A stretch of 64,000 bases of DNA, the filler included, from Sphacelaria rigidula (taxonomy: Eukaryota): the NCBI GenBank assembly GCA_964200075.2. It is 4 parts of 4 records of this genome, joined end to end, with 100 filler letters (N's around TTAATTAATTAA, not from the genome) between each part and the next. Parts side by side here need not be neighbours in the genome. Positions count along the whole stretch, not along the records: positions 16,106 to 32,108 come from CAXNAA020001526.1; 3 more parts are not named here. One strand, 5' to 3'. The stretch's first letter is position 1. Each line of letters begins with the position of its first letter. This document shows positions 1 through 64,000 of this stretch, piece by piece. The notes beneath the pieces were generated by a model, which saw only the letters and a program-made list of their open reading frames with translations, had not been told where the DNA came from and did not search any database. Both the position numbers and the translations under genes were made by a program.

Positions 1-75
1 AAACGACGTAAAAGCTCCAAAAATACATTTTTCCGGGTTTTTTACTCTTGTCTATTATAGGAAGCGGCCTAAGGG

Positions 76-430
76 TTAAATAAATGCAATGCCCCCGCGT
101 GTCAGACCGAAGATCTTGTGGATTTTGCCGTTACTGTACGCGAACAATTCGGATGCCCTACATAAAAATAAACATGAAACGCATAAAGATAACCACAGAA
201 CCGTACCTCCTTCACCCCACGAGGAAATTAAGCTACGCAAAACGACAAAACGAAATCGCCTGCTGCGTTGTTTGACGATATTGCTGAATATATGCCGTAC
301 TGTACTGTGTACTGTTGTTATCAATCCTCTTCAGACTACGCTGAATCCGATTCTTATTCGGCAGCTTGATCCGTTGCACTATGTAACGATTCGTACCGAT
401 AAACAAACCGCAGATCCCGCTACGCTCCGA
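76..430 (-). pseudogene. Degenerate tyrosine-recombinase fragment of a DIRS/Ngaro-type retrotransposon
   Basis: LWLSLCVSCLFLCRASELFAYSNGKIHKIFGLTRGGIAF aligns by eye with the contig-3 YR segment (WISMAL**FLLCKASEIWAYNTGLVHSEFCLTRGDLQLF). IKLPNKNRIQRSLKRID resembles WELPSRHCMVPAIYKGID. Confidence 0.7.
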
Positions 431-1531
431 TCCTTCACTTTTTTTTGTCGCTGTCAGCCTCACCTAGGTTTCGGATATTTCCTCATGATGACGACAACAT
501 ATATATGCACGCAAAACGAGGATGGTCCATATCCTCCGTACCTACTAGTACCCAGTTACAGCACATGCTCGGCCCCTGCTGATGTCGCTTACTGTAACAT
601 TGCCGGTACGATACCTTTTTTTCATGATGACGGAAAACGCTCGCGTGACCTGAAACCACGGTGCCGTTCGAGGTGGGACAAGTTCCACAAGCGAGTGGGT
701 GAAATATATCCAGTATAATTCAGTATGGCCGAGCTGGTCCCAGAGACGCGTATGGCGAAAACTCTATATACGAGCGATCTGCTCGACGATGACGATGTGG
801 GATGATACGGCAATATCACAATATCATCACAGTAGATTCGTTCACAAACGACCCGCGAAACACGTCGTACCTACACGTGTATTGGGATGCAGTGCACGAT
901 GATGGTGCATATATTTCACGGTTGGCCCAGGGGTAGCAGGTGAGCCATCCTCTGTCCACAACAAGCATGCGCACGTCGGTACGAAATTGACCCCGAAGAG
1001 AACTAAAAAAAGCATATATATGTTGATTATAATAAAGAAGAGTGATGCCGCGAAAACCCCCCCGAAACCATCCCCAAAACGGTCACGAAGAGAACGATCA
1101 TACAGGACATGATAGCTGGTTTCAGACTGCATGAAGCGTCTCATATGGGCGATATCCGCGCAAACGATCACAAGCGTGAGAGTTCCCAGCTGCTCGGTGT
1201 GGTCAGCTTGTGTCGTTTTGATTTACATGTAGATTTTACCTCCTCAACTCAGCCACTTTTCTGTGGGGGGCTATCGCGGCATCAGTCAGACGCAAATGAA
1301 TGACTTGAAGACGCCTGAATCCCTCAACGCCATGCGGGATTGACAAAACATGGATGATCGCCTGATCTGCTCGCGGGCCCGAAAATGGTGCTGTCGCACA
1401 CACTCTTTGGTGGAACGGAAGGCGGGAAACCCTCTAAAAAGGTTGAGAGAGGTCCGAGGGGCGTATGAGGTCGATCGCCTCGCATCCCCTTTTTCACCCC
1501 GAAATCAAGGCAAAAATGTGCCGAAGTACAG

Positions 1532-1858
1532 GCCGGTCGCCCCGGTGGCTCAATTCGACACCTTCTCCCGGTTGGGTCGTGGGTTCGAATCTCGGAGCGA
1601 TCTGGGATTTTTTCTCACACAATACCAACCAGTGGAGAGCGACTATATTGTGGGTACACCAAAACTCACTCAATGGTCGACGAGAGAAAGGGACTGCCGA
1701 ACCCATCTCGCGATAAAAAATAAAGGCAAGCACCGTAGAAGAAAGGTGGAGAACTAAAACAAACAAAAAATAGAGTAACTCGTCCCCGGCTGGTGCGCCC
1801 ACGTATGACGAAAGGTGAAGACCGGCGTCCAGAATAGATGGGGGACAGCACACAACAT
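1532..1858 (+). mobile_element. tRNA-derived SINE-like repeat, copy 1
   Basis: Pol III A-box-like GGTGGCTCAATT and B-box GGTTCGAATC. The head and ~300-bp body are homologous to 57181-57547 and 48309-48380. Confidence 0.75.
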
Positions 1859-3931
1859 ACCGATACGCATACCCGTTGGGGGAACGGAAGACGGGAAACC
1901 CTGAGAACTAGTTTCAGGTAGGTCAGGGGGCATGATTCCGTCTACTATATGAAAGTCATTTGTCACGAGTTCACGTCAGGGAAAGCAATGTTTAGGAGTT
2001 GAAGCTCAATTAATTAATTACCTTTATTTTCGAAGATAATCTCTGATGAGTTTCGAGAAAACTTTCACCGTCAGGAAGCGCGTTGCTTCTTCATCGTCAG
2101 TGGGTCAACATCCCACCCGTCCACTTATACATCAAACAGAGCGTACAGCTCTCGCCATGGATATTCCAACACGTGGACATATTTCCCGCTTTTTTTCAGC
2201 TGGGGATACGGAAACACGTCAAAACTACATCGGAACAGAGAGAACATGAGTTACTGAGCTCTTCTCGACGCCAACAGAAAAGAAGTAGTATATGGAACCG
2301 AAAACAGCGACATGTCTTCAGGTAGAGCTTTCAAACAATGCCTACTTAACACTGTACATTATTGACCCCCACGGTCTACAACAAGAAAAAAATATGGGGC
2401 ATTGAGTCTACTTGGTCACCCATTCTTCCTCTGCTGATTACGCAAGCGCATTTTTTACTGAAGTTCTCTTGAAACGCGCCCAGTACGCATGTCAGGCGAC
2501 AGAATCGTGACCCAACCCACATGGAAAACATATGCCGAAATATACAAACGAGGAATCGGGCTCGGTTCCCCGCTTGTTCCCCTACAACGCTGCAGACAAG
2601 CGGAAGACCGGGCACGCAGTGTATCGAGCTCGAAATCCGCACTAGGACTTCTCCGACCTGTTGCTACACTATTATTTCAAGCTTCGAAAGCGTGCCAAAC
2701 TTCTGGACGAAATTTCCGGCGTAGACAGGCTTGGACAAGGATCACGAGTACATGTTTGATTTCGTTCTTCTCCTCAGTGATGAGCAGTTACAGGGATGCA
2801 CGGTTTTTTAGCGATTTCCGCCCCTCTCGCCATCGGCGACAATGACCACCTCAGCTCTACTTTGCGAGACACCTTACGACATATCTTCGGCACCATAATC
2901 TACAACAAGGTGTTTGGTGTGCTGGTATCTGATGCGTTGTACCGGAGATTGGGATGCGTTGTACTGGAGATGGATGCATGGGGGACAAACTACAGTAAGC
3001 ACAGCACTATACACAGTCAGATTGAAAGAAACTCAAGAATCAAAATCACCCGTCGTATACTAGTATATTTTCACCAACACCTGAGCGCCACGCGCCGGGG
3101 TGAAACGACACCGTCCCCCTTCTTGCATAAGTCACATCACGGCAAGACGCCCCAAGCTCACCACGACTACACAACTCGTACACAATACAACAAACCCTCA
3201 CGTCATCTGACTTGATAAATACCCGCTAGCACTTGCACATGTTTCTGTAGATACATCGCTTGTTGTGATCGATAGCGACGATAACAACAAACCGACATGT
3301 GCAACAATTTCAAGGCCTTTTCCAAAGCCCAAGAGCTGGTGAGTGAGCTATAACACTCTCCTGAATTAATAGAACTGTACCGACACGACGTTGACGAGAG
3401 ATACAAAGGTAGCCGCAAAATCCTGTGGACAAATAACATCAAGCTCACGCGTCAGCTGCTGGGCGGTGATTGCATTGAGCGACCGCTGTATGGAAATTAC
3501 ACAGTCGCCGTGTACCGCAGTGAACCGCACACGCACAGTAGAACAGAGTTCCACGGGTGGGCAAAAATCAGGAGTTTCCATACTACTCACGAAAAAACTG
3601 AGAAACTCCAGGAGAGCTCAACACGGGTGGTGCACTATGTCCACGGGTAACATCATGACAAACAAGGCAACATAAAACTCCCACAGCATGTATCAGAAAT
3701 AGGACATGTAAGGAAGCTAATCGGGGAAGGGGGTACAAAATATAAACAACATTTCACCTCAACAGTCACTCGATCACACCGCCCGGGAGATTGTACTGCT
3801 GTAGACTGCGTTGGCTTGACTCGGGATTTTTCAACAACAAAGAGATGCTCAGCTAGCGCCGCCGCAGGTAGTAAGCACGACCTGGGCCAGCTGAGTAAAA
3901 CTCGAGTTTAGCTACCCGTTAGGTACAAGCA

Positions 3932-6900
3932 CTACCATCCTAAGCGGCCTCGAGTCTTGGTCTTGGGCTTTGTATCCGACTTCGATTTTGCTTCAACCCC
4001 GTGAACGCCAGATATTGACGCCCTAGCACCCGGACGGCTCCCACTATCCACCTCCTTGACTGGGGGGTCCGAGGTCCATGGAGATGCTGGCTCCCCTACC
4101 CTGTGTCTAGTACCAACAGTAGCACCCATGAGATCATCGTAGGCTCCTCCCTGAAACACGTCCTCCTTGGCGCTTGTCAAGCATCTGAACAGTTCCACAG
4201 AAAACAAGACGCATGAGGGAACGAAGTTGCGCGGAGTCGCGCGGAAGCACACCGGGAGATGAGAAACAGCTGCGGATCTTGTTTATCTCACATACACCTT
4301 GTTGAAACGTTCACATACAGGGATGGAGAGGTGGTTTGTTCGACGATGCGTGGGGCCTTGAAGGGGCAGTGAAGCGCACGAGAGCGGAGCTTCTCGCATA
4401 ATACTCAAGGCAACAATGCGCCGCGATTGCTCTTTCTTCAAGGCCTGTGGTCCCACACCACATGGACGAGGCAGATCAGCTGAAACCAACGATCCTACCC
4501 CCGCCTTTCTTTGTCGCCAACCATCCACGAATCCACACCACCCGCGATGGGATACCAGTTTTCGCCTGGTTGCGGTGATGAGGTCAGATCCAAGGTTACG
4601 CATGGAATTTCCGACCATCAGAGTCACAGTTTATCATCAAACGTTGCACAATCGCCGTGTAATTCGGTACACAACAATTTCGTATGTTGTGGGAGCATCT
4701 ATCTCATGAGGTCTGAGTATGTCCACACACGATGTTTTGCCTACGTGGAAGCAAACACCACCTGAGACCTCATATCTAATAGAATGGCGCATACCTTCCC
4801 CTGTCCTCGTCAAAAGTCGCTTCGCTCGCGATACTGGCGCGTCTAGATTCACCGCCCTCAGCGGCTGAAGAGTGTCTTCGCTGGCGACCGTACATCTCCA
4901 GATCGTCACTTGCATCCAACAACACAGCCAGTTCTGCGGGCGCATCTGCTATATGATACAGTATACGTGGGTGAAAGGGGCGGGGAAAGCATGCTGACAA
5001 TTGTAAGAAGAACACACCCTAGTCGTACCAAGTACGGTGCTGAACTGCATTAGACAGGAGCGGACTGCGTGGTGCAAATCGATCATACCGTACCTGATAA
5101 GGATGATCCTTTTCGATGAACTTCGCCGGCACTAAGCGGGCGGGTGGTCACAGTTGGCAAAGCGTCCTGAGGTGCCTCAGTGGGTGGTGACACTACCTTG
5201 ACACCCTTGTCTTCAGTCGATAGCAGCCGAAGCATTTCCACCAACTCCTCCTTTATGAGACAAAACCGGCAAGAGAGATGATGCCACGCGTAAGATGCGA
5301 GCCTGAGCGCTCCCTCCCTTTCCTCAAGCAATCGCATTGCGGATAATATGATTCTCGATAGATTATTTTCACCATTCCCGAGGCGGCGATAGATCATTAT
5401 CCCACGCCGCAACAAAGCCAATAATTACAACAGCGCAGCGACCACCTGGAATGACCGAGTCATCCCTGTGCCTCACGCTCATGCAGTGGTGGTGCAGTCG
5501 CAGTTGTAGTCGCAGTTGCGTCTTGAGATGAAACAGAGAAACGACGCATAAATATGAAGCTTTCACTTCGAAAGTATCATTGTCTTGGTATCGAGCCTCT
5601 TCACCTTATCTGCAAGAGCGGCCTTGAGCTTCTTCACTTCCTCAAGGGCTTCCGCCAGGTCCTGAAAATAAACGGAAGTGTCACGAAATGTCATCAAACA
5701 TCATGCACCTATACTTCCACTCGACTGCTGTTTTCGGGGGTGGTCTGAAAGGGGGATCGTGACGTGACGGAAACCATCACAACTTCACGAGAAAATCAGA
5801 CATCATCAATGGGGAATACCTTGGGTAAGTGAACGTGGGCCCTCGGCAACGACTTCGGGTAACCCCAGGGTTAGCTTTCTCATGGTCAAAAGTAACACAT
5901 GTCACGGATACAATTGCACATCCACAAAAACAAGGGCAGAGTACTTCAAAGGGTGATCGAAGCAAAGCCCGCCAAGCCTGTCCACTCAGAAATGCTCACT
6001 AGATTCTCCCCCATTGGGTTCGATTCCGCTCTTGTGTTGGTTGCCTCTGGCCTCCGCTCCCTGATCTGCGGCGTGGCAGTGTCGCCGCGAGCATGACCAT
6101 CACTTTGGCCCTTGCGTTTCCATCCATCCTTATCTCGGCTGCGGAACTGCAACCACTGCTCCATCTCGTCAAACTCACATCTATGGAAGATCAGTATGTG
6201 TGTGGCAGTCGGACGGTATAACAAAAATATCACTCGACACGACCGTGGTTTTGAATCGGTTACCGTGTGAAGCAGCAATTGTGTTACAAGATCAGCTACA
6301 AGCTGAAGTGTAGGGGATGTGGCCAAAAGTACAGCGGAAAAATTCGAGCACAACAGAAAATTCAACATCACGATCACACTGGTTACCTGAAAGCTGGTAT
6401 GCACACAACAGCGTGATCGTTTGTCCCATTGCCCCGTTCAGGCTCCTCTCCACCACCAGGGCCCCCTCGCTCACGCCCAGCGCTGCCCGCTATAGCAGCA
6501 TCTGTTACAGAGGCGACAAAGGAGGAAGTCGAATCATACTCGAGATGGCAACGAATAAATTGTGACATCGGACCGCTTCAACAGCACAAACCCCCGCTTC
6601 TCCACGAAGTAACAAAAGCGGCGGGGAAACCATGCGCCCACTAGCTCGAAAGATTGGCATCAGTGCTGCGGGGTGCTATTATCACAACCGTGAAGCTGAA
6701 TCCCAATACCTCGGAGTGGCGTGGGTAACGGAGGAAACGAAGGTGCTGGGCTCCACCTCAAGAAGTAGTCACTCCAGAGTCTCACGTGCCTCAACACACT
6801 TGCCAAAGGCACCAGAAGAACTTCTGGCTGACTGTCCTGTAGACGAGGACGCGGGGGGGTCGTACAAGACAACAGCGACAATCTTCAGGATATAAAAACA

Positions 6901-9900
6901 ACAGCGGGGACTACAGTAGCACGGTGCAACTGCCGCTTGATAACATCAACCACAACTGCGAAACGGCCAGCTCGCTCGCTGCACAAAAACTCGCGTTGCC
7001 CAGAAAGGGGCCATCGATCAACCAGAACTGACGACATGAACGCCTTCTGGGAGCCGCAATTCGGCATGAGTTTTGTCATCACCACCCTTCTAGTCTTCTT
7101 CCCCACACAAAGCAAAGCGATCCGCATCACTTTCCCGTGCTCACCCAGTGGTAAAGCTGAGACAAAAAAGAAGAGCGGTGCAGCTCAAGATACGTCCACA
7201 GGCTAGCGGTCCTCTCCTCTAGCTTCGCATCTCGACGCGCCTGCGAGATGCAAGCGACCAAATGGGTCAGTGTAGCTGAGAACCATTTCATTTTTTTGTC
7301 TCCGAGAGACGTGATTTTGCTGCGATGGTCGTTTCGGTGCCACCGTCGGCTGATGAGATCACATCCTGACATAACGACGAACTACGATGAGCCAATCACC
7401 AATGCCATTGGCAGCAGCACCAAAACATTTTGTCGCTCCTGCTACTGTATTGATACGAGCTCTACTCCAACTAACTAGTACAGCCGGAAGCATTTGAGAC
7501 CGACCGCCCTGAATCACCTTATTCGTGTTGCACAAAAACGTGCCAAAGCGACAGCTGTGGATGTTGTCCGCTATGCACAGCAGGTACCTGGACGATGGGG
7601 CGGCAAATGCAGAGCAGAGCACAAAAATGAGTCGGAGGACATCATTGACGTTTCAACAGCTGCTGCTGCCTAGGTGAACTCGCCACGCGATAGTAAGACG
7701 ACTCCTGTTGGGAACAAACACGCCGCGATGTTGAGCGGCTACGAGAGCTATAATGGAATTTCTTTTTTGTATCGCCATCGGTCACCTCGGGTTGAACTCG
7801 AAGTAGGACGGCAGCTGCATGACAAGCTGCCAGACACAGTCCAAGAACTGTAGGAAGATGGGGCTACGCTGGTCTTCCTTGTTGGATGTCACACCTCGAG
7901 GCAAGCCGTACGCATGGCGCAGGTGGAACGGGTGTCCAAAAGCTAACCAATCCTTCTCAACGAGTACCTGCGAAAACAACAACACAGTGAGTGGAGTTTA
8001 CACACAACAGCGGGCTGGAATAGGCACCCAAGCGGGTACAGTCGCAACAAGCTGTTACTCAACAATGAGCGTCCACACACCTGAAAGCCGTCCATAGTGC
8101 GGTAGTATGGATCCAGGATTATCTGGGCCAGTGAGCACACCTGAGCATTGGGAGGGACCCGGACAGGGCTGTCGTGATGATGAGGGACATTATGGCATTG
8201 ACATAGCCAGCAGTTGCTTTGAAAGCAAGATCTTCCTTCGCACAAACAACGTCATCGGCAGTATATGTCGTGTCTACCCAACACCCAGTCAAGCTCGTTC
8301 ATGTTCAACAAAAGGTCAAACACATTCGCTCATGGCCGCGCCATAGCACTTTCATGTCATGGATTGGCCATGTGATATCACCCTTGCTAGTGCTAGGCGT
8401 GTTACCTGCGACGTCCGATCCCAGCCGTGGCTGCAGTGGACCAACACAGGTGTCCGCTGAGTGTGTGCCTTGACAGCGACAGTCCAGGACGATGCCAGCA
8501 CATTCCGGACGTGCGACAACCACCTGCATTGAACATCAAACCATTGAACCAACCCAAACAACGGATGCGCTTGTTAAAATTGACACGTCACACCTTAACT
8601 ACGACGGTTGTCTCCAGAGCTTTCAAGACTTGTTGGTCTCAAGACTAGAGTCGAAACGCAGCTCGTCTACACTCCTGGGTGCCTGAACTATTATTCATTT
8701 TGTAGTTTCTCCATCATTGCCGATTTTCGTAGGCTCTTTTGCCCGCCACCGCCCATCAAATTGCATATTGAGGATCTAAAGATACTTGTATTCGCTGCAC
8801 ATTTCAAGACAAAAAAAGCATATGTACTAAATATTTAGTGACTTACGGGCTGACCGGTCATCGGGGATCCTAATACGTTTCAGCCCAGATTCTGACTCTT
8901 CCATATTTTCCGTCGATCGAGCCTGTCCCGATCGGTTTTATTAAGAAATGTACAGGTTTGTCTTTTAAAATTATACCTACTCATTGCATTAGAGCCGAAA
9001 AACTTTGTTTCACGGTCAATAACACCCTCCTGATGAACAGGGTATCTACTCGTATCGCCCGATAAAACCAGCCAACACCAACTTGGGCACTGGGGGGGAA
9101 GACGATCGGTTGATTGTACCAAAATCTACCAACGCTAACACTTTCGAGTTCTATCAGCGAGTAGTCGCAAGAAAAATCCCTTCTGAACAAAAATAGTTCA
9201 GGCGCCCAGTACTAGGTTAAATCCATTCCCAATTCCCTTGTGGTATCATCGCAAGTGCTAAACTGAACACTACCACGCCTCCGACAGGGAACAGCGTGGA
9301 GCCACTACACTTGCTGGATTTTTCCACGCGCACGGCAGAACAAACACACAGAATACAACACCACATATCAACTCCAGGCCGTGTACGTCGAAAATACGTG
9401 AAACATTCACGTCCCCATAACCAGCTACTCAAAAGTTGTCAGAGCATCAGCTAGTCTGGAACAACTTGCCCAAACACTGCCAGAATATCAACCCCCTTTG
9501 GGAAAAATTTCCCAAACATTGGAGCAACATCTAATAATGTAGAACATGGCGTTCTCGAAATCGAACATGTGGGACAGGCAAATAGTCCTGGCCATGTCCT
9601 ATCGTGCGTGTGGACCTTTCTGGTCGATACATGCTACCTTGCACAAAAGACAGGACTAATAGATTCGACTGCCCACGACGCTTGTCAGTATCCTCGAGTT
9701 TTTTTTCTACATCACGCATCAAAATCAACAAGGATATTCAGCTTCGCCAAATGGATCCATCCACACATCCAATAAATATAAACTTGAGCGCCCAACGATC
9801 CATAACATGGACGGAACCTCACACAACACAATGCTGCACATGGTGAAGAGAACCACTGCTCGATGGAGCAACGTTCCGCCCATCAACCGATGAGAACAAT

Positions 9901-12520
9901 TGTCGCGCTCGTCTCTTGTACTTACTTGGTGTCTTCGACGATGGCACTCCACTCTTGATCCCTGCCAGTGCCTCCCAGGGACAGATTTTCCAGCTTCGAC
10001 AGGCTCTCTCTCATCACCTGATGAGCAAATAAGTTGTGTAGCATCTAAGGCATCGGTGACACACGCGACCACACCAACGTAGTGTAAGCCGGCCGGAGCG
10101 GTACTTGGCGAGACCCTCTTCTCAGACAACATCGTTTCCCGAACCTCTAGATGCGTAGTTTAAACCGGCGCTCGTATTTCGCGAGGCCACCGTGATTAGC
10201 TGACTCACGTGGATGTTGCCTATACCCGAAAATTCCAGCGGGCAGTCGGCGTAGCTTTCGTATCCGTAACCTGCAATCAAGAAAGTCAGGGTAGGCCACA
10301 AGTTCTACGTTAGGCTGAAGACGGTCAAACCAGTGTTGCAAGAGTGGTAACGCGATACACAACCAGCTTCCACTTGGTTGACCAACATGGAACAGACGAT
10401 TGTCTCGCAATTTGCAAAAGCTAGCGTACATCCTCAGGGATGGCTCGATCGGGAAACTGTCCGTACTACGATCCTTCACGCTCCTCATCAACTCCGCGTC
10501 CTTCATGACAAAAAAACGTCACGTCCAGTCTGATGTTGCTCACACAAAACGACAGCGAAGAATGGCCAATCACCGCAATCCCCAGCGATGAGGGGGGGGA
10601 TTCACTAGCGCTGTAGTAGCAACAACAGTGAAGCGCCAATACAAAATAGACGCGAGACAGTAACAAAACACACTATCGGAAACTCCAGTGCACCATGACT
10701 GAGCATTTATTCATGCGAGTATGCTTTTGCTGTACCTGCTGCGAAATTTGCCGTGGCGTTGGAGCGAGGTCTACAATCCACGATAGGCAGGATGCGAGAA
10801 GGTGATGTTGCCGCCAACATCCCCAGCATGTGCTCGTCCTCCGCACACGTGGCCCGGGAGATGCCAATCTGCTCGGTGTAGGGTGGTTTGGTAATGTTTA
10901 GTTGGCACAACATGCTGATTATTGCGGTGCTCCGCAAATTGTGTGTTCACGCCTTGTCCAAAATGGATCCCAAGCGTAAACGGCGCAAAGTGCGAAGAGA
11001 TATCGGGTGCAAACGGCAGTGCAGCTTTGGTTTCCATGTGCACCTGAGATAAGTAAGGTGCGTGTTGGGTAAGGACGGTCAATCTGGTGCTCGAGTGCTC
11101 AGTGGGCTCGCCGTTGATCACATTAGCTGTGGCTGTTGGGCTCGTACTGCATGAATCGTCGTGCCTGGTTTGTTGAACCTTTTTTACGAAAATGGTGAGA
11201 AAGCAACAGCCCTGCCGCATCATCATCAACACAAATTATGTACCTAAGACAGGGACGGTGCGATCGATAGGGCGCTTATTTTTTCTCGGCTGGAAATCAG
11301 CGACAGGAGCTAGAGCGAACCAAAGAGTATGGTAGAAAGGCGTGACGCAAGGGCAGTGCATAGGTGATGTAGATCATCGCGGCCACGTGCCCATGGATCC
11401 CCACACAGGCAGAAATGCACAACTTTTGAACTTCACCTTAGGTTGACTACTTCTCCAAATAGATGCCGAGTCGGTTTGCCTTCCCCAGCAAAGCACCGGT
11501 AACCAGNNNNNNNNNNCTGAACTGTGACACAATATCCACTTCATCATCAGTAACCGATGCCGGGACCACCAGCAATGTCGGGTACGAAGCACAGAGACCA
11601 TAGTGCTCGTTAAGGTTGGTGGTCCTTAACGAACAACATCACCGACAGCGGCACCACACGCAGACGTAGGGAGGCGGTTAGACGGACGAATTGGATATGC
11701 TGGACATATTTGTTCACAGCAAGCGTGAGAGCCTCATGGCGTGAACGAGAACAAGTTCTACCCGTTACACCACCAAGAATTACATTTGTACTCCGAAGTA
11801 TATACACCCGCCCCCGAGCTATGATTCTCTGCTTCAACCCCCCTCGACTCGCTGTCGGCACCCCTGGTTAACCCCTGTCCATGAAGAGTACAGCATACCT
11901 CCATGGGCTGATGCCGCCTCGGCGGGGTTTCAACACACCCATTCGATCGAATTCCTTCCGAGGATCATAGATGTGCCACCCCGGATCTGGCAGCCCCGCG
12001 GTCGTCGTACGATGGCTGAAGGCGAATAGGTGTTCCAACTGCAACAACAGAAGGAATCCGAACAGCTGGACGTCACGGCTGACGTAGACGCCTAGATTTG
12101 CGAGACTACTCGAGCGAATAACATTCGCGTGGGCTTCTTCGCCGAACGTCATCAGTTACCATAGTGTTTGTGTTTCGGTTTTTCACCCATCTACTGATGG
12201 CGAGTATCATAGTTGCACACCATCTATGGCACCCGCGGTTGTAGAGATATAAATTTCCCGCAACGTTTTGATTGATACGCTAACGTGACATGCTCCATGA
12301 ACTCTCAGTAACTTTCAATCATGAAAAATTGCACCCAATGGTCCAGGTTTGAGGGTTTCCTTGCCACGATAATATATACGTGCGAACGTGGTTGTACTCG
12401 TCCACTCTTCCTGGAGGGCGTGTTCACCTGCTGCCCCGGAAAAGCGAGTTGCTGGAGCATCTTCATTGCCCTGTCAGATTCCTCCAGTCCTCCGAACGTA
12501 ACGCGTAATCTCCTCGAGTC
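3932..12520 (-). CDS. MTMR: Myotubularin-related phosphoinositide 3-phosphatase (MTM1/MTMR family), 5'-incomplete multi-exon gene
   Basis: GT-AG exons with consistent phases: 12520-12428, 12038-11899, 11624-11437 (contains a 10-N gap), 10868-10736, 10270-10209, 10017-9926, 8523-8406, 8140-8081, 7967-7786, 7587-7518, 7240-7145, 6836-6710, 6501-6387, 6180-6000, 5661-5605, 5250-5094, then likely 4945-4795 and terminal 4184-3932. Motifs: LFAF, [121 protein letters not shown], TASLW, and a C-terminal coiled coil. Confidence 0.93.
8406..8523 (-). CDS. MTMR: Myotubularin exon carrying the catalytic CX5R loop ([10 protein letters not shown])
   Basis: tgcag|G TGG TTG...GTC CAC TGC AGC CAC GGC TGG GAT CGG ACG TCG CAG|gtaac; 118 bp, phase 2 to phase 0. 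Confidence 0.95.
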
Positions 12521-13819
12521 CTGAAGAAAAGAAAACATGTTGCAGTGCGCGAGTCACGTACAACTTCATGTCTGCAGCACGTTCTTCTCCACCACACGTG
12601 TCCACGTTAGCTGTCATGCTGGAGGATCCACTGACATCAACTACACTAACGGGATCAGCACAGGGCGCAGGGGTGCTCACGTCTATAATCTGTGCTGTAC
12701 CCGATTATTGTTCTCATCAGTAACTTCTCGCAATAAGAGAGATACGCTCGAGTCCACGAGTTTGGCGAAAGTAAGTGTCACGCATTGGGTACCGTTTATC
12801 GACAGGACACGGTTGTTTGTACTTGTGAGGTGTTGTTTGGTGTGGCCGTGGCACCCTTCCTCGCAGTGCACCGTTTTATAGCGGAGCAAGGCAATTGTCA
12901 CGAGATATCTTGATGGGTTGAGCAGACGTACCCGAGGGGGGCGCTGCATCGCCGTGCTTTTCATTATTCATTCAGACGTCACCTGCTGGTGTACAGCTCT
13001 ATCTGAACCTTCTGTCTCTCTGAATCTCAGCCCTAAACCCCAACTATAGAGCTTACAATTTAGAGCCGCGGAGCCGTTCTGGCTAGATCGAACACTGGCT
13101 ACAGTACTGGTTCCCGGACCGTTCCTGTTGGTACTTTGTACTGAACCGTACTGACTCCTACCAGGCTGGTTGACTACATGCCCGAGAATCGACGTATGAG
13201 ATATATGTCCAATACATCTGCACACTTCCCCATGATCGTATAGCGGCAACACCACAGAGCCGATACGATCACACCCAACGTGCTAGATACGAGGCAAACG
13301 AATGTTTCCATTGAATGGCACAGAAGCCACGTGGTGAACGTAGATCCTCCAGACTCGTCCCGACTTCCGGTGCCTTTTGTGTTTTGACATCCTTCGTCGA
13401 GAACAGCAACTTGAACGTATGTTGACTGTGTGCTAGGTTGTCCTTGCTCGACGTGCATCCCGCACCCTTAGGTGGCCCCTCCACTGCCTTTTTCGTTTTC
13501 TTCACCGCGGGATGTTCCTTCGCTTCTTGGTCAAGGTCGGAATGTCCGCGCTCGGCACGAATATATTTTCGAGCTTGGCTTCTTCGTGATCGCTCAGCGT
13601 CGCCGGTGGTTCGGTGATTCGGCCTCGTTCACGATCATCTCCGTTGGAGGGGGCTTGATCCTCCAGTTCGACCTGCTACTCGTTTTTTGTGTGTGATGCC
13701 TTGGTCTTTGGGCCGTCGGAGCGCTCGTCTGTGCTTGGAGTCGCATGGGTTACAGGCGCCGCCGGTGGCCCCCGTGGTCACAGCGTTTCACCGGCCTCTC
13801 GACTGTGAGGCTCTTTGCC

Positions 13820-16005
13820 CTTCCCTTGGATTTCCTCTTCCATGACCATTTTCCATCTGTCAGCATCAGGTTCCGCCAGGGTTTCTTTCGCTGTCGGCGG
13901 TTCCTGTGGTCCAATGACGATTCCGCCCCCGAGAATGCAGAATGCGCCGTTGTCCTGATCTTGTAGAAGGGTGGCGAGGAAATTTCCGTCATCAGAACTG
14001 CTGCCGTCAAAACTTCTAAAGCGTTGCTGTGCGTTATCCCCTCGATGCCGTTGCGCTAGTCGACTGGACCTGCGCAGTCCACTGTCCGGAGAAGAGCGCT
14101 TCGATGATGTCGAATCCTGTGGTGGCTGTCCACCCGGGCTATCATCGCCGTCGATTGGCGCTGCTTCCTTTTCTTCCGATGGTTCGTCCTCGTCATCACT
14201 GAGTTCGACCGCCTCCAGCTCCCCTACAATGCCCAGGATATTGGCCTCAGATTCAAACATGATGTGTGAAGACTTGACGAGCTTTTATTCCTGTAACAGC
14301 CATACATACCAGCAGAGAGAGTGCCGATCGTGTGCCCCACCAAGATGCCCCGCTTCGCTAATGGGTGGAACTTCGCAGCGGCGCCGCGTTGCTGCTTGTG
14401 CTGATGCACGAAACACTCCGATCCCCAAGTACGAAGTCGGTCGTAGTGGAAAGGCTTTCCTGTCAGCCTCTCACATAGGGTCTCGCCCCCGAGGTACTCG
14501 TGGGGCATCCCTGCGGTCTTGAATGCCGTGTCCGCCACAGCGAAGAATCAGTAGTCCTCAGTCCTCTCCGCGTCCGGCTTTCACTAGTTAGCTGCGTGCT
14601 GTCCTCATCAGTTGTTGAATTGCACGTTCAGCAATCCCATTACTCTGCGGTGTCCTTGGCGGTGAGTTGCCCCATTTGATGCCGTGATTGGTCAGCATGC
14701 GTTGAAATTTGACTGACCGTCCAAGTTCCCGAGCGCCGTCTCCGCTGATGCATTTGATGGCCACTCCCTCACGGGCCATTTCGTCGATGTAGGTTCCCGT
14801 GGCGTCAGTGGCCGCATCTCGTGTCTTGAGTCCAACAACGTGCTTGTCTCGACTGGCCTTGTCCACGAAAACCTGAAAGTAGTTCATACCTGTGACATCG
14901 GCGTGGAAAGGGCCTTCAAGATCAGTGTGCACAACTTCACCTGGTCCTTTGGGACTCCTGCCGCCGCGGCCGTAGCTGAGCGCCTCGGACTTGCATTCCT
15001 TGCAGACGCTGCAGCGCATCTCGGACGTCACCGTGGTATCAGTGACATCGATCAGCCCACGCTTCTCGAGGTGTTTTATGGCAGCCGGATCGATGTGCCC
15101 TAAGGTGTCGTGCCACTCCTTCAATGTGAGGCGCTGCTTCTTGTTTGCGAACGAAGCGTGCGCCGACGCCGCATGTTTGCCATCCCCTTGCAGCGATACC
15201 GACAGTGTCAGGAACCCTCTATTCTCGGCTAGGGGGGTCTTCGGTCCATCCTTTCTGAACCGAAGGTAGCTCCCCTTTCTGCCGGAATTCACGAATTCTC
15301 CTCCGTCACGCCGAATTGTTCCGGTAGTCAGCGTCCGGCAAGGTAGTCCAGGGACCCAAAGTACGTCCTTCAGTGTGACCTTTGCCGAAGCCACCTTTCG
15401 ATTGACATGTTTGTGTGAGTGTTGGTCGACGTGCACATGGATACTACTCGCTCATCTTCGACCACCACGTTCATCGTCATGAATGCCTGCGGTATTTCCC
15501 TCCTCCCATTACTTCTACCGTTTTGTGGAGGGGGTGGGAACGTTCGTGCGGGGCTCATCCCCGGCGGTCGTTTCGCTGGAGGTTTGCCGTTAAGGTAGGG
15601 GCGACACTCCCGCCATCTATGATTTCGCTTCAAACAGTAGGCGCATTCTATCGATCCCCGAATCGGTTTTGTTGCCGTCGGTTCTCGATTGGAACGCTAC
15701 TGCCTCGTCGCGGCATTCCATGTCAGACGTTAGATATGCTGATGATGCTACGACTGCCCATTTTAGCTCATCGTACGTCACACGTGGCTGGGTTGTTAGC
15801 TGGATGAATACTTGTGGAAGCGCCTCCTTGATCCCGAGTAAAAGGGCTGCCCTTTTAGTCTCGTCGGCTTTGGCGTTTCCCAGCGCTTCGAATTCCCCCC
15901 AGATGGTGTCCAGCTTCACCATGAAATCTGCTGATTCTTCTGCAGAATTGCATTGGAGATCCCGCAGTCTTCGTTCCAATGCAAGTAGTTGCACAGGCCG
16001 CTCGT
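13820..16005 (-). mobile_element. Ty1/Copia LTR retrotransposon fragment (gag, CCHC knuckle, integrase, RT start), frameshifted and truncated
   Basis: Gag-like 15617-15994; CAYCLKRNHRWREC knuckle at ~15605-15650; EWHDTLGHI...CSVC (HHCC); VHTDLEGP...TPQSNGIAER integrase core at 14588-15436; RLRTWGSECFVH/AKRGILVG; EPPTAKETL...WKMVMEEEI at the RT start. Integrase precedes RT, which is the Copia order. Confidence 0.9.
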
Positions 16006-16105
16006 NNNNNNNNNNNNNNNNNNNNNNNNNNNNNNNNNNNNNNNNNNNNTTAATTAATTAANNNNNNNNNNNNNNNNNNNNNNNNNNNNNNNNNNNNNNN
16101 NNNNN
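16006..16105. other. Artificial contig spacer 44N-TTAATTAATTAA-44N
   Basis: Exactly 100 bp, identical to the other two spacers; the core has stop codons in all six frames. Confidence 0.97.
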
Positions 16106-16172
16106 TGAAGTCCATGTGCCCGTGATGGGAGGAGTCCACATGGCGATCTGATCTTGAGTAACACAAGTCCAC
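16106..16172 (+). mobile_element. End of an LTR of the contig-2 non-autonomous family, opposite orientation
   Basis: Reverse complement of CTCAAGATCAGATGGCCATGTGGACTCCTCCCATCACGGG..TGGACTTCA, which occurs in the LTRs at 18258, 22323, 25980 and 30477. Confidence 0.75.
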
Positions 16173-16335
16173 GGTTTGTGATGTGTAACGTACTTTGCAA
16201 CGTTACGTTTATGACGTGTGACGTATTTCGAAACGTTCCGTTTGTGACGTGCAACGTGTTTTGAAACTTTATCGTGACGTGTAACGAAAAATATACGCCA
16301 CGTTTGTGACGTGTCACGTAAAATGAAACGTTACA
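16173..16335. repeat. Degenerate short tandem repeat (GTGACGTGTAACG-like units)
   Basis: Repeated gtgatgtgtaacgt / atgacgtgtgacgt / gtgacgtgcaacgt / gtgacgtgtaacga / gtgacgtgtcacgt. Confidence 0.6.
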
Positions 16336-16779
16336 CTTCGATCATGTTGAGGGCAACTACATGGGTGCGTTATTGATACACGATAATGATCAGATAGTAT
16401 GATACAAAGATGCGCGCAGGCCACGATGCATACACATACAAACACAAGTATGTACAGATAATACGTTAGTGATTCCTGGTAGTCGGTTGGCATTTTGTAG
16501 GACACCCAACACATAGCATTCCGATTCTGTATTGTTATAATTATTTGTTCTCTCAGCAGGGTGTGTACACAGAAGATCTATATTCTATAAACAGTTTATA
16601 AAACACATGAACTGATGATCCGGTACGAATCCAGCCGCGTTGGCAGGGCGGACATCATAAGGGTAGAAACACATAATGACTCATTGTGCCAAGAATGAAC
16701 AAAAACGTACTCAAAGCCGTTCGAACAGAGACGGACGGCAAAAAAACAGAAAACGAAACAATCCCAACGTAAGAAAACG

Positions 16780-17850
16780 AACAAAAAGCTCGCTCTGCGT
16801 ACCCGCTTCACGCGGGTCACACGCCCCCTATTGTTTTGATCATACAAGGCGTGTCCACAGCTACGCGCTGCTCCGGCGGCAATTCCGCCAACCCGGCATT
16901 CACGTGTCGTTCAAGCAGACACCCCTGCAAATCGTCTGAACGATCTCTCGCCATGTCACTGGAGCAGATAGATGCCCCGAGCTCACCCTGCTCGCTCGCC
17001 GTACGCGAATAACACCCCCCTGCAGCTTCGAGCATGCAAGGAGTATCTCCAGCTACGCGCTGGTCCGGCGGCAATTCCGCCAACCTGGCATCCACCTGTC
17101 CTTCAAGCAGATACCCCTGCAAATCATCTAAACGATCTCCCGCCCTGTCACCATGAGCACGGCAAGCTCCTTGCTCACCCCGCTCGCTCGCCATACGCGA
17201 ATAACACCCCCTGCAGCTTTGCGCATTCAAGGAGTATCTCCTGCTTTGCGCTGGTCCGGCGGCAACAAGCGGCTAGGACCTCCGCCCACCAGTACGTGCT
17301 CATTGACCTATGTAGACCCCGCTCTTTCAACATCGCCAGCAGCAGCAGTAGCAGTATCACCCATACTCGCTACAGCCGCCACCTTCTGTCCGGCTTGCTC
17401 CTTGACGGCAATAGCGACAACGCCTCTAGCACTCTCGTGCCTGCGCACTCCGACTGGCTTATGTTGTGTCGCCTTCTTGCCCGTCAGAATGTCGTGCCTG
17501 TCTCCACCGCCGCCGACCTTCACACTATCTTGCACTACACTCGGCGATGCATAAGATGCATGCTTGCGCAGCGCAAAGAGCGATTTCTCTCGCCCAACAT
17601 CATTCGCACCATCCAAAAATGTGTCAAACAGACAGTCCTCGATATGTGCGGACATGAGGTCAAAGACCGCTGGCTCCTCAACAACGTGCCAGCGTGCTTG
17701 ACGCTCATTCGTTGCGGATTTTCGGGGGTGTTGTTAAGTAGTTCACCTCTACTACACGTTCAGGTGCTTACGGAGCTGCACGGAGATGCATGGAGGATTG
17801 GATATGAGATTTGCATCATAATATTAGGTCATAAAATATTATCTGGAGTA
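16780..17850 (-). mobile_element. Older relic of the gag-only LTR family (gag N-terminus plus duplicated downstream segment)
   Basis: DLMSAHIEDCLFDTFLDGANDVGREKSLFALRKHA is homologous to the gag at 21278-21856. DLQGCLLERHVNAGLAELPPEQRVAVDTPCM is shared with 20140-21039 and 28544-29200. Confidence 0.7.
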
Positions 17851-18257
17851 TGACTATGACTACTTGAAAGTATAAAGTGTCCAAGGAGGTGTAGTAGGAT
17901 ACTTCCGATAACGAAGACTATGTGTCTGTGAACAACATCTGTCTTGAAGTCTCCAACCACGTCTCCAAGAAGTCTTCTTAATGGAAGCTTTTAAGCTTTA
18001 TTGCACCACTCAACTCATAAGCATACTGTACAAAAAATCATGACTCAAACCACTTCGCAAGCCATGAATTCCAATCGAACAACGGCGAACGGATCTCGAC
18101 CTCCGCCATCATTGATCACCCGTAGTGATATCCTTCTCAAACTCGATTTACCGAGTACATTGGATAGAATTTTTCAACTTGGATTCAGGACCGTGATATT
18201 CCATCGGTCTATTAATCGCGATGGAAAATGCAGCTCATGTCCCAACAGACTTGCAGC

Positions 18258-21200
18258 GATACACTCCTGTCACTCAAGATCAGATTGCCACGTGGACTCC
18301 TCCCATCACGGGTACGTGGACTTCAGCAGCTTTAGTTATTCATGTATTAACCCTCAGCACAGTACAGGAGAACAGGATCATATAGCCTCTCTCCACCAGA
18401 GTAATAAAACCGGCTGTACTCGTCATGGAGGTCACCATCACAGAGTCCAGCAATCAGACCCGCGACTCCACCTACAATGCCCCTGACCTCAGGTAACAAT
18501 GGTGGCTATAGTCTACAGCACCCCCAAAGATCTCTCCTACAAGTAGTTACATCAGAGCTTGACGAACCCAGACATCATTGGGGCCTGATAGTACCGTCGT
18601 TTTCCGCAAAGAATAGCAATCTCTTCCGCTGCTTTCGCCAACAGCTCCATACAGGCTTGCCCCACTTCCAAACAACTCGCAAGAGATTCCAAGACAATAT
18701 CGTCCATCATAAACATGCAACCACACTACTTGCACCACTTCGAGTTACAAAGCGATAGCTAGCGCCAAATTCTCAAATCTTCGCCCAAAACAAGTCTCTT
18801 GACTCTTCATGGGCACGCAACCGAAAATAACAGCGAACGTCAAATCCCAGAGCATTCGTGACTCATCGCCTCTCTCACCAGAGACAACGTTCAACACCAG
18901 CGCAACGGAGTGCAATAGCCAAATGATACATCATCCTCATGCTAGAAGAAAACAATGCATCCAACACGCCTAAAACGCACTTGGAATCTTGCTTCTGCAA
19001 CACCGTAAAAAACGTATGCATCGCATGCCTCCCCGCCGTCAAAGCTCCCATGCTTCAACTTGCCTTCATTTCATAAAGACAATCAAAGGAAAGCCATGGC
19101 TCAGACCGCTTTCAAGTCATGCATACTCAACCAACGACGGCGAACATACGTCGACCTCCGCCATCATTCATCACCCGTAGTACTATCGTTCTCAAAGTCT
19201 TGCTTTCGAGCAAATCCCGGACATTTCTATATTTCGTTTGGATCTTGGACCGTCATATCCCATCCGTGCATCAGCCAACATGTAAATATAACGATCTCCT
19301 CGACTCTCTTGCAGTCCACCTGCACCAGTTCTTTGAACAAATGGACGCATCATCCACATGCTCTTTCTGACATGAACGAAAGACCAACCACGTACTCGTT
19401 CAAACACGTGACAATCCATACAAGAACATGCCACGGTCAAAGATCAGTGATGCATGCCTGCATAGTGTCTTTATCTTCAACCACCGGAAGCACTCGCGTC
19501 ATACGTGCTCACATACGACGAGCCTACGCATTTCGTAGGTTTTGCTCATTTTCACGCTAACAGCAGCAATCCATATATCCTGCAGTCAGTACGTGCAAAC
19601 CGCACAAATACGATTCGACTGTGTTCCTGCGCGAGTAAGATTATACGAGCTTCACGTCATTTAGCATACAGCAGTATATTGAAAACTGCCCCACTCTAGG
19701 TCGTCACCAGATACCATTCATATCAGTACCATTCGAGCAAAAATTCGCACATGCCTGCCAGAATTCCACTCAGCATATGAAAATCCGCACATGCATGCCT
19801 ATATTTCACTCAGCACATGCAATGTCACCTTCCTCGCAGCAAACACCATGCATCATCCATGCCAACCAGATCGGTGCAACACACGCATGCCAAATACCCA
19901 CGTGTACGCCAGACTTTTACCCTACACACGCGATACGATCATACTGGCTCAATAACCATGTTTCATGCGCAAGCATGACCATAAGCCACACAATAACAAG
20001 CTGCAATCATTTTCAGAACGATTCGCGAATACCAGTCATAATGGATGTGTTTCCTCATTCTCAACAAGCACTCAATCACCACAGCACTTACTCCTCAACA
20101 TCAGTACCCCACTCGGCGCTCACCACAAACGCAAACACCTCAGGTAATGCCTTCTTTGTAGTCCTCCAGCCCACTCCTGAGAAACAGCAGCACTCGAACC
20201 ACAACCCAGTGCACAGCGTAGAGCAGCCTTTCCTCTCGGACGCTCTCTCCTTGCACCTTCAGTCTAGCTACACCTGGCACCCCCATGATGTAGCTCAACA
20301 CGCCTCTAAAAGTTATATTCGCACCGCCAAACCAATGCGACAAATCCCCCGCCCCCACAGACACTTGCGCAGTACTGAACAACTGTGCTTCAGTCAGTTT
20401 TACAGAGGAAACCAGAGGCGAAACGGAAACAGCTACACAGTCCCGAACAGCAACACCTCCTGATGGCACACTACCCTCCTCAAACACCCCGCGGCGAAAC
20501 AGTGGAGACACGTCCGCCATCGCCGCCAAATACGCCAAACCTGTCCATGTAAACAGCAATGCACACGACCACTTCAACACCACGCGACGCTCGTCATCGC
20601 CGTCAGAATTGTGATCGCTAACAGCATCACGAGCCTGCAACTCGCTCTGCGGACCCGCTTCACACGGGTCACACGCCCCTGTTGTTTCGCTCATGCAAGC
20701 CGTGTCCACAGCTACGCGCTGCTCCGGCGGCAATTCCGCCAACCCGGCATCCACCTGTCGTTCAAGCAGACACCCCTGCGAATCATCCGAAAGATCTCTT
20801 GCCATGTCACTGGCGCAGATAGATTCACCATAAGCACGGCAAGCTCCTTGCTCACCCTCCCCGTTCACAATACGCGAATAAGACCCCCCTTCAGCTTCGA
20901 GCATGCAAGGAGTATCTCCAGCTCTGCGCTGGTCCGGTGGCCACAAGCAACCGGGACCTCCGCCAACCAGTACTTGCTCATTGGCGAATGTAGGCCCCGC
21001 CCTCGCAACATCGCCAACAGCAGCAGCAGTATCACCCATACTCGCTCGCTACAGCCGCCACTTTTTGCTCAGCGCACTCCTGAACTGCAACAGCGGCAGC
21101 TGAGCGGCCTGCAGTCTGCTCGAGCGACGTGACATATTCGCCCTCTCCAGCAGAAATACCAGCAGCTTCCAAACCAATTCTTACCGTGGTACTTTCGGCG

Positions 21201-22579
21201 GGCGCGTACTCATGCCTCCCCGCTTTGATAGACACGTGCTGTGTCTCCTTCCCGCTTTGCACTGTTTCTATCGTGGGTTAAGACGCGCCATACCGGGCTG
21301 CACGTTCAGCGGTTGCACTATCGCGCCTATCCCATCGGGCAGACACATGCTTCTCGGCTGTCACAGGGCAAGCAGCTGCCCTGTATCGTTGTTTCAAACG
21401 CGCAGCACCTACTGCACGTTCGACGGGTGCGCTGTCGTGCCTGTCCCCTCGGGCAGACACATGTTTCTCGGTTGTCACAGGGCAGGCAGCTTCACCGGAC
21501 GGTGCATGGTTGCGTAACGCGAAAAGCAACTGCTCGTCCTCAACATCATAATCATGTTGCAAGAACATGTCACACAGAAATATAACAATATATTTCGGCA
21601 TGAGCTCAGAAACTGCTGCCACCTCAAAGAGGTTTGTCCACCGCGCGTTCACCTGTTCTACATCCCGCAAATATTGCTCGTATTTGCGTAAAAACTCGCC
21701 CGATTTCTCGCTCGAAAATTTGCGGCCGTAGGACGGCATCTCCAGCGCCAGTATAGGAACAACACGACCGACGATGGCATATTCCTGCGCCTCGTACATT
21801 TCAGTCAGCAGGACAGTACTCCACACGCCGTTTTGAAAAACGAAGTCGCCTCCCACTCACAGGAACAACAACTCTCCCCTTTCACCGAGACGCGCTGTTC
21901 CACCTTACAACGATAATGGCCACAGCGCCTCTTCCTCACGCAGGTCTCCTCACCACATGTTTGAAGTCCTTACACTCCTGTTCATGGCCGTACTTGGCCA
22001 AGCGTGGAACAAGCAACTCTCGCTGGCTCCACTAGGCAGTACGATAATTGCGCCGCTTTTTCTGGAACGCGCATAGGCTCGCCAGCTGTCGATCAACGCT
22101 CCGCACCTCTCGCACGAGCGATACCACAGCCCACCCTAGCACTGCCTCAGAACCTCCCCGGCTCTACTTTTCCAACTCTTGCGACGTTAACACGCCTGGA
22201 GCTGGTCTTGTTTGCTGCAAACTGATCAGGCCTGCAGACTTCTCTATCTTGAAATGTCAGCTGCTTTTCAGCGGACCTACCGCCTCAGCGGACTTAATNN
22301 NNNNNNNNTAATGAACGTTCATTATAGACTTCAGTCACTCAAGATCAGATTGCCATGTGGACTCCTCCCATCACGGGTACGTGGACTTCAGCAGCTCTCA
22401 ATATTTATGTATTAACCCTCATCATAGTACAGGAGAACAGGACCAGATAGCCTCTCCACCAGAGTAACAAAGCCGGCTGTACTCGTCATGGAGGTCCCCA
22501 TCACAGAATCCGGCAATCAGACCCGCAACTTCACCTACAAAGTCCCTGACCTCAGGTAACAATGGTGGCTAGGTCTACA
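18258..22579 (-). mobile_element. Complete non-autonomous Gypsy-type LTR element (copy A, ~4.3 kb)
   Basis: LTRs at 18258-18517 and 22323-22579; 4-bp TSD CAGC (18254-18257 / 22580-22583); GCACCCCCAAAG next to the 3' LTR; gag-like ORF 21278-21856; no intact pol. Confidence 0.88.
21278..21856 (-). CDS. Gag-like ORF with C-terminal 38-aa repeats (element copy A)
   Basis: PSYGRKFSSEKSGEFLRKYEQYLRDVEQVNA...QLLFALRNHA aligns with the chromovirus gag at 41900-42625 (PSYGNLYFECASRSFYTKYVEYKKRVEHANA...QLAAAIKKHA). Confidence 0.7.
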   Translation of the reverse strand: MGGDFVFQNGVWSTVLLTEMYEAQEYAIVGRVVPILALEMPSYGRKFSSEKSGEFLRKYEQYLRDVEQVNARWTNLFEVAAVSELMPKYIVIFLCDMFLQHDYDVEDEQLLFALRNHAPSGEAACPVTTEKHVSARGDRHDSAPVERAVGAARLKQRYRAAACPVTAEKHVSARWDRRDSATAERAARYGAS

Positions 22580-23435
22580 CAGCTCACCTGCATCGCTTCC
22601 CTAAACAAACGGACACTCCATCCATATAATCCTCCCTGATGGAAATAGAATATTTCTTCAAAGACGCTCCATAGCCGAAGATCACTCACCTTTCACCACA
22701 AGAAACACTCGGGTTTCCTTTCGCACATACGAGCCTATGCATTTCGTAGTTACTGCTCATTTTAACGCCACCAGCAGCAATCACCATCTCCTATAGTCAG
22801 TGCCCACAAACTGCACAATAATGACTTCGCCGCGTGTCTGTATGAACACGCATATACGAGGTTTACCTCATCGAGCCTACAGCATAATATTGAAAACTGC
22901 CTCACCCTGACTCTTCGCCAGTTACCATGCGCACTAACATAATGTAGCGAACATTCCACTGACAAATGCCAGCAATTCACGCAGCGAATGCAATGCGATC
23001 TTCCTCGCAGCAAACACCATGCATGGTCCGTGCCAATCAGATTAGCACAACACACACATTCCGAATATGCACATGTACGCCAGAGTTTTACTCTGCACAC
23101 GCGATACGATCAGACTCGCTCGACAACCATGTTTCATGCGCAAACATGACCACAAACCACACAATTACAAGCTGCAATCATTTTCAAAACGATTCGCGAA
23201 TACCAGTCATAATGGATGTGTTTCCTCATTCTCTACAAGGACTCAATCATCTTAGCCCTTGCTCCTCAACGTCAGCACCCAATGCCGCTCTCACCACAAC
23301 AACAAGAGCCTCAGGTAATGCCTTCTTTGTAGTCCTCCAGCCCACTCCTAAGACATAGCAGGACTGGAACCACGACCCCGTACACAGCATAGAGCAGCGT
23401 TTCCACTCGAACACTCGCTCCTCGCGCCATGGGTC

Positions 23436-24200
23436 TGTGAACCTGTCTGGAATCAGGACAAGGTTACAGTGCTGCTCCAGGGGCTTCTTCCCTGTCACGG
23501 GCTCCAGAGACTTCAAGGCTTGAGCAGTCTTATAAACAGCAGTCTTTTGTTAACCAGAAGTGACCCTTTTTTGATCCCCTCACAAACACAATATGTTACG
23601 CATTCAACAATCATCCTCCAAGCCGTTGTCACACGATCCAAAGTGATATCCATATGCTACCGTTCTCCTCATGCTAGAGGTGCTACTGTACTTTCTCTAC
23701 AGCAACCCCAAGCTACGTTCTACTCAAAGGTAGAAAACGAGCATGATCATCAGTAGACATCGACAACAAATCTGGGATGTCAACAAAGAACAATCATGCG
23801 AACGATCACCAAGCGGTATACTTGACGAACACCAACCGCATGATACAATCCATCCACGAAGTACCAAGATAACCAGTCATAGTTTGATACCATACTTGGT
23901 CTTCAGACGCTCCCGTACCTCCTTATTCAGTCTCAACTTTCGCAGTTAAGATCGTACAAACTGCGGCGCTCCTCTCCAAATAACATCCCACGGCTCCCAT
24001 GATCTTTCGTCCTCGTCGAAATCTACCCATTCCACACGTACATCGTAGCCATCTCCTTCGTGAGCCTCAGATATCCCGACGATAACCTCCATCTCGAACT
24101 CTCCTGAAGCATATGCATGCTGGAACACCTCCTTCAGATCTGCAGTGACCTCCAGTTCCTTGTCCGCATTGTACCAAGACAGGTGACATGCGCGTCTTTT
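23436..24200 (-). mobile_element. 3' end of a chromoviral Gypsy element: chromodomain and probable LTR (~23436-23633)
   Basis: LEVTADLKEVFQHA...VRVEWVDFDEDERSWEPWDVIW chromodomain, homologous to 37602-37870; TGTGA...TCACA-bounded ~200-bp segment preceded on the minus strand by CTTTGGATCG. Confidence 0.72.
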
Positions 24201-24334
24201 TCCTTGCCATTCACGATATTCTGAATCTCGTAGACATGTTTTTGCTCCGCTGCCACGATCCTTCAAGGCCCTGTCCACGTACTTGCGAGTTTCGGCGTTG
24301 TTCCTGAGCGCACAACTGCATGTTCTACGACACA

Positions 24335-24975
24335 CAGATCACGTGGTGCGGAAAGGTCTTTTCAGGTGGTCAAGGGGCTCATGACCGCGAGAGACTGAGC
24401 GGGCTGGCCAATCTTAAGCGTCCGCGCACAGCAGGCGAGCTTATGCAGTTCCTGCAGTAGGTACACTGGCTGAGAACGTCCCTGTCGCGTTTGGCGGAGG
24501 TGGTGGAGCCGCTGCGGGTATTACTCGAGGAACACATGCAGGGCAACGTGCGCCGTACCAAGCGAGTGGCGTCAAACCGGACAATCCAAGAGTCGGCATG
24601 GACGTCCCGGTGTGCTCAGGCGTGGCACGAGGCGCAAGATTTGGTGGCGCATGCTGTCGCTTTGTCATATCCCAAGCAGGGGTATGAGGTTCTCATGTTT
24701 CCAGACGCATCGGATCTACACTGGGGAATTTTTCTTACGCAGGTGCCGGAGGATGGGCTGGGTGGTGCATTGGCGGTGGAAGACATGAGCCATGAGCCGA
24801 TGGGGTTTCTTAGCGGAACTTTTCGTGGAGCGCAGGTTCGGCAGGCTACGGTGGACAGGGAAGGCTATGCAATCGTAAGTACTTTCCATAGGTTGGATTA
24901 TCTTCTCGGGGGTGGGGTTCATATCTTCACCGATCATCGTAACCTAGAATACATTTTTAAGCCCGAGGCGTGTCG
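24335..24975 (+). mobile_element. Gypsy RT C-terminus / RNase H fragment
   Basis: LAEVVEPLRVLLEE...LMFPDASDLHWGIFLTQVP...HIFTDHRNLEYIF, homologous to 39350-39980. Confidence 0.85.
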
Positions 24976-25979
24976 AACTGCACGTGCGCAGCTTCTGTTG
25001 ACCAATTTTCCCCTCATGGTTTTTGATCCAGGTAGTCAAATCTATCTCAAGGACTGTATAACTTTTCCCCTGTGTGGTGCACCGTGATAGTACTCGTGAC
25101 TCGCGCCTCGTGCTGCTTGGTGCTTGCTGCGGCGCTTGACTGCACACCTTGTGCCATGCTGGGCCAACGCGCATCGCACGCCAACTCCGCCTTGCTGTGT
25201 TTTTGTGTATTTTTGTGATATACGCATATGCACGATGCACTGTGGTACGCGCCGCGTACACAGCGTAACCCCACCTGGTCATTCAGTGCAGCACGGTCAC
25301 ACGGCCAGCCATCCCTGGCTCGCGTATTTGGTCTTGTTACCCTCTCTTTTCTGACAGGAGAACTTTTTTACCACAGGTTTGTTACAGAACAACGCTGCAA
25401 AGGGTGCATCGTCGCTCACAGCCACCTGTTGTTCCCTACTTGAGCCTCGGCCCAGCCAGCTATCCGCCGCTTTCACATTTCAGTATCGATTGTACACGGC
25501 TGGTGCATCTTTCGTTTATGGGTCGTTCGATAATATAACCCGTGCCTCCCCAACAGGTGACTACGGACATGTGTACACGAGAACTGTACCCGTTCTGGCA
25601 CCTTCGCTGCGTCGCGATATACGCCACTCGTAGCTAGTTTGTTGTTGTTATTCTCTTCTAGTGTACTATGCACATCTGTAGAGCAGCGCTGTATATCACC
25701 GTGGTAATTACCAATACTCAGCCCAACGGACTGTGATACTTTTCTCATTGAACCCCTCTCGGCCAAAGAAATAATAAACTGTCCCGAGACCGTTCCGTCG
25801 CGATAATACTCGCTTGTAACATCCCAGACCTACGTTACGTGCTCACTTGGAGCACACGGCACTCAAAACCAGTGCCCCTTGGCTGTGTACCACTTTTTCG
25901 GCACACGCCCTCAGCGTTGCCCTTGTTGCGCACGACTTCAACGTTCATATATGTACGTCGCCCCACCTCCGTTGGGTAA

Positions 25980-28900
25980 TAAAGACTTCTGTCACTCAAG
26001 ATCAGATGGCCATGTGGACTCCTCCCATCACGGGCGCATGGACTTCAGCAGCTTTGGTTATTCATGTATTAACCCTCAGCATAGTACAGGAGAACAGGAC
26101 CCTAGTGTCTCTCCAACAGAGCAGCAACACCGGCTCTACTCGTCTCGGCGGTCACCATCACAGATTCCGGCAATCAGACCCGCAATCCACGGACACAATG
26201 TCCCTAATCTTAAGTAACAACGGTGGCTAGAGCCTACAGCACCCCCAAAGTTCTCTACTACCAACAAGTAGTTACATCAGGGCTTGACACACCCAGACAT
26301 TATTGGTGCCTGATAGTACCGTCGTTTTCCGCGAAGAATGACAACCTCTTCTGCTGCTTTCGACAAAATCCAATACAAGCTTGCCCCACGTCCGAACAAC
26401 TCGCAAGAGATCCCACGAAAATATCGTCCATCATGAACATGCAATCACGCTACTTGCACCACTTCGAGTTACAAAGCGATAGCTAGCGCCGAATTCTCAA
26501 ATCTTTGCCCGAAAGAAGTCTCCTGACTCTTCATTGGCAAGCAACCGTCAAATTCCAGAGCAGTCGTGACTCATCGTGCCTCTCATCCGAGACAAGGTAC
26601 TTCTCAACATACACAATGCACTCCTTGTACGTCCAACACCTGCGCAACGGAGTGCAACAGCCGAATGATACATCATACTGACGCTAGAAGGAAATAAGCA
26701 CCCAACACGTCTAAAACGCACCTGGCCTCTTGCTTCTGCAACACCGTAAAAAACGAATGCATCGTATGCCTCCCTGCCGTCAAAGCTTGAATGCTTCAAC
26801 TTGCCATCATTTCATAAAGACAATCAAAGGAAAGCCATTACTCAAACCGCTATGCAAGTCATGCATACTATCCAACGACGGCGAACGGACCTCGATCTCC
26901 GCTATCGTTAATCACCCCTTGTGATCTCGTTTTCGAACTCTTGTTTTCGAGCAAATCCCAGATATATCTATATCTCGTTTGGATCTGGGACCGTCATATC
27001 CCATCCGTGCATCAGCCAAAATGTAGATATAATGAATTCCTCGACACTCTTGCAGTCCACCTGCACCAGTTCTTCGAAGAAATGGACGCATCAGCCACAT
27101 GCTCCTTCTGACATGAACGAAAAACCAACCACGTGCTCGTTCAAGCACGTGAAAATCCGCACAAAAATTTGCCACCGTCAAAGATCATTGATGCATGCCC
27201 GCATAATGTCTTCATCTTCAACCACCGGAAGCACTCGCGTCATACCTGCTCACATACGACGAGCCCACGCATTTCGTATCTTTGAGCTCATTTTCACGTT
27301 AACAGCAGCATTCCATATCCTTCGAAGTATCCTGCAGTCAGTACGTGCGAACTGCACAAATATGATTCGACTGTGTTCCTGCGAGAACTAGATTATACGA
27401 GCTTCCCTTCATTTAGCATACACAGCAGTATATTAAAAACTGCCCCACCCTAGGTCGTCACCAGATACCATTCATATCAGTACCATTCAAGCAACAATTC
27501 ACACATGTCTGCCAAAAATCCACTCAGCATATGAAAATCCGCACATGCATGCCAATACTTCACCTAGCACATGCAATGCCACCTTCCTCGCAGCAAACAT
27601 CATGCATCGTCCGTGCCAACTACATCAGCACAACACGCACATGCCAAATATCCACGTGTACGCCAGAGTTTTACCCTGCACACGCGATAGGATCATACTC
27701 GCTCAACAGCCATGTTTCATGCGCAAGCATGACCACAAACCAGACAATAACAAGCTGAAATCATTCTCAACACGCACCCGATCACCACAGCACTTGCTCC
27801 TCAACATCAGCACCCAACTCGACGCTCATCACAACAGCGAACACCTCAGGTAATGTCTTCTTTGTAGTCCTCCAGCCCGCTCCTGAGAAACAACACTCGA
27901 ACCACAACCCCGTGCACAGTGTAGAGCAGCCTTTCCTCTCTGACACTCCCTCTTTGCACCTTGAGTCTTGCTACACCTGGCACCACTATGGTGTAGCTCA
28001 ACACGCCGCTCAAAGGTATATTCGCACCGCCGAACTAATGCGACAAGTCATCTGCCTCCCCCGATACTTGGGCAGTACTGAACACCTGTGCTTCAGTCAG
28101 TTTTACAGAGGAAACCGGAGGTGAAACGGGAACATCTACACAGTCCCGAACAGCAACACCTCCTGATGGCACACTATCCTCCTCAAACACCCCGCGGCGA
28201 AACAGTGGAAGCACCTCCGCCATCGCTGTCATATACGCCTAAGCTGTCCATGTAAACAGCAGTGCACACGACCATCCCAACACCGCGCGACGCTCGTCGT
28301 CGCCGTCAGAATAGTGATCGCTAACGATTAATGCCGAGATAGCCCCCCCACGAAACGGGCACCGGCACCATCCAACGAACCGGCTGCACGTTTTGCAGCA
28401 ATTTCGCCCACATGAGAGGCGTGTAGCAGTCCGAAATCAGCTATAACGCCCAATTCAGTCGCGTTGTGTAGAACGAAACAAGCTTGAACGGCACTTATTG
28501 ATCATCGCCTCTGTGCACGTTTTCGGCCGGTTTGGGGGAGGGGCTATCTGGGCAGCAGTCTAACAGCTTCACGAGCTTGCAGCTCATTCTGCGTACCCGC
28601 TTCACGCGGGTCACACGCCCCTGTTGCTTCGATCACGTAAGGCGTGTTCACAGCTACGCGCTGCTCCGGCGGCAATCTCGCCAACCTGGCATCCACCTGT
28701 CCCTCCAGCAGACACCCCTGCGAATCATCTGAACGATCTCCCGACATGTCACTGGCGCAGATAGATTCACCCTGAGCATCGCAAGCCCCAAGCTTGCTCT
28801 GCTCACTCTCATCACGAAGATAAAACCCCCTCGCAGCGGTGTGCATGCAAGGTGTGTCGCCAATCACGCGCTGGTCCGGCGACCACAAGCAACCTGGACC

Positions 28901-30713
28901 TTTGCCGCTCAGCGCTAGCTCATCGGAGCAAATTGGCTTCGCGCTTCCAACAGCAGCGGCGGCAGCGGCTGGATCAAATATCCCCGCTTCAGCCACCACC
29001 TCCTGCTTAGCGTACTCCTGAACGGCAACAGCGGCAGCTGAGCTGCCTGCAGTCCGCTCGAGCTGCGTGGCATGTTCGCCCTCTCCAACAGCAATACCAG
29101 CAGCATCCAAACCAATGCTTACCGTGGAGCTGTCGGCGGGCGCGCTCTCATGCCTACCCGTTTTGACAGACACGTGCTGCGTCTCCTTCCCGCTCTGCAC
29201 AGTGGAAATAGCTGCCCTGTATCATGGTTTTAGACGCGCCCTACCGACTGCACGTTCAGCGGGTGCACTATCGTGCCTATACCCTCGGGCAGAAACATGC
29301 TTGTCGGCTTTCACAGTGCCGGCATCTGCCCTGTATCGCTGTTCCAAACCCGCAGCACATACTACACGTTCGGCGGGTGCACTGTCATGCCTGTCCCCTC
29401 GGGCAGACACATGTTTCTCGGCTGCCACAGGGCAAGCAGCTGCGCTGTTTCGTTGTTCCAAACGCCCAGCACCTACTGCACGTTCGGCGGATGGACTATC
29501 GTGCCTGTCCCCTCGGGCAAACACATGCTTCTCGGCTTTCACAGTGCAAGCAGCCGCACGGGACGGCGCATGCTTGCGCAACGCGAGAAACAACTGCTCG
29601 TTCTCAACATCATAATCATGCTTCAAGAACGTGTCACACAGACATTTCGCAAAATGTTTCGGCATGAGCTCAGAAACTACTGCCACCTCAAAGAGGTTTG
29701 TCCACCGCGCGTTCACCTGATCTACATCTAGCGCATATTTCTTGTACTTCCGTAAAAACTCGGCCAGTTCTCGCTCGAAAAACTGCGGCCGTAGTACGGC
29801 ACCTCCAGCGCCAGTACAGGGACAACACGACCATCGACGATGACATATTTCTGCGCCTCATCATGGAGAACAGTCGAACAGGCTTGGTCGCTCGCCACCT
29901 CCACGGTTCTCATCAAGCGCCGAGCTACCACAACATATTTACATAGTGAACACTCACACAGCAAAATCACACAGCAGCACCTCAACAGCTCGAAAGCTGT
30001 TCCAGAAAAAACAGCGTTGTTTCTCTATCACAGAAACAATACAATAACCTTCCATATACCAAGACGCGTTTCGCCACCAAACGACAATGGCCACAGCGCC
30101 ATTTCCTCACGTAGGTCTCACCACGTGTTTAAACTCCTTAGACTCCTCTTCTCGAACGCGGCTGGCCAACCTCGAACCAGCCCTCTCGCAATTCTCCCGT
30201 CTCGAGTAGTAGTTGCGCCGCGTTTTTTGGAATGCACACGGGCTCGCCAGCTGTCGATCAACCCCCTGCACCTCACGCACGGGCGATACCACAGCCCGCC
30301 CTGGCATGCCTCAGAACCTTCTCGGCTTTACTTCTCTAATTCCTCGCGGCCTTAACACGCCTTGAGCTGGTCTTGTTTGCTGCAAACTGATCAGGCCTGC
30401 AGACTTCCCTATCTTAATGTGTCAGCTGCTTTTTCAGCGGACCAACTGCCTTTCAGCGGACATAATGAATGTTCATTGTAGACTTCTGTCACTCAAGATC
30501 AGATGGCCATGTGGACTCCTCCCATCACGAGCACATGGACTTCAGCAGCTTTGGTTATTCATATATTAACCCTCAGCATAGTACAGAAGAGCAGGACGAT
30601 GGACTCTCTCCACCAGAGGAGCAAAACCGGCTCTACTCATCACGGCAATCAGACCCGCAATCCACGGACACAATTTCCCTAACCTTAGGTACCTGTGGTG
30701 GCTAGAGTCTACA
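25980..30713 (-). mobile_element. Complete non-autonomous Gypsy-type LTR element (copy C, ~4.7 kb)
   Basis: LTRs at 25980-26238 and 30477-30713 (TGTAGACT...AGTCTACA termini on the right LTR); 4-bp TSD GTAA (25976-25979 / 30714-30717); frameshifted gag at ~29222-29870; colinear with copy A. Confidence 0.88.
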
Positions 30714-31458
30714 GTAACGAGCGTTCGTGCATGCCCTGCTGCCACTTTTGCCAAGCACACAAGTTGCGTACGACTATCATATCGCACAGAAATAACGCTG
30801 GCTCTTCCCCTCAATTGGGAAACCAATCGCTTCATCGGACACGAAGTCAAACCGCTGGCCCTGCGAAATCTTCTGATATGAGTTTCATGTCAACTTAAAC
30901 TTTTCGATGCACGTACGCGAGCGCTGTTCGATCTTCGGGATCTGAAGACCAACCTTCGAGCGATGCTCCTTCTCCGGGGCTTGAAGAAAAGACCTTGACG
31001 CCGCGACCTGTTCTCTCACGTACCGATTTGGACTCAGAGAACAGGACCGTGCCACCGGCCGAGTCATTGGCTCCTGACAGACATGTCAGTGAACCCATAA
31101 CGGTGGATTGCGTAGCACCCCCGTCGCTGCGGCCTGTTCTTCCGAATCCCTATGTGGAATCCGAAGTCAGGATTGTGCCCCCAGCCGAGTCGCTGCCCCT
31201 GGACACACGTGCACAGCTTGGTCCTGTAACGGTTGCTTCAACAGTGGCACCCCGTCGAACGACGGTTGACAACTCTCGAGACGACTCAGTCCTGACGAAG
31301 CGTATCGCTTCTAGAGCAAGAGATTTTGTCACGCTGGCTGCTTCCGTTACGGACCCCCATCGTCACGCTGGCTCTACTGCACACACACGCGGCCATTCGG
31401 CTACCTGTAGAGAATTTTGTAAAACGAAACACTCCCTAGCGTCCGTTTTTAAAATGCC

Positions 31459-31524
31459 CTCTAGAGGATATTGGGCATTGGTAATCCTCTAGAGGGTATT
31501 GGGCATTTGTAATCCTCTAGAGGG
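31459..31524. repeat. ~27-bp tandem repeat CTCTAGAGG(G/A)TATTGGGCATT(G/T)GTAATC, about 2.4 copies
   Basis: Direct read of the sequence. Confidence 0.8.
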
Positions 31525-32108
31525 TTTTCAAGATTGTGGTCTCCCTCGGAGGTCTGTGTCGAAATCCTCTTGATTGTTTTTGAAGCACGCGCATGCTATA
31601 GAAAATGCAATTTGGACAAACCTTGCTGTACGAAATAAATCGTTCATACCCGACGTACTCGACGTCCGGCAGAAAGGATTTATTTCGAACAGCAAAAGCT
31701 GTACAAATCCCATATATACTGGTAGATGGAATTCGTAGAGCAAAATAAGCTGTTCGAAACAAATCTTCCTTTCGCCCATCAATTCATCCTGTAATTGAGC
31801 AAAGGAAAGACTTGTTTACGAGCAGCCTCTGCTGTTCAAGTCCCACATACGAGTGTATGTTCACACGGCCGCGCTATACAGCATTAGCCGGTGGGTATAT
31901 GATGGAGGAAGGGGACATACCTTGCTCTTGTATCCATACAGGCTTTCAAAACCCCGTAGTCCGTGGTCTACGAATCGAACATAAACAGCAAAACATGTTT
32001 TTCATGCATGTACTTTGATATGACAATAACGAGAATGAGCACGCGCGGTTTGGTGCTGTATATACTGGACTGCGTACAATACCGTACAGGACAACAGTAC
32101 GATATATC

Positions 32109-32208
32109 NNNNNNNNNNNNNNNNNNNNNNNNNNNNNNNNNNNNNNNNNNNNTTAATTAATTAANNNNNNNNNNNNNNNNNNNNNNNNNNNNNNNNNNNN
32201 NNNNNNNN
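32109..32208. other. Artificial contig spacer 44N-TTAATTAATTAA-44N
   Basis: Exactly 100 bp, identical to the other spacers. Confidence 0.97.
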
Positions 32209-32238
32209 CCGCGGTGTTGGTGTCCATCTGGACCACGT

Positions 32239-32630
32239 GTACTTTTTCCAAGTGAACATTGATGCCGATTCAGCAGGTGACCTACTCTCGCGGTCTGACG
32301 GTTAAGTCCTCCTGCGGAGTTTGGGGGGGAGGATACTTCAGCTCTGTGTTACTATTTCGTATCTTCTCTGCAATAGAAAAATGCGACTTCAGCCCCATTT
32401 TAGTGTTGAACCCCAAAATGTAATCTCGGCTGTTATTCGGAGCCCAGTCTTGGTAAACCCTTGGACCTCGAAGCTGACAGTCTATCACATACTTTTTTCA
32501 AGTGAAATTGATGCCGATTCAGAGGACGACCTACACCCTAGGCCGCAACATACGAGTAGTTCATCTCGACTATGCCTACTTTTTTCAAGTGAAATTTAGA
32601 CCGATTCAACAGATGACCTACTCTCGCTGT
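32239..32630. repeat. Three copies of the motif TACTTTTTCAAGTGAAATTGATGCCGATTCA..AG.TGACCTAC (also reversed at ~34865 and inside the MITE at 59590)
   Basis: Copies at ~32240, ~32490 and ~32578; reverse-complement copies at 34866-34890 and 59611-59650. Confidence 0.7.
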
Positions 32631-35084
32631 CCAGGGGTCAACTACAGCGTAGCCTCGACACATGGGCAAACCGAAGATGTCGAGGATGTACAGAAGCCCG
32701 CATCACGAGCCAAACCTCCCACACAAAAATCAGGGTGAGCCAAAGTGAATTGACAGAAGCGTGACTATGGCCGAGTGTTCAAACTCGGTATTGGTCCAAA
32801 ATTGAAGATCTCTCCACAATCAGACGGAGGACTAAAACATGGAGCACGTCCTGTTTCACTGCTGTATCGCAGCAAAAACACTCAACCCTCTGTCATGTGT
32901 TGGACCTTCCACTGTCCATTCTGTTGTGGGGTGTTCACGCATTGCGAAGACGGTTTGGATTGCATGGGCTGCGATATAGTCGTTGTGTTCGTCTCTCCAA
33001 AAAGCAATGTCAGTCGGCACGCAGTGCTGGCTGCACACTGTTGGAAGCTTCATAGGTACGTTGACTGTTTCCTCTTCGGTAAGACGAGCAACGCGCTGTC
33101 CGTTGCTGCGACACTCCTGCTGGTGCCGTGCGTTGGGCGCCCTGCACTGTACCGTACTACGGTGTCTTGTTCGGTGTACTATACTGTACTATTTTATTCA
33201 TGGTTCTGTATCGGGTTGGTACACTACGAGATTCGACCGCACGAATACTAGATTGTTGTGTACGTACACAAGCAGCAGCGCTTTTCTAAACATAATTCCT
33301 GATTGTGGGAGGTACGACAACTATTTTTACTCTCGTCCCCCATGTTACCAACGCAGCGGAGCCTTAGGTGTATAGACGGTATGTCCTCACTTCCGCTGCG
33401 ATCCCCCGAAGCGTAGGTTCCACCACACAGGCGGCAGGGAAAACATCCTGGTTTATTTAAAACTCCTGTTATTCAGCAGGATTCTAAAATAAACCGGGAT
33501 GGATCTTTTTATCAAAGATTCAGCTGAAATTCCCGGATCTTGTGGTACGGATGACTCGCGGAACATCAAAGTGTTTTTTTTTTCAAGGAAAGGTCGCGAA
33601 CGTATTGCCAACTTTTAACCATACGGAGCAGAAAACGTGACGTGGCGATTCGCATCACACCAATAATTGGTGAAACTGTCAAATGAAAGCTGTTCTTCAC
33701 CGTTCTTCACCGTTCTTGGCGCCCCTTCACGTCATATACCGGGAGGGATCTTCCGCAAAGATCCATTTGGAGAATCTTCGATGGTGTTCGAGACAATCTC
33801 AGCGTTAGGATTAGACCCCAGGGAAAGTCCGAAAATAAGTGTTGTTTTTTTTTAGTCGTCTTTCATTGTAACAGGTGTAAAGTGTTCAAGCAGTAAAATT
33901 TCGATTTTCAACAGGGAAAGATGTACTACGGTACTCCCTAAAACTATTCTACATGTTTAATTCCGAGCGATGTTCACCAAATACCCCCACAGTTGTCACA
34001 AATCCCATCTGAGGGGGGGGGGTGCCCGCGCTTTCCATCTCTGCATCAGATCCCGTTTGGGACCGTCAGAAGGGATATTCAAACTACAGCTGCCGCGGAT
34101 TCTAAATTAAAAAGAAACGGCTCGGATTTTCCAGCACGTTGCACTACAGTAGACAAAGTATTGTTCAACAGCGCACCGCGAAACCGGTTCTCAAGACAGC
34201 CACGGCGGAGGTGGCCATACAAGGTGTGATAGCTGGTTCAGACTGGATGAAGCGCCTCGCATGCGCACTACTGGCGAAACAACCCCAGGCGTGGGGCTAA
34301 CCCTTACCTCCGTTGTGTGTGTCCGCAGCTTTATTGTGGGACACCCATTTGATCCAACTGACCACTGTACTGTAGGGATGCTGTACTCTGCTGATGATGG
34401 TAAATCTCAGCAGACTGCTGAATTATGCTGTGTTTCAAAGATCGTTGGCGTCTGCCGCCGCATTGGATCGTTTCGCTGACGGCGGTCGTCGCCGGCGCAG
34501 CAGTATGAAGTCTCTTTCAGATACTCAACAAGAGAGGCGCTCGAAAACTCGATGACTAGTCCAAATAAGTATGTTTTCGGCATGCTTTTTTACGTGTTCC
34601 GTAGCGCTTAGACGCAGGGGTTGCTCAAAAGATGCGGCACAATGAATGGCAGTGACTTTTCTGTAGGACTGTTCACCATCATGCTTTCGCTGCCGTGCAG
34701 AAACGTTTGCGTTAGGGGCACATGGTCGAAAGCGGCTGCGAATCCCGAGCCTTTTGAACAAAGTAAATGAAATTCCGATGGTCCGTTGAACCTGAGTGAT
34801 GCTACAGTAGGGTTGCATTTTTTTAGCGAAAATGCTTCTGGGGGTGTTGCAAGCATCATTTTGAGAATCGGCATCATTTTCACTTGAAAAAGGCTGAAAA
34901 ATGATTCCGATTCACGAAAAGGCCCCTGTGTGCATCTTCATGTCCTATCTCCGGAGATTTGGGTTGCACAGTGAGCCCCATATATATGGGCTCCCTCGAA
35001 AACGAGACCCAGAAACAAAAAGTGCGACCCTTGTCGTAGCATGCGTCACCTGAATCAAATGTTGAACCTAAAAAACGAATCCAG

Positions 35085-35975
35085 GCTGTTAATTTTGTAG
35101 CTTCCCCAATCCTGCCGGAGTGGAGGGCGTACTGCCTAGGGTCTTTCCCTGCGCGACTTGCTAGCTGCTGTAGAGCCGCGGCATCTTCGTTGCGCGTGAT
35201 AACTTTCCACCCCTTTCCACTCCAGGTCTGCATCAGCTGCGCTTGTGCGCCTAGGCTAGGGTCATTCTAGTGCGCCGTTGATCTGTTGGTACACTTCGTC
35301 CTGTTCCACCGGAATCCTTTTCTAAGATGTTGCTGCTCCTCGGCGTTTTTGATCTGCCTTGGAGGCCTCAAACGTAACCCCCACCGTGTCCGCTTCCCTC
35401 CTGCCAACCCCTTCAAGATGGCCTGAACCTTGAAACAATTGTAGATCGCCTCTGGTGAGGCAAAATTCGGAATGTACTAAGCCGGTGTTGTATGCCCAGA
35501 TTTCCGAGGCTTTACACAGTAGAAATTATTACAGCGCCATACTGATCCACTTGACGCGCTTTTCCACCGACTCCGCACTTCTTGATCCTTTTGCATTCAA
35601 GATGTCTATCGTCAAGGGTTTCCTCACTCTCCTCTCAACCTCACCTCAACCTCACCTCCCCCATGCATCCTGTCAATACCCTTGTATATCGCAGGTACCA
35701 TACAGTGCCGAGAGGGTAACTCCCACCCCGTCAACACCTTATGAAAGTATTGGATAGCAGACAGGTATGATCGTACTGTTGAGCTCTGGTTCCCGTGGCA
35801 GAAAGCCCTACTCGCCATGAACGTAGTGAGGGAGTTCACTGCGGCCAGCTCCCCGTCTTCTTCTCGTAAGAAGTCCTGCTGCCCCCGAGCTTCTCTCCAT
35901 TTTACCCTTCTCTCGAATTGCCTCATGTAGCCTTCTTGGTACTGCTACCTGCGGATGCGAGGGCTAACGTTCCTA
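35085..35975 (-). pseudogene. Tyrosine recombinase of the YR retrotransposon (stops/frameshifts, C-terminus truncated)
   Basis: STVRSYLSAIQYFH, AIYKGIDR, LLCKASEIWAY (catalytic-Arg box), YALHSGRIGEAT (H-x-x-R box). Confidence 0.85.
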
Positions 35976-36239
35976 TCAGCTCTTGCTCATCATGTAAGTG
36001 ACCGTGTTGTTGTCCTGGTGAGTATCGAGGGGGATAGAGAATGGGGAAAGGAAGGTATGGTGCCAAAACGGGCGGCGCAAGTGGTGATGGTAGCCTTTGT
36101 TAATTAACCACAACTCATCGTCTAGTCGTCTTTCCGGCAGCGGTTCATGAAGAACCACGTCGAACATAGTTTCCCCCCGAAGACCAATGTCGTAATATTT
36201 CCAGCCCTGTTCTCCTCTTAATTGCTTAATTTTGTTTTG

Positions 36240-36986
36240 AACTTGGTCCGCCGGCCATCTCGAAATTCCGTCAGCCAGTACATTGCCAATACCTCGAATG
36301 TGTTGTGCTATTGGACACTATCGCGATGTGAGTTCCATACGACAAATCGTTCTCATGAGTAGGCCAGCCCGCCTGTTACGAGAACCCCCACAGCGGTTCA
36401 CCCACGATACTGCGGAGGCGTTGTCGCCCCGCATCAATACTGGCTCTCCTGGCTCCGTGGGTTTTTCTCCAAGAAACATCTGAATAACGTACGCCGTCAT
36501 CATCATCCCGTACAATTCGAAATGATTTATCTTAATGGAACAGTTTTCTCTGGCCTTTGCTTTGCGGACTAGTTCCGACGTAAAGGCGGGGGGGAAGATG
36601 TATCGCCAGAAAACCTTCAGCTCTGGGCAGTATCCTCCAACAGCGCTGAAACTGGCGTCCGAAAAATAGCGTCGTGAAGCCGGCCGATCTACCCGGGAAA
36701 ACAGAGAGGCGCTAAGCGCTTCTCCTTGGTCAAGTAATACTTTATGATCGATTGCCCATGTTCCAAAAGAAATATCCCCATGGAAATCCCACCCCAGCTT
36801 TAGTCGTTTTCTGTTGTCCTGTTTTCTGCGGCCCGCTTGATGTAACCCGGATACTCGTAACAGCTGCCAAACAAAATATGTACCGGCTGGGACAACGTAG
36901 GTGAGGTTCCACAATTTTCCGGCCACACTCAGTATGTCAGCGACGGAAGCATACGACCTGTCCTGGGGCCATTCGTTTTTCAACAT
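36240..36986 (-). pseudogene. RT thumb / RNase H of the YR retrotransposon
   Basis: YFSDASFSAVGG, INHFELYGM, RGDNASAVSWVNR, HIRGIGNVLADGISR: the DIRS-type RNase HI D-E-D-D motifs. Confidence 0.88.
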
Positions 36987-37239
36987 CTCACGGATTTGTT
37001 CAATCTTTTGGGTGGGTATCTAAATTCACATGCTGTGAGTGTTGATGGTGTACCTCAACGCCTCCACGGTGGTACCCCAATCGGTACTTTTAGTGGGTGC
37101 TAGGATTGGAGTTTCACCGCGTTCGCCTGGTCCGAATAATCTCAGGTGGTCGGAAGCGAGAGAGGTGGATGCTAGTAACGCTAACTGGTCCTCTTCGTCG
37201 TGTTGTATTTTGGCAAATATAAAATCATCTACACAAACC

Positions 37240-37498
37240 GGTGACGCCAGCAGGTTGCTAGTACTGCAGCGTCTAATGCTGTTGAGGGACTCCCCAGTTA
37301 CACTGGCCTCAGGTTTCACTTGTTCGCCTTCACAACAACATTTATTATCCTGGAGTGCCACCCAGGCACATACGCTCCATAAACCACACCAGGGTATCAA
37401 CCCTGTGTCTATGTCATCATACATATCATCACTACATATCCCAAGTGATCATCCATATCATCACTATATACTGGACGTGACGGCATGATTTCGTCACA
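37240..37498 (-). repeat. 3' LTR of the Gypsy element
   Basis: About 90% identical to 42896-43154, same length. Confidence 0.93.
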
Positions 37499-40400
37499 GC
37501 ACCCCCAAAGCGCGTTGGACGAGAATCGAGCAACAAGCTTAACACCCAGAAAATTAACGCCAAAACGATTGAGCAAGTCACAACTGAATTCCAAACCCAC
37601 GCTAAATGCAAGCAGCAATGGAACGAGTCACTCGCACCTTACGCAACTCCTTTTTGAGAAATTCCGAAGCGGCCTCCGAAATATTTTCAACAGGCTCCCA
37701 CGTACGCTCCTCGACTCCAAAACCAACCCAGTCGACCAAAATGATCAACGAACGATCCTCTGCCTCTGCCACGCGAGCAATCCCAGCCATCTGAAATTGC
37801 CGCTGGTTGGAAGCGTGCTGAAACACATCCTTCACGTCTGCCGTTACATTAAGCTGTGAGTCTACATAAAAACGCAGACGAGCTACATGGGCGGTCTGAA
37901 CACGACCCAAAACAATGTTTTGGATCTCGAACACATGTGGGTGATGAGCAACAACCACTCTCCACGGACCAGTCCACGTCGCCATTACTTCAGGCGTAAC
38001 TCCCGGGCGACGCACGCGTGCATACAACAAATAATCACCTACCTTGAAATTCGGCAATTTCAGCCCCGGCAGAGACCCCTCACGTCTACGCGCACGTTCA
38101 GCGGCAACACGCTCCTGCACTTGAACGTGGAAGCTTTCCTGCAACTCCAAACCTCCTTGCAACGCGCGCTTCAGTTGCGCATCACCCAAGACTCACAGTT
38201 CCATTCCCCCGCCGATGAGGACGCCAACACCGAGATAGACATCCGAGGGGCACGACCGATCATCACGTCACACGGCTTACTACCGTATCGATGGCGATAT
38301 GCTGTATTTCGTGCCCATTGCACAGCGGGCAACACGTCCACCCACTCGGTCACCTCTCGACGCTGCTCGAGAAGAATAGATCGAAGAGCAAAAACTACTT
38401 CCTTAAGCGTGTGTTCGCACGTGCCGTTAGACCACGGAGAATATGCCGCCGCAAACCGGTGATCAACGTGTAATGCCTCTCACAAGCGGGTCAAGATCAT
38501 GTTCTTGAAATGCGTGGCGGTATCACTCATCCACACACGCGGTACACACACACGCGGTACCCCCAAAGTTTTGCACCAATTCAGCAAAGATGCAGCGGTC
38601 GATTCGGTAGTACACGCTGCTACTGGTTCCAGAGACACGAAGTTGCTCAAATCATCCATGATTACTAAAATGTATCGAAACCCAGCATCCTCCAACAAAC
38701 CTTGGGAAGCTAGCGGGCCACTTTCGCCCACGTACAACAAGTCAAAATGAACGACTTCATTCGGCGTGGTCCCATGGACCGTTTCAACGAGCGGGCGGGA
38801 AACAACATCACACGCCCTCGAGTTAGCACAGTGAAGAAGACACTGTCGGACAAACTCTCGCATCAGAGATTCTATTCCCTTACAAATACGAAAATCTTGC
38901 AAGCGCACCAGTGTCGCAGCCACACCGCGATGCCCGGCATCGCGCATGTGCGCACAAATCATCAAACGTATCTGCAATTGTTTGTTTGAGCTGGGAATCC
39001 ACAGCACGTTTCGGCCACGTACATGCACACGAAACAAACCTTCATTGTCCAAAACCACAGTAACAACATCCGACTCGAAGGATTGCACATCCGCATCTGT
39101 GGCCCCAAGTTCTTTCCGTTGGGCTTGGCGGACCACAGATTTCGACGGCATCAAATCATCCGCTTCACACAAACCAGATACAGTCTCAGCTCGCGCGGGC
39201 ATAGTGGGAATATTCACCCAGCGCGACAACAAGTCACCCCATGCGTTACGCTCACCCAAAATATGACAAATCGTGTACCGATACCGACCTAATACACCTT
39301 TTCACCAATGCAATCGCTGTGCCAACGCCTTCGACATAGACATCACGCATGCCTCCGGGTTGAAAATGTACGCTGGATTCCAGTGATACGTGAATATGTG
39401 CACGCCATTTCACAATAGATGCTCGAGACGACGAAACGTGCTCACGATAGCAAAACCTTCCTTGTCAACAGTTGCCAAACACATCTATGAACCCTTGAAA
39501 CTACCACCAAGCAAGGTCGGCGGTTCATGCATCATTTTTTCAACCGGCAACCGTTGTTGCATTTCTGCATCAGGCACCTGCGTTACAAAACTACCCCAAT
39601 GACACTCGGATGCATCCGGAAACATCAACACCTGGCACCCGGGGCGGGGATGGAACAGCGTCACGGCATGATACACCACATCCTTCGCTTCCGCCCATGC
39701 CTGCAGCCTATCCTCCGTCCACAATGCGGGCGGAATAACGCGGCTTTTGGTCACCCGCTTCGTGCGCCTTGCAGCCCCCCCCATGAGTTCTTATAGCAAA
39801 ATACGCAAAGGCACCACTACATAGGCCATACGTGGCAACGAGTTACCCAACCAGTTCATTGCGTGCAGGAATTGCAATATTTCTGCTACTGTTTCTGGAC
39901 ACCGCATATTAGACAAATCTTGCAAGCGGACCGGGTCATGCGAGACGCGGCCGTGTGAATATGCTTTTCCACACCACCGTAATTCTCTAGCAAAAAAAGG
40001 TACACTTGAGGGTAGCTGCAAACAGACCAGCACTCTGTAAGCGAGCCAAGATTGCATCAACCGTATCCAACAGTTCGCCTTCTGTATCCGCGAAGAAAAA
40101 ACATCATCCACCCAGATCTTGCATTTCAAGCCATCCAAAGGGTCTACCATGAGACCTTGAAATAAGAAGTAGCATTCAACACACCTTGCGGTGCTTGTTG
40201 CGAGGTAAACATGCCAAACGGAGTCGTGATGATGGTGAATATCTCTTGCGCCTCTTCGGCCAAAGGCATCTGCCAGTACCCCTGTAGGAGGTCCAACTTA
40301 CCGATGCATCGCGCACTCACCAGGTCTATCATGTCGGATTCCTGATTGGACATGACACCCGGCGACTTCTCCACCTGATCATTGACGGCTCCGTAATCGC

Positions 40401-42895
40401 TGACAAGACGGACAGAGTCCTTCTTCGGCACCGCCATCGCTGGACTGGACCACGCCGCCTACAGATTCCTGAACACCAACCCAAACGTCACAAGAGCTCC
40501 CATGCAAGAAGCTAACCAACTGGACTTTACCGAATCATACCTCCTCGGTTTTGCCTTTACCGCGACCGCCCTGGCTTCAGTGTAACCCTCATGGGTTCCA
40601 CGCGCGCAGGGGGATCATCCATCAGCGCATGACGAAACGCTTAACATGGCGATACAATATGCCACGCAAGCGCTCCGCTTTTGAGACGTTGAGGCCATTT
40701 GCCACAGCATCCGTCACGCCTTCCTCCAGTGCAGCCATTCGCGCAGACTCCTCTTCTGTCGGCTCCGTAAACATATCGGGGCCACGCTCCACCAAGCGTT
40801 CCACCGCCTCATCACGCTCCTCGGACACCTGCCCCCCCGCCTCCTGGAGAGTATCGACTGGCCAAAAAAGCAGGCGTCTCGACACTCGAGCCGGGCGACG
40901 GCATTTGGGTTTTTAGGGACTCTAATAACCGATCATACGGGTCGACTCCGAGTTCCCGAAGAGTCGGTAACCCCAACAGAACGACACCATCCGTCCCCGG
41001 CATGATCGCAAACGGTATCGGGGGTAAATTCGCTGGCCCCCAGGTCGTCCTGAGTGTCAACTGTAGGGGAATTGTACGCTCCATGGCATTTACACGTTGC
41101 CCCGATGCGGTGATGGCCTGCCGCGCCCCGAGCGAGAACGGAATGCGGATTTGCTCACCAGGGAGTAGACGCTCCAGCATCTCCACAATCAGCACCGACA
41201 CGCTCGTGAAATGGGCGCCTGAATCCAACCCAGCGTTGACCGATATGGCTCCCCGCGACCATTGATTTGAAATATATAACTCTTCAGGAATATAATTTTC
41301 TTGATACTCAACTGGCACCTGCTCCGCCGACTGATTTGTCGTGATCCCCACTTGGCGCCACGGCTGCACGTGCGGCGCAGGCATAGACGCCCCCGCTGGG
41401 GCATCTCCGCCGACGGGTACGAAGCCCCGCCCGCAGAACTGAATTGCAGCGGTACTCCGGCCGACGCAGCAGCGGATCCAAATTTCAGCTGAAATCCAGC
41501 CGGCTCAGCAGCAGGCGTCTCGCCTTGCTCTGCTGCCGGCGGCGCCGACACCGAATCCGATTCTTGAGTGGTTGGTCCCACCTGCACCGCCCGTTGCGGA
41601 GCAGCAGCCCCTGCGACTGAGCCGCACCCAGATTCGGACCCCTGCTGACGCCGCTGCCTCTGCTGCTGCTGCTGCTGCTGCTGCTGGGACCGGGAACACC
41701 ACTGCCCACCTCCACCGCTGGAGGATCAGCCTCCGCCACCAGCCCGATCAGCTTTTCCTCCTTTGTGATTGCGAGGGCGCACGGCACTTGTCTGCACAAA
41801 CTCCCCCTCGGAAGGCGTTGGGCACTTGCGTGCGTAGTGGCCTACCTGGCTACACTGAAAGCGAGTGATATTGGCGGCCGCACTGCCTGTGGATTTTGAT
41901 CAGCGATTACGCGAGCTCGAAGAATACGGCGACGAAGTGGATGATTTCCCGAATACTTCAACCTTCCGCCATGCCTGAGCCTCAGCCACCACGGTATACA
42001 TAACTAAGTACGGGTCTGACTGCCAATTGGTTTCGTGCTGGAATTGCACAAGCACGACCTGTTTGAGTTCTGCCGGTGCCAGACCCTCCACCATCGCTTT
42101 CGTGATCACCGCAGCGGGCCCTGGACGGAATTTCCCATTGGAGGAACGATAAACCATCTCGACGTTGGGATTTTCGCAAAAATATGTCTCCAACTTTGCC
42201 ATGATTGGCTCCACCCTCTCACGCATGGTCTTCCCCTTGTGGTTCATGGCGACAGCCTTCGCCACGGCCGCGGACGCCTGGGCTAGCTTTACCTCAGCGC
42301 CCGCCGCATGCCTTGCATGCTTCTTGATCGCTGCAGCTAATTGCAGCGGCGTTATTGTGTTCTTCTCATGGAATCTTGTGGCAAAAACGCGTTGGAGGGG
42401 GGCAGGCACGAATTGTGCCATGAATACCAGCTCATGCCTTACCGCACCCCCCGCATTCGCATGCTCCACCCGCTTCTTGTACTCAACATATTTCGTATAA
42501 AACGAACGAGAAGCACACTCAAAATACAAATTCCCGTAACTGGGAGACAGCAACTCTTCTCTAATTACAACTGGGGTCACCGGCGTCTCCGCTGGCTCTT
42601 CGGTCGGCACTTCTGTAGTCGACATTTCCGCGCGGACCTAATCAAAGTCTTCTGAACCTTCTCGAACTCAACGATTCACACCTACCTTCGTTGCCGCACC
42701 AACACAGCCGTGGGATCCTATAAATACCCGCTGCACGCAGCTCCAGCAAGTGTCCAGTCTGGACCAATCACGGGTCAGCCGCCTTTGCAGCACCTCAGCA
42801 ATATGTCCGAAGCTGTCCAGACTCCTCCCTACTGAAACATTTCCAGCAGTCACTAACGATAGCACTACTAGCACGACTAGCGCTAATATCGATAT

Positions 42896-43154
42896 TGTGA
42901 CGCCAGCAGGTTGCTAGCACTGCAGTGTCCAATACTGTTGAGGGGCTCCCCGGTTACACTGGCCTCAGGTTTCACTTGTTAGCCTTCACAACACCTTTTA
43001 TTATCCTGGAGTACCACCCAGGCACATACTCCCCATAAACCACATCAGGGTATCACCCCTGTGTCCATGTCACCATCCATATCATTACTATAAATCCCAA
43101 GTGATCATTCATATCATCAATATATACTCGACGTGACGGCGTGATTTCGTCACA
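42896..43154 (-). repeat. 5' LTR of the Gypsy element
   Basis: TG...CA ends with 7-bp terminal inverted repeats. Confidence 0.93.
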
Positions 43155-44022
43155 AACCACAGCAAAGAAGAGGTCGTCAGGTCCCCCTCCCTTCGACGGG
43201 ACCACTCCGATGTTAGGCGGTACTGCCGTGGGCGGACCCACCTCCCATGGCGGGACTATTCGTACGTGTTCCAGCATCCTCCTTTTTTCCTCGAGTATGT
43301 CTACATTGTTCGGAGTAGTACGACAGTGAGAATGTTCTATGGGTTGCGAGAGCAGCCCCCAGAAATCTGGGGATCCCGTCCAGCCGAAGGTGAGCCGAAA
43401 ATCAGCTACCAAGATATCGTTGATCACGTAGCGACACTTGTGCGCATGTTCTGCGGCGACGCGCACGTTTCGGAAAGCGTTCGCTACATCGGCTTTGACA
43501 AGAGAATCCGTTTGTGTGGGAATTTCTTTCTAAGCCGTAGGATTTCTTGTAGTAATTGTGGCAAGGCCTCGGCGCAAAGACAACCTGGGATTTCGTCGGG
43601 GTTGGTGACGGCGTTCACTTCTCCTTTCGTACCGGGTTTGGAATCGATGTCGAACGAAAAGTCATGGATAATGCGGACCTTATTGGTGACAACTGCTCCT
43701 GATGGAGCTACTCGCAAATGCTCAATTTCTTGGGCCGCTGATCGGTTCAAAACCAGGCATCTGTTCCTCTCAGACATGTGAGGTGTGGCCGTCGATACTT
43801 CTGTGGTTACCGTATTCGAGTGTTCGCCTCAAGCCCGGTGCGGTTTCTGTCGTGTCTATCGGCACACCCGTGTTCGAGGATGTGCATAAGGTTTTCTATT
43901 TCCGAAAAACGTTTTACTTCTCCAAAATGGTGGTGGACTTCACGGAGGTTTATAGGCGGTGACACCAGAGTGCCGCCGAGCCTCCCCAACACGTCTCCAA
44001 GGTTCCCGTTGTACAGTCTCAT
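43155..44022 (-). pseudogene. Reverse transcriptase N-terminal part of the YR retrotransposon
   Basis: LRVAPSGAVVTNKVRIIHDFSF, ILLSKxDVANAFRNVRV, DFRLTFGWTGSPDFW; continues as VCVDDFIF at 37239 downward. Confidence 0.88.
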
Positions 44023-44239
44023 TCATTCCGTGCATGTCGTTGCCATTTCTTGAATGATCGGTTTTGTTTTGAATAATTATTGTGGTGCTGTCGAAATATA
44101 TATGCATATACTTCCCCCCAATGTATTTGCAATCTTTCAATCGTGTTTTCGTTGTTGTGGTGTGACCCTGCGCGAGACGTTGAAGACGTCGACTCGTCGT
44201 ACATATCTATCTTCCTTGGGCTCGTCCCGGCAAGCATTA

Positions 44240-45190
44240 TCGGCGGGGGTTGGCGAGGAAATAACCTCGCATCTTCTTCTCTCTGTGTATCAACACGCGC
44301 TTCGATTGACCCTTTTTGGGTCTGCACTCGGCGTGCACTACTGCTCGAGTTTGTCCCGACTGATGCCGGAGGGTGACAAGGAAATGGCCTCGTTTTTTTT
44401 CTCTCCAAGTAGTGGTACGCACTTCGATTAGCCCATTTTGAGCCTGCACTCGGCTTGTACCACAACTCGGAACTGTCCTGACGTTTGTTGGGGGTTGAGG
44501 AAATGACCTCGATTCTTTTGATCTCCGAGTACTGGTACGCACTTTGAGTCTGCACTCGGCTTATTCTACTACACGGGTCTTTCCCGACTACAGACGTAAG
44601 TTGACAAGGAAATGACTTCGTTTCGTTTTCCCTCCGAATACTGGTAGGCGCTTCGTTTGACTCATTCTGGGTCTGTACTCGGCTTGTACTACTGCACGGA
44701 TCTGTCCTGACGATTGCCGGGGGTTGACCAGGAAATGACCTCGGTTCTTTTTCTCTCCGGGTACTGGTACGTGCTTCGTTTGACGCATTCTGGGCCTGCG
44801 CTCGACGCGTACTAATACTCGAATCTGACCCGGCTATAGACGGATGGTGACAAGGAAATGACCTCGTTTCTTTTTTTCTCCCAGTAATTGTACACGCTTC
44901 GATTGATCCATTCCGGGTCTGCACTCGGCTTGAACTACTACTTGGGACTGACCCGACTATTGGCGGGGGCTCAGGAGCAAATGACCTCACTACTTTTCTT
45001 GTCTGGGTACTGCTGCGCGCTTCGGTTGGCCCATTCCGGGTCGGCACTCGGCTTGCACGCATACTCGGGTCCCCCCCGACTATAGACGGAGGGTGACGAG
45101 GAATTGTCCTCGCTTATTCTTCTTTGGAGTACTGATATGCGCTTTGTCTGACCCACTCTGAGTCTGTACTCGGCTTGTACTCGCAATCGG
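44240..45190 (-). repeat. ~123-bp tandem repeat, about 8 copies, encoding 41-aa units
   Basis: CTGCACTCGGC-like anchors at ~44322, 44444, 44549, 44672, 44796, 44919, 45042 and 45164; ORF 44019-45062 has repeated SRVQT(Q/R)NGSxEARTSxxRxKExRSFPxxPPxIVGxDxxSS. Confidence 0.9.
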
Positions 45191-46003
45191 GTTTATTCCG
45201 ACCGTTACGCTTGTCGGGCGATGGAGGGACAGTGTCGTCGTTTTTTTCCCTTGCTTTATGGTACATTTTTCTTTTTCAGGGTGTGGTATCCTACTGATGT
45301 CAACGTCGGTCGGGGTTGGGTTCTCACTGTGCTTTTCGGAGGTGTACCGGGTCGAACGTAGCGGTTGATTGAAGCCTGCAGGCTGATGTGTTGCTGCCGA
45401 TTTTAGAAGCGAGGCACTATTTTCTTCGTCAGTTTTTAGGCACTGTGATCTATCTACTGTCCTATCATCATTCCCGGTTGCACCTACATTTGGGGCGATG
45501 AACCTGCGGGTAGGTTGTGGGGGCGACGGGTTGAAAAACGAAAAATTGTACCGCTATGCTTTCTTGCGTTGCTACTCATGCGAGCGACTACTTTGGGTGA
45601 TTGACGACACATCTGCTATCCTTACCGTATACCGCCGTCTCTTTTTTACTTTCTGCGTCGGTAACTCTAGCCTCACCGTGAAAGAAGTGAGGAGCCACCG
45701 AGCCAGGGAGAGGTGCTCCAGCGATGCCCACCGACCTGCCTGGGTCAGTGAACGAAGATGTGACTGGAACGTGCCCCCTCATCCGCTCCCCATGCGGGCT
45801 CCACTCGCTCCACTCGCTTCACCTCCCCCGCTCCCCCGCTCCCGCCTCCTTCGTTTCCTGGCTGCACTCCCCACCCTCCCCCGTCGCCAAACTTTAATAT
45901 TCACGTCGGGGTGAGTCTCGTCGTGGTTCGGAAACATACATTTTGAACCCCCCGTATAGTGTAAACCCTGCCAGTTCCGGAGGCAAACGCCCTGGGGCGG
46001 GGC

Positions 46004-46699
46004 TCACGAGGAGAGTTCCTCCAAAAGTTTCGTAAAGGGCGTCGTCAAGCCTGCGGGTGTGCTATATCCCGCGGGGAGGCTCTGCGGTGATGTCAGCGAT
46101 GATGTGCGCGTCTTCTTGGTCTGATTCTGGGCCGGCGTTGTAGAGGTTGCGGCTGCGTGTTGCTTCTTTTTTGGCGGCGGTCGGGACTTGGAATCAGGTC
46201 CCAACCGGTGGCGGCCAATCAGGTTTAGCGGATGACCAGCCCTAATTCGTTGTTTTGCGCGTCTAAATGTCGGGGGCGGGCAGGTGCCACCGTCGTTGTG
46301 GTCCGACGGGGTCAGGGGGTACGTTTGGCGAAGGGACGTCGCCACTCGATCTATCTCGTTCATCCAATCCTTTAAATCACTGTTGGCGTCCTCGATGAAG
46401 AACTCGCGGGACCATTCCGCGTGCTCCTGAAGCTGCGCCATGTGTGAAATGACGAAGCGGTTTACTCGTTCGGCCAGGCCCTCCAGCTCGGCGATGGTGT
46501 TGTTTTGATGGCTTTTGGCCAGCGGTGACGACCCAACCGCGCCGCCTTTGATGACGGCCACTAGTGCTTTTACAGTATACGCAAAATGTACTTCCAGCCG
46601 TTGCGGCGAATGAATCCAACCCATTGGGATCGGGGGGCCAAACTCCGAGAGGTCGAAACCCTCAAGCGTCTTGATCACGCGCGACGTTTTTTGGTGCAT
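46004..46699 (-). pseudogene. Gag-like ORF1 segment of the YR retrotransposon
   Basis: 231-aa helical-looking ORF upstream of RT, preceded by a low-complexity Q/S/T/A-rich region and followed by CLRNWQGLH(Y)TGGSKCMFPNH (degenerate CCCH). Assigned by position. Confidence 0.55.
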
Positions 46700-48208
46700 C
46701 GCCGCGACGTCTAGACAAAGCGATTTTCAATTTTCGTTCGACAGCGGTAAGCTCGAGTTGTGCCCACCCCGCAGTACATTCCATTGTGACACCAGGGGAT
46801 TCGCCATCCAACTCGTCACCTGTTGCTTGGCAGCTTCATTCACTGCCCTGTGTTTTGCCGTGATGAGATCCGGCGCCGCGGGTAGCACCGTGGGCGCGAG
46901 CCACTGTTGTGGGTTGTAGTATTGATACCCAAACGACGGCACGGGGGCACCCTGTGGCGGGAAGTGTTGCTGGGGCAGGAGTTGCTGCTGTGTTGCTGCT
47001 GCTGTAGATGATGGCCGTCTTGCGTGCTGTGCGGTTGCTGGTGCTGGCCTGTGTAAGGGGTTGATGCTGGTTGACCTGCGGTTGATGATACTACTGCTGC
47101 TGGTGAAGTGGCTAATAAAATTACTGCTGCTGGTGAAGTGGCTGAGGTGTTGCTGACCTTGGGGCTGTTGGTGTGGTGGCTGCTGGCTGTGATGATGATG
47201 CTGCTGCTGCTGCTGCTGCTAATGCTCCTATCGTTGATGTGGCCTCTCATGTTGGTGGTGGTACTGATCTTGTGGGTGTGTTGCCTGTACGCTGAGCAGA
47301 TGGTTCACTCCGTGTAACAGACGCTCTAGGTGCTGATCGTGCCTCTGAACTGCTTGTCGAAGAATCGACATATGTGACTCCCACGGTTCCGTATTCCGTG
47401 CCGCATGGTGCTGTTGTGAGGAGGTTGCGCCCTGTGGCGCTCTCTGCGCTGTAGTGAGAGAGCACCGTGCTGCGGAGGGGGCAGTCCTCTGGGCGGGGGC
47501 GGCTGTTGCACCGCGGATTTTCGGTTGTCCGTCCCCGATGATGAAGATGCTGTAGGCCATGCTGCCGCTTGCGTGGGTGTTACTCGTGCGGGTTCTACCA
47601 TGTCGAATTGATTCGAACACGTTCGAGAACCACCACTGTACTGTACTCAACTGTCTCGCACCGGTGACTGTTCGTTGCCTTGCTCAGTATTGCCGAGCGC
47701 GGAGTGCGTTTTGGACTTGGGAACTGAACATAACTGTTCTTCGAGATCCTACCACATATTTTCAGCCGGATCTGAGACCCCAAGGTAACAGGGATCTTCC
47801 CAGCTAACTGCTGGCTATCCCTAGGGATCACGTTTTCGAGTTTGTCTTCGGTCAATCCTTGACTACATGAGACGAGGAAAATTATCGGCCACCTTCGACG
47901 GTTCCTACCGTCACCGGGAGGCTCACGATCTTCACATTGGCTGACACCAGTTTATTCGACACGTGTGCAAGGCATACAAGATATTTTAGCGAGGGCAGAT
48001 ACGGCGACACCTACTACACCTGTCGAGGCGCTCATGAGCACAAACATCAAGACGCTTTGGGTCCGTTCAAGCGTTCGAAGATACTGTCGAACAGGACTAT
48101 GAATCTTTCCTGTCATTCGCATCTGCGAATCAGTACAGTGCCATCACAAATCGACAATTTAACGTTCTTATTAGAAACCAACGGGCACCAAAGTGTTTGC
48201 AGTTAGGA

Positions 48209-48308
48209 NNNNNNNNNNNNNNNNNNNNNNNNNNNNNNNNNNNNNNNNNNNNTTAATTAATTAANNNNNNNNNNNNNNNNNNNNNNNNNNNNNNNNNNNN
48301 NNNNNNNN
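48209..48308. other. Artificial contig spacer 44N-TTAATTAATTAA-44N
   Basis: Exactly 100 bp, identical to the other spacers. Confidence 0.97.
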
Positions 48309-48380
48309 CGGGAATCGAACCCCCCAACTCAATCATCAGAAGGTTACGAGGTTACCAACTGAGCCACCGGGGCGACCGGC
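48309..48380 (-). mobile_element. tRNA-derived SINE head, cut by the contig end
   Basis: Reverse complement GCCGGTCGCCCCGGTGGCTCAGTTGGTAACCTCGTAACCTTCTGATGATTGAGTTGGGGGGTTCGATTCCCG matches 57181 and 1532. Confidence 0.8.
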
Positions 48381-48759
48381 TACGCCACTTCACGAAGACA
48401 TACCGAAAACCCTCGGGTAATGGGGGTGCAACGTGTTCCCTAGGCGAGGTGTGCGTTGCCAGACCTCAAATCGGCGCCCAGGCGCCGGTTTAGACAAGAA
48501 CGCGTTTTGCGCACGCTGTAAGCGCGCCAGGAGCACAGCCCCCTTTAAAAATCCGGATTTCGGTGTCTACACCAAAATCCAATACTGCACCTGTCCACAA
48601 GCCGTAAATTTTCGAGAACCATCTTGAACTACCAAGTGGTGAGTCTACTGTGCACGAAAGACCCACGTAGCCTCGTGACGATTGTCCTCATATCTGTTGT
48701 AGAAAACATCATCCCCAACCTTGGCCGTTCGTTACGTATTGAAGCTGCAAATAGTAAAA

Positions 48760-49760
48760 TTGTACTCCTTGCAAGATTTCACAGTTGCTCCGTTCTCTAC
48801 CGGCTTATGGAGGTCCCAGTATGCATGAAGACTCCCAGAAGGCGGTACAAAATGCTAAGAATATACTCGGAGTATATAACATGATGCGTCTCGGGATAAT
48901 CCCAGGGATACATGTACAAAGTTTGGTGGAGGAACTCGAGAATCTCGTCATGTTTGTTGCCTTTACGTAAATTTCACCCAAAAAAGACGTTTTCATACTA
49001 AAACCAAGTAGCTAGGAGTTGGCATGTTTCAAGCTCACGTCCTCGCACAAGCGCGCAAACCTCCACGCAGTTTTCAAGAGTTAGAACCTGACTTGGCAGA
49101 AATGTGCTATGGGTCATTATGCAAGTTTCCATCGAAGAGATTTTTCGACTTCTTGACTTCTGTACTGTTTTTCGGGGGGGTCCGACGGGATACAAGTCGT
49201 TGTTTCGAGGTTGTTTTCACTCTAAGAATCCGGAAAGCCGGCACTACGACTTATTCTACATTTTTCTTCGCAAACGCTCCGTCGCCGCAAAATTCAAAGA
49301 AGAGCCCCCCCCCCCCCACAGAGTTTTGTGGCCAAACTCGATTAATTGATGTTTGAATGTCCATCTTTACGTCAAAGGAGACCCCAAAGTGCCATTTTCA
49401 TACAAAAATCTACAAAGTAGTAGTTTGCTGTTTCACTGTGGCAAGGCAAGCTTAATCGCATATACGCGAAAAAATTCACGCCGTTCTGAGGAGTTAGAGC
49501 CTGAAATATTGCACAAATGTGATATGGGTGACTACGCAACTTCGAATGAAGGAGGATTTTTCATTCTTCACCATTTAACGGAGGTCCAACTAGATCGAAG
49601 TTTTCCCGCAAAAACTGGGTCCTCCGTAAAACGGTGGAAGAAGTCAAAAAGTCAACAAAACCTCGACCTTTGAAAGTTACGTAATGATCTACAGAACATA
49701 TGTGCATCATTTCAGGACCCAACTTATTAAAACGGCGTGAGTTTTGGCCTATGAGTGTTT
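48760..49760. repeat. Unclassified intronic repeat with internal duplications; related to 52600-52800 (opposite strand)
   Basis: GAGTTAGA(A/G)CCTGA..GCA.AAATGTG.TATGGGT at ~49078 and ~49491; TCTACCGGCTTATGGAGGT at ~48796 versus the reverse complement at ~52624. Confidence 0.5.
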
Positions 49761-50362
49761 TTGGACCTCTTCCGTGAACCAGCCTGTAAGTGTTCAGGAA
49801 TCTTCATATTGATCGGTCGAGTGTCACACGTGGACTGATTCCTGAGGAATCCAGCAGGGGTCACAAAGTAGACGTTAGTACAGTATTGGATACCGATGAA
49901 AGGTGAAGAAGTTTCGTCGAAGCCGAAAATGCAAACGCGGTGAGCGGGCGAGCCTCCCGGCTCCCCGCCCCCCACCGCCGCCGAGGTCACTTGTCATATG
50001 ATTATGGCGTGCAAGATCGTAAGTGAACCCCCCGCCCGCCGCTGCCGCCTGCTGGTGAAGGGGGCCCGCGGGATGCGCTCTCGGAGGCCAAAAATGTTGG
50101 AAAAATTTGGCTTCATTTCTCATGAAAAAATAGCTTCCGCCCACGACAACCTGTCCGGGTTTAAAACATAACAATGATCACTACTAGGGCCTTACCCATT
50201 AAGCTACGAGCAGATTTGCACATGAAAAAAACGAGCACAAGCAAAAGCAGATGCCAAAGAAACCGAACCACAGTTGCACCCCTACCCACACACACGCAAC
50301 ACCCCCCCGCCCGTCCTCCACCCGCGAAAATTCACCCCACACAAACACTGCATTTTTCATAC

Positions 50363-53300
50363 CTGCATGATGTGGTCACGTTCAGACTGGGCCTCAAAGT
50401 TGCTCCTCGTGAAATCAAGCGAGTTGATGAGAGCGTTGGTCGCCGCGCCTCGAATGATCGCAGGGCGGTCTTTTCGCATCCCGTCCACGATGCAGGTCAG
50501 GATCTGATCCGTTTGGGATTGATTCATGTCCTCCGGCTCCCACTGCCAATCCAACCAAACCAAGCCAAAACAAAGAGAGAGAGAGAGAGAGAGAGAGAAG
50601 ACAGCAGCACGGACCACAGAGGGATTGAATCGAGAGAGAGGAGAGAGAGAGAGGATACAGCGAGATGATGAAATAAAAAGAAACATAGGGAGAGACAGAG
50701 AGAGACAGTATGCCCGCGTTCGAAAATTCTTCAAACTGGTGTGCAAGCAAGAGATGAGAGTGGGTCGGCGTGTCTACACAAATCATGAGCACAGCACAGT
50801 AGGTGCAAGAGCTGTATATTTCGCTCACATTTACACGGTGCTATATCGAGAAGGTACGGTGTTTACAAATCCCGGGTGTCGCATAGCAAAGCCAACTTCT
50901 CGCAGGGGTGGTATTGAGGCAGGGTGATGAAACAGCCCAGCGCTGATATACACCGTAACCGACAGTAACATGCAGCGCTGATAATATACACCGTAATCAA
51001 ACAATTATTTTCAGTTTTCCCTGGAACCGAGTACAGCCAACACTGACTACGTATGATGGACAACACAGCACAATACAGGACAGCACAACTCACGCCCCAC
51101 ACCAGCAGAGCCCATAGACCACTCATTCACAGTCATTCATGGCGCTACTACCAACTGCCCGAGCCACGATAAAACTGAAACATGGCCCGTGTTCGGCGAG
51201 CCGGGGGGCATGAGGTGAACACGGCACGCATGCCCCGGACACCAAAGAATCAGTAACACTCACGTCGTCGCACATGTACCCCAGCGACTGCAGCGTGGCC
51301 ACCTTGACCTTGTCATCAACTTCCCCGGTAACGTTACTCAGCAGCGTAGGCAGCAGGTCGGGCCACTTATCCTGTATGCAGGAGAACCACAATGAGAAAA
51401 AACAAAAACAAAAAAGGCGTAAGGAAGTGTCGAGGGGGAGGGAGGGGTTGACGAGCATGCACACACGCATCACGTTGCAGGAGGTCTAGACAGAAAACAC
51501 TCGGGAGGTACACGAAATATAGGCGGGCCGCACACAACACCTATAGTGCTTTGCTTGAAAAGCCACGTTATCACATCTGCCCGGCACCCTGACTACGGTT
51601 GTCTATCGCACCTCGAGTCACAGAAGGTAGAGGAAGACGGACGGAGAGCGGGTAAAAACGAAGCAACACACTAAAACAAAGGAAGAAGATACGCACGAAA
51701 AGAGAGCAATAGGTATATATACACGAGAGAAGAAAAAAATGGGATGCGGCAGCATAGTACCCACACGTACGGCCCCCCTCACCTTAGGCAGCTCGATCGC
51801 CCCCAACTTTCCCACAATAAGCGCAGCTGTTGAACGAGGACCGGCTACAGGCGAGTGGAGCGTCTGCAACAGCACCACACCAAGATCAAAATAGGGTGGG
51901 GTGAACAGACCATGGGAATTGACACCGGGCAAGGCGGACGGTGAGGAGGGAAGAGGAGCGAATTGACGGCCGGTTCGTGACCATAAATGTTTTTACACAT
52001 ATGTGGTTAGTCTTCGAGTCCTGTGACCGCCAGGGCAGGGAACCTCTTCAATCGGGACCATTATTGTAAAAATGTGCTCTCTGACGGTCAAGGGGTTTCA
52101 CATAAAACAAGAATAAATACGCTTTTTGCAACCCCTCGACTTTCTGCAATGTCACACCCTAGACAAAAGATTCCGTTGTAAAAAAAAATACTGTGCACAG
52201 TATGGCATTATTTTTGTCTATTGCAATAGACGCAAAAGCCGATACTCTACGCTATACACTTTTCGACAATGGAATCTCTTGTCCAGGGTGTGCAATATTT
52301 CCATCTTTGTGCGAGAGGAAAGATACTAAAATTGTCTCCGATCAGTCCATTCACCCGACTTCCACGTAACGCTTCAGAAAGAGACCTTTTCAAACTCAAT
52401 TTTACGTGAATCTACGTGATGACTCGCGAGAAGAGATGGATGGATTTCATCTCATGCGCTGAGGGAGCAAGAGAGCCGGTGACATTTTGCGCACAATGTC
52501 AACCTCCATCTCGCTTGCCTCTCGAGACTCACACCATCAAGCATGCCTCTTGGGGATATATATTAGACAAAAAAGATACGTAACAACCTCAAAACAACGC
52601 ACGAAATATGAAAAAAGACGCGAACCTCCATCAGCCGATAGACCAAGGCACACGACACGATTGGAGCACTTCGTCCAAGGGAGTCAATCACAGAAGGGGG
52701 GGGGGATCTACTACCACGACCAAGGCCCAAGGCACCAAGATGACAAAACTTGGACCACGTTCGAAATTTCCACGCTTCGGACATATCATCGCCGATTCGA
52801 GTCATCAAATCCACGATTCTTCAGGCCTGATTCCTCTAAATGGATGAAAAAAAGTCGACCGATGGTCGAAAAGGTTACCGCGCAACTTTCGCGCCATCCC
52901 GCGTGCCTGGGCTGCGCGTAAATGTGGTGGAACGCTCAAAACGATTGATTCGTACGGCACGAATCAATCACACTAAAACCAAGTAATTTTCACACGGATC
53001 ATTTATTCGTCCGACCCGTGGAAATTTCCACGGCGTCATCGCAAACGGAAGAACAGAACTGTTGCACGACCAGGTCCCACTCGATCAAAATAACTTGAAA
53101 AAAATAAAACACATGAGCAGAGCATAACGAGACATTATTTCTGCGGTGACATGACATAATTCACGGTTTAATCAACAGTGCTTCTTCTTCTCCACCCCAC
53201 AAAAACAGCAGAACCAGCACGACCATGAGGGTGAGCGCAATATTTGAATATAATCTGTGAAAAACCAAGCTAACAGACTTTCACGCAGCATCTACATAAA

Positions 53301-56300
53301 GCTTATACAAACACACATATAATATACGTGTGTCCGTGCGAACCCGCGAGCAGAACGAAAAACACCACCTCCGTAGCGTCAATGTCCATTTATCTCTTGC
53401 GTCTTCCATCAATTATTGCGTAGCAAAACGAAAAACACCACCTCCGTAGCGTCAATGTCCATCTATCTCTGCCGCTCTCCCCCCCCGGCCCCCCCGAAAA
53501 ATCGCACAACACAACTACAAGAGAATCAAGACACCTGTAGCGTGCCAGCCTTGATCTGAGCCTTCGTGGCCTCGTCGAGCACTTCCCATTGCTGCAACTT
53601 GTGCGTCCGGATCGTCTCCTCCTCCGCACTCAGCTGAACCTTGATGTACAAACCCGCCTGCTGCCGGATTACCTCGCTCTGCTGCTCGTTCGCTAGCTCC
53701 ACCACCAAGGACAGCAGCAACTGGCCCTGCAAATCCAAGCGGCGTTACAACGGCAACAGGTTTATGGGGTGTACAGGGTGCGGGGGCGCGCGCGCGAAAA
53801 ATTCGATCCGAGTGAGTGGCCCCATTTCGTAAAGTGGTGCAGCACCGGAAACAAGGACAAGCGAGCTCCAAGAGACGAGGCCGCTGCGACGCAACAATTG
53901 AGTCAGTATTTCCCTTATGTAAGCTCCCAACTGCAGCATACTTGGCCGTTGCAGCACAAAAAAAGTCAGAGATGAACATTACCGCAGAACCACAAATGAC
54001 GTCACCAACAAAAAAAGTCGCGAGGACAACTTACTCCGATAACCATCCATAACTCCCATGGAAAATGACATGCTATAGACGACAGTGGATTGTCTGGTAC
54101 TGATCATCTCCCGCTTGCCCTAGTCCCTACACCCCCTCTACTCACGCAAGATCGCGAGTACACCCCCTCTCTCACTTCAGTACGCCACCACTCATCCTGA
54201 AGGGTCTACAGGGGTTCCGAGAAGGAGTCCGTCTTGGTTGCAGGTCATGTGGTCATTATTCTTCGTAGTTTAGCATTTCGGCGCAGGATTACACGTACAC
54301 TGGGAAAATAAATGAACGAGAATGTGTTTGGAATATGACCAAATATATACTCCGGTATAATGGGCACTTTGGCGAGAAACGACTGTGGGTTTGATAACCG
54401 ACAGGCGGTAACGGGCATCTTTGACGAAACGGCCGTAACGATCGCGCCGCCAGTACATGTCACCCGCGACGCAGGTTCGAAGATTCGCCGAGGTTGTCAA
54501 GGGATCAAGTGGTTTACAACATTTGCACGCCTGGTTGATTTCATTGAGGGAGGGGGAAATGGAGGAGTAAGTTTCAAGTGTGTAGTCGATCCGACTCGCC
54601 TTCACCGTCAACAAAAAATTCGAGGCATGTGACATTCGTCAGCCGCTAATCAAGTGCGGTCAAATAACGTGTGCGGGAGCGCGGGCGGGGCGGTGGATTT
54701 TTTCGACCGGCATCACATCAGTTTTCTTCTCGTCACCTCATCAGTGCGTCAAACCTTTGTGGAGCGCTTCATTGCGATCGAGTAGTCGATCCGTAAGATA
54801 CAAATTTCCGTCTAGACGGCTTGGTATGGGTTTTTTTGTGTCTGCTGACAGCACGAGTTGACACTTTCGCGTGTTCTCGAAGGATGGTGGCCTTTGCTGA
54901 TCGCATAAAAAGGCAACAGCATGGGGCATCGAAAGGTAGGACGAGATCCTGAGACGAGATTTGAAGATAAACAACGTTTTAGATAGCCGATGCGCATGCA
55001 GCACCCCAGGGTAATGGTTTACCCCCTCTCGTGTATCGTAATTATCATGTGTTCGTGCGTTGAAATAGTTCACACGTCCACCGACAACGACTCTGAGTCG
55101 GACGACGCGACCTTTGTTCGCCATTTCCAAATTCAGTCGTAGGAATCGACTATGAGTCGTTACCATTTCCAACTTGTTCTTCCAAGTCGACTCCGACTCG
55201 CCCCTGATTCCTTAAATTCAGTCACGAGGATTGTAAAACACGACCAATGATTCGTTGGAAGCGGGAGACATTGTTGACCACCCGTGGACAAGCCTCCATG
55301 ATCGTTGAGTTTTTTGGGCTCCAAGAGAAATCAACGAGAGCGGTATAATAGTCCACTTGACAGGTTTCACTCCCGTCATGCACAAAGCATTGCAATGGTG
55401 TAACGTCTTGGTTTCTCTGGGAGTACGCACTTGGGGGGGGGGGGGAAGCTTCGAGAACGGGTTTGCAAAGCACTCCACCAAAGGAGCCTGCGGTATTTCT
55501 TCTAGTGACTTCGTCTAAAAGCAAATGGTTTCAAATCATGTAGGCTGACCCGATGTTGTGACACCTTTACTATATCTCTCCCCGTAATCTTGTATTTGTG
55601 ACTGCCTACGAATTCACCACGTATTTTCTGAGAAATTTGTCTTGACCAGGGGGGGGGGGGGTAATTTTTCTACTAAACTGCCCTTGAGACTTGCTTGCAA
55701 GTATGATCGCCAGAACCAGCAAAATGTTACCACGTTTCTGTCAAGGCTTGTCTAGCTTCATCGACGCCTCAACCACTTATTTGTGGTAAAGGAACAGCGC
55801 CCGTGTACGGTGTGAGCAAAGAAATAGTCGCCATTGATACACGTCTTCTTTCCTGACCCTCTCGTGTAGATGTTCAAGAATCAACCACAATGAACCCTTC
55901 ATTTCTTGAGGAAAATGGTCGGGGCAGGGAGGAGGCTGTAGTGCCTGAGAAAACGAGACAGAACCTCACCCTCCCTCACATGCTGGATTCCTCTTCCCCT
56001 TACACAAAACCTTCGACCCTTCGACTTCAAAGTGTTGATTCGGATTTGACAAGTGCGGGAGAAGATGCACGATAATCAATCCCGGTCAACCCCTCCCCGT
56101 ACTCGGGAAATGAGTAAATGAGTACGCCCCCCCCTCCCCCGTACTCGGGACCAGATCAATGCCGTGAGCTATCAACTCATCTCTCCCCCGGTACCTGCCC
56201 TTCCCTTCCCGTATCAAGGACAGGGTCAGCATTCTCGCATCTCAGCGACCATCGTTCACGTCTCTTGTAACTCACGTCTTCACCCGTCTCACCACAGTAA

Positions 56301-59300
56301 CTAGATTCTACTCGGAAAAAAAAACATCTATCGAGGTTTGAACTCGCGAATTTTCGCTCTGGCAGGCAGCCAGACCGCCGGTGTCGCGCCGATTGTTCGA
56401 GACTTGATGTCACCATGCCGATGTTCCTGACCCCGGTATCTTTCTCGTCATAGAACTGACGTCTTCGGCGCCGAATACCATCCATCGCCCCTGAGTCCAC
56501 CCCCGCTTGTACGCGGAAGAAACTAGGAGAACTTTTGTCACAAGGCCGGCTGCAACGTGGCCGTGAGAAACGTGCGTTTGTATCAAGGACAGAATAGAAG
56601 CACATCCTGGCCTGTTACATGCTGCGGGGTGCTGACCACTACAGTATAACACCTGGAACCCTTTGCTGGTCGCTACACAGAAGATACTTTCAAGAAAAAC
56701 CGGAATCGATACCTCCGGCAATCAGACAACACCCGCATGAAGGTACGCCCAGCATCATAGTTATTCGTATATAATCCGCGGGTAGTAGCATACTGCCGCC
56801 TCGGTACAGAAATACAGCAACAGTGATCACGTCAGCTGTGTGTCCCGCCACGCATGTGCGAAGATGTCAGCGTGCACAGCACCGTTATGCATTACCACAG
56901 AACGACGAACACCCAACCTCCTCGCAGACTGCTGCACGCACACTTGGCCATTTTTATCCATTGCATTACTCAATACTTTTACCAAGCGATCATGTCGTTT
57001 CGGCGTCCATATCGTCTACAAAATCAACCCGCAACTTGTGGGACTGTCAACGCAAAAAAAACTCCGAGCAAAAAGCATGTGTATTTGAAGGATCAACCCC
57101 TTGACTGCGGAGATGTTGGGACGTCAACAGGAGTAGCATTCCATGTTGAAGTTCAGCAGAAAAACCATCACAGAAGCGTGACCGGACGCCCCGGTGGCTC
57201 AGTTGGTAACCTCGTAACCTTCTGATGGTTGAGTAGGGGGTTCAATTCCCGGAGCGATCTGGAATCTTTTCTCACACCATGCCCAACAGTGTAGAGTGAT
57301 TGTATCGTGGGTACACTAAATTCGACATAACAGTCGACGAGGAAAAGGGACTGCTGAACCCCTCTAGCGATAAAAAAATAAAAAGGCAACTACCGCAGAG
57401 GGAACGTGGGTTATTAAAAGAAAGAAAAAAAGAAAAAGCTCTTGTGTTGACCTTCCTTCTGTGTGACTCCGGCTGATACGCCCACATATACCGAACGGTG
57501 TAGACTGGTGCCCAGAATAAATGGGATGACAACACACACACAACAATAGCGTGCGTGGACTCGATTTGACATCTCCACAGCCAAACGGTTAAACCCCTTG
57601 ACCGCCACGGTGGGTCATCTGAGCCATTATTTGTCATTCTTCGGGCGAAAAAATATACCCACGATTTCAGAGATGGTCCAACCTGGCGGTCAAAGGGTTA
57701 ACTTTCGCGTTTTGTAGGACATAAGCCCAGTGGTGAGGCATGACGCGCGGTTTGCATGTACTTTGGATCAACGCCGCAGCCGCCTTGTAAGAACAGACCG
57801 TGTAATGTGGCTTGGGGCACTTGAGGTGCCGCTCGCGCTTCTAGGAATATCTCCCGCGTAGCGAGCACGGCATTCAACCTCCAATGCCCAACAGTCTGCC
57901 TCACGTCGGTCAGCCGCAAGACATGCGCTCAGCAACAAAAGAGAACTGCTGTTATTGGACTGTACTACTGTACCGCGCACGGGCCCACATGACACTACAT
58001 ACCCCTGCTACAGACCTTTGGCAGGACTCCCCTGTGATCTACTCACGAGGCCATGCCCTCGCACATAATGGAGAGTTTCGGAAAACATTTTTCCCATCTT
58101 GACAGTCAGAGTGGAATGGAAAGTAGCCGGTAACGGTGCGCATACCACTCTGATTTTTTTCTTCAGAGCGATTTTTTCAGAGTGAGAGTGCCGTTTGCAC
58201 CACTTCACTTTGAAAACCGTTGTTGCTCTTCGGAGTTCGTAGCGGAATGAAAAAGAAACACGCCCACCTTCACCACCATGATCACGTCCGGTCCAAAGTC
58301 ATTACACCCCGACAAGCAAAGTGGGGCATTCATCATCCATCAAAACTGCCATGCTCATCACAATGAGCCATTCACGAAGTAGAAAAGCTTGGCATCGCAA
58401 TCTGAAGACCTCCCTGACGCTGCCATGGTATCAGCATTCGCTTGGTTGTGTTGCGTGAATATTAAAATACTCGGCGGGTATACGTTGCCTTGGGTGCAGT
58501 TCCTCACTCTTGCCAGCTTCAGCTGGAAGACGGTGGGAACGATTCGTAGTCTACAGCGCACAAGCGGTACTACACCTGGCTGTATTCCCATCCCGTGAGA
58601 GATCATGACGTCTTGCACTACCGTTATGGGTGGCATGTGGGAAAATCATCGCAATGCGGCCGAGGTCTGCCGTTTGAAAGTGCTACGTACCGTACTGTCT
58701 GTACTACTCATTGTACAACTGACCATCTGTACGGTATCGCTGTACAGAACTTCACCGCATCGCAATGCACTGTTGTAGGGTTTCGTATTGCACTCCCTGT
58801 ACTGCACTGTACTCCATGCTGCACGGCACTACAGCACTACAGTGTCCTGTAGTGCGCCGTAGTGGATTGAAGTACTGCAGATGCAGTGAAAAAGCGTAGT
58901 GTACGGTGCGTACGATGCCGCAGTGTACGGTACAGTCAGTGTTGTGCCAAACTATTGACTTTCAAACTGGACGCTGGTCGATCATGCATTTGGCAGGGCA
59001 ACCTGCGGCCGATCACTGCGACAACAAAAAAATCACTTCAAGCCACGTCAGATCAGCTTCCGCTACGAACTGTTCAACGTCCACTGTGAAGTTTCGAAGC
59101 TTCTACTCTCCACTCTGACTATGAAAAAAACGAACATCTTCCGAAACTCTATAATGACCAACGAGCGGCTACACTGGCATTCGGCACCACGGCCGGGCAT
59201 GTGTGACGCAGGGCGTAAGCTGTGTCTCTTTCGCTTGGTCCCTGCGTCATCGCCAACCGTCAATATGTGCCTTACTCTCCTGCCGAGCCAATGGTTGATG

Positions 59301-61457
59301 TAGAATTATCTTAGTTCCTAGTATGGGCCTCGGTGATCTAATGGCACACCATTAGGGGCGGGGGGTGGAGGGGGGCATGGATTCTATTCCCGCGAGATGC
59401 TTTCTATTTGGCATTTTTTCTCACAAACATCTGATTTCCGTCGTTCGAAACGAGAGGATGTGGGTAGAAAAAAGCGTTTTTTCTAGGCTGAGAATGACAT
59501 ATAACAGCCGGTGCAGTACGGGGGAGTCATGTTACGATAGGGGGGGGGGGGGTATTTTGGGCCGTTTTTTCCCACGAAATTCCACTCAACCCTTAGACGG
59601 TGACAGTAGGCCATCTGTTGAATCGGCATCAAATTCACTTGAAAAAAGTATCCATGATCCAGATAAGACTACCCTCGCGGTGAAAGGGTTAACTCGCCAT
59701 TTAAAGTAGCCAATAATTGTTCGAACGCGCTTGCTCCCGATAAATGACGCTCACTCATATTGCTTTACACCGCTTTCACCCAAATAGAAGCGCACCACGA
59801 GTGTTTCAAGTCGATCGACGCATCCATGAGGACCATTTTTCGTGGAATCCAACACCCCCCCGCCCCCCTATGGTGGCATGACTCGGGAGTCCTGCTCCAA
59901 CCCGCGATACCAAAGTGAGAAGCGTAGACCGGGGGGAAGATGAGTTACTACTCCCTTGAGACCATGGACTCACCCCGGGAAAGGGAAGGAGTTGGGAGTG
60001 AGAACGTCAAAAAAAGTTACGCGTATATCACATCATTTGAAAAACATCGAGGAGACCTGCCTCTAAAAAATTGTTCCGCGAGCCTGTCAGCTGAAAATAA
60101 ATGCAGTGGAAGGAGGCTTGAGACGAAAAGGAGGCTCGAGAGCGAAAGGGGTGAAGCCACGTGCTCCGCTAACCGCAACCAGCACGATCATTCCGCTCTC
60201 CCGCCGTGTGCGCACCCCCCTTGCGGGTGAAGAACGCATGAAACCACACTTTAATATTGTGGATAATAACCACCACTCATAGAAGTATACTCGTTTCAAA
60301 CAGGAGATTCGCCGGTCCTCTCCAGTGCCGGGAATGGGTTTACTGTTGTTGTCCCCGCAACAACTCGACGAGAACACCAAGAGACGTTGGTGAAAGTAAT
60401 AGCTTTTGTGGGTGCCATTTTATGAGAAACGTTGGTCTACTGGCGCGACACACGGTGCGCAGGGTGAAGTTGGACATATCAAACACATTGTGTACTGCTA
60501 TACATGTGAGCAAAGGGTGAAAGCGTGTTCACTTACTGTTGTTGTACTAGCTTGTCTTGTCGAGCAAGGAGGCTCGCGAAAAAAATAATAACAGAAGACA
60601 ATATATTTCTCTCTCTCTCTCGTTCTCTCCCCTCACCATATTTGTGTTGCCCGCCAGTTCAAGGGCATCCTCTGCCTGCTTCCGGGTAGCATGGTCTGCA
60701 CACGCACGAGCAGCAGAGGTCACACGGGCGGAGCAAATTGAGGCGTGATATACCGTCAGCAGGGCATACTATAATGAAGTGCATTCGGTCGTTGCCGACA
60801 GCTCGTACATTCCAAGTGGTCCTGTTTTGTACTACCGTACGGATTAGGGTAGTAGCTAGCTACAGGGGAAAGGGCAGTAGTACTGTACAACCCGATGAGT
60901 ATGCCGCACTGCGCCACAGTACTTTTCAGTTTGCACGTTTATACACAGACGACATGTTCACAGGCAGTCGGCGGGGGTCGTCTGGGTAACGATGGCTTTC
61001 GTTGGACCAAACGAAACAAAACAGGGGAGGGGACGGGTTTGCTCGTGTTCCCCTTAGCTAGAGCAATCAACCTACGGCGTGTTTTGTTCCATTTGGACAC
61101 TGCGGATGACCACTCAGGGAGCAAGGTCACCATTGCCGTGGCGATTGGCATCATCATCACCATCATCGCCATCATCGCCATCATCGCCATCATCATCATG
61201 TCTAGGGAGCTGCAGTTTGTCAGACAGGGGGCTTTAAACAACTGCGCAACGTGTGGACCGTCTGTCTTTTGAGGCATAGAAAGGTCTCTAGACAACTAAT
61301 CTCGAAGAAATACAGGTACCATGGCGGAACAAGCATGCGACCTTCAAGTACCTCCAAACAAACTCGGAGCACAAAACCAACCTGGCAGGGAAATAAGCAG
61401 TTGCAACGCGAGCTTACCGGGGTTCTGGCAGTTGCCGAGTAACGTCACGAGGTCCAT
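50363..61457 (-). CDS. KPNB1: Importin subunit beta-1 (karyopherin beta), first six exons; 3' part absent from this contig
   Basis: Phase-consistent GT-AG exons 61457-61418 (MDLVTLLGNCQNP), 60695-60637 (DHATRKQAEDALELAGNTNM), 53726-53535 (GQLLLSLVVELANE...IRQQAGLYIK...QQWEVLDEATKAQIK), 51863-51783 (STAALIVGKLGAIELPK), 51371-51264 (WPDLLPTL...ATLQSLGYMCDD), 50542-50363 (QILTCIVDGMRK...ALINSLDFTRSNFEAQSERDHIMQ). These match the IBN_N and HEAT repeats typical of importin beta. Confidence 0.93.
50574..50710. repeat. (GA)n microsatellite cluster
   Basis: AGAGAG runs at 50574-50598 and 50632-50653. Confidence 0.85.
53355..53462. repeat. 36-bp direct repeat AACGAAAAACACCACCTCCGTAGCGTCAATGTCCAT, two copies
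   Basis: Identical copies about 72 bp apart in the intron. Confidence 0.85.
57181..57547 (+). mobile_element. tRNA-derived SINE-like element, full-length copy
   Basis: A box GGTGGCTCAGTTGG, B box GGTTCAATTCC, CA-rich tail, candidate TSD AGCGTG (57175-57180 / 57548-57553). Confidence 0.8.
57594..57697. mobile_element. piggyBac-like MITE (~104 bp)
   Basis: TIRs CCCCTTGACCGCCA...TGGCGGTCAAAGGG flanked by TAAA / TTAA. Confidence 0.7.
59590..59688. mobile_element. piggyBac-like MITE (~99 bp)
   Basis: CCCTTAGACGGTGACAGTAGGCCATCTG...CAGATAAGACTACCCTCGCGGTGAAAGGG flanked by TCAA / TTAA. Confidence 0.6.
61149..61200. repeat. (CAT/CATCATCGC)n microsatellite in importin-beta intron 1
   Basis: Direct read of the sequence. 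Confidence 0.85.
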
Positions 61458-63528
61458 GGTATATATATACTGTTCCCCCCTTTGCTCTGGCTTTCTGTCT
61501 CCCAACGGACGGACCGTGTGGTGCCTGTTTTGCGCACCCCCTTTCAAGCTGGTGCTGTGTTTTCTGTCACACGTTGTGCTTGTGCGTGTTTTTCTTTCTC
61601 TCTTCTCGCCAGCACAAAAACACGTCCCTCACTTTGAAGTCCAGACACCTATGCTTTGCTTGTGCCTTGGCTCTATGCAACTGTCGAGACTAAACAAGAG
61701 CAGCCTTGCAAGGTCGACAGCCGATACGGGACTTTGGGGGTATTGTAGCGGAGATGCTGAGCCGTGTTTTTCGGGAGGTAATGCAACGACTGAAAATGAC
61801 CATACAATGGCAGAAGTGTACTAAATCATGGTTTGGTATGCGTAGCATATCAAGATTTCGAAATCCATGACAGTGATGGACATCCGAGAACCTCGGCTTG
61901 ATCAACCCTAAACCCTTCACAACCCACGATCGGCAGTCGATACATTCAGTCTTCCTTTTCTTGGACATGTAAGGCCCAAGAATCTGCGTCCTGATGTAGA
62001 AGTATGAGTCAAAATTCACCCTGGAAAGACGATCGAAAGTTTGTTTCTGCTCTACCGACACCTTACTAAATAGAGTAGGTAAAATGGAATGCGGGCACTT
62101 GGGGGGGTGGAGGGGGGAAGGGGGGGAGTTGTCCCACATCGTAGCACGCACATCACTGCAAAACTTACCACGCAACTAGGTGACAGTAGCACACAATAGG
62201 CCTCTCTCGGTGGAATTTTCGCACTCTGAAGGGTGCTGTTTTTCCTATTCAACACTTTGACTCTCTAACCACTCCTGCTGGCTGTCAAGGCGGTGCATCT
62301 ACTCGTACTATTATTCACGCATTTATAGCGCCAATAATATCGCCAGTGCACACATTTATGTCGCAAATACCAGGGCACGGTGTGCATACACGTACGGCAG
62401 GGTTATCTCGGGGTCGCCAACATCAGCATCGTGATATAAGCTCATAGGTATCAGTCCGTCCGTGATCTATTTTTCTTGGGAACAGAAACCAGGATCTGCC
62501 CACTGTGGACGACGTCAACGACAGCGGTGTCGACTTCCCATATAAGGGAAAATAATTTGAAAAATGATCAAGGCCCATGTTTTCCCATACAATGGTCACC
62601 GTTTAACGAACAGATGTGAAAGCAGGGCTGTACCACCAGCAAGTTTAGTTGAGTGCGAACACGTTTCAGATTTGCAAACATCACGGCCTACAGGGGCACA
62701 TATCCGCATATTACGTACGGCGGAGCATCGCATTGTAGTGCGGTATGGGAGCAGAATTGAGCAATTTGATAGGTACCCGAAGGCATGCGCTATTATTGCT
62801 CCCACTACAGGAACGCCGAACCCCCTTGGCCGTACAACGTGTGAATGGAAATATATATATGATATCGACGTGAAACAAACGAAACTTCACCAAGCAACGC
62901 AAAACTAGTCTAAACACGCGTGAATCGAACGTGAGCTCTTTTTTTTTTTTTTTGTCTCACTTCTTCTAACTCCTCCCCTTCCTCGGGGCGAGTCTGTGGT
63001 CTCAAGAGATTTACCCATCTCTTTCCCGGTGCACCTCACAACTTGGCATTGCAGATTGGATCAGCACTCCCGCACCGCGTCGACTGTCGTCTGACAAATT
63101 AAACCTAACGGGTTATTTTTGCTACTCGCGCCCTTACGCTTTCAACGACCGGAATCAGATACTTCTGGGGGGGAGCCAAACTGGACGCATCTGGCGGGTA
63201 CTGAACCGCGTAATTCTGAAACAATACCTCACTTCCTGTGCGTGGTAAGCAAGGTATCCCAACGAAGGTGGCACATTGCGTTCGGCCGCACGCCATGGCA
63301 TCATGGTGCTGATAAAAACATCAAGACACCACGACCATTTTGCGTGCGTGCACGGGGAGCAAGGCGCCTCCTTGCTGAGCTCCACAACGGCGATACCTTA
63401 CAGAACCGCCTGCAGCAGACCGTACACATACATGCGACGATTGCTCAAGGTGGCGCACCATGTTCCCCTCCAACATCCACCCTCCCCTCCGCCACCGGAT
63501 ATATTGTGTGCCTTAAACTCCCTGATAC

Positions 63529-63876
63529 TTGGAAACCGTAGTATATGCCCAACATGCTGACTACGCAACTCACGAGCTGCACGCAAACTGTAACATTGGA
63601 CGGGATGTAATAATTCTCATCATTTACCACGAGGACTTCAATTATAACGGCTATATGCAACCAAGTGATGACAGCGCTGAGCACCCCCCAGCATGTGTAG
63701 GTCACCCTGTGTTTGCTGCAGCAAGCCACCACAGACGCCATTGGTATCCCGAAGGAAAATGCCGCTAGAAAGCCGTATGTCGAGGTACTAATAATAGATC
63801 CCACTCCCTCCACAATGATTTGAGAAATTGCGACTTTACGAGCCATTATCATCACCTCGGGATCATCCACGGTTAT
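63529..63876 (-). CDS. Internal exon of an unknown multi-pass membrane protein
   Basis: 348 bp, phase 0-0, tgcag| ... |gtatca; 116 aa with three to four hydrophobic segments. Confidence 0.6.
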
Positions 63877-64000
63877 CTGCATGCAACCAGGGAAGTAGCC
63901 GAGGGGGCGGGGGGGGGGGGGGGGGGGGGGGGGGGGTTGGCGGGCGGCGTGGGAGTGGGGCCAGGCGGGGGGGAGAAATAAGGGGGGGGAGTGTCGTGAG

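Follow-up and report, generated by a model that had tools for sequence, protein, structure and literature searches.

A palindrome in the primer-site position of two LTR retrotransposon families of the brown alga Sphacelaria rigidula, with a possible role in priming between two element RNAs

How might an LTR retrotransposon begin reverse transcription when the bases directly after its 5′ LTR hold no tRNA-type site and instead form a palindrome with the last base of the LTR? This question is raised by a 64,000-nucleotide stretch of the Sphacelaria rigidula genome (hereafter the window), which consists of four contigs separated by spacers at 16006, 32109 and 48209, and whose retrotransposon proteins have named homologs from Ectocarpus and Sphacelaria. 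A first-pass annotation had reported a perfect 16-bp palindrome at an LTR boundary on contig 2, and we confirmed from the sequence that TAATGAACGTTCATTA, at 22309–22324, is such a palindrome.

Contig 2 carries two complete, gag-only copies of one LTR family (family 2), both on the minus strand: copy A at 18258–22579 and copy C at 25980–30713. The 5′ LTR of copy A (22323–22579, minus strand) is 257 bp long, has TG...TA termini and adjoins the target-site duplication (TSD) GCTG at 22580–22583; its 3′ LTR (18258–18517, minus strand) is 91% identical to it and is flanked by the TSD at 18254–18257. In copy C the 5′ LTR (30477–30713, minus strand; TG...CA) is 237 bp long with a 22-bp deletion and adjoins the TSD TTAC at 30714–30717, and the 3′ LTR (25980–26238, minus strand) matches it at 90% identity. 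With their 3′ partners and the exact 4-bp TSDs as guides, the 5′ LTRs can be seen to end at 22323 (copy A) and 30477 (copy C), and loose ends of public contigs at 30477/30479 match the LTR end of copy C. Copy A contains a gag-like open reading frame (ORF; 21278–21856, minus strand) that goes on in a broken frame at 20140–21048, and a tblastn search of 18258–22579 gave no match to pol between the LTRs. The gag-like ORF of copy C (29222–29857, minus strand) shares 87% DNA identity with that of copy A over 499 bp. The family-2 ORF that follows the leader had no Pfam hit; it aligned with the start of the ECR-like Gag represented by 11 related gag-pol proteins (hhalign, E 3.3e-7, probability 93%). 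A polypurine-tract-like motif, TTTGGGGGTGC (18518–18528, minus strand), precedes the 3′ LTR of copy A and is identical in copy C. With two LTRs, a TSD, a polypurine tract, gag and no pol, copies A and C are gag-only non-autonomous LTR elements.

A candidate autonomous partner of family 2 lies on the same contig. Pol remnant B (23880–24997), with its RNase H part on the plus strand and its integrase end and chromodomain on the minus strand, is rearranged and is followed by family-2-like 3′ sequence; copy A is inserted in this family-2-like 3′ sequence of the older relative that carries the remnant. The lineage of remnant B may have supplied the functions that family 2 lacks. A full-length gag-pol element with a family-2 gag was found in 0 of 1758 candidates, which is weak evidence. 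Within remnant B, which is 87% identical to protein P0001, the RNase H part is inverted with respect to the integrase-chromodomain part, with the junction near 24310. Most of contig 2 (16106–32108) consists of nested family-2 copies and remnants, namely copy A inside B, copy C, a gag remnant at 16789–17733 and an LTR piece at 16106; the last is the 3′ end of another family-2 LTR (16106–16172, plus strand), which starts at the contig edge, runs into unrelated sequence and is thus a 3′ or solo LTR. This nesting, known here from the contig alone, resembles the short ECR clusters described at brown-algal centromeres. Elsewhere in the window, a fragment of Copia-type pol at 14588–16005, whose hits to gag-pre-integrase and integrase fall below cut-off, is cut short by the contig end, and a 140-bp imperfect inverted repeat with two 16-bp palindromes (at 52188 and 52216) occupies 52153–52292, within an apparent intron of a host gene.

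The palindrome of family 2 occurs in two forms. In element sense, the 5′ LTR of copy A ends in TA and is followed by ATGAACGTTCAT and then by TA. The 14-bp form (22310–22323, minus strand) is made up of the last LTR base at 22323, a self-complementary 12-base core at 22311–22322 and one closing base, and the 16-bp form (22309–22324, minus strand) is present only where the LTR ends in TA and not CA, because the second-last LTR base then extends the symmetry. The 14-bp form is the family rule, and the 16-bp form depends on a TA-ending LTR. The earlier statement that the palindrome spans the LTR boundary at 22323 stands with the refinement that the 14-bp form overlaps the LTR by a single base and the 16-bp form by two. 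In copy C, whose LTR ends in CA in element sense, the same site (AATGAATGTTCATT; 30464–30477, minus strand) carries one transition, at 30470, as had been reported; the label ‘CpG-type’ given to it holds as a description of the change only. The palindrome follows three of three 5′ LTRs (copies A and C and element G on contig 3; copy C with one mismatch) and none of the three 3′ LTRs, and it is also absent after LTR fragment D.

A 10-N scaffolding gap at 22299–22308, which is not part of the element, had been raised as a caveat to the copy A site. The same four letters, TAAT, stand on both sides of this gap, public contigs cross the site in copy C, and at 30462 the copy-A letter is present in 84–95% of contig depth, so the palindrome is not a gap artefact. 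The family-2 leader (30380–30430 and 22215–22265) contains several short palindromes, including CTGATCAGT (element sense) about 80 bases past the LTR, which is the same 9-mer as the commonest CHSeq1 of the fungal Copia element GalEa, probably by chance. Rfam gave no match in 16100–48200.

Public contigs from 4 of 11 runs aligned to copy C at 30340–30600 with 80% likeness, and these gave a view of the site at the level of the family. The four runs represent at most four samples from three studies, with run X1 possibly the source sample, and the percentages below are depths of contigs, unlike raw reads, and do not equal copy counts. At 30470, where copy C is mismatched, the four runs gave the palindromic letter in 98.0, 99.3, 98.7 and 96.4% of depth, which makes the copy C change a rare variant and the family majority a perfect palindrome. 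The second-last LTR base (30478 in copy C, 22324 in copy A) varies: 30478 G>A, which gives the TA end, made up 51, 53, 59 and 81% of depth with all LTRs counted, and TG-TA and TG-CA termini thus coexist in one family. The closing base at 30464 varied in 22, 10, 13 and 4% of depth, so that the most constant part is the 12-base core directly after the LTR. A further change, 30463 T>C (17, 13, 23 and 0%), is complementary to the CA-type end at 30478 and would restore 16 bp; since the variant table is unphased, this compensated outer pair (T/A or C/G at 30463/30478) is a lead only. Within the core, 30474 C>T reached 1.4, 1.3, 2.4 and 15.5% of depth, the last in run X6, with no mirror-image change among the 40 rows listed. 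The adjoining U5 likewise has few variant rows, so that the core is not clearly less variable than U5; together with the unmirrored change at 30474, this gives no clear sign of purifying selection on the core. The contigs of X6 that cross the site are not counted as evidence of transcription, because the RNA nature of that run is only guessed.

A second element, G, lies on contig 3 at 37240–43154 and has 259-bp LTRs, the TSD GGTT and the same tract TTTGGGGGTGC as family 2. Its 5′ LTR (42896–43154, minus strand) has TG...CA termini, and its 3′ LTR (37240–37498, minus strand) is 90% identical to the 5′ LTR. The gag-pol region between them (37581–42637, minus strand) is degraded by stops and frameshifts and encodes Gag, protease, reverse transcriptase (RT), RNase H, integrase and a chromodomain, in the Gypsy-type order RT, RNase H, integrase, chromodomain. 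All of its Pfam hits are below the cut-offs, with the chromodomain at E 6e-5, and by segment it is 47–82% identical to protein P0015. In element sense the 5′ LTR ends in CA and is followed by ATATCGATAT and then T, and the 12-bp palindrome AATATCGATATT (42885–42896, minus strand) begins at the final base of the LTR. This bears out the earlier observation that the palindrome on contig 3 differs in its letters while keeping the same position and symmetry. Around it, element G also has an inverted repeat between U5 and leader (42855–42926, minus strand) that is not found in family 2. The predicted stem has an energy of −30.2 kcal/mol, which was equalled in 0 of 1000 mononucleotide shuffles and is weaker against dinucleotide shuffles (z −1.84, 10 of 200). 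We rejected the extended stem as a common feature, as it belongs to G only; for family 2, p was 0.09–0.74 in six of six tests and z was −0.65. The insertion of element G breaks up another reading frame, immediately ahead of a VDD motif (35600–37239 and 43155–43830 of the window). This frame had no Pfam hit over these two intervals; it resembles an RT of DIRS/Ngaro type and lies near a recombinase-like ORF.

Could such palindromes arise at this position by chance? Across the window, palindromes of 14–20 bp start at 14 of 64,000 positions and those of 12–20 bp at 46 of 64,000. For a zone of 15 centres after the LTR the chance is 0.0019 and 0.0075, or jointly about 1e-5, a post hoc figure for two families that are related. 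The palindrome is real and family-wide, and it is very unlikely to be of chance origin.

The same position holds none of the primer sites that we looked for. No TGG follows the 5′ LTR at any of the three junctions (first 14 bases in copy A, 30 in copy C and 30 in G), and no tRNA genes were found in the window. For a Tf1-type complement within the LTR, the best duplex of the site with an element’s own LTR was no better than with shuffled LTRs (a fraction of 0.14–0.91 of the shuffles did as well, in six of six tests), and the longest exact complement of the site elsewhere in each element is 7–8 bases. A Tf1-type primer candidate picked by eye about 25 bases after a TATA-like motif in the family-2 LTR was dropped after the shuffle test of the duplex. 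What the site does pair with is itself: the calculated self-duplex has an energy of −16.5 kcal/mol for the 14-mer, −19.1 for the 16-mer and −10.9 for the 12-mer of G, and fold-back hairpins reach only −0.9, −2.2 and 0 kcal/mol, respectively. The change in copy C lowers self-pairing to −7.4 kcal/mol.

Comparison of the two families suggests that it is the symmetry of the site that is shared, and not its letters. Family 2 and G differ in their pol/gag background, their LTRs cannot be aligned with each other (p 0.31), and they carry different palindromes in the same register, both starting from the last A of the LTR. The differences between the two palindromes are mirror-symmetric, with at least one substituted pair and a symmetric one-base difference in length, and in both families even the centre, which would be the loop of a hairpin, is self-complementary. 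Cross-pairing between them is negligible, at −0.1 kcal/mol. The first-pass annotation had proposed selection on self-complementarity. The different letters, common register, mirror-symmetric differences and lack of cross-pairing agree with that proposal; the covariation comes from a comparison of two families only, and selection would here look the same as symmetry made by the copying mechanism itself.

The two families are nonetheless kin. A tree built from 39 RT-RNase H segments placed G and remnant B in two different subclades of one clade (support 0.996), which includes an Ectocarpus-named protein and has oomycete-named proteins among its nearest outside groups. The polypurine region that they have in common speaks weakly for kinship (p 0.011 and 0.015), and a similar tract is present in the unrelated Gypsy element L029. 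At L029 (2555–2975), a distant Gypsy on a circular contig, the similar G-rich tract is accompanied by a CA-T-TGG junction, a candidate ordinary tRNA site; lying shortly before an ORF and next to a putative LTR end, this junction, found by eye, is a weak control. Another distant Gypsy with a chromodomain (L001, 452–473) has, upstream of its gag, an AT-rich palindrome of 14 bp that begins with AAT and ends with ATT, and we did not count it because there is no second LTR to fix the boundary. Searches for further 5′ junctions gave six loci in metagenome contigs (28–34% identity) and four in genome contigs, none of them delimitable, and the four genomes of those loci gave 18 matches with no delimitable 5′ junction. 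In three of these genomes the tract pattern had four one-mismatch hits against four control hits. Viral contigs yielded no relatives in three protein scans, and two pattern hits there had no element around them.

We propose, at roughly even odds (about 0.5), that the palindrome is the primer-binding site and that the primer is the same sequence from a second element RNA. Two genomic RNAs within a particle would pair antiparallel through the 12–16-base palindrome, and RNase H would cut one of them where it leaves the duplex on its 3′ side. Such geometry is that of Tf1, where RNase H is reported to generate the primer by cutting an RNA duplex of 11 bp at its end (PMC7175516). The freed 3′ end would then adjoin U5 of the uncut RNA, from which it could prime minus-strand strong-stop DNA, and the uncut RNA would retain the site for plus-strand transfer. 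Consistent with this proposal, the site starts at the last base of the LTR in both families and is found only after 5′ LTRs. Only one of the two RNAs may be cut, given that the template must keep the site for plus-strand transfer; in a symmetric duplex, cleavage could strike both strands and so destroy that site, and the model therefore requires an unexplained asymmetry. The uncompensated core variants, in copy C and at 30474 (C>T), also speak against it, although these may be dead copies, and palindromes near the 5′ end of an RNA can be dimer signals that do not prime, as reported for Ty3 (PMC11381356).

This last point leads to an unlikely alternative, in which the palindrome is a dimerization or packaging signal of the kind of the retroviral dimer initiation site (DIS) or Ty3 PAL6 and the primer is something else, whether a protein, a distant RNA segment or a small RNA. 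The self-duplex is stable enough for such a role, with the dimer of G gaining 16.3 kcal/mol over two monomers, and Ty3 RNA is reported to dimerize through a 5′ palindrome. In that same account, however, the Ty3 palindrome is hundreds of bases away from the primer site and additional to it (PMC11381356), whereas here the palindrome takes exactly the place of the primer site, and we found no other such site in the elements. Decidedly less probable is fold-back priming within one RNA, where the site would form the tip of a U5-leader hairpin, be cut at its 3′ base and prime its own U5, a second RNA providing the overlap later. The extended stem of G is centred on the palindrome, and a larger hairpin at the junction is predicted in five of eight cases in GalEa (PMC5445492). 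Yet the hairpin by itself is marginal in the 14-mer and in G, the larger stem is not significant in family 2 and is modest in G under the dinucleotide shuffles, and the loop of a hairpin need not be self-complementary, as it is here.

We consider it very unlikely that the palindrome acts on DNA, through cDNA fold-back, end protection or plus-strand transfer, or that it is a neutral product of template switching at the LTR junction. Core variation that is not clearly lower than in U5 and the tolerance of non-canonical TA ends would fit these readings, which nevertheless leave the primer unexplained; a neutral origin would also not be expected to yield one and the same register across two subclades as well as fungal Copia. 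Least of all do we favour a cryptic tRNA fragment as primer, with the symmetry incidental. Half-tRNA primers are reported from the Copia lineages Osser, Bryco, Gymco-II and Bianca, but the plant survey that describes them places them in Copia only (PMC6317226), and two different tRNA fragments, both perfectly self-complementary over 12–14 bases, would be needed here.

If priming between two RNAs is taken up again as the preferred reading, its wider form, to which we give slightly less than an even chance, is a fourth way of priming LTR elements besides whole tRNAs, half tRNAs and the Tf1 type. One packaged genomic RNA would be cut and would prime the other through the palindrome, and this mechanism would have had separate origins in fungal Copia and stramenopile Gypsy, the latter represented here by a lineage that includes the centromere retrotransposons of brown algae. 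As different palindromes do not cross-pair, the site would act as a family-specific code of self-recognition, and copying of the primer would mirror mutations between the arms. Priming with neither a tRNA site nor a Tf1-type complement has been open at least since the 2017 report on GalEa (PMC5445492). A longer perfect palindrome in Gypsy, its letters differing between two subclades, is a sign of convergence on a single mechanism, and the palindromes of the two subclades are natural compensatory variants for a direct test. Should the lineage be that of ECR, the idea could be tested in Ectocarpus, where ECR-1 copies are reported to be intact and to mark centromeres. A palindromic site also explains why annotation tools would miss the primer site in these elements.

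Element G probably belongs to the ECR/ECR-like lineage, a placement made against the published description of ECR-1. That element is described as 6.6 kb long with a single ORF of 1699 aa, a chromodomain, 273-bp LTRs and a 4-bp TSD, and the closest relative of ECR/ECR-like elements is given as Gypsy-20_PR of Phytophthora ramorum (PMC11541908, bioRxiv 10.64898/2025.12.07.692804, PMC12477816). Likewise, G is colinear with single ORFs of about 1650 aa with a C-terminal chromodomain, has 259-bp LTRs and a 4-bp TSD, and has oomycetes, including Phytophthora ramorum, as its nearest named outside relatives; as G itself is broken, we infer its single ORF from the colinearity with relatives that are intact. 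Family 2 resembles ECR-2 of Ectocarpus and the TR-GAG elements, with which it shares the lack of pol, TG-TA termini (about half of depth), nested clustering and a polypurine-tract region in common with a chromodomain element. ECR-2 is described with 231-bp LTRs, no recovered coding region and degraded copies only, whereas family 2 has LTRs of 257–260 bp, a gag remnant and complete copies with TSDs. This likeness is an analogy, because TG-TA ends and similar tracts are also present in other Gypsy families of Ectocarpus. In PMC12477816, PMC11541908 and bioRxiv 10.64898/2025.12.07.692804, the main texts contain no instance of ‘palindrom’ or of a primer site for ECR elements, and five supplements of PMC12477816 contain no PBS and one unrelated palindrome hit. 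In the literature searched, outside which lie Repbase and most subscription papers, we found no Gypsy or stramenopile element that is described as having a primer site of palindromic form. Sites of this kind are known, though unexplained, and seem to be undescribed for the present lineage.

Several known systems share parts of this arrangement. Ty3 PAL6 (PMC11381356) and the retroviral DIS (as cited in PMC5445492) are likewise self-complementary, lie in the 5′ part of genomic RNA and can pair two RNAs, but by these accounts they are 6-base signals additional to a tRNA site, which the 12–16-base palindrome replaces here. Bivalve TRIMs are reported to have inverted repeats and no primer site (PMC6934838), and three primer types are recognized among plant LTR elements (PMC6317226). 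Like the Tf1/Tf2, Tj1 and Tf1/sushi chromoviruses, the present elements would be primed independently of tRNA from a duplex of similar length (11 bp in those elements) beside the LTR and are associated with a chromodomain integrase (PMC7175516, PMC4600332, PMC6317226), and it is by analogy with Tf1/sushi elements that we propose the RNase H cut. The Tf1/sushi site, however, is complementary to the 5′ end of the transcript inside the LTR, a complement absent in family 2 and G, and is described as not palindromic (PMC5445492); moreover, the chromodomain Gypsy lineages of Ectocarpus are classed as distinct from chromoviruses in PMC12477816.

The closest parallel is GalEa, for which Donnart et al. 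(2017, PMC5445492) describe a 9-base site, CHSeq1, that forms a palindrome once the last A of the LTR is included and has two symmetric main variants, along with a downstream partner, CHSeq2; in their account no known model fits, and a priming function is hypothesised only. As with CHSeq1, there is no tRNA site in the Sphacelaria elements, a palindrome that includes the final A of the LTR occupies the primer slot, its variants are mirror-symmetric, and the LTR holds no complement. The elements themselves differ, being Ty3/gypsy from a brown alga, with a palindrome of 12–16 bp against 10 bp in GalEa and a TSD of 4 bp against 5 bp. As a counterpart of CHSeq2, a complementary 9-mer 12–41 bases downstream, none of the elements here has an exact complement of the site over 8 bases; inspection by eye shows a match of 7 of 8 bases in G, about 35 bases further along, and none in family 2. 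The palindromic site described here fails the Tf1 complement test and would, by analogy, work like that of GalEa, in elements that are not GalEa.

Follow-up and report, generated by a model that had tools for sequence, protein, structure and literature searches.

In LTR reverse transcription, the 3' end of the primer anneals where U5 ends, and any primer therefore has to pair with the bases directly 3' of the LTR. The Levin laboratory reportedly found that the primer-binding site (PBS) of Tf1 is non-palindromic and base-pairs in cis with the initial 11 nt of the transcript. Elements of the Tf1/sushi type are said to be self-primed, with an RNA-RNA duplex at the PBS that is presumably cut by the RNase H of the element. 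To our knowledge, Tf1 is the only LTR element without a tRNA site for which the start of reverse transcription is settled.

In the fungal GalEa elements of the Ty1/copia superfamily, which were described in 2017, a palindrome is found at the PBS position; its authors, who do not know how it works, suggest that it takes the place of the PBS (PMC5445492). This sequence, CHSeq1, is CTGATCAGT or CTAATTAGT in 85% of the families, and it varies yet stays palindromic (PMC5445492). The position-based inference of these authors may be regarded as a precedent for a primer-site reading of the palindromes presented below. Retroviral dimerisation palindromes comprise 6-10 nt and lie within or beside a true tRNA-complementary PBS (PMC5874298). 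These two systems, GalEa and the retroviral dimerisation palindromes, were the precedents obtained in a literature search on palindromic primer sites, and the terms 'unusual/atypical PBS' yielded nothing relevant.

Palindromes at the primer-site position of two LTR families

The window, i.e. the whole stretch of 64 kb that was analysed, consists of four pieces of approximately 16 kb, which are joined by N spacers. It contains a degenerate minus-strand Ty3/gypsy element carrying a putative chromodomain (family 1) and, in the second piece, two minus-strand, non-autonomous copies (A and B) of a second LTR family (family 2). The features of these three copies are listed in Table 1.

Table 1. Positions of LTRs, palindromes and associated features of the two LTR families in the window.
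Feature	Position	Strand	Basis or remarks
Family 1, palindrome AATATCGATATT at the PBS position, perfect over 12 bp	42885..42896	-	read directly in the window
Family 1, 5' LTR, 259 nt, TGTGAC...GTCACA	42896..43154	-	LTR pair comparison
Family 1, 3' LTR, 259 nt, tail GTCACC	37240..37498	-	LTR pair comparison
Family 1, polypurine tract (PPT) CTTTGGGGGTGC, adjoining the 3' LTR	37499..37510	-	sequence
Family 1, target site duplication (TSD) GGTT	5' copy 43155..43158; 3' copy 37236-37239	-	sequence
Family 1, broken gag-pol	37581..42580	-	corresponds to residues 15-1661 of P0002, an intact relative
Family 1, predicted stem formed by U5 and leader, palindrome at the apex	42862..42923	-	126-nt fold
Family 2 copy A, palindrome AATGAACGTTCATT, perfect over 14 bp	22310..22323	-	16 bp with flanks, 22309-22324
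Family 2 copy A, 5' LTR	22323..22579	-	3' LTR 18258-18517; TSD GCTG
Family 2 copy A, PPT TCTTTGGGGGTGC	from 18518	-	sequence
Family 2 copy B, palindrome with one central CpG-to-CpA change	30464..30477	-	sequence
Family 2 copy B, 5' LTR	30477..30713	-	3' LTR 25980-26238; TSD TTAC
Family 2 copy B, PPT ACTTTGGGGGTGC	from 26239	-	sequence

The domains of family 1 follow the order RT, RNase H, integrase and putative chromodomain, and the best solved relative is the Ty3 Gag-Pol (7q5b, E 2.3e-43), which places the element outside the GalEa clade of Ty1/copia. In this degenerate copy, the chromodomain (PF00385) was matched with an E value of 6e-5 and 23.3 bits, below the cut-off of 25.1; the same domain is present in the relatives P0007, P0013 and P0016. 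The two LTRs (37241-37498 vs 42897-43154) share 90.7% identity across 258 nt. If the terminal base is included, which is C in the 3' LTR and A in the 5' LTR, 234 of 259 positions are identical.

On the element strand, the tail GTCACA of the 5' LTR of family 1 is followed by ATATCGATATT, and AATATCGATATT starts at position 42896, which is the final A of this LTR. A first-pass annotation of this DNA had reported a perfect palindrome overlapping the LTR end and the absence of TGG at this place, and both statements proved to be correct. The nearest TGG is located ~51 nt downstream of the 5' LTR, so that a canonical tRNA PBS (TGG plus at least 8 nt complementary to a tRNA 3' end, close to U5) is absent there. 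AATATCGATATT occurs only once in the 64-kb window, and no second site similar to it (up to 2 mismatches) was found inside the element.

The same annotation had also noticed a different palindrome at the same position of the other LTR family, which can be seen in both copies of family 2. With its LTR end set 8-10 nt further outward, the LTR of family 2 reads TGTAGACT...AGTCTACA with a terminal inverted repeat of 8 bp, and AATGAACGTTCATT begins on the final A of the 5' LTR, which is the register of family 1. A gap of ten N (22299-22308) adjoins the palindrome of copy A. The first TGG is found ~33 nt past the 5' LTR of copy B, and thus a canonical tRNA PBS is absent from this end as well. A second copy of the palindrome (up to 2 mismatches) was not found in the element. 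Likewise, a recognisable pol was not found in family 2, whose internal ORFs (four on the minus and three on the plus strand) matched no Pfam family.

Families 1 and 2 have the PPT TTTGGGGGTGC, similar LTR termini, LTRs of ~259 nt and a TSD of 4 bp in common. Because these features are shared and family 2 has no recognisable pol, it presumably employs the enzymes of family 1 while having a primer-site sequence of its own. The two palindromes (AATATC|GATATT and AATGAAC|GTTCATT) coincide only in AAT...CG...ATT, and each is perfectly palindromic; the inner positions of the arms differ between the families and are compensated on the other arm. In this comparison, which comprises two families, the sequences support palindromy, and not the sequence itself, as the common property.

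These features resemble those of GalEa. The palindrome of the GalEa Conserved Hairpin Site has a counterpart in family 1 and in copy A of family 2, and in copy B with one change. As in GalEa, a PBS of the tRNA type is lacking, the palindrome depends on the terminal A of the LTR upstream of it, and no complement was found in U5 (PMC5445492). The differences concern the superfamily and the host, family 1 being a Ty3/gypsy element with a putative chromodomain, probably in a brown alga, whereas GalEa belongs to Copia and occurs in Pezizomycotina, as well as the lengths of the palindromes (12-14 bp vs 10) and of the TSD (4 bp vs 5) (PMC5445492). In addition, GalEa has a CHSeq2 12-41 bp downstream (PMC5445492), of which family 1 has a weak counterpart and family 2 none.

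Chance expectation and conservation

Palindromes of at least 12 bp start at a fraction of 4.6e-4 of the window positions and those of at least 14 bp at 1.3e-4, as determined empirically. The chance of palindromes in the same register in two families is then ~6e-8, or ~3e-6 if a slack of 3 nt on either side is granted to each family. The window is rich in palindromes (29 observed vs 14.8 +/- 3.1 in shuffled sequences), and since both probabilities are based on the empirical rates of the window, they allow for this excess.

Conservation was followed in contigs of four sequencing runs. In each of the runs, the summed word depth peaked in the bin 42876-42898, which holds the palindrome of family 1 (172,695; 225,605; 12,692 and 503,400), and exceeded the median over the 11 LTR bins ~19x, 14x, 11x and 10x, respectively; these depths were computed on contigs and not on reads, and the runs come from two studies, some of them perhaps being the source of the assembly itself. 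None of the 40 variants listed, out of 124, lies inside 42885-42896. Contigs retaining the palindrome and the LTR tip diverge outside of them, with loose ends at 42876 and 42907, and therefore several subfamilies have the palindrome in common. Beyond 43154, loose ends in which the PPT of family 1 recurs were also present. The first-pass annotation had made its interpretation dependent on conservation of the palindrome among family members; for family 1, which is present in high copy number, the palindrome indeed belongs to the block with the strongest conservation.

Short palindromes near the LTR end of family 1 were more frequent than expected in this copy (4 vs 0.79, P 0.009). This cluster was dropped as evidence, as the bases prevailing in the contigs at positions 42882, 42918 and 42926 disrupt the three short palindromes beside the 12-mer. 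Judged from the contigs, the 12-mer is the sole conserved one among them.

RNA pairing and possible modes of priming

Homodimers of the palindrome RNAs were calculated with RNAcofold to have -10.9 kcal/mol in family 1 (monomer hairpin 0) and -16.5 kcal/mol in family 2 (hairpin -0.9), and the 16-mer of copy A reached -19.1 kcal/mol. Both families are thus capable in silico of forming the stable homoduplex of a dimerisation initiation site of the retroviral type. The first-pass annotation had considered that the palindrome pairs between two genomic RNAs or folds back on itself. The energies favour the former, whereas folding back agrees poorly with hairpins of 0 to -2.2 kcal/mol, compared to -10.9 to -19.1 kcal/mol for the homodimers. 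The predicted energy of a 126-nt fold around the palindrome of family 1 (-44.4 kcal/mol; z -2.44) was reached by 2 of 200 shuffled sequences; two pairs of the predicted U5-leader stem are preserved or improved by the bases prevailing in the contigs at 42882 and 42918.

In both families the bases directly after the 5' LTR are those of the palindrome, in register, and the only complement found for it, after searching the own LTR and the element, is the palindrome itself. This suggests, at the level of sequence, that a tRNA is not used by the two families to begin reverse transcription or to pair their RNAs. Our preferred reading, to which we assign a probability of about 0.4, is that the palindrome is the equivalent of a PBS, which pairs two genomic RNAs and allows priming from the RNA of the element itself. 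The steps which we infer are as follows. A self-complementary RNA segment would start precisely at the end of U5, and two co-packaged genomic RNAs would anneal PBS to PBS across 12-14 bp. The RNase H of the element could then nick one of these RNAs on the 3' side of the duplex, in the way that the RNase H of Tf1 acts on its RNA-RNA duplex, and the nick would yield a 3'-OH that is already annealed beside U5 of the second RNA. With minus-strand strong-stop synthesis initiating at this 3'-OH, dimerisation and priming would be one event and a host tRNA would be unnecessary. A primer consisting of R-U5-PBS would imply a second cut, since plus-strand strong-stop synthesis would otherwise continue into the primer. 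Two observations count against this primer-site reading: the LTR pairs are only ~90% alike in all three copies of the window, which are thus old, and the fold of copy B of family 2 is no better than that of shuffled sequences (z -0.62).

The main rival is that the palindrome serves solely as a dimerisation or packaging signal, by a kissing loop or an extended duplex like the retroviral DIS and PBS-pal, while something else primes; we consider this somewhat unlikely, albeit a serious candidate. Palindromes in the 5' leader, even within the PBS of HIV-2 and MMTV, aid RNA dimerisation (PMC5874298), and like these PBS-pal sequences the palindromes described here are self-complementary leader sequences at or near the PBS, that of family 1 being located at the tip of a predicted stem. 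The favourable homodimer energies also fit this role. However, the known PBS palindromes of 6-10 nt lie within a tRNA-complementary site, whereas in the window families such a site is lacking and the palindrome is the entire candidate site. A role in dimerisation only would leave the elements without a primer site at the sole possible place, directly after U5, and dimerisation does not require the exact register with the LTR end that is seen in both families. It is rather improbable that the palindrome instead pairs in cis with an inverse complement further downstream, as supposed for GalEa, and that the resulting hairpin, perhaps after cleavage, initiates synthesis. The geometry matches CHSeq1 of the fungal elements, including the final A of the 5' LTR (PMC5445492), and in family 1 CTATCGTTAGTGACT, located at +23 nt, can pair with the LTR tip and the palindrome (-10.7 kcal/mol). 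This partner is weak, being equalled by 12% of 500 shuffled sequences, and it is not co-conserved, because the depth of the downstream bins 42830-42875 is 40-70x below that of the palindrome bin. In copy B of family 2, a hairpin of this type is practically absent (-5.7 kcal/mol, equalled by 61% of the shuffled sequences).

The stems of tRNAs are interrupted by loops, and a perfect palindromic stretch of 12-14 nt is therefore not expected in them. A primer provided by the host, i.e. a tRNA fragment or another small RNA the 3' end of which matches the palindrome, is accordingly quite improbable, also because two distinct host RNAs, each ending in a perfect palindrome of 12-14 nt, would be required. 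TGG is missing at the LTR end, and neither palindrome region matched an Rfam family (one gave a best hit of E 0.67, the second no hit at all), although half-tRNA sites (1/2tRNA-Met, 1/2tRNA-Ile) are reported for plant Copia lineages (PMC6317226). Self-priming in which the transcript uses its own 5' end in cis is known or predicted in the Tf1/sushi, Tcn1 and TAR lineages (PMC6317226, PMC6934838), and with a divergence of ~10% between the LTRs of the window copies, a complement lost here could be retained in intact copies. Nevertheless, a mode of this kind is very unlikely: as the first-pass annotation had stated, a good complement inside the LTR is missing, since RNAduplex found none in the own 5' LTR for sites of 12-20 nt that was better than in shuffled sequences (14-94% of 300 equal, all three 5' LTRs), and the self-complementarity of the site in two families would be left unexplained. 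With Tf1/sushi, the process proposed here shares the absence of a tRNA, a primer from the own RNA and an RNA-RNA duplex at the PBS that is presumably cut by RNase H. It differs in that the site is self-complementary and that a sequence complementary to it was not found in the LTR; this suggests pairing in trans. Dimeric DNA-binding proteins favour palindromes, and palindromes are about twice as frequent in the window as expected; a DNA-level site for a dimeric transcription or silencing factor, or mere chance, is nonetheless hardly credible, as each of the two palindromes would call for a protein of its own, the register relative to the LTR end would find no explanation, and the probability of a coincidence is that given above.

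If the primer-site reading is correct, the elements would be freed from host tRNAs and from silencing based on tRNA fragments, and by such self-contained priming they would evade host control exerted via the tRNA primer site. It might, with considerable reservation, even represent a third mode of LTR priming, in which one of two RNAs paired at a self-complementary site is cut to prime the other, and which arose or was kept independently in brown-algal Ty3/gypsy and fungal GalEa Copia elements. The palindrome at the primer-site position is not the first of its kind, because the GalEa palindrome including the final A of the LTR was described in 2017 (PMC5445492). That palindrome has been unexplained since then, and the same geometry now occurs in another superfamily and another eukaryotic kingdom. 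Together with the two compensated variants and the very high copy number of one family, this would point to a general solution rather than to a fungal oddity.

Related elements

The 64-kb window contains no tRNA genes. Searches for relatives yielded two loci with 23-24% identity in metagenomes, two short contaminant contigs without LTRs in bacterial MAG records among the genomes, and none among viral sequences. The protein search of the two bacterial MAGs gave solely pol or gag fragments of the lineage, and LTR plus leader DNA was found in neither of the two records. In viral contigs, patterns of the junction (2 loci) and of the PPT (52 loci) were matched; none of these 54 loci encodes pol, and the matches were therefore dismissed as chance.

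The nearest named relative of the integrase in the window is a protein of Ectocarpus sp. (52% identity). Since the chromodomain-bearing Gypsy lineages of Ectocarpus are placed phylogenetically outside the chromoviruses (PMC12477816), the label 'chromovirus' appears doubtful for family 1. A term search of the main text on these families gave no mention of PBS, tRNA or palindromes (PMC12477816). According to supplementary table 1 of the same article, the Ectocarpus Gypsy elements resemble those of the window in their TSD of 4 bp, in LTRs of ~260-310 bp and, for some of them, in a C-terminal chromodomain (PMC12477816).

Identity of the two LTR families

The interior of family 1, the degenerate minus-strand element (42580 to 37581), holds a broken gag-pol, which aligned with residues 15-1661 of the intact protein relative P0002. 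The LTRs have the termini TGTGAC...GTCACA, and a polypurine tract (CTTTGGGGGTGC) adjoins the 3' LTR. Pfam domains occurred in the order RVT_1, RT_RNaseH_2, Integrase_H2C2, rve and Chromo; all matches were weak and lay under their curated cut-offs, as is expected for a decayed copy. Due to this domain order and Ty3 Gag-Pol as the best solved relative, family 1 is, judged from its sequence, a Ty3/gypsy element carrying a probable chromodomain. In Ectocarpus, lineages of chromodomain Gypsy elements are described as phylogenetically not chromoviruses (PMC12477816). A search with the integrase piece of family 1 yielded 18 proteins at E <= 1e-10 among 3031 candidates; the closest proteins showed 77% and 73% identity, and an Ectocarpus sp. 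protein 52%. Sequencing runs containing the stretch carry a coded organism or 'algae metagenome' as label, and the host is probably a brown alga or a close stramenopile. The 4-bp duplication and the LTR length fit the Ectocarpus Gypsy families, for which supplement 1 of PMC12477816 gives LTRs between 261 and 309 bp long, flanked by 4-bp duplications (seven Gypsy rows and Gypsy-12). In a term search, 'PBS', 'tRNA' and 'palindrom' were absent from the main text of that paper.

Alignment of the four LTRs of family 2, present in the second part of the window (piece 2) as copies A and B, showed that the LTR extends 8-10 nt past the obvious block and reads TGTAGACT...AGTCTACA, with a terminal inverted repeat of 8 bp. 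Both families have in common the polypurine tract (TTTGGGGGTGC), an LTR size near 259 nt and target duplications of 4 bp. None of the seven scanned internal ORFs of family 2 matched a Pfam family, and no recognisable pol was found in them. Family 2 is probably a non-autonomous element and appears to be a passenger of family-1-like enzymes.

Coordinates of the LTR elements, palindromes and assembly gaps
Feature	Position	Strand	Remarks
Family 1 LTRs	37240-37498 (3') and 42896-43154 (5')	minus	259 nt, 234/259 identical
Family 1 palindrome AATATCGATATT	42885-42896	minus	perfect; shares its first base with the LTR end
Family 2 copy A LTRs	18258-18517 and 22323-22579	minus	piece 2
Family 2 copy B LTRs	25980-26238 and 30477-30713	minus	piece 2
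Family 2 interiors	18518-22322 and 26239-30476	minus	long ORFs; ~3.8 kb
Family 2 copy A palindrome AATGAACGTTCATT	22310-22323	minus	begins with the terminal A of the LTR; 16 bp with flanks
Third Ty3/gypsy element, RNase H part	24308-24997	plus	
Third Ty3/gypsy element, integrase-chromodomain end	24316-23880	minus	
N10 gaps	22299-22308 and 11507-11516		

Palindromes at the primer-site position

On the element strand, the GTCACA end of the family 1 5' LTR is followed by ATATCGATATT, so that AATATCGATATT, which occurs once in the window, forms a perfect palindrome overlapping the LTR by one base. The nearest TGG downstream is about 51 nt away. The first-pass annotation had claimed both the palindrome and the absence of a tRNA-type TGG; the former was confirmed and strengthened, and the latter was borne out. 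With the TGG missing, the site is not of the tRNA 3'-end type. No tRNA genes were found in the 64 kb window. The different palindrome claimed at the same position in contig 2 was also recovered, after the shift of the LTR boundary. Copy B of family 2 carries the palindrome of copy A with one central CpG-to-CpA change. The N10 gap at 22299-22308 directly adjoins the copy A palindrome, so that the 16-mer has its outer T/A pair at the gap edge; the 14-mer is backed by copy B, which is gap-free there. Three GTGCTAGT repeats follow the palindrome of family 1, and two direct repeats of GTCCGCTGAAA-GCAG occupy the same place in family 2.

All three 5' LTRs end in A (42896, 22323, 30477), and the matching 3' LTRs in C (37240), C (18258) and A (25980); over the whole LTR pairs, only 2, 2 and 1 A-to-C columns occurred, respectively. 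If the target duplications (GGTT in family 1; GCTG and TTAC in family 2) are read as 5 bp, the first base mismatches in all three elements. It is therefore possible that the final A is part of the palindrome and lies outside the LTR, with primer remnants or untemplated addition as possible sources of the terminal base in the 3' LTR.

Palindromes of at least 12 bp start at 4.6e-4 of the window positions and those of at least 14 bp at 1.3e-4. The chance of same-register palindromes in two families is about 6e-8, or about 3e-6 with 3 nt of slack on each side per family. These empirical rates already include the general excess of perfect palindromes of at least 12 bp (29, spacers excluded, vs 14.8 +/- 3.1 in shuffles), among which are 16-18-bp palindromes at 33256, 52188, 52216 and 53016.

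Logan contigs from four runs, which belong to two studies, were aligned to 42600-43260 at 80% likeness, and 361 to 1297 pieces aligned per run, which shows that family 1 is highly repeated. The bin with the palindrome (42876-42898) had the top summed word depth in all four runs (172,695; 225,605; 12,692; 503,400), roughly 19x, 14x, 11x and 10x the median across the 11 LTR bins. The depth is based on contigs rather than reads and is thus not copy number, and some runs are perhaps the source of the assembly. The adjacent bin (last 25 nt of U5) ranked second or third in each run. No variants fell inside 42885-42896 among the 40 rows listed, of 124. Contigs with loose ends at 42876 (15-21 contigs, two runs) or 42907 (8 contigs, one run) retained the palindrome together with the LTR tip and diverged beyond, pointing to a block common to several subfamilies. 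It is very likely that the palindrome, at the position of the primer site, is a cis element under selection. Three further short palindromes near the family 1 LTR end are disrupted by the majority letters (42882, 42918 and 42926) and belong to this copy only.

A leader block at 42715-42783, which precedes the gag ATG (near 42630) by about 85-150 nt, came close to the palindrome in summed contig depth, its own depth reaching 132,336 in sequencing run X1 and 654,781 in run X6. Within it lie an ATTGG (reverse CCAAT) and one TATTTATAGG motif; it possibly acts as internal promoter or packaging signal, or is a segment common to another repeat.

Possible roles of the palindrome in priming

In the standard model, the U5 end is the annealing point of the 3' end of the primer, and this puts the palindrome, by its position, in the priming site. 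Its complement is the palindrome itself, and the sole RNA seen with this sequence is that of the element. The sequence differs between two families with other cis signals in common. In the simplest reading, to which we assign a probability of about 0.4, two packaged RNAs would pair PBS-to-PBS through the palindrome, and a nick by RNase H 3' of the duplex, by analogy with Tf1, would leave a 3'-OH beside the U5 of the partner RNA. If the primer were a long R-U5-PBS fragment, plus-strand strong-stop synthesis would have to stop at the palindrome end, a difficulty for this trans model. Calculated homodimers (-10.9 kcal/mol for family 1; -16.5 and -19.1 for the 14-mer and 16-mer of family 2) were far stronger than monomer hairpins (0 to -2.2 kcal/mol); of the two options proposed earlier, pairing of two RNAs is thus favoured energetically and fold-back is disfavoured. 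A second palindrome copy within 2 mismatches was not found in either element. The 126-nt fold predicted for family 1 (-44.4 kcal/mol; z -2.44, equalled by 2 of 200 shuffles) has the palindrome at the tip of a U5-leader stem. This stem survives the majority letters at 42882 and 42918, since G-C to G-U and G-U to A-U still pair. The fold of family 2 copy B was not significant (z -0.62).

A dimerisation signal, with something else serving as primer, is the chief competing explanation and is considered rather unlikely here; palindromes within the PBS of HIV-2 and MMTV are reported to aid dimerisation (PMC5874298). The earlier interpretation of a self-complementary PBS as a possible priming mode is supported in part, with dimerisation staying its main alternative. 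The nearest precedent for a palindrome at the primer site is the Conserved Hairpin Site of the fungal Ty1/copia clade GalEa. PMC5445492 describes these elements as having no tRNA site and no complement in U5, with a palindrome that takes in the final A of the 5' LTR and with CHSeq2, the inverse-complementary half of the site, 12-41 bp downstream; its authors put the site forward as a substitute for the PBS, acting by a mechanism unknown to them, and a paper on bivalve TRIMs (PMC6934838), where it cites the site, adds no mechanism. The absence of a tRNA site is exactly common to both systems, whereas a convincing CHSeq2 is missing here: the partner in family 1 (-10.7 kcal/mol) was equalled by 12% of shuffles, and none was found in family 2, which makes a cis hairpin of the GalEa type improbable.

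A host small RNA as primer is quite improbable; neither palindrome region matched a known RNA family in Rfam. For the Tcn1 and TAR lineages of plants, self-priming has been predicted (PMC6317226). When the 12-20-nt site was paired with its own LTR by RNAduplex, 14-94% of 300 shuffles scored as well in the three 5' LTRs. The claim that the LTR holds no good complement thus stands, and a Tf1-type site is rejected as far as these copies go; that its complement was lost from them is very unlikely. Least credible is a DNA-level protein site or chance, the latter in view of the rates calculated for two same-register palindromes.

Other repeats

The window is composed of four ~16 kb pieces with N44-TTAATTAATTAA-N44 spacers at 16006-16105, 32109-32208 and 48209-48308. 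Pieces of a third Ty3/gypsy element (23693-24997) showed 52-60% protein identity to family 1; a PPT-like GCTTGGGGTTGC and TGTAGAG follow its integrase-chromodomain end at about 23700, and its 5' end is absent.

L071 (G002:C128), a 7.3 kb contig in a bacterial MAG record, has identical first and last 51 nt. It carries a distant gypsy element (protein identity 25-30%) with, around 2540-2980, a similar PPT (AAAACTTGGGGGGTGA before TGTAAATG) and an ordinary-looking TGG-type site (CACAT then TGGCGTCGAATCGGC) ~390 nt past the PPT, with boundaries inferred from a single LTR copy.

A tandem array at 44238-45190 (period 123 bp, copy-to-copy likeness 63-77%) lies inside a 364-aa minus-strand open frame, in which no Pfam family was found. 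Of 68 other ORFs in pieces 1, 3 and 4, one alone had a Pfam match: a minus-strand Ty1/copia-type integrase fragment (14591-15451; gag_pre-integrs and rve).
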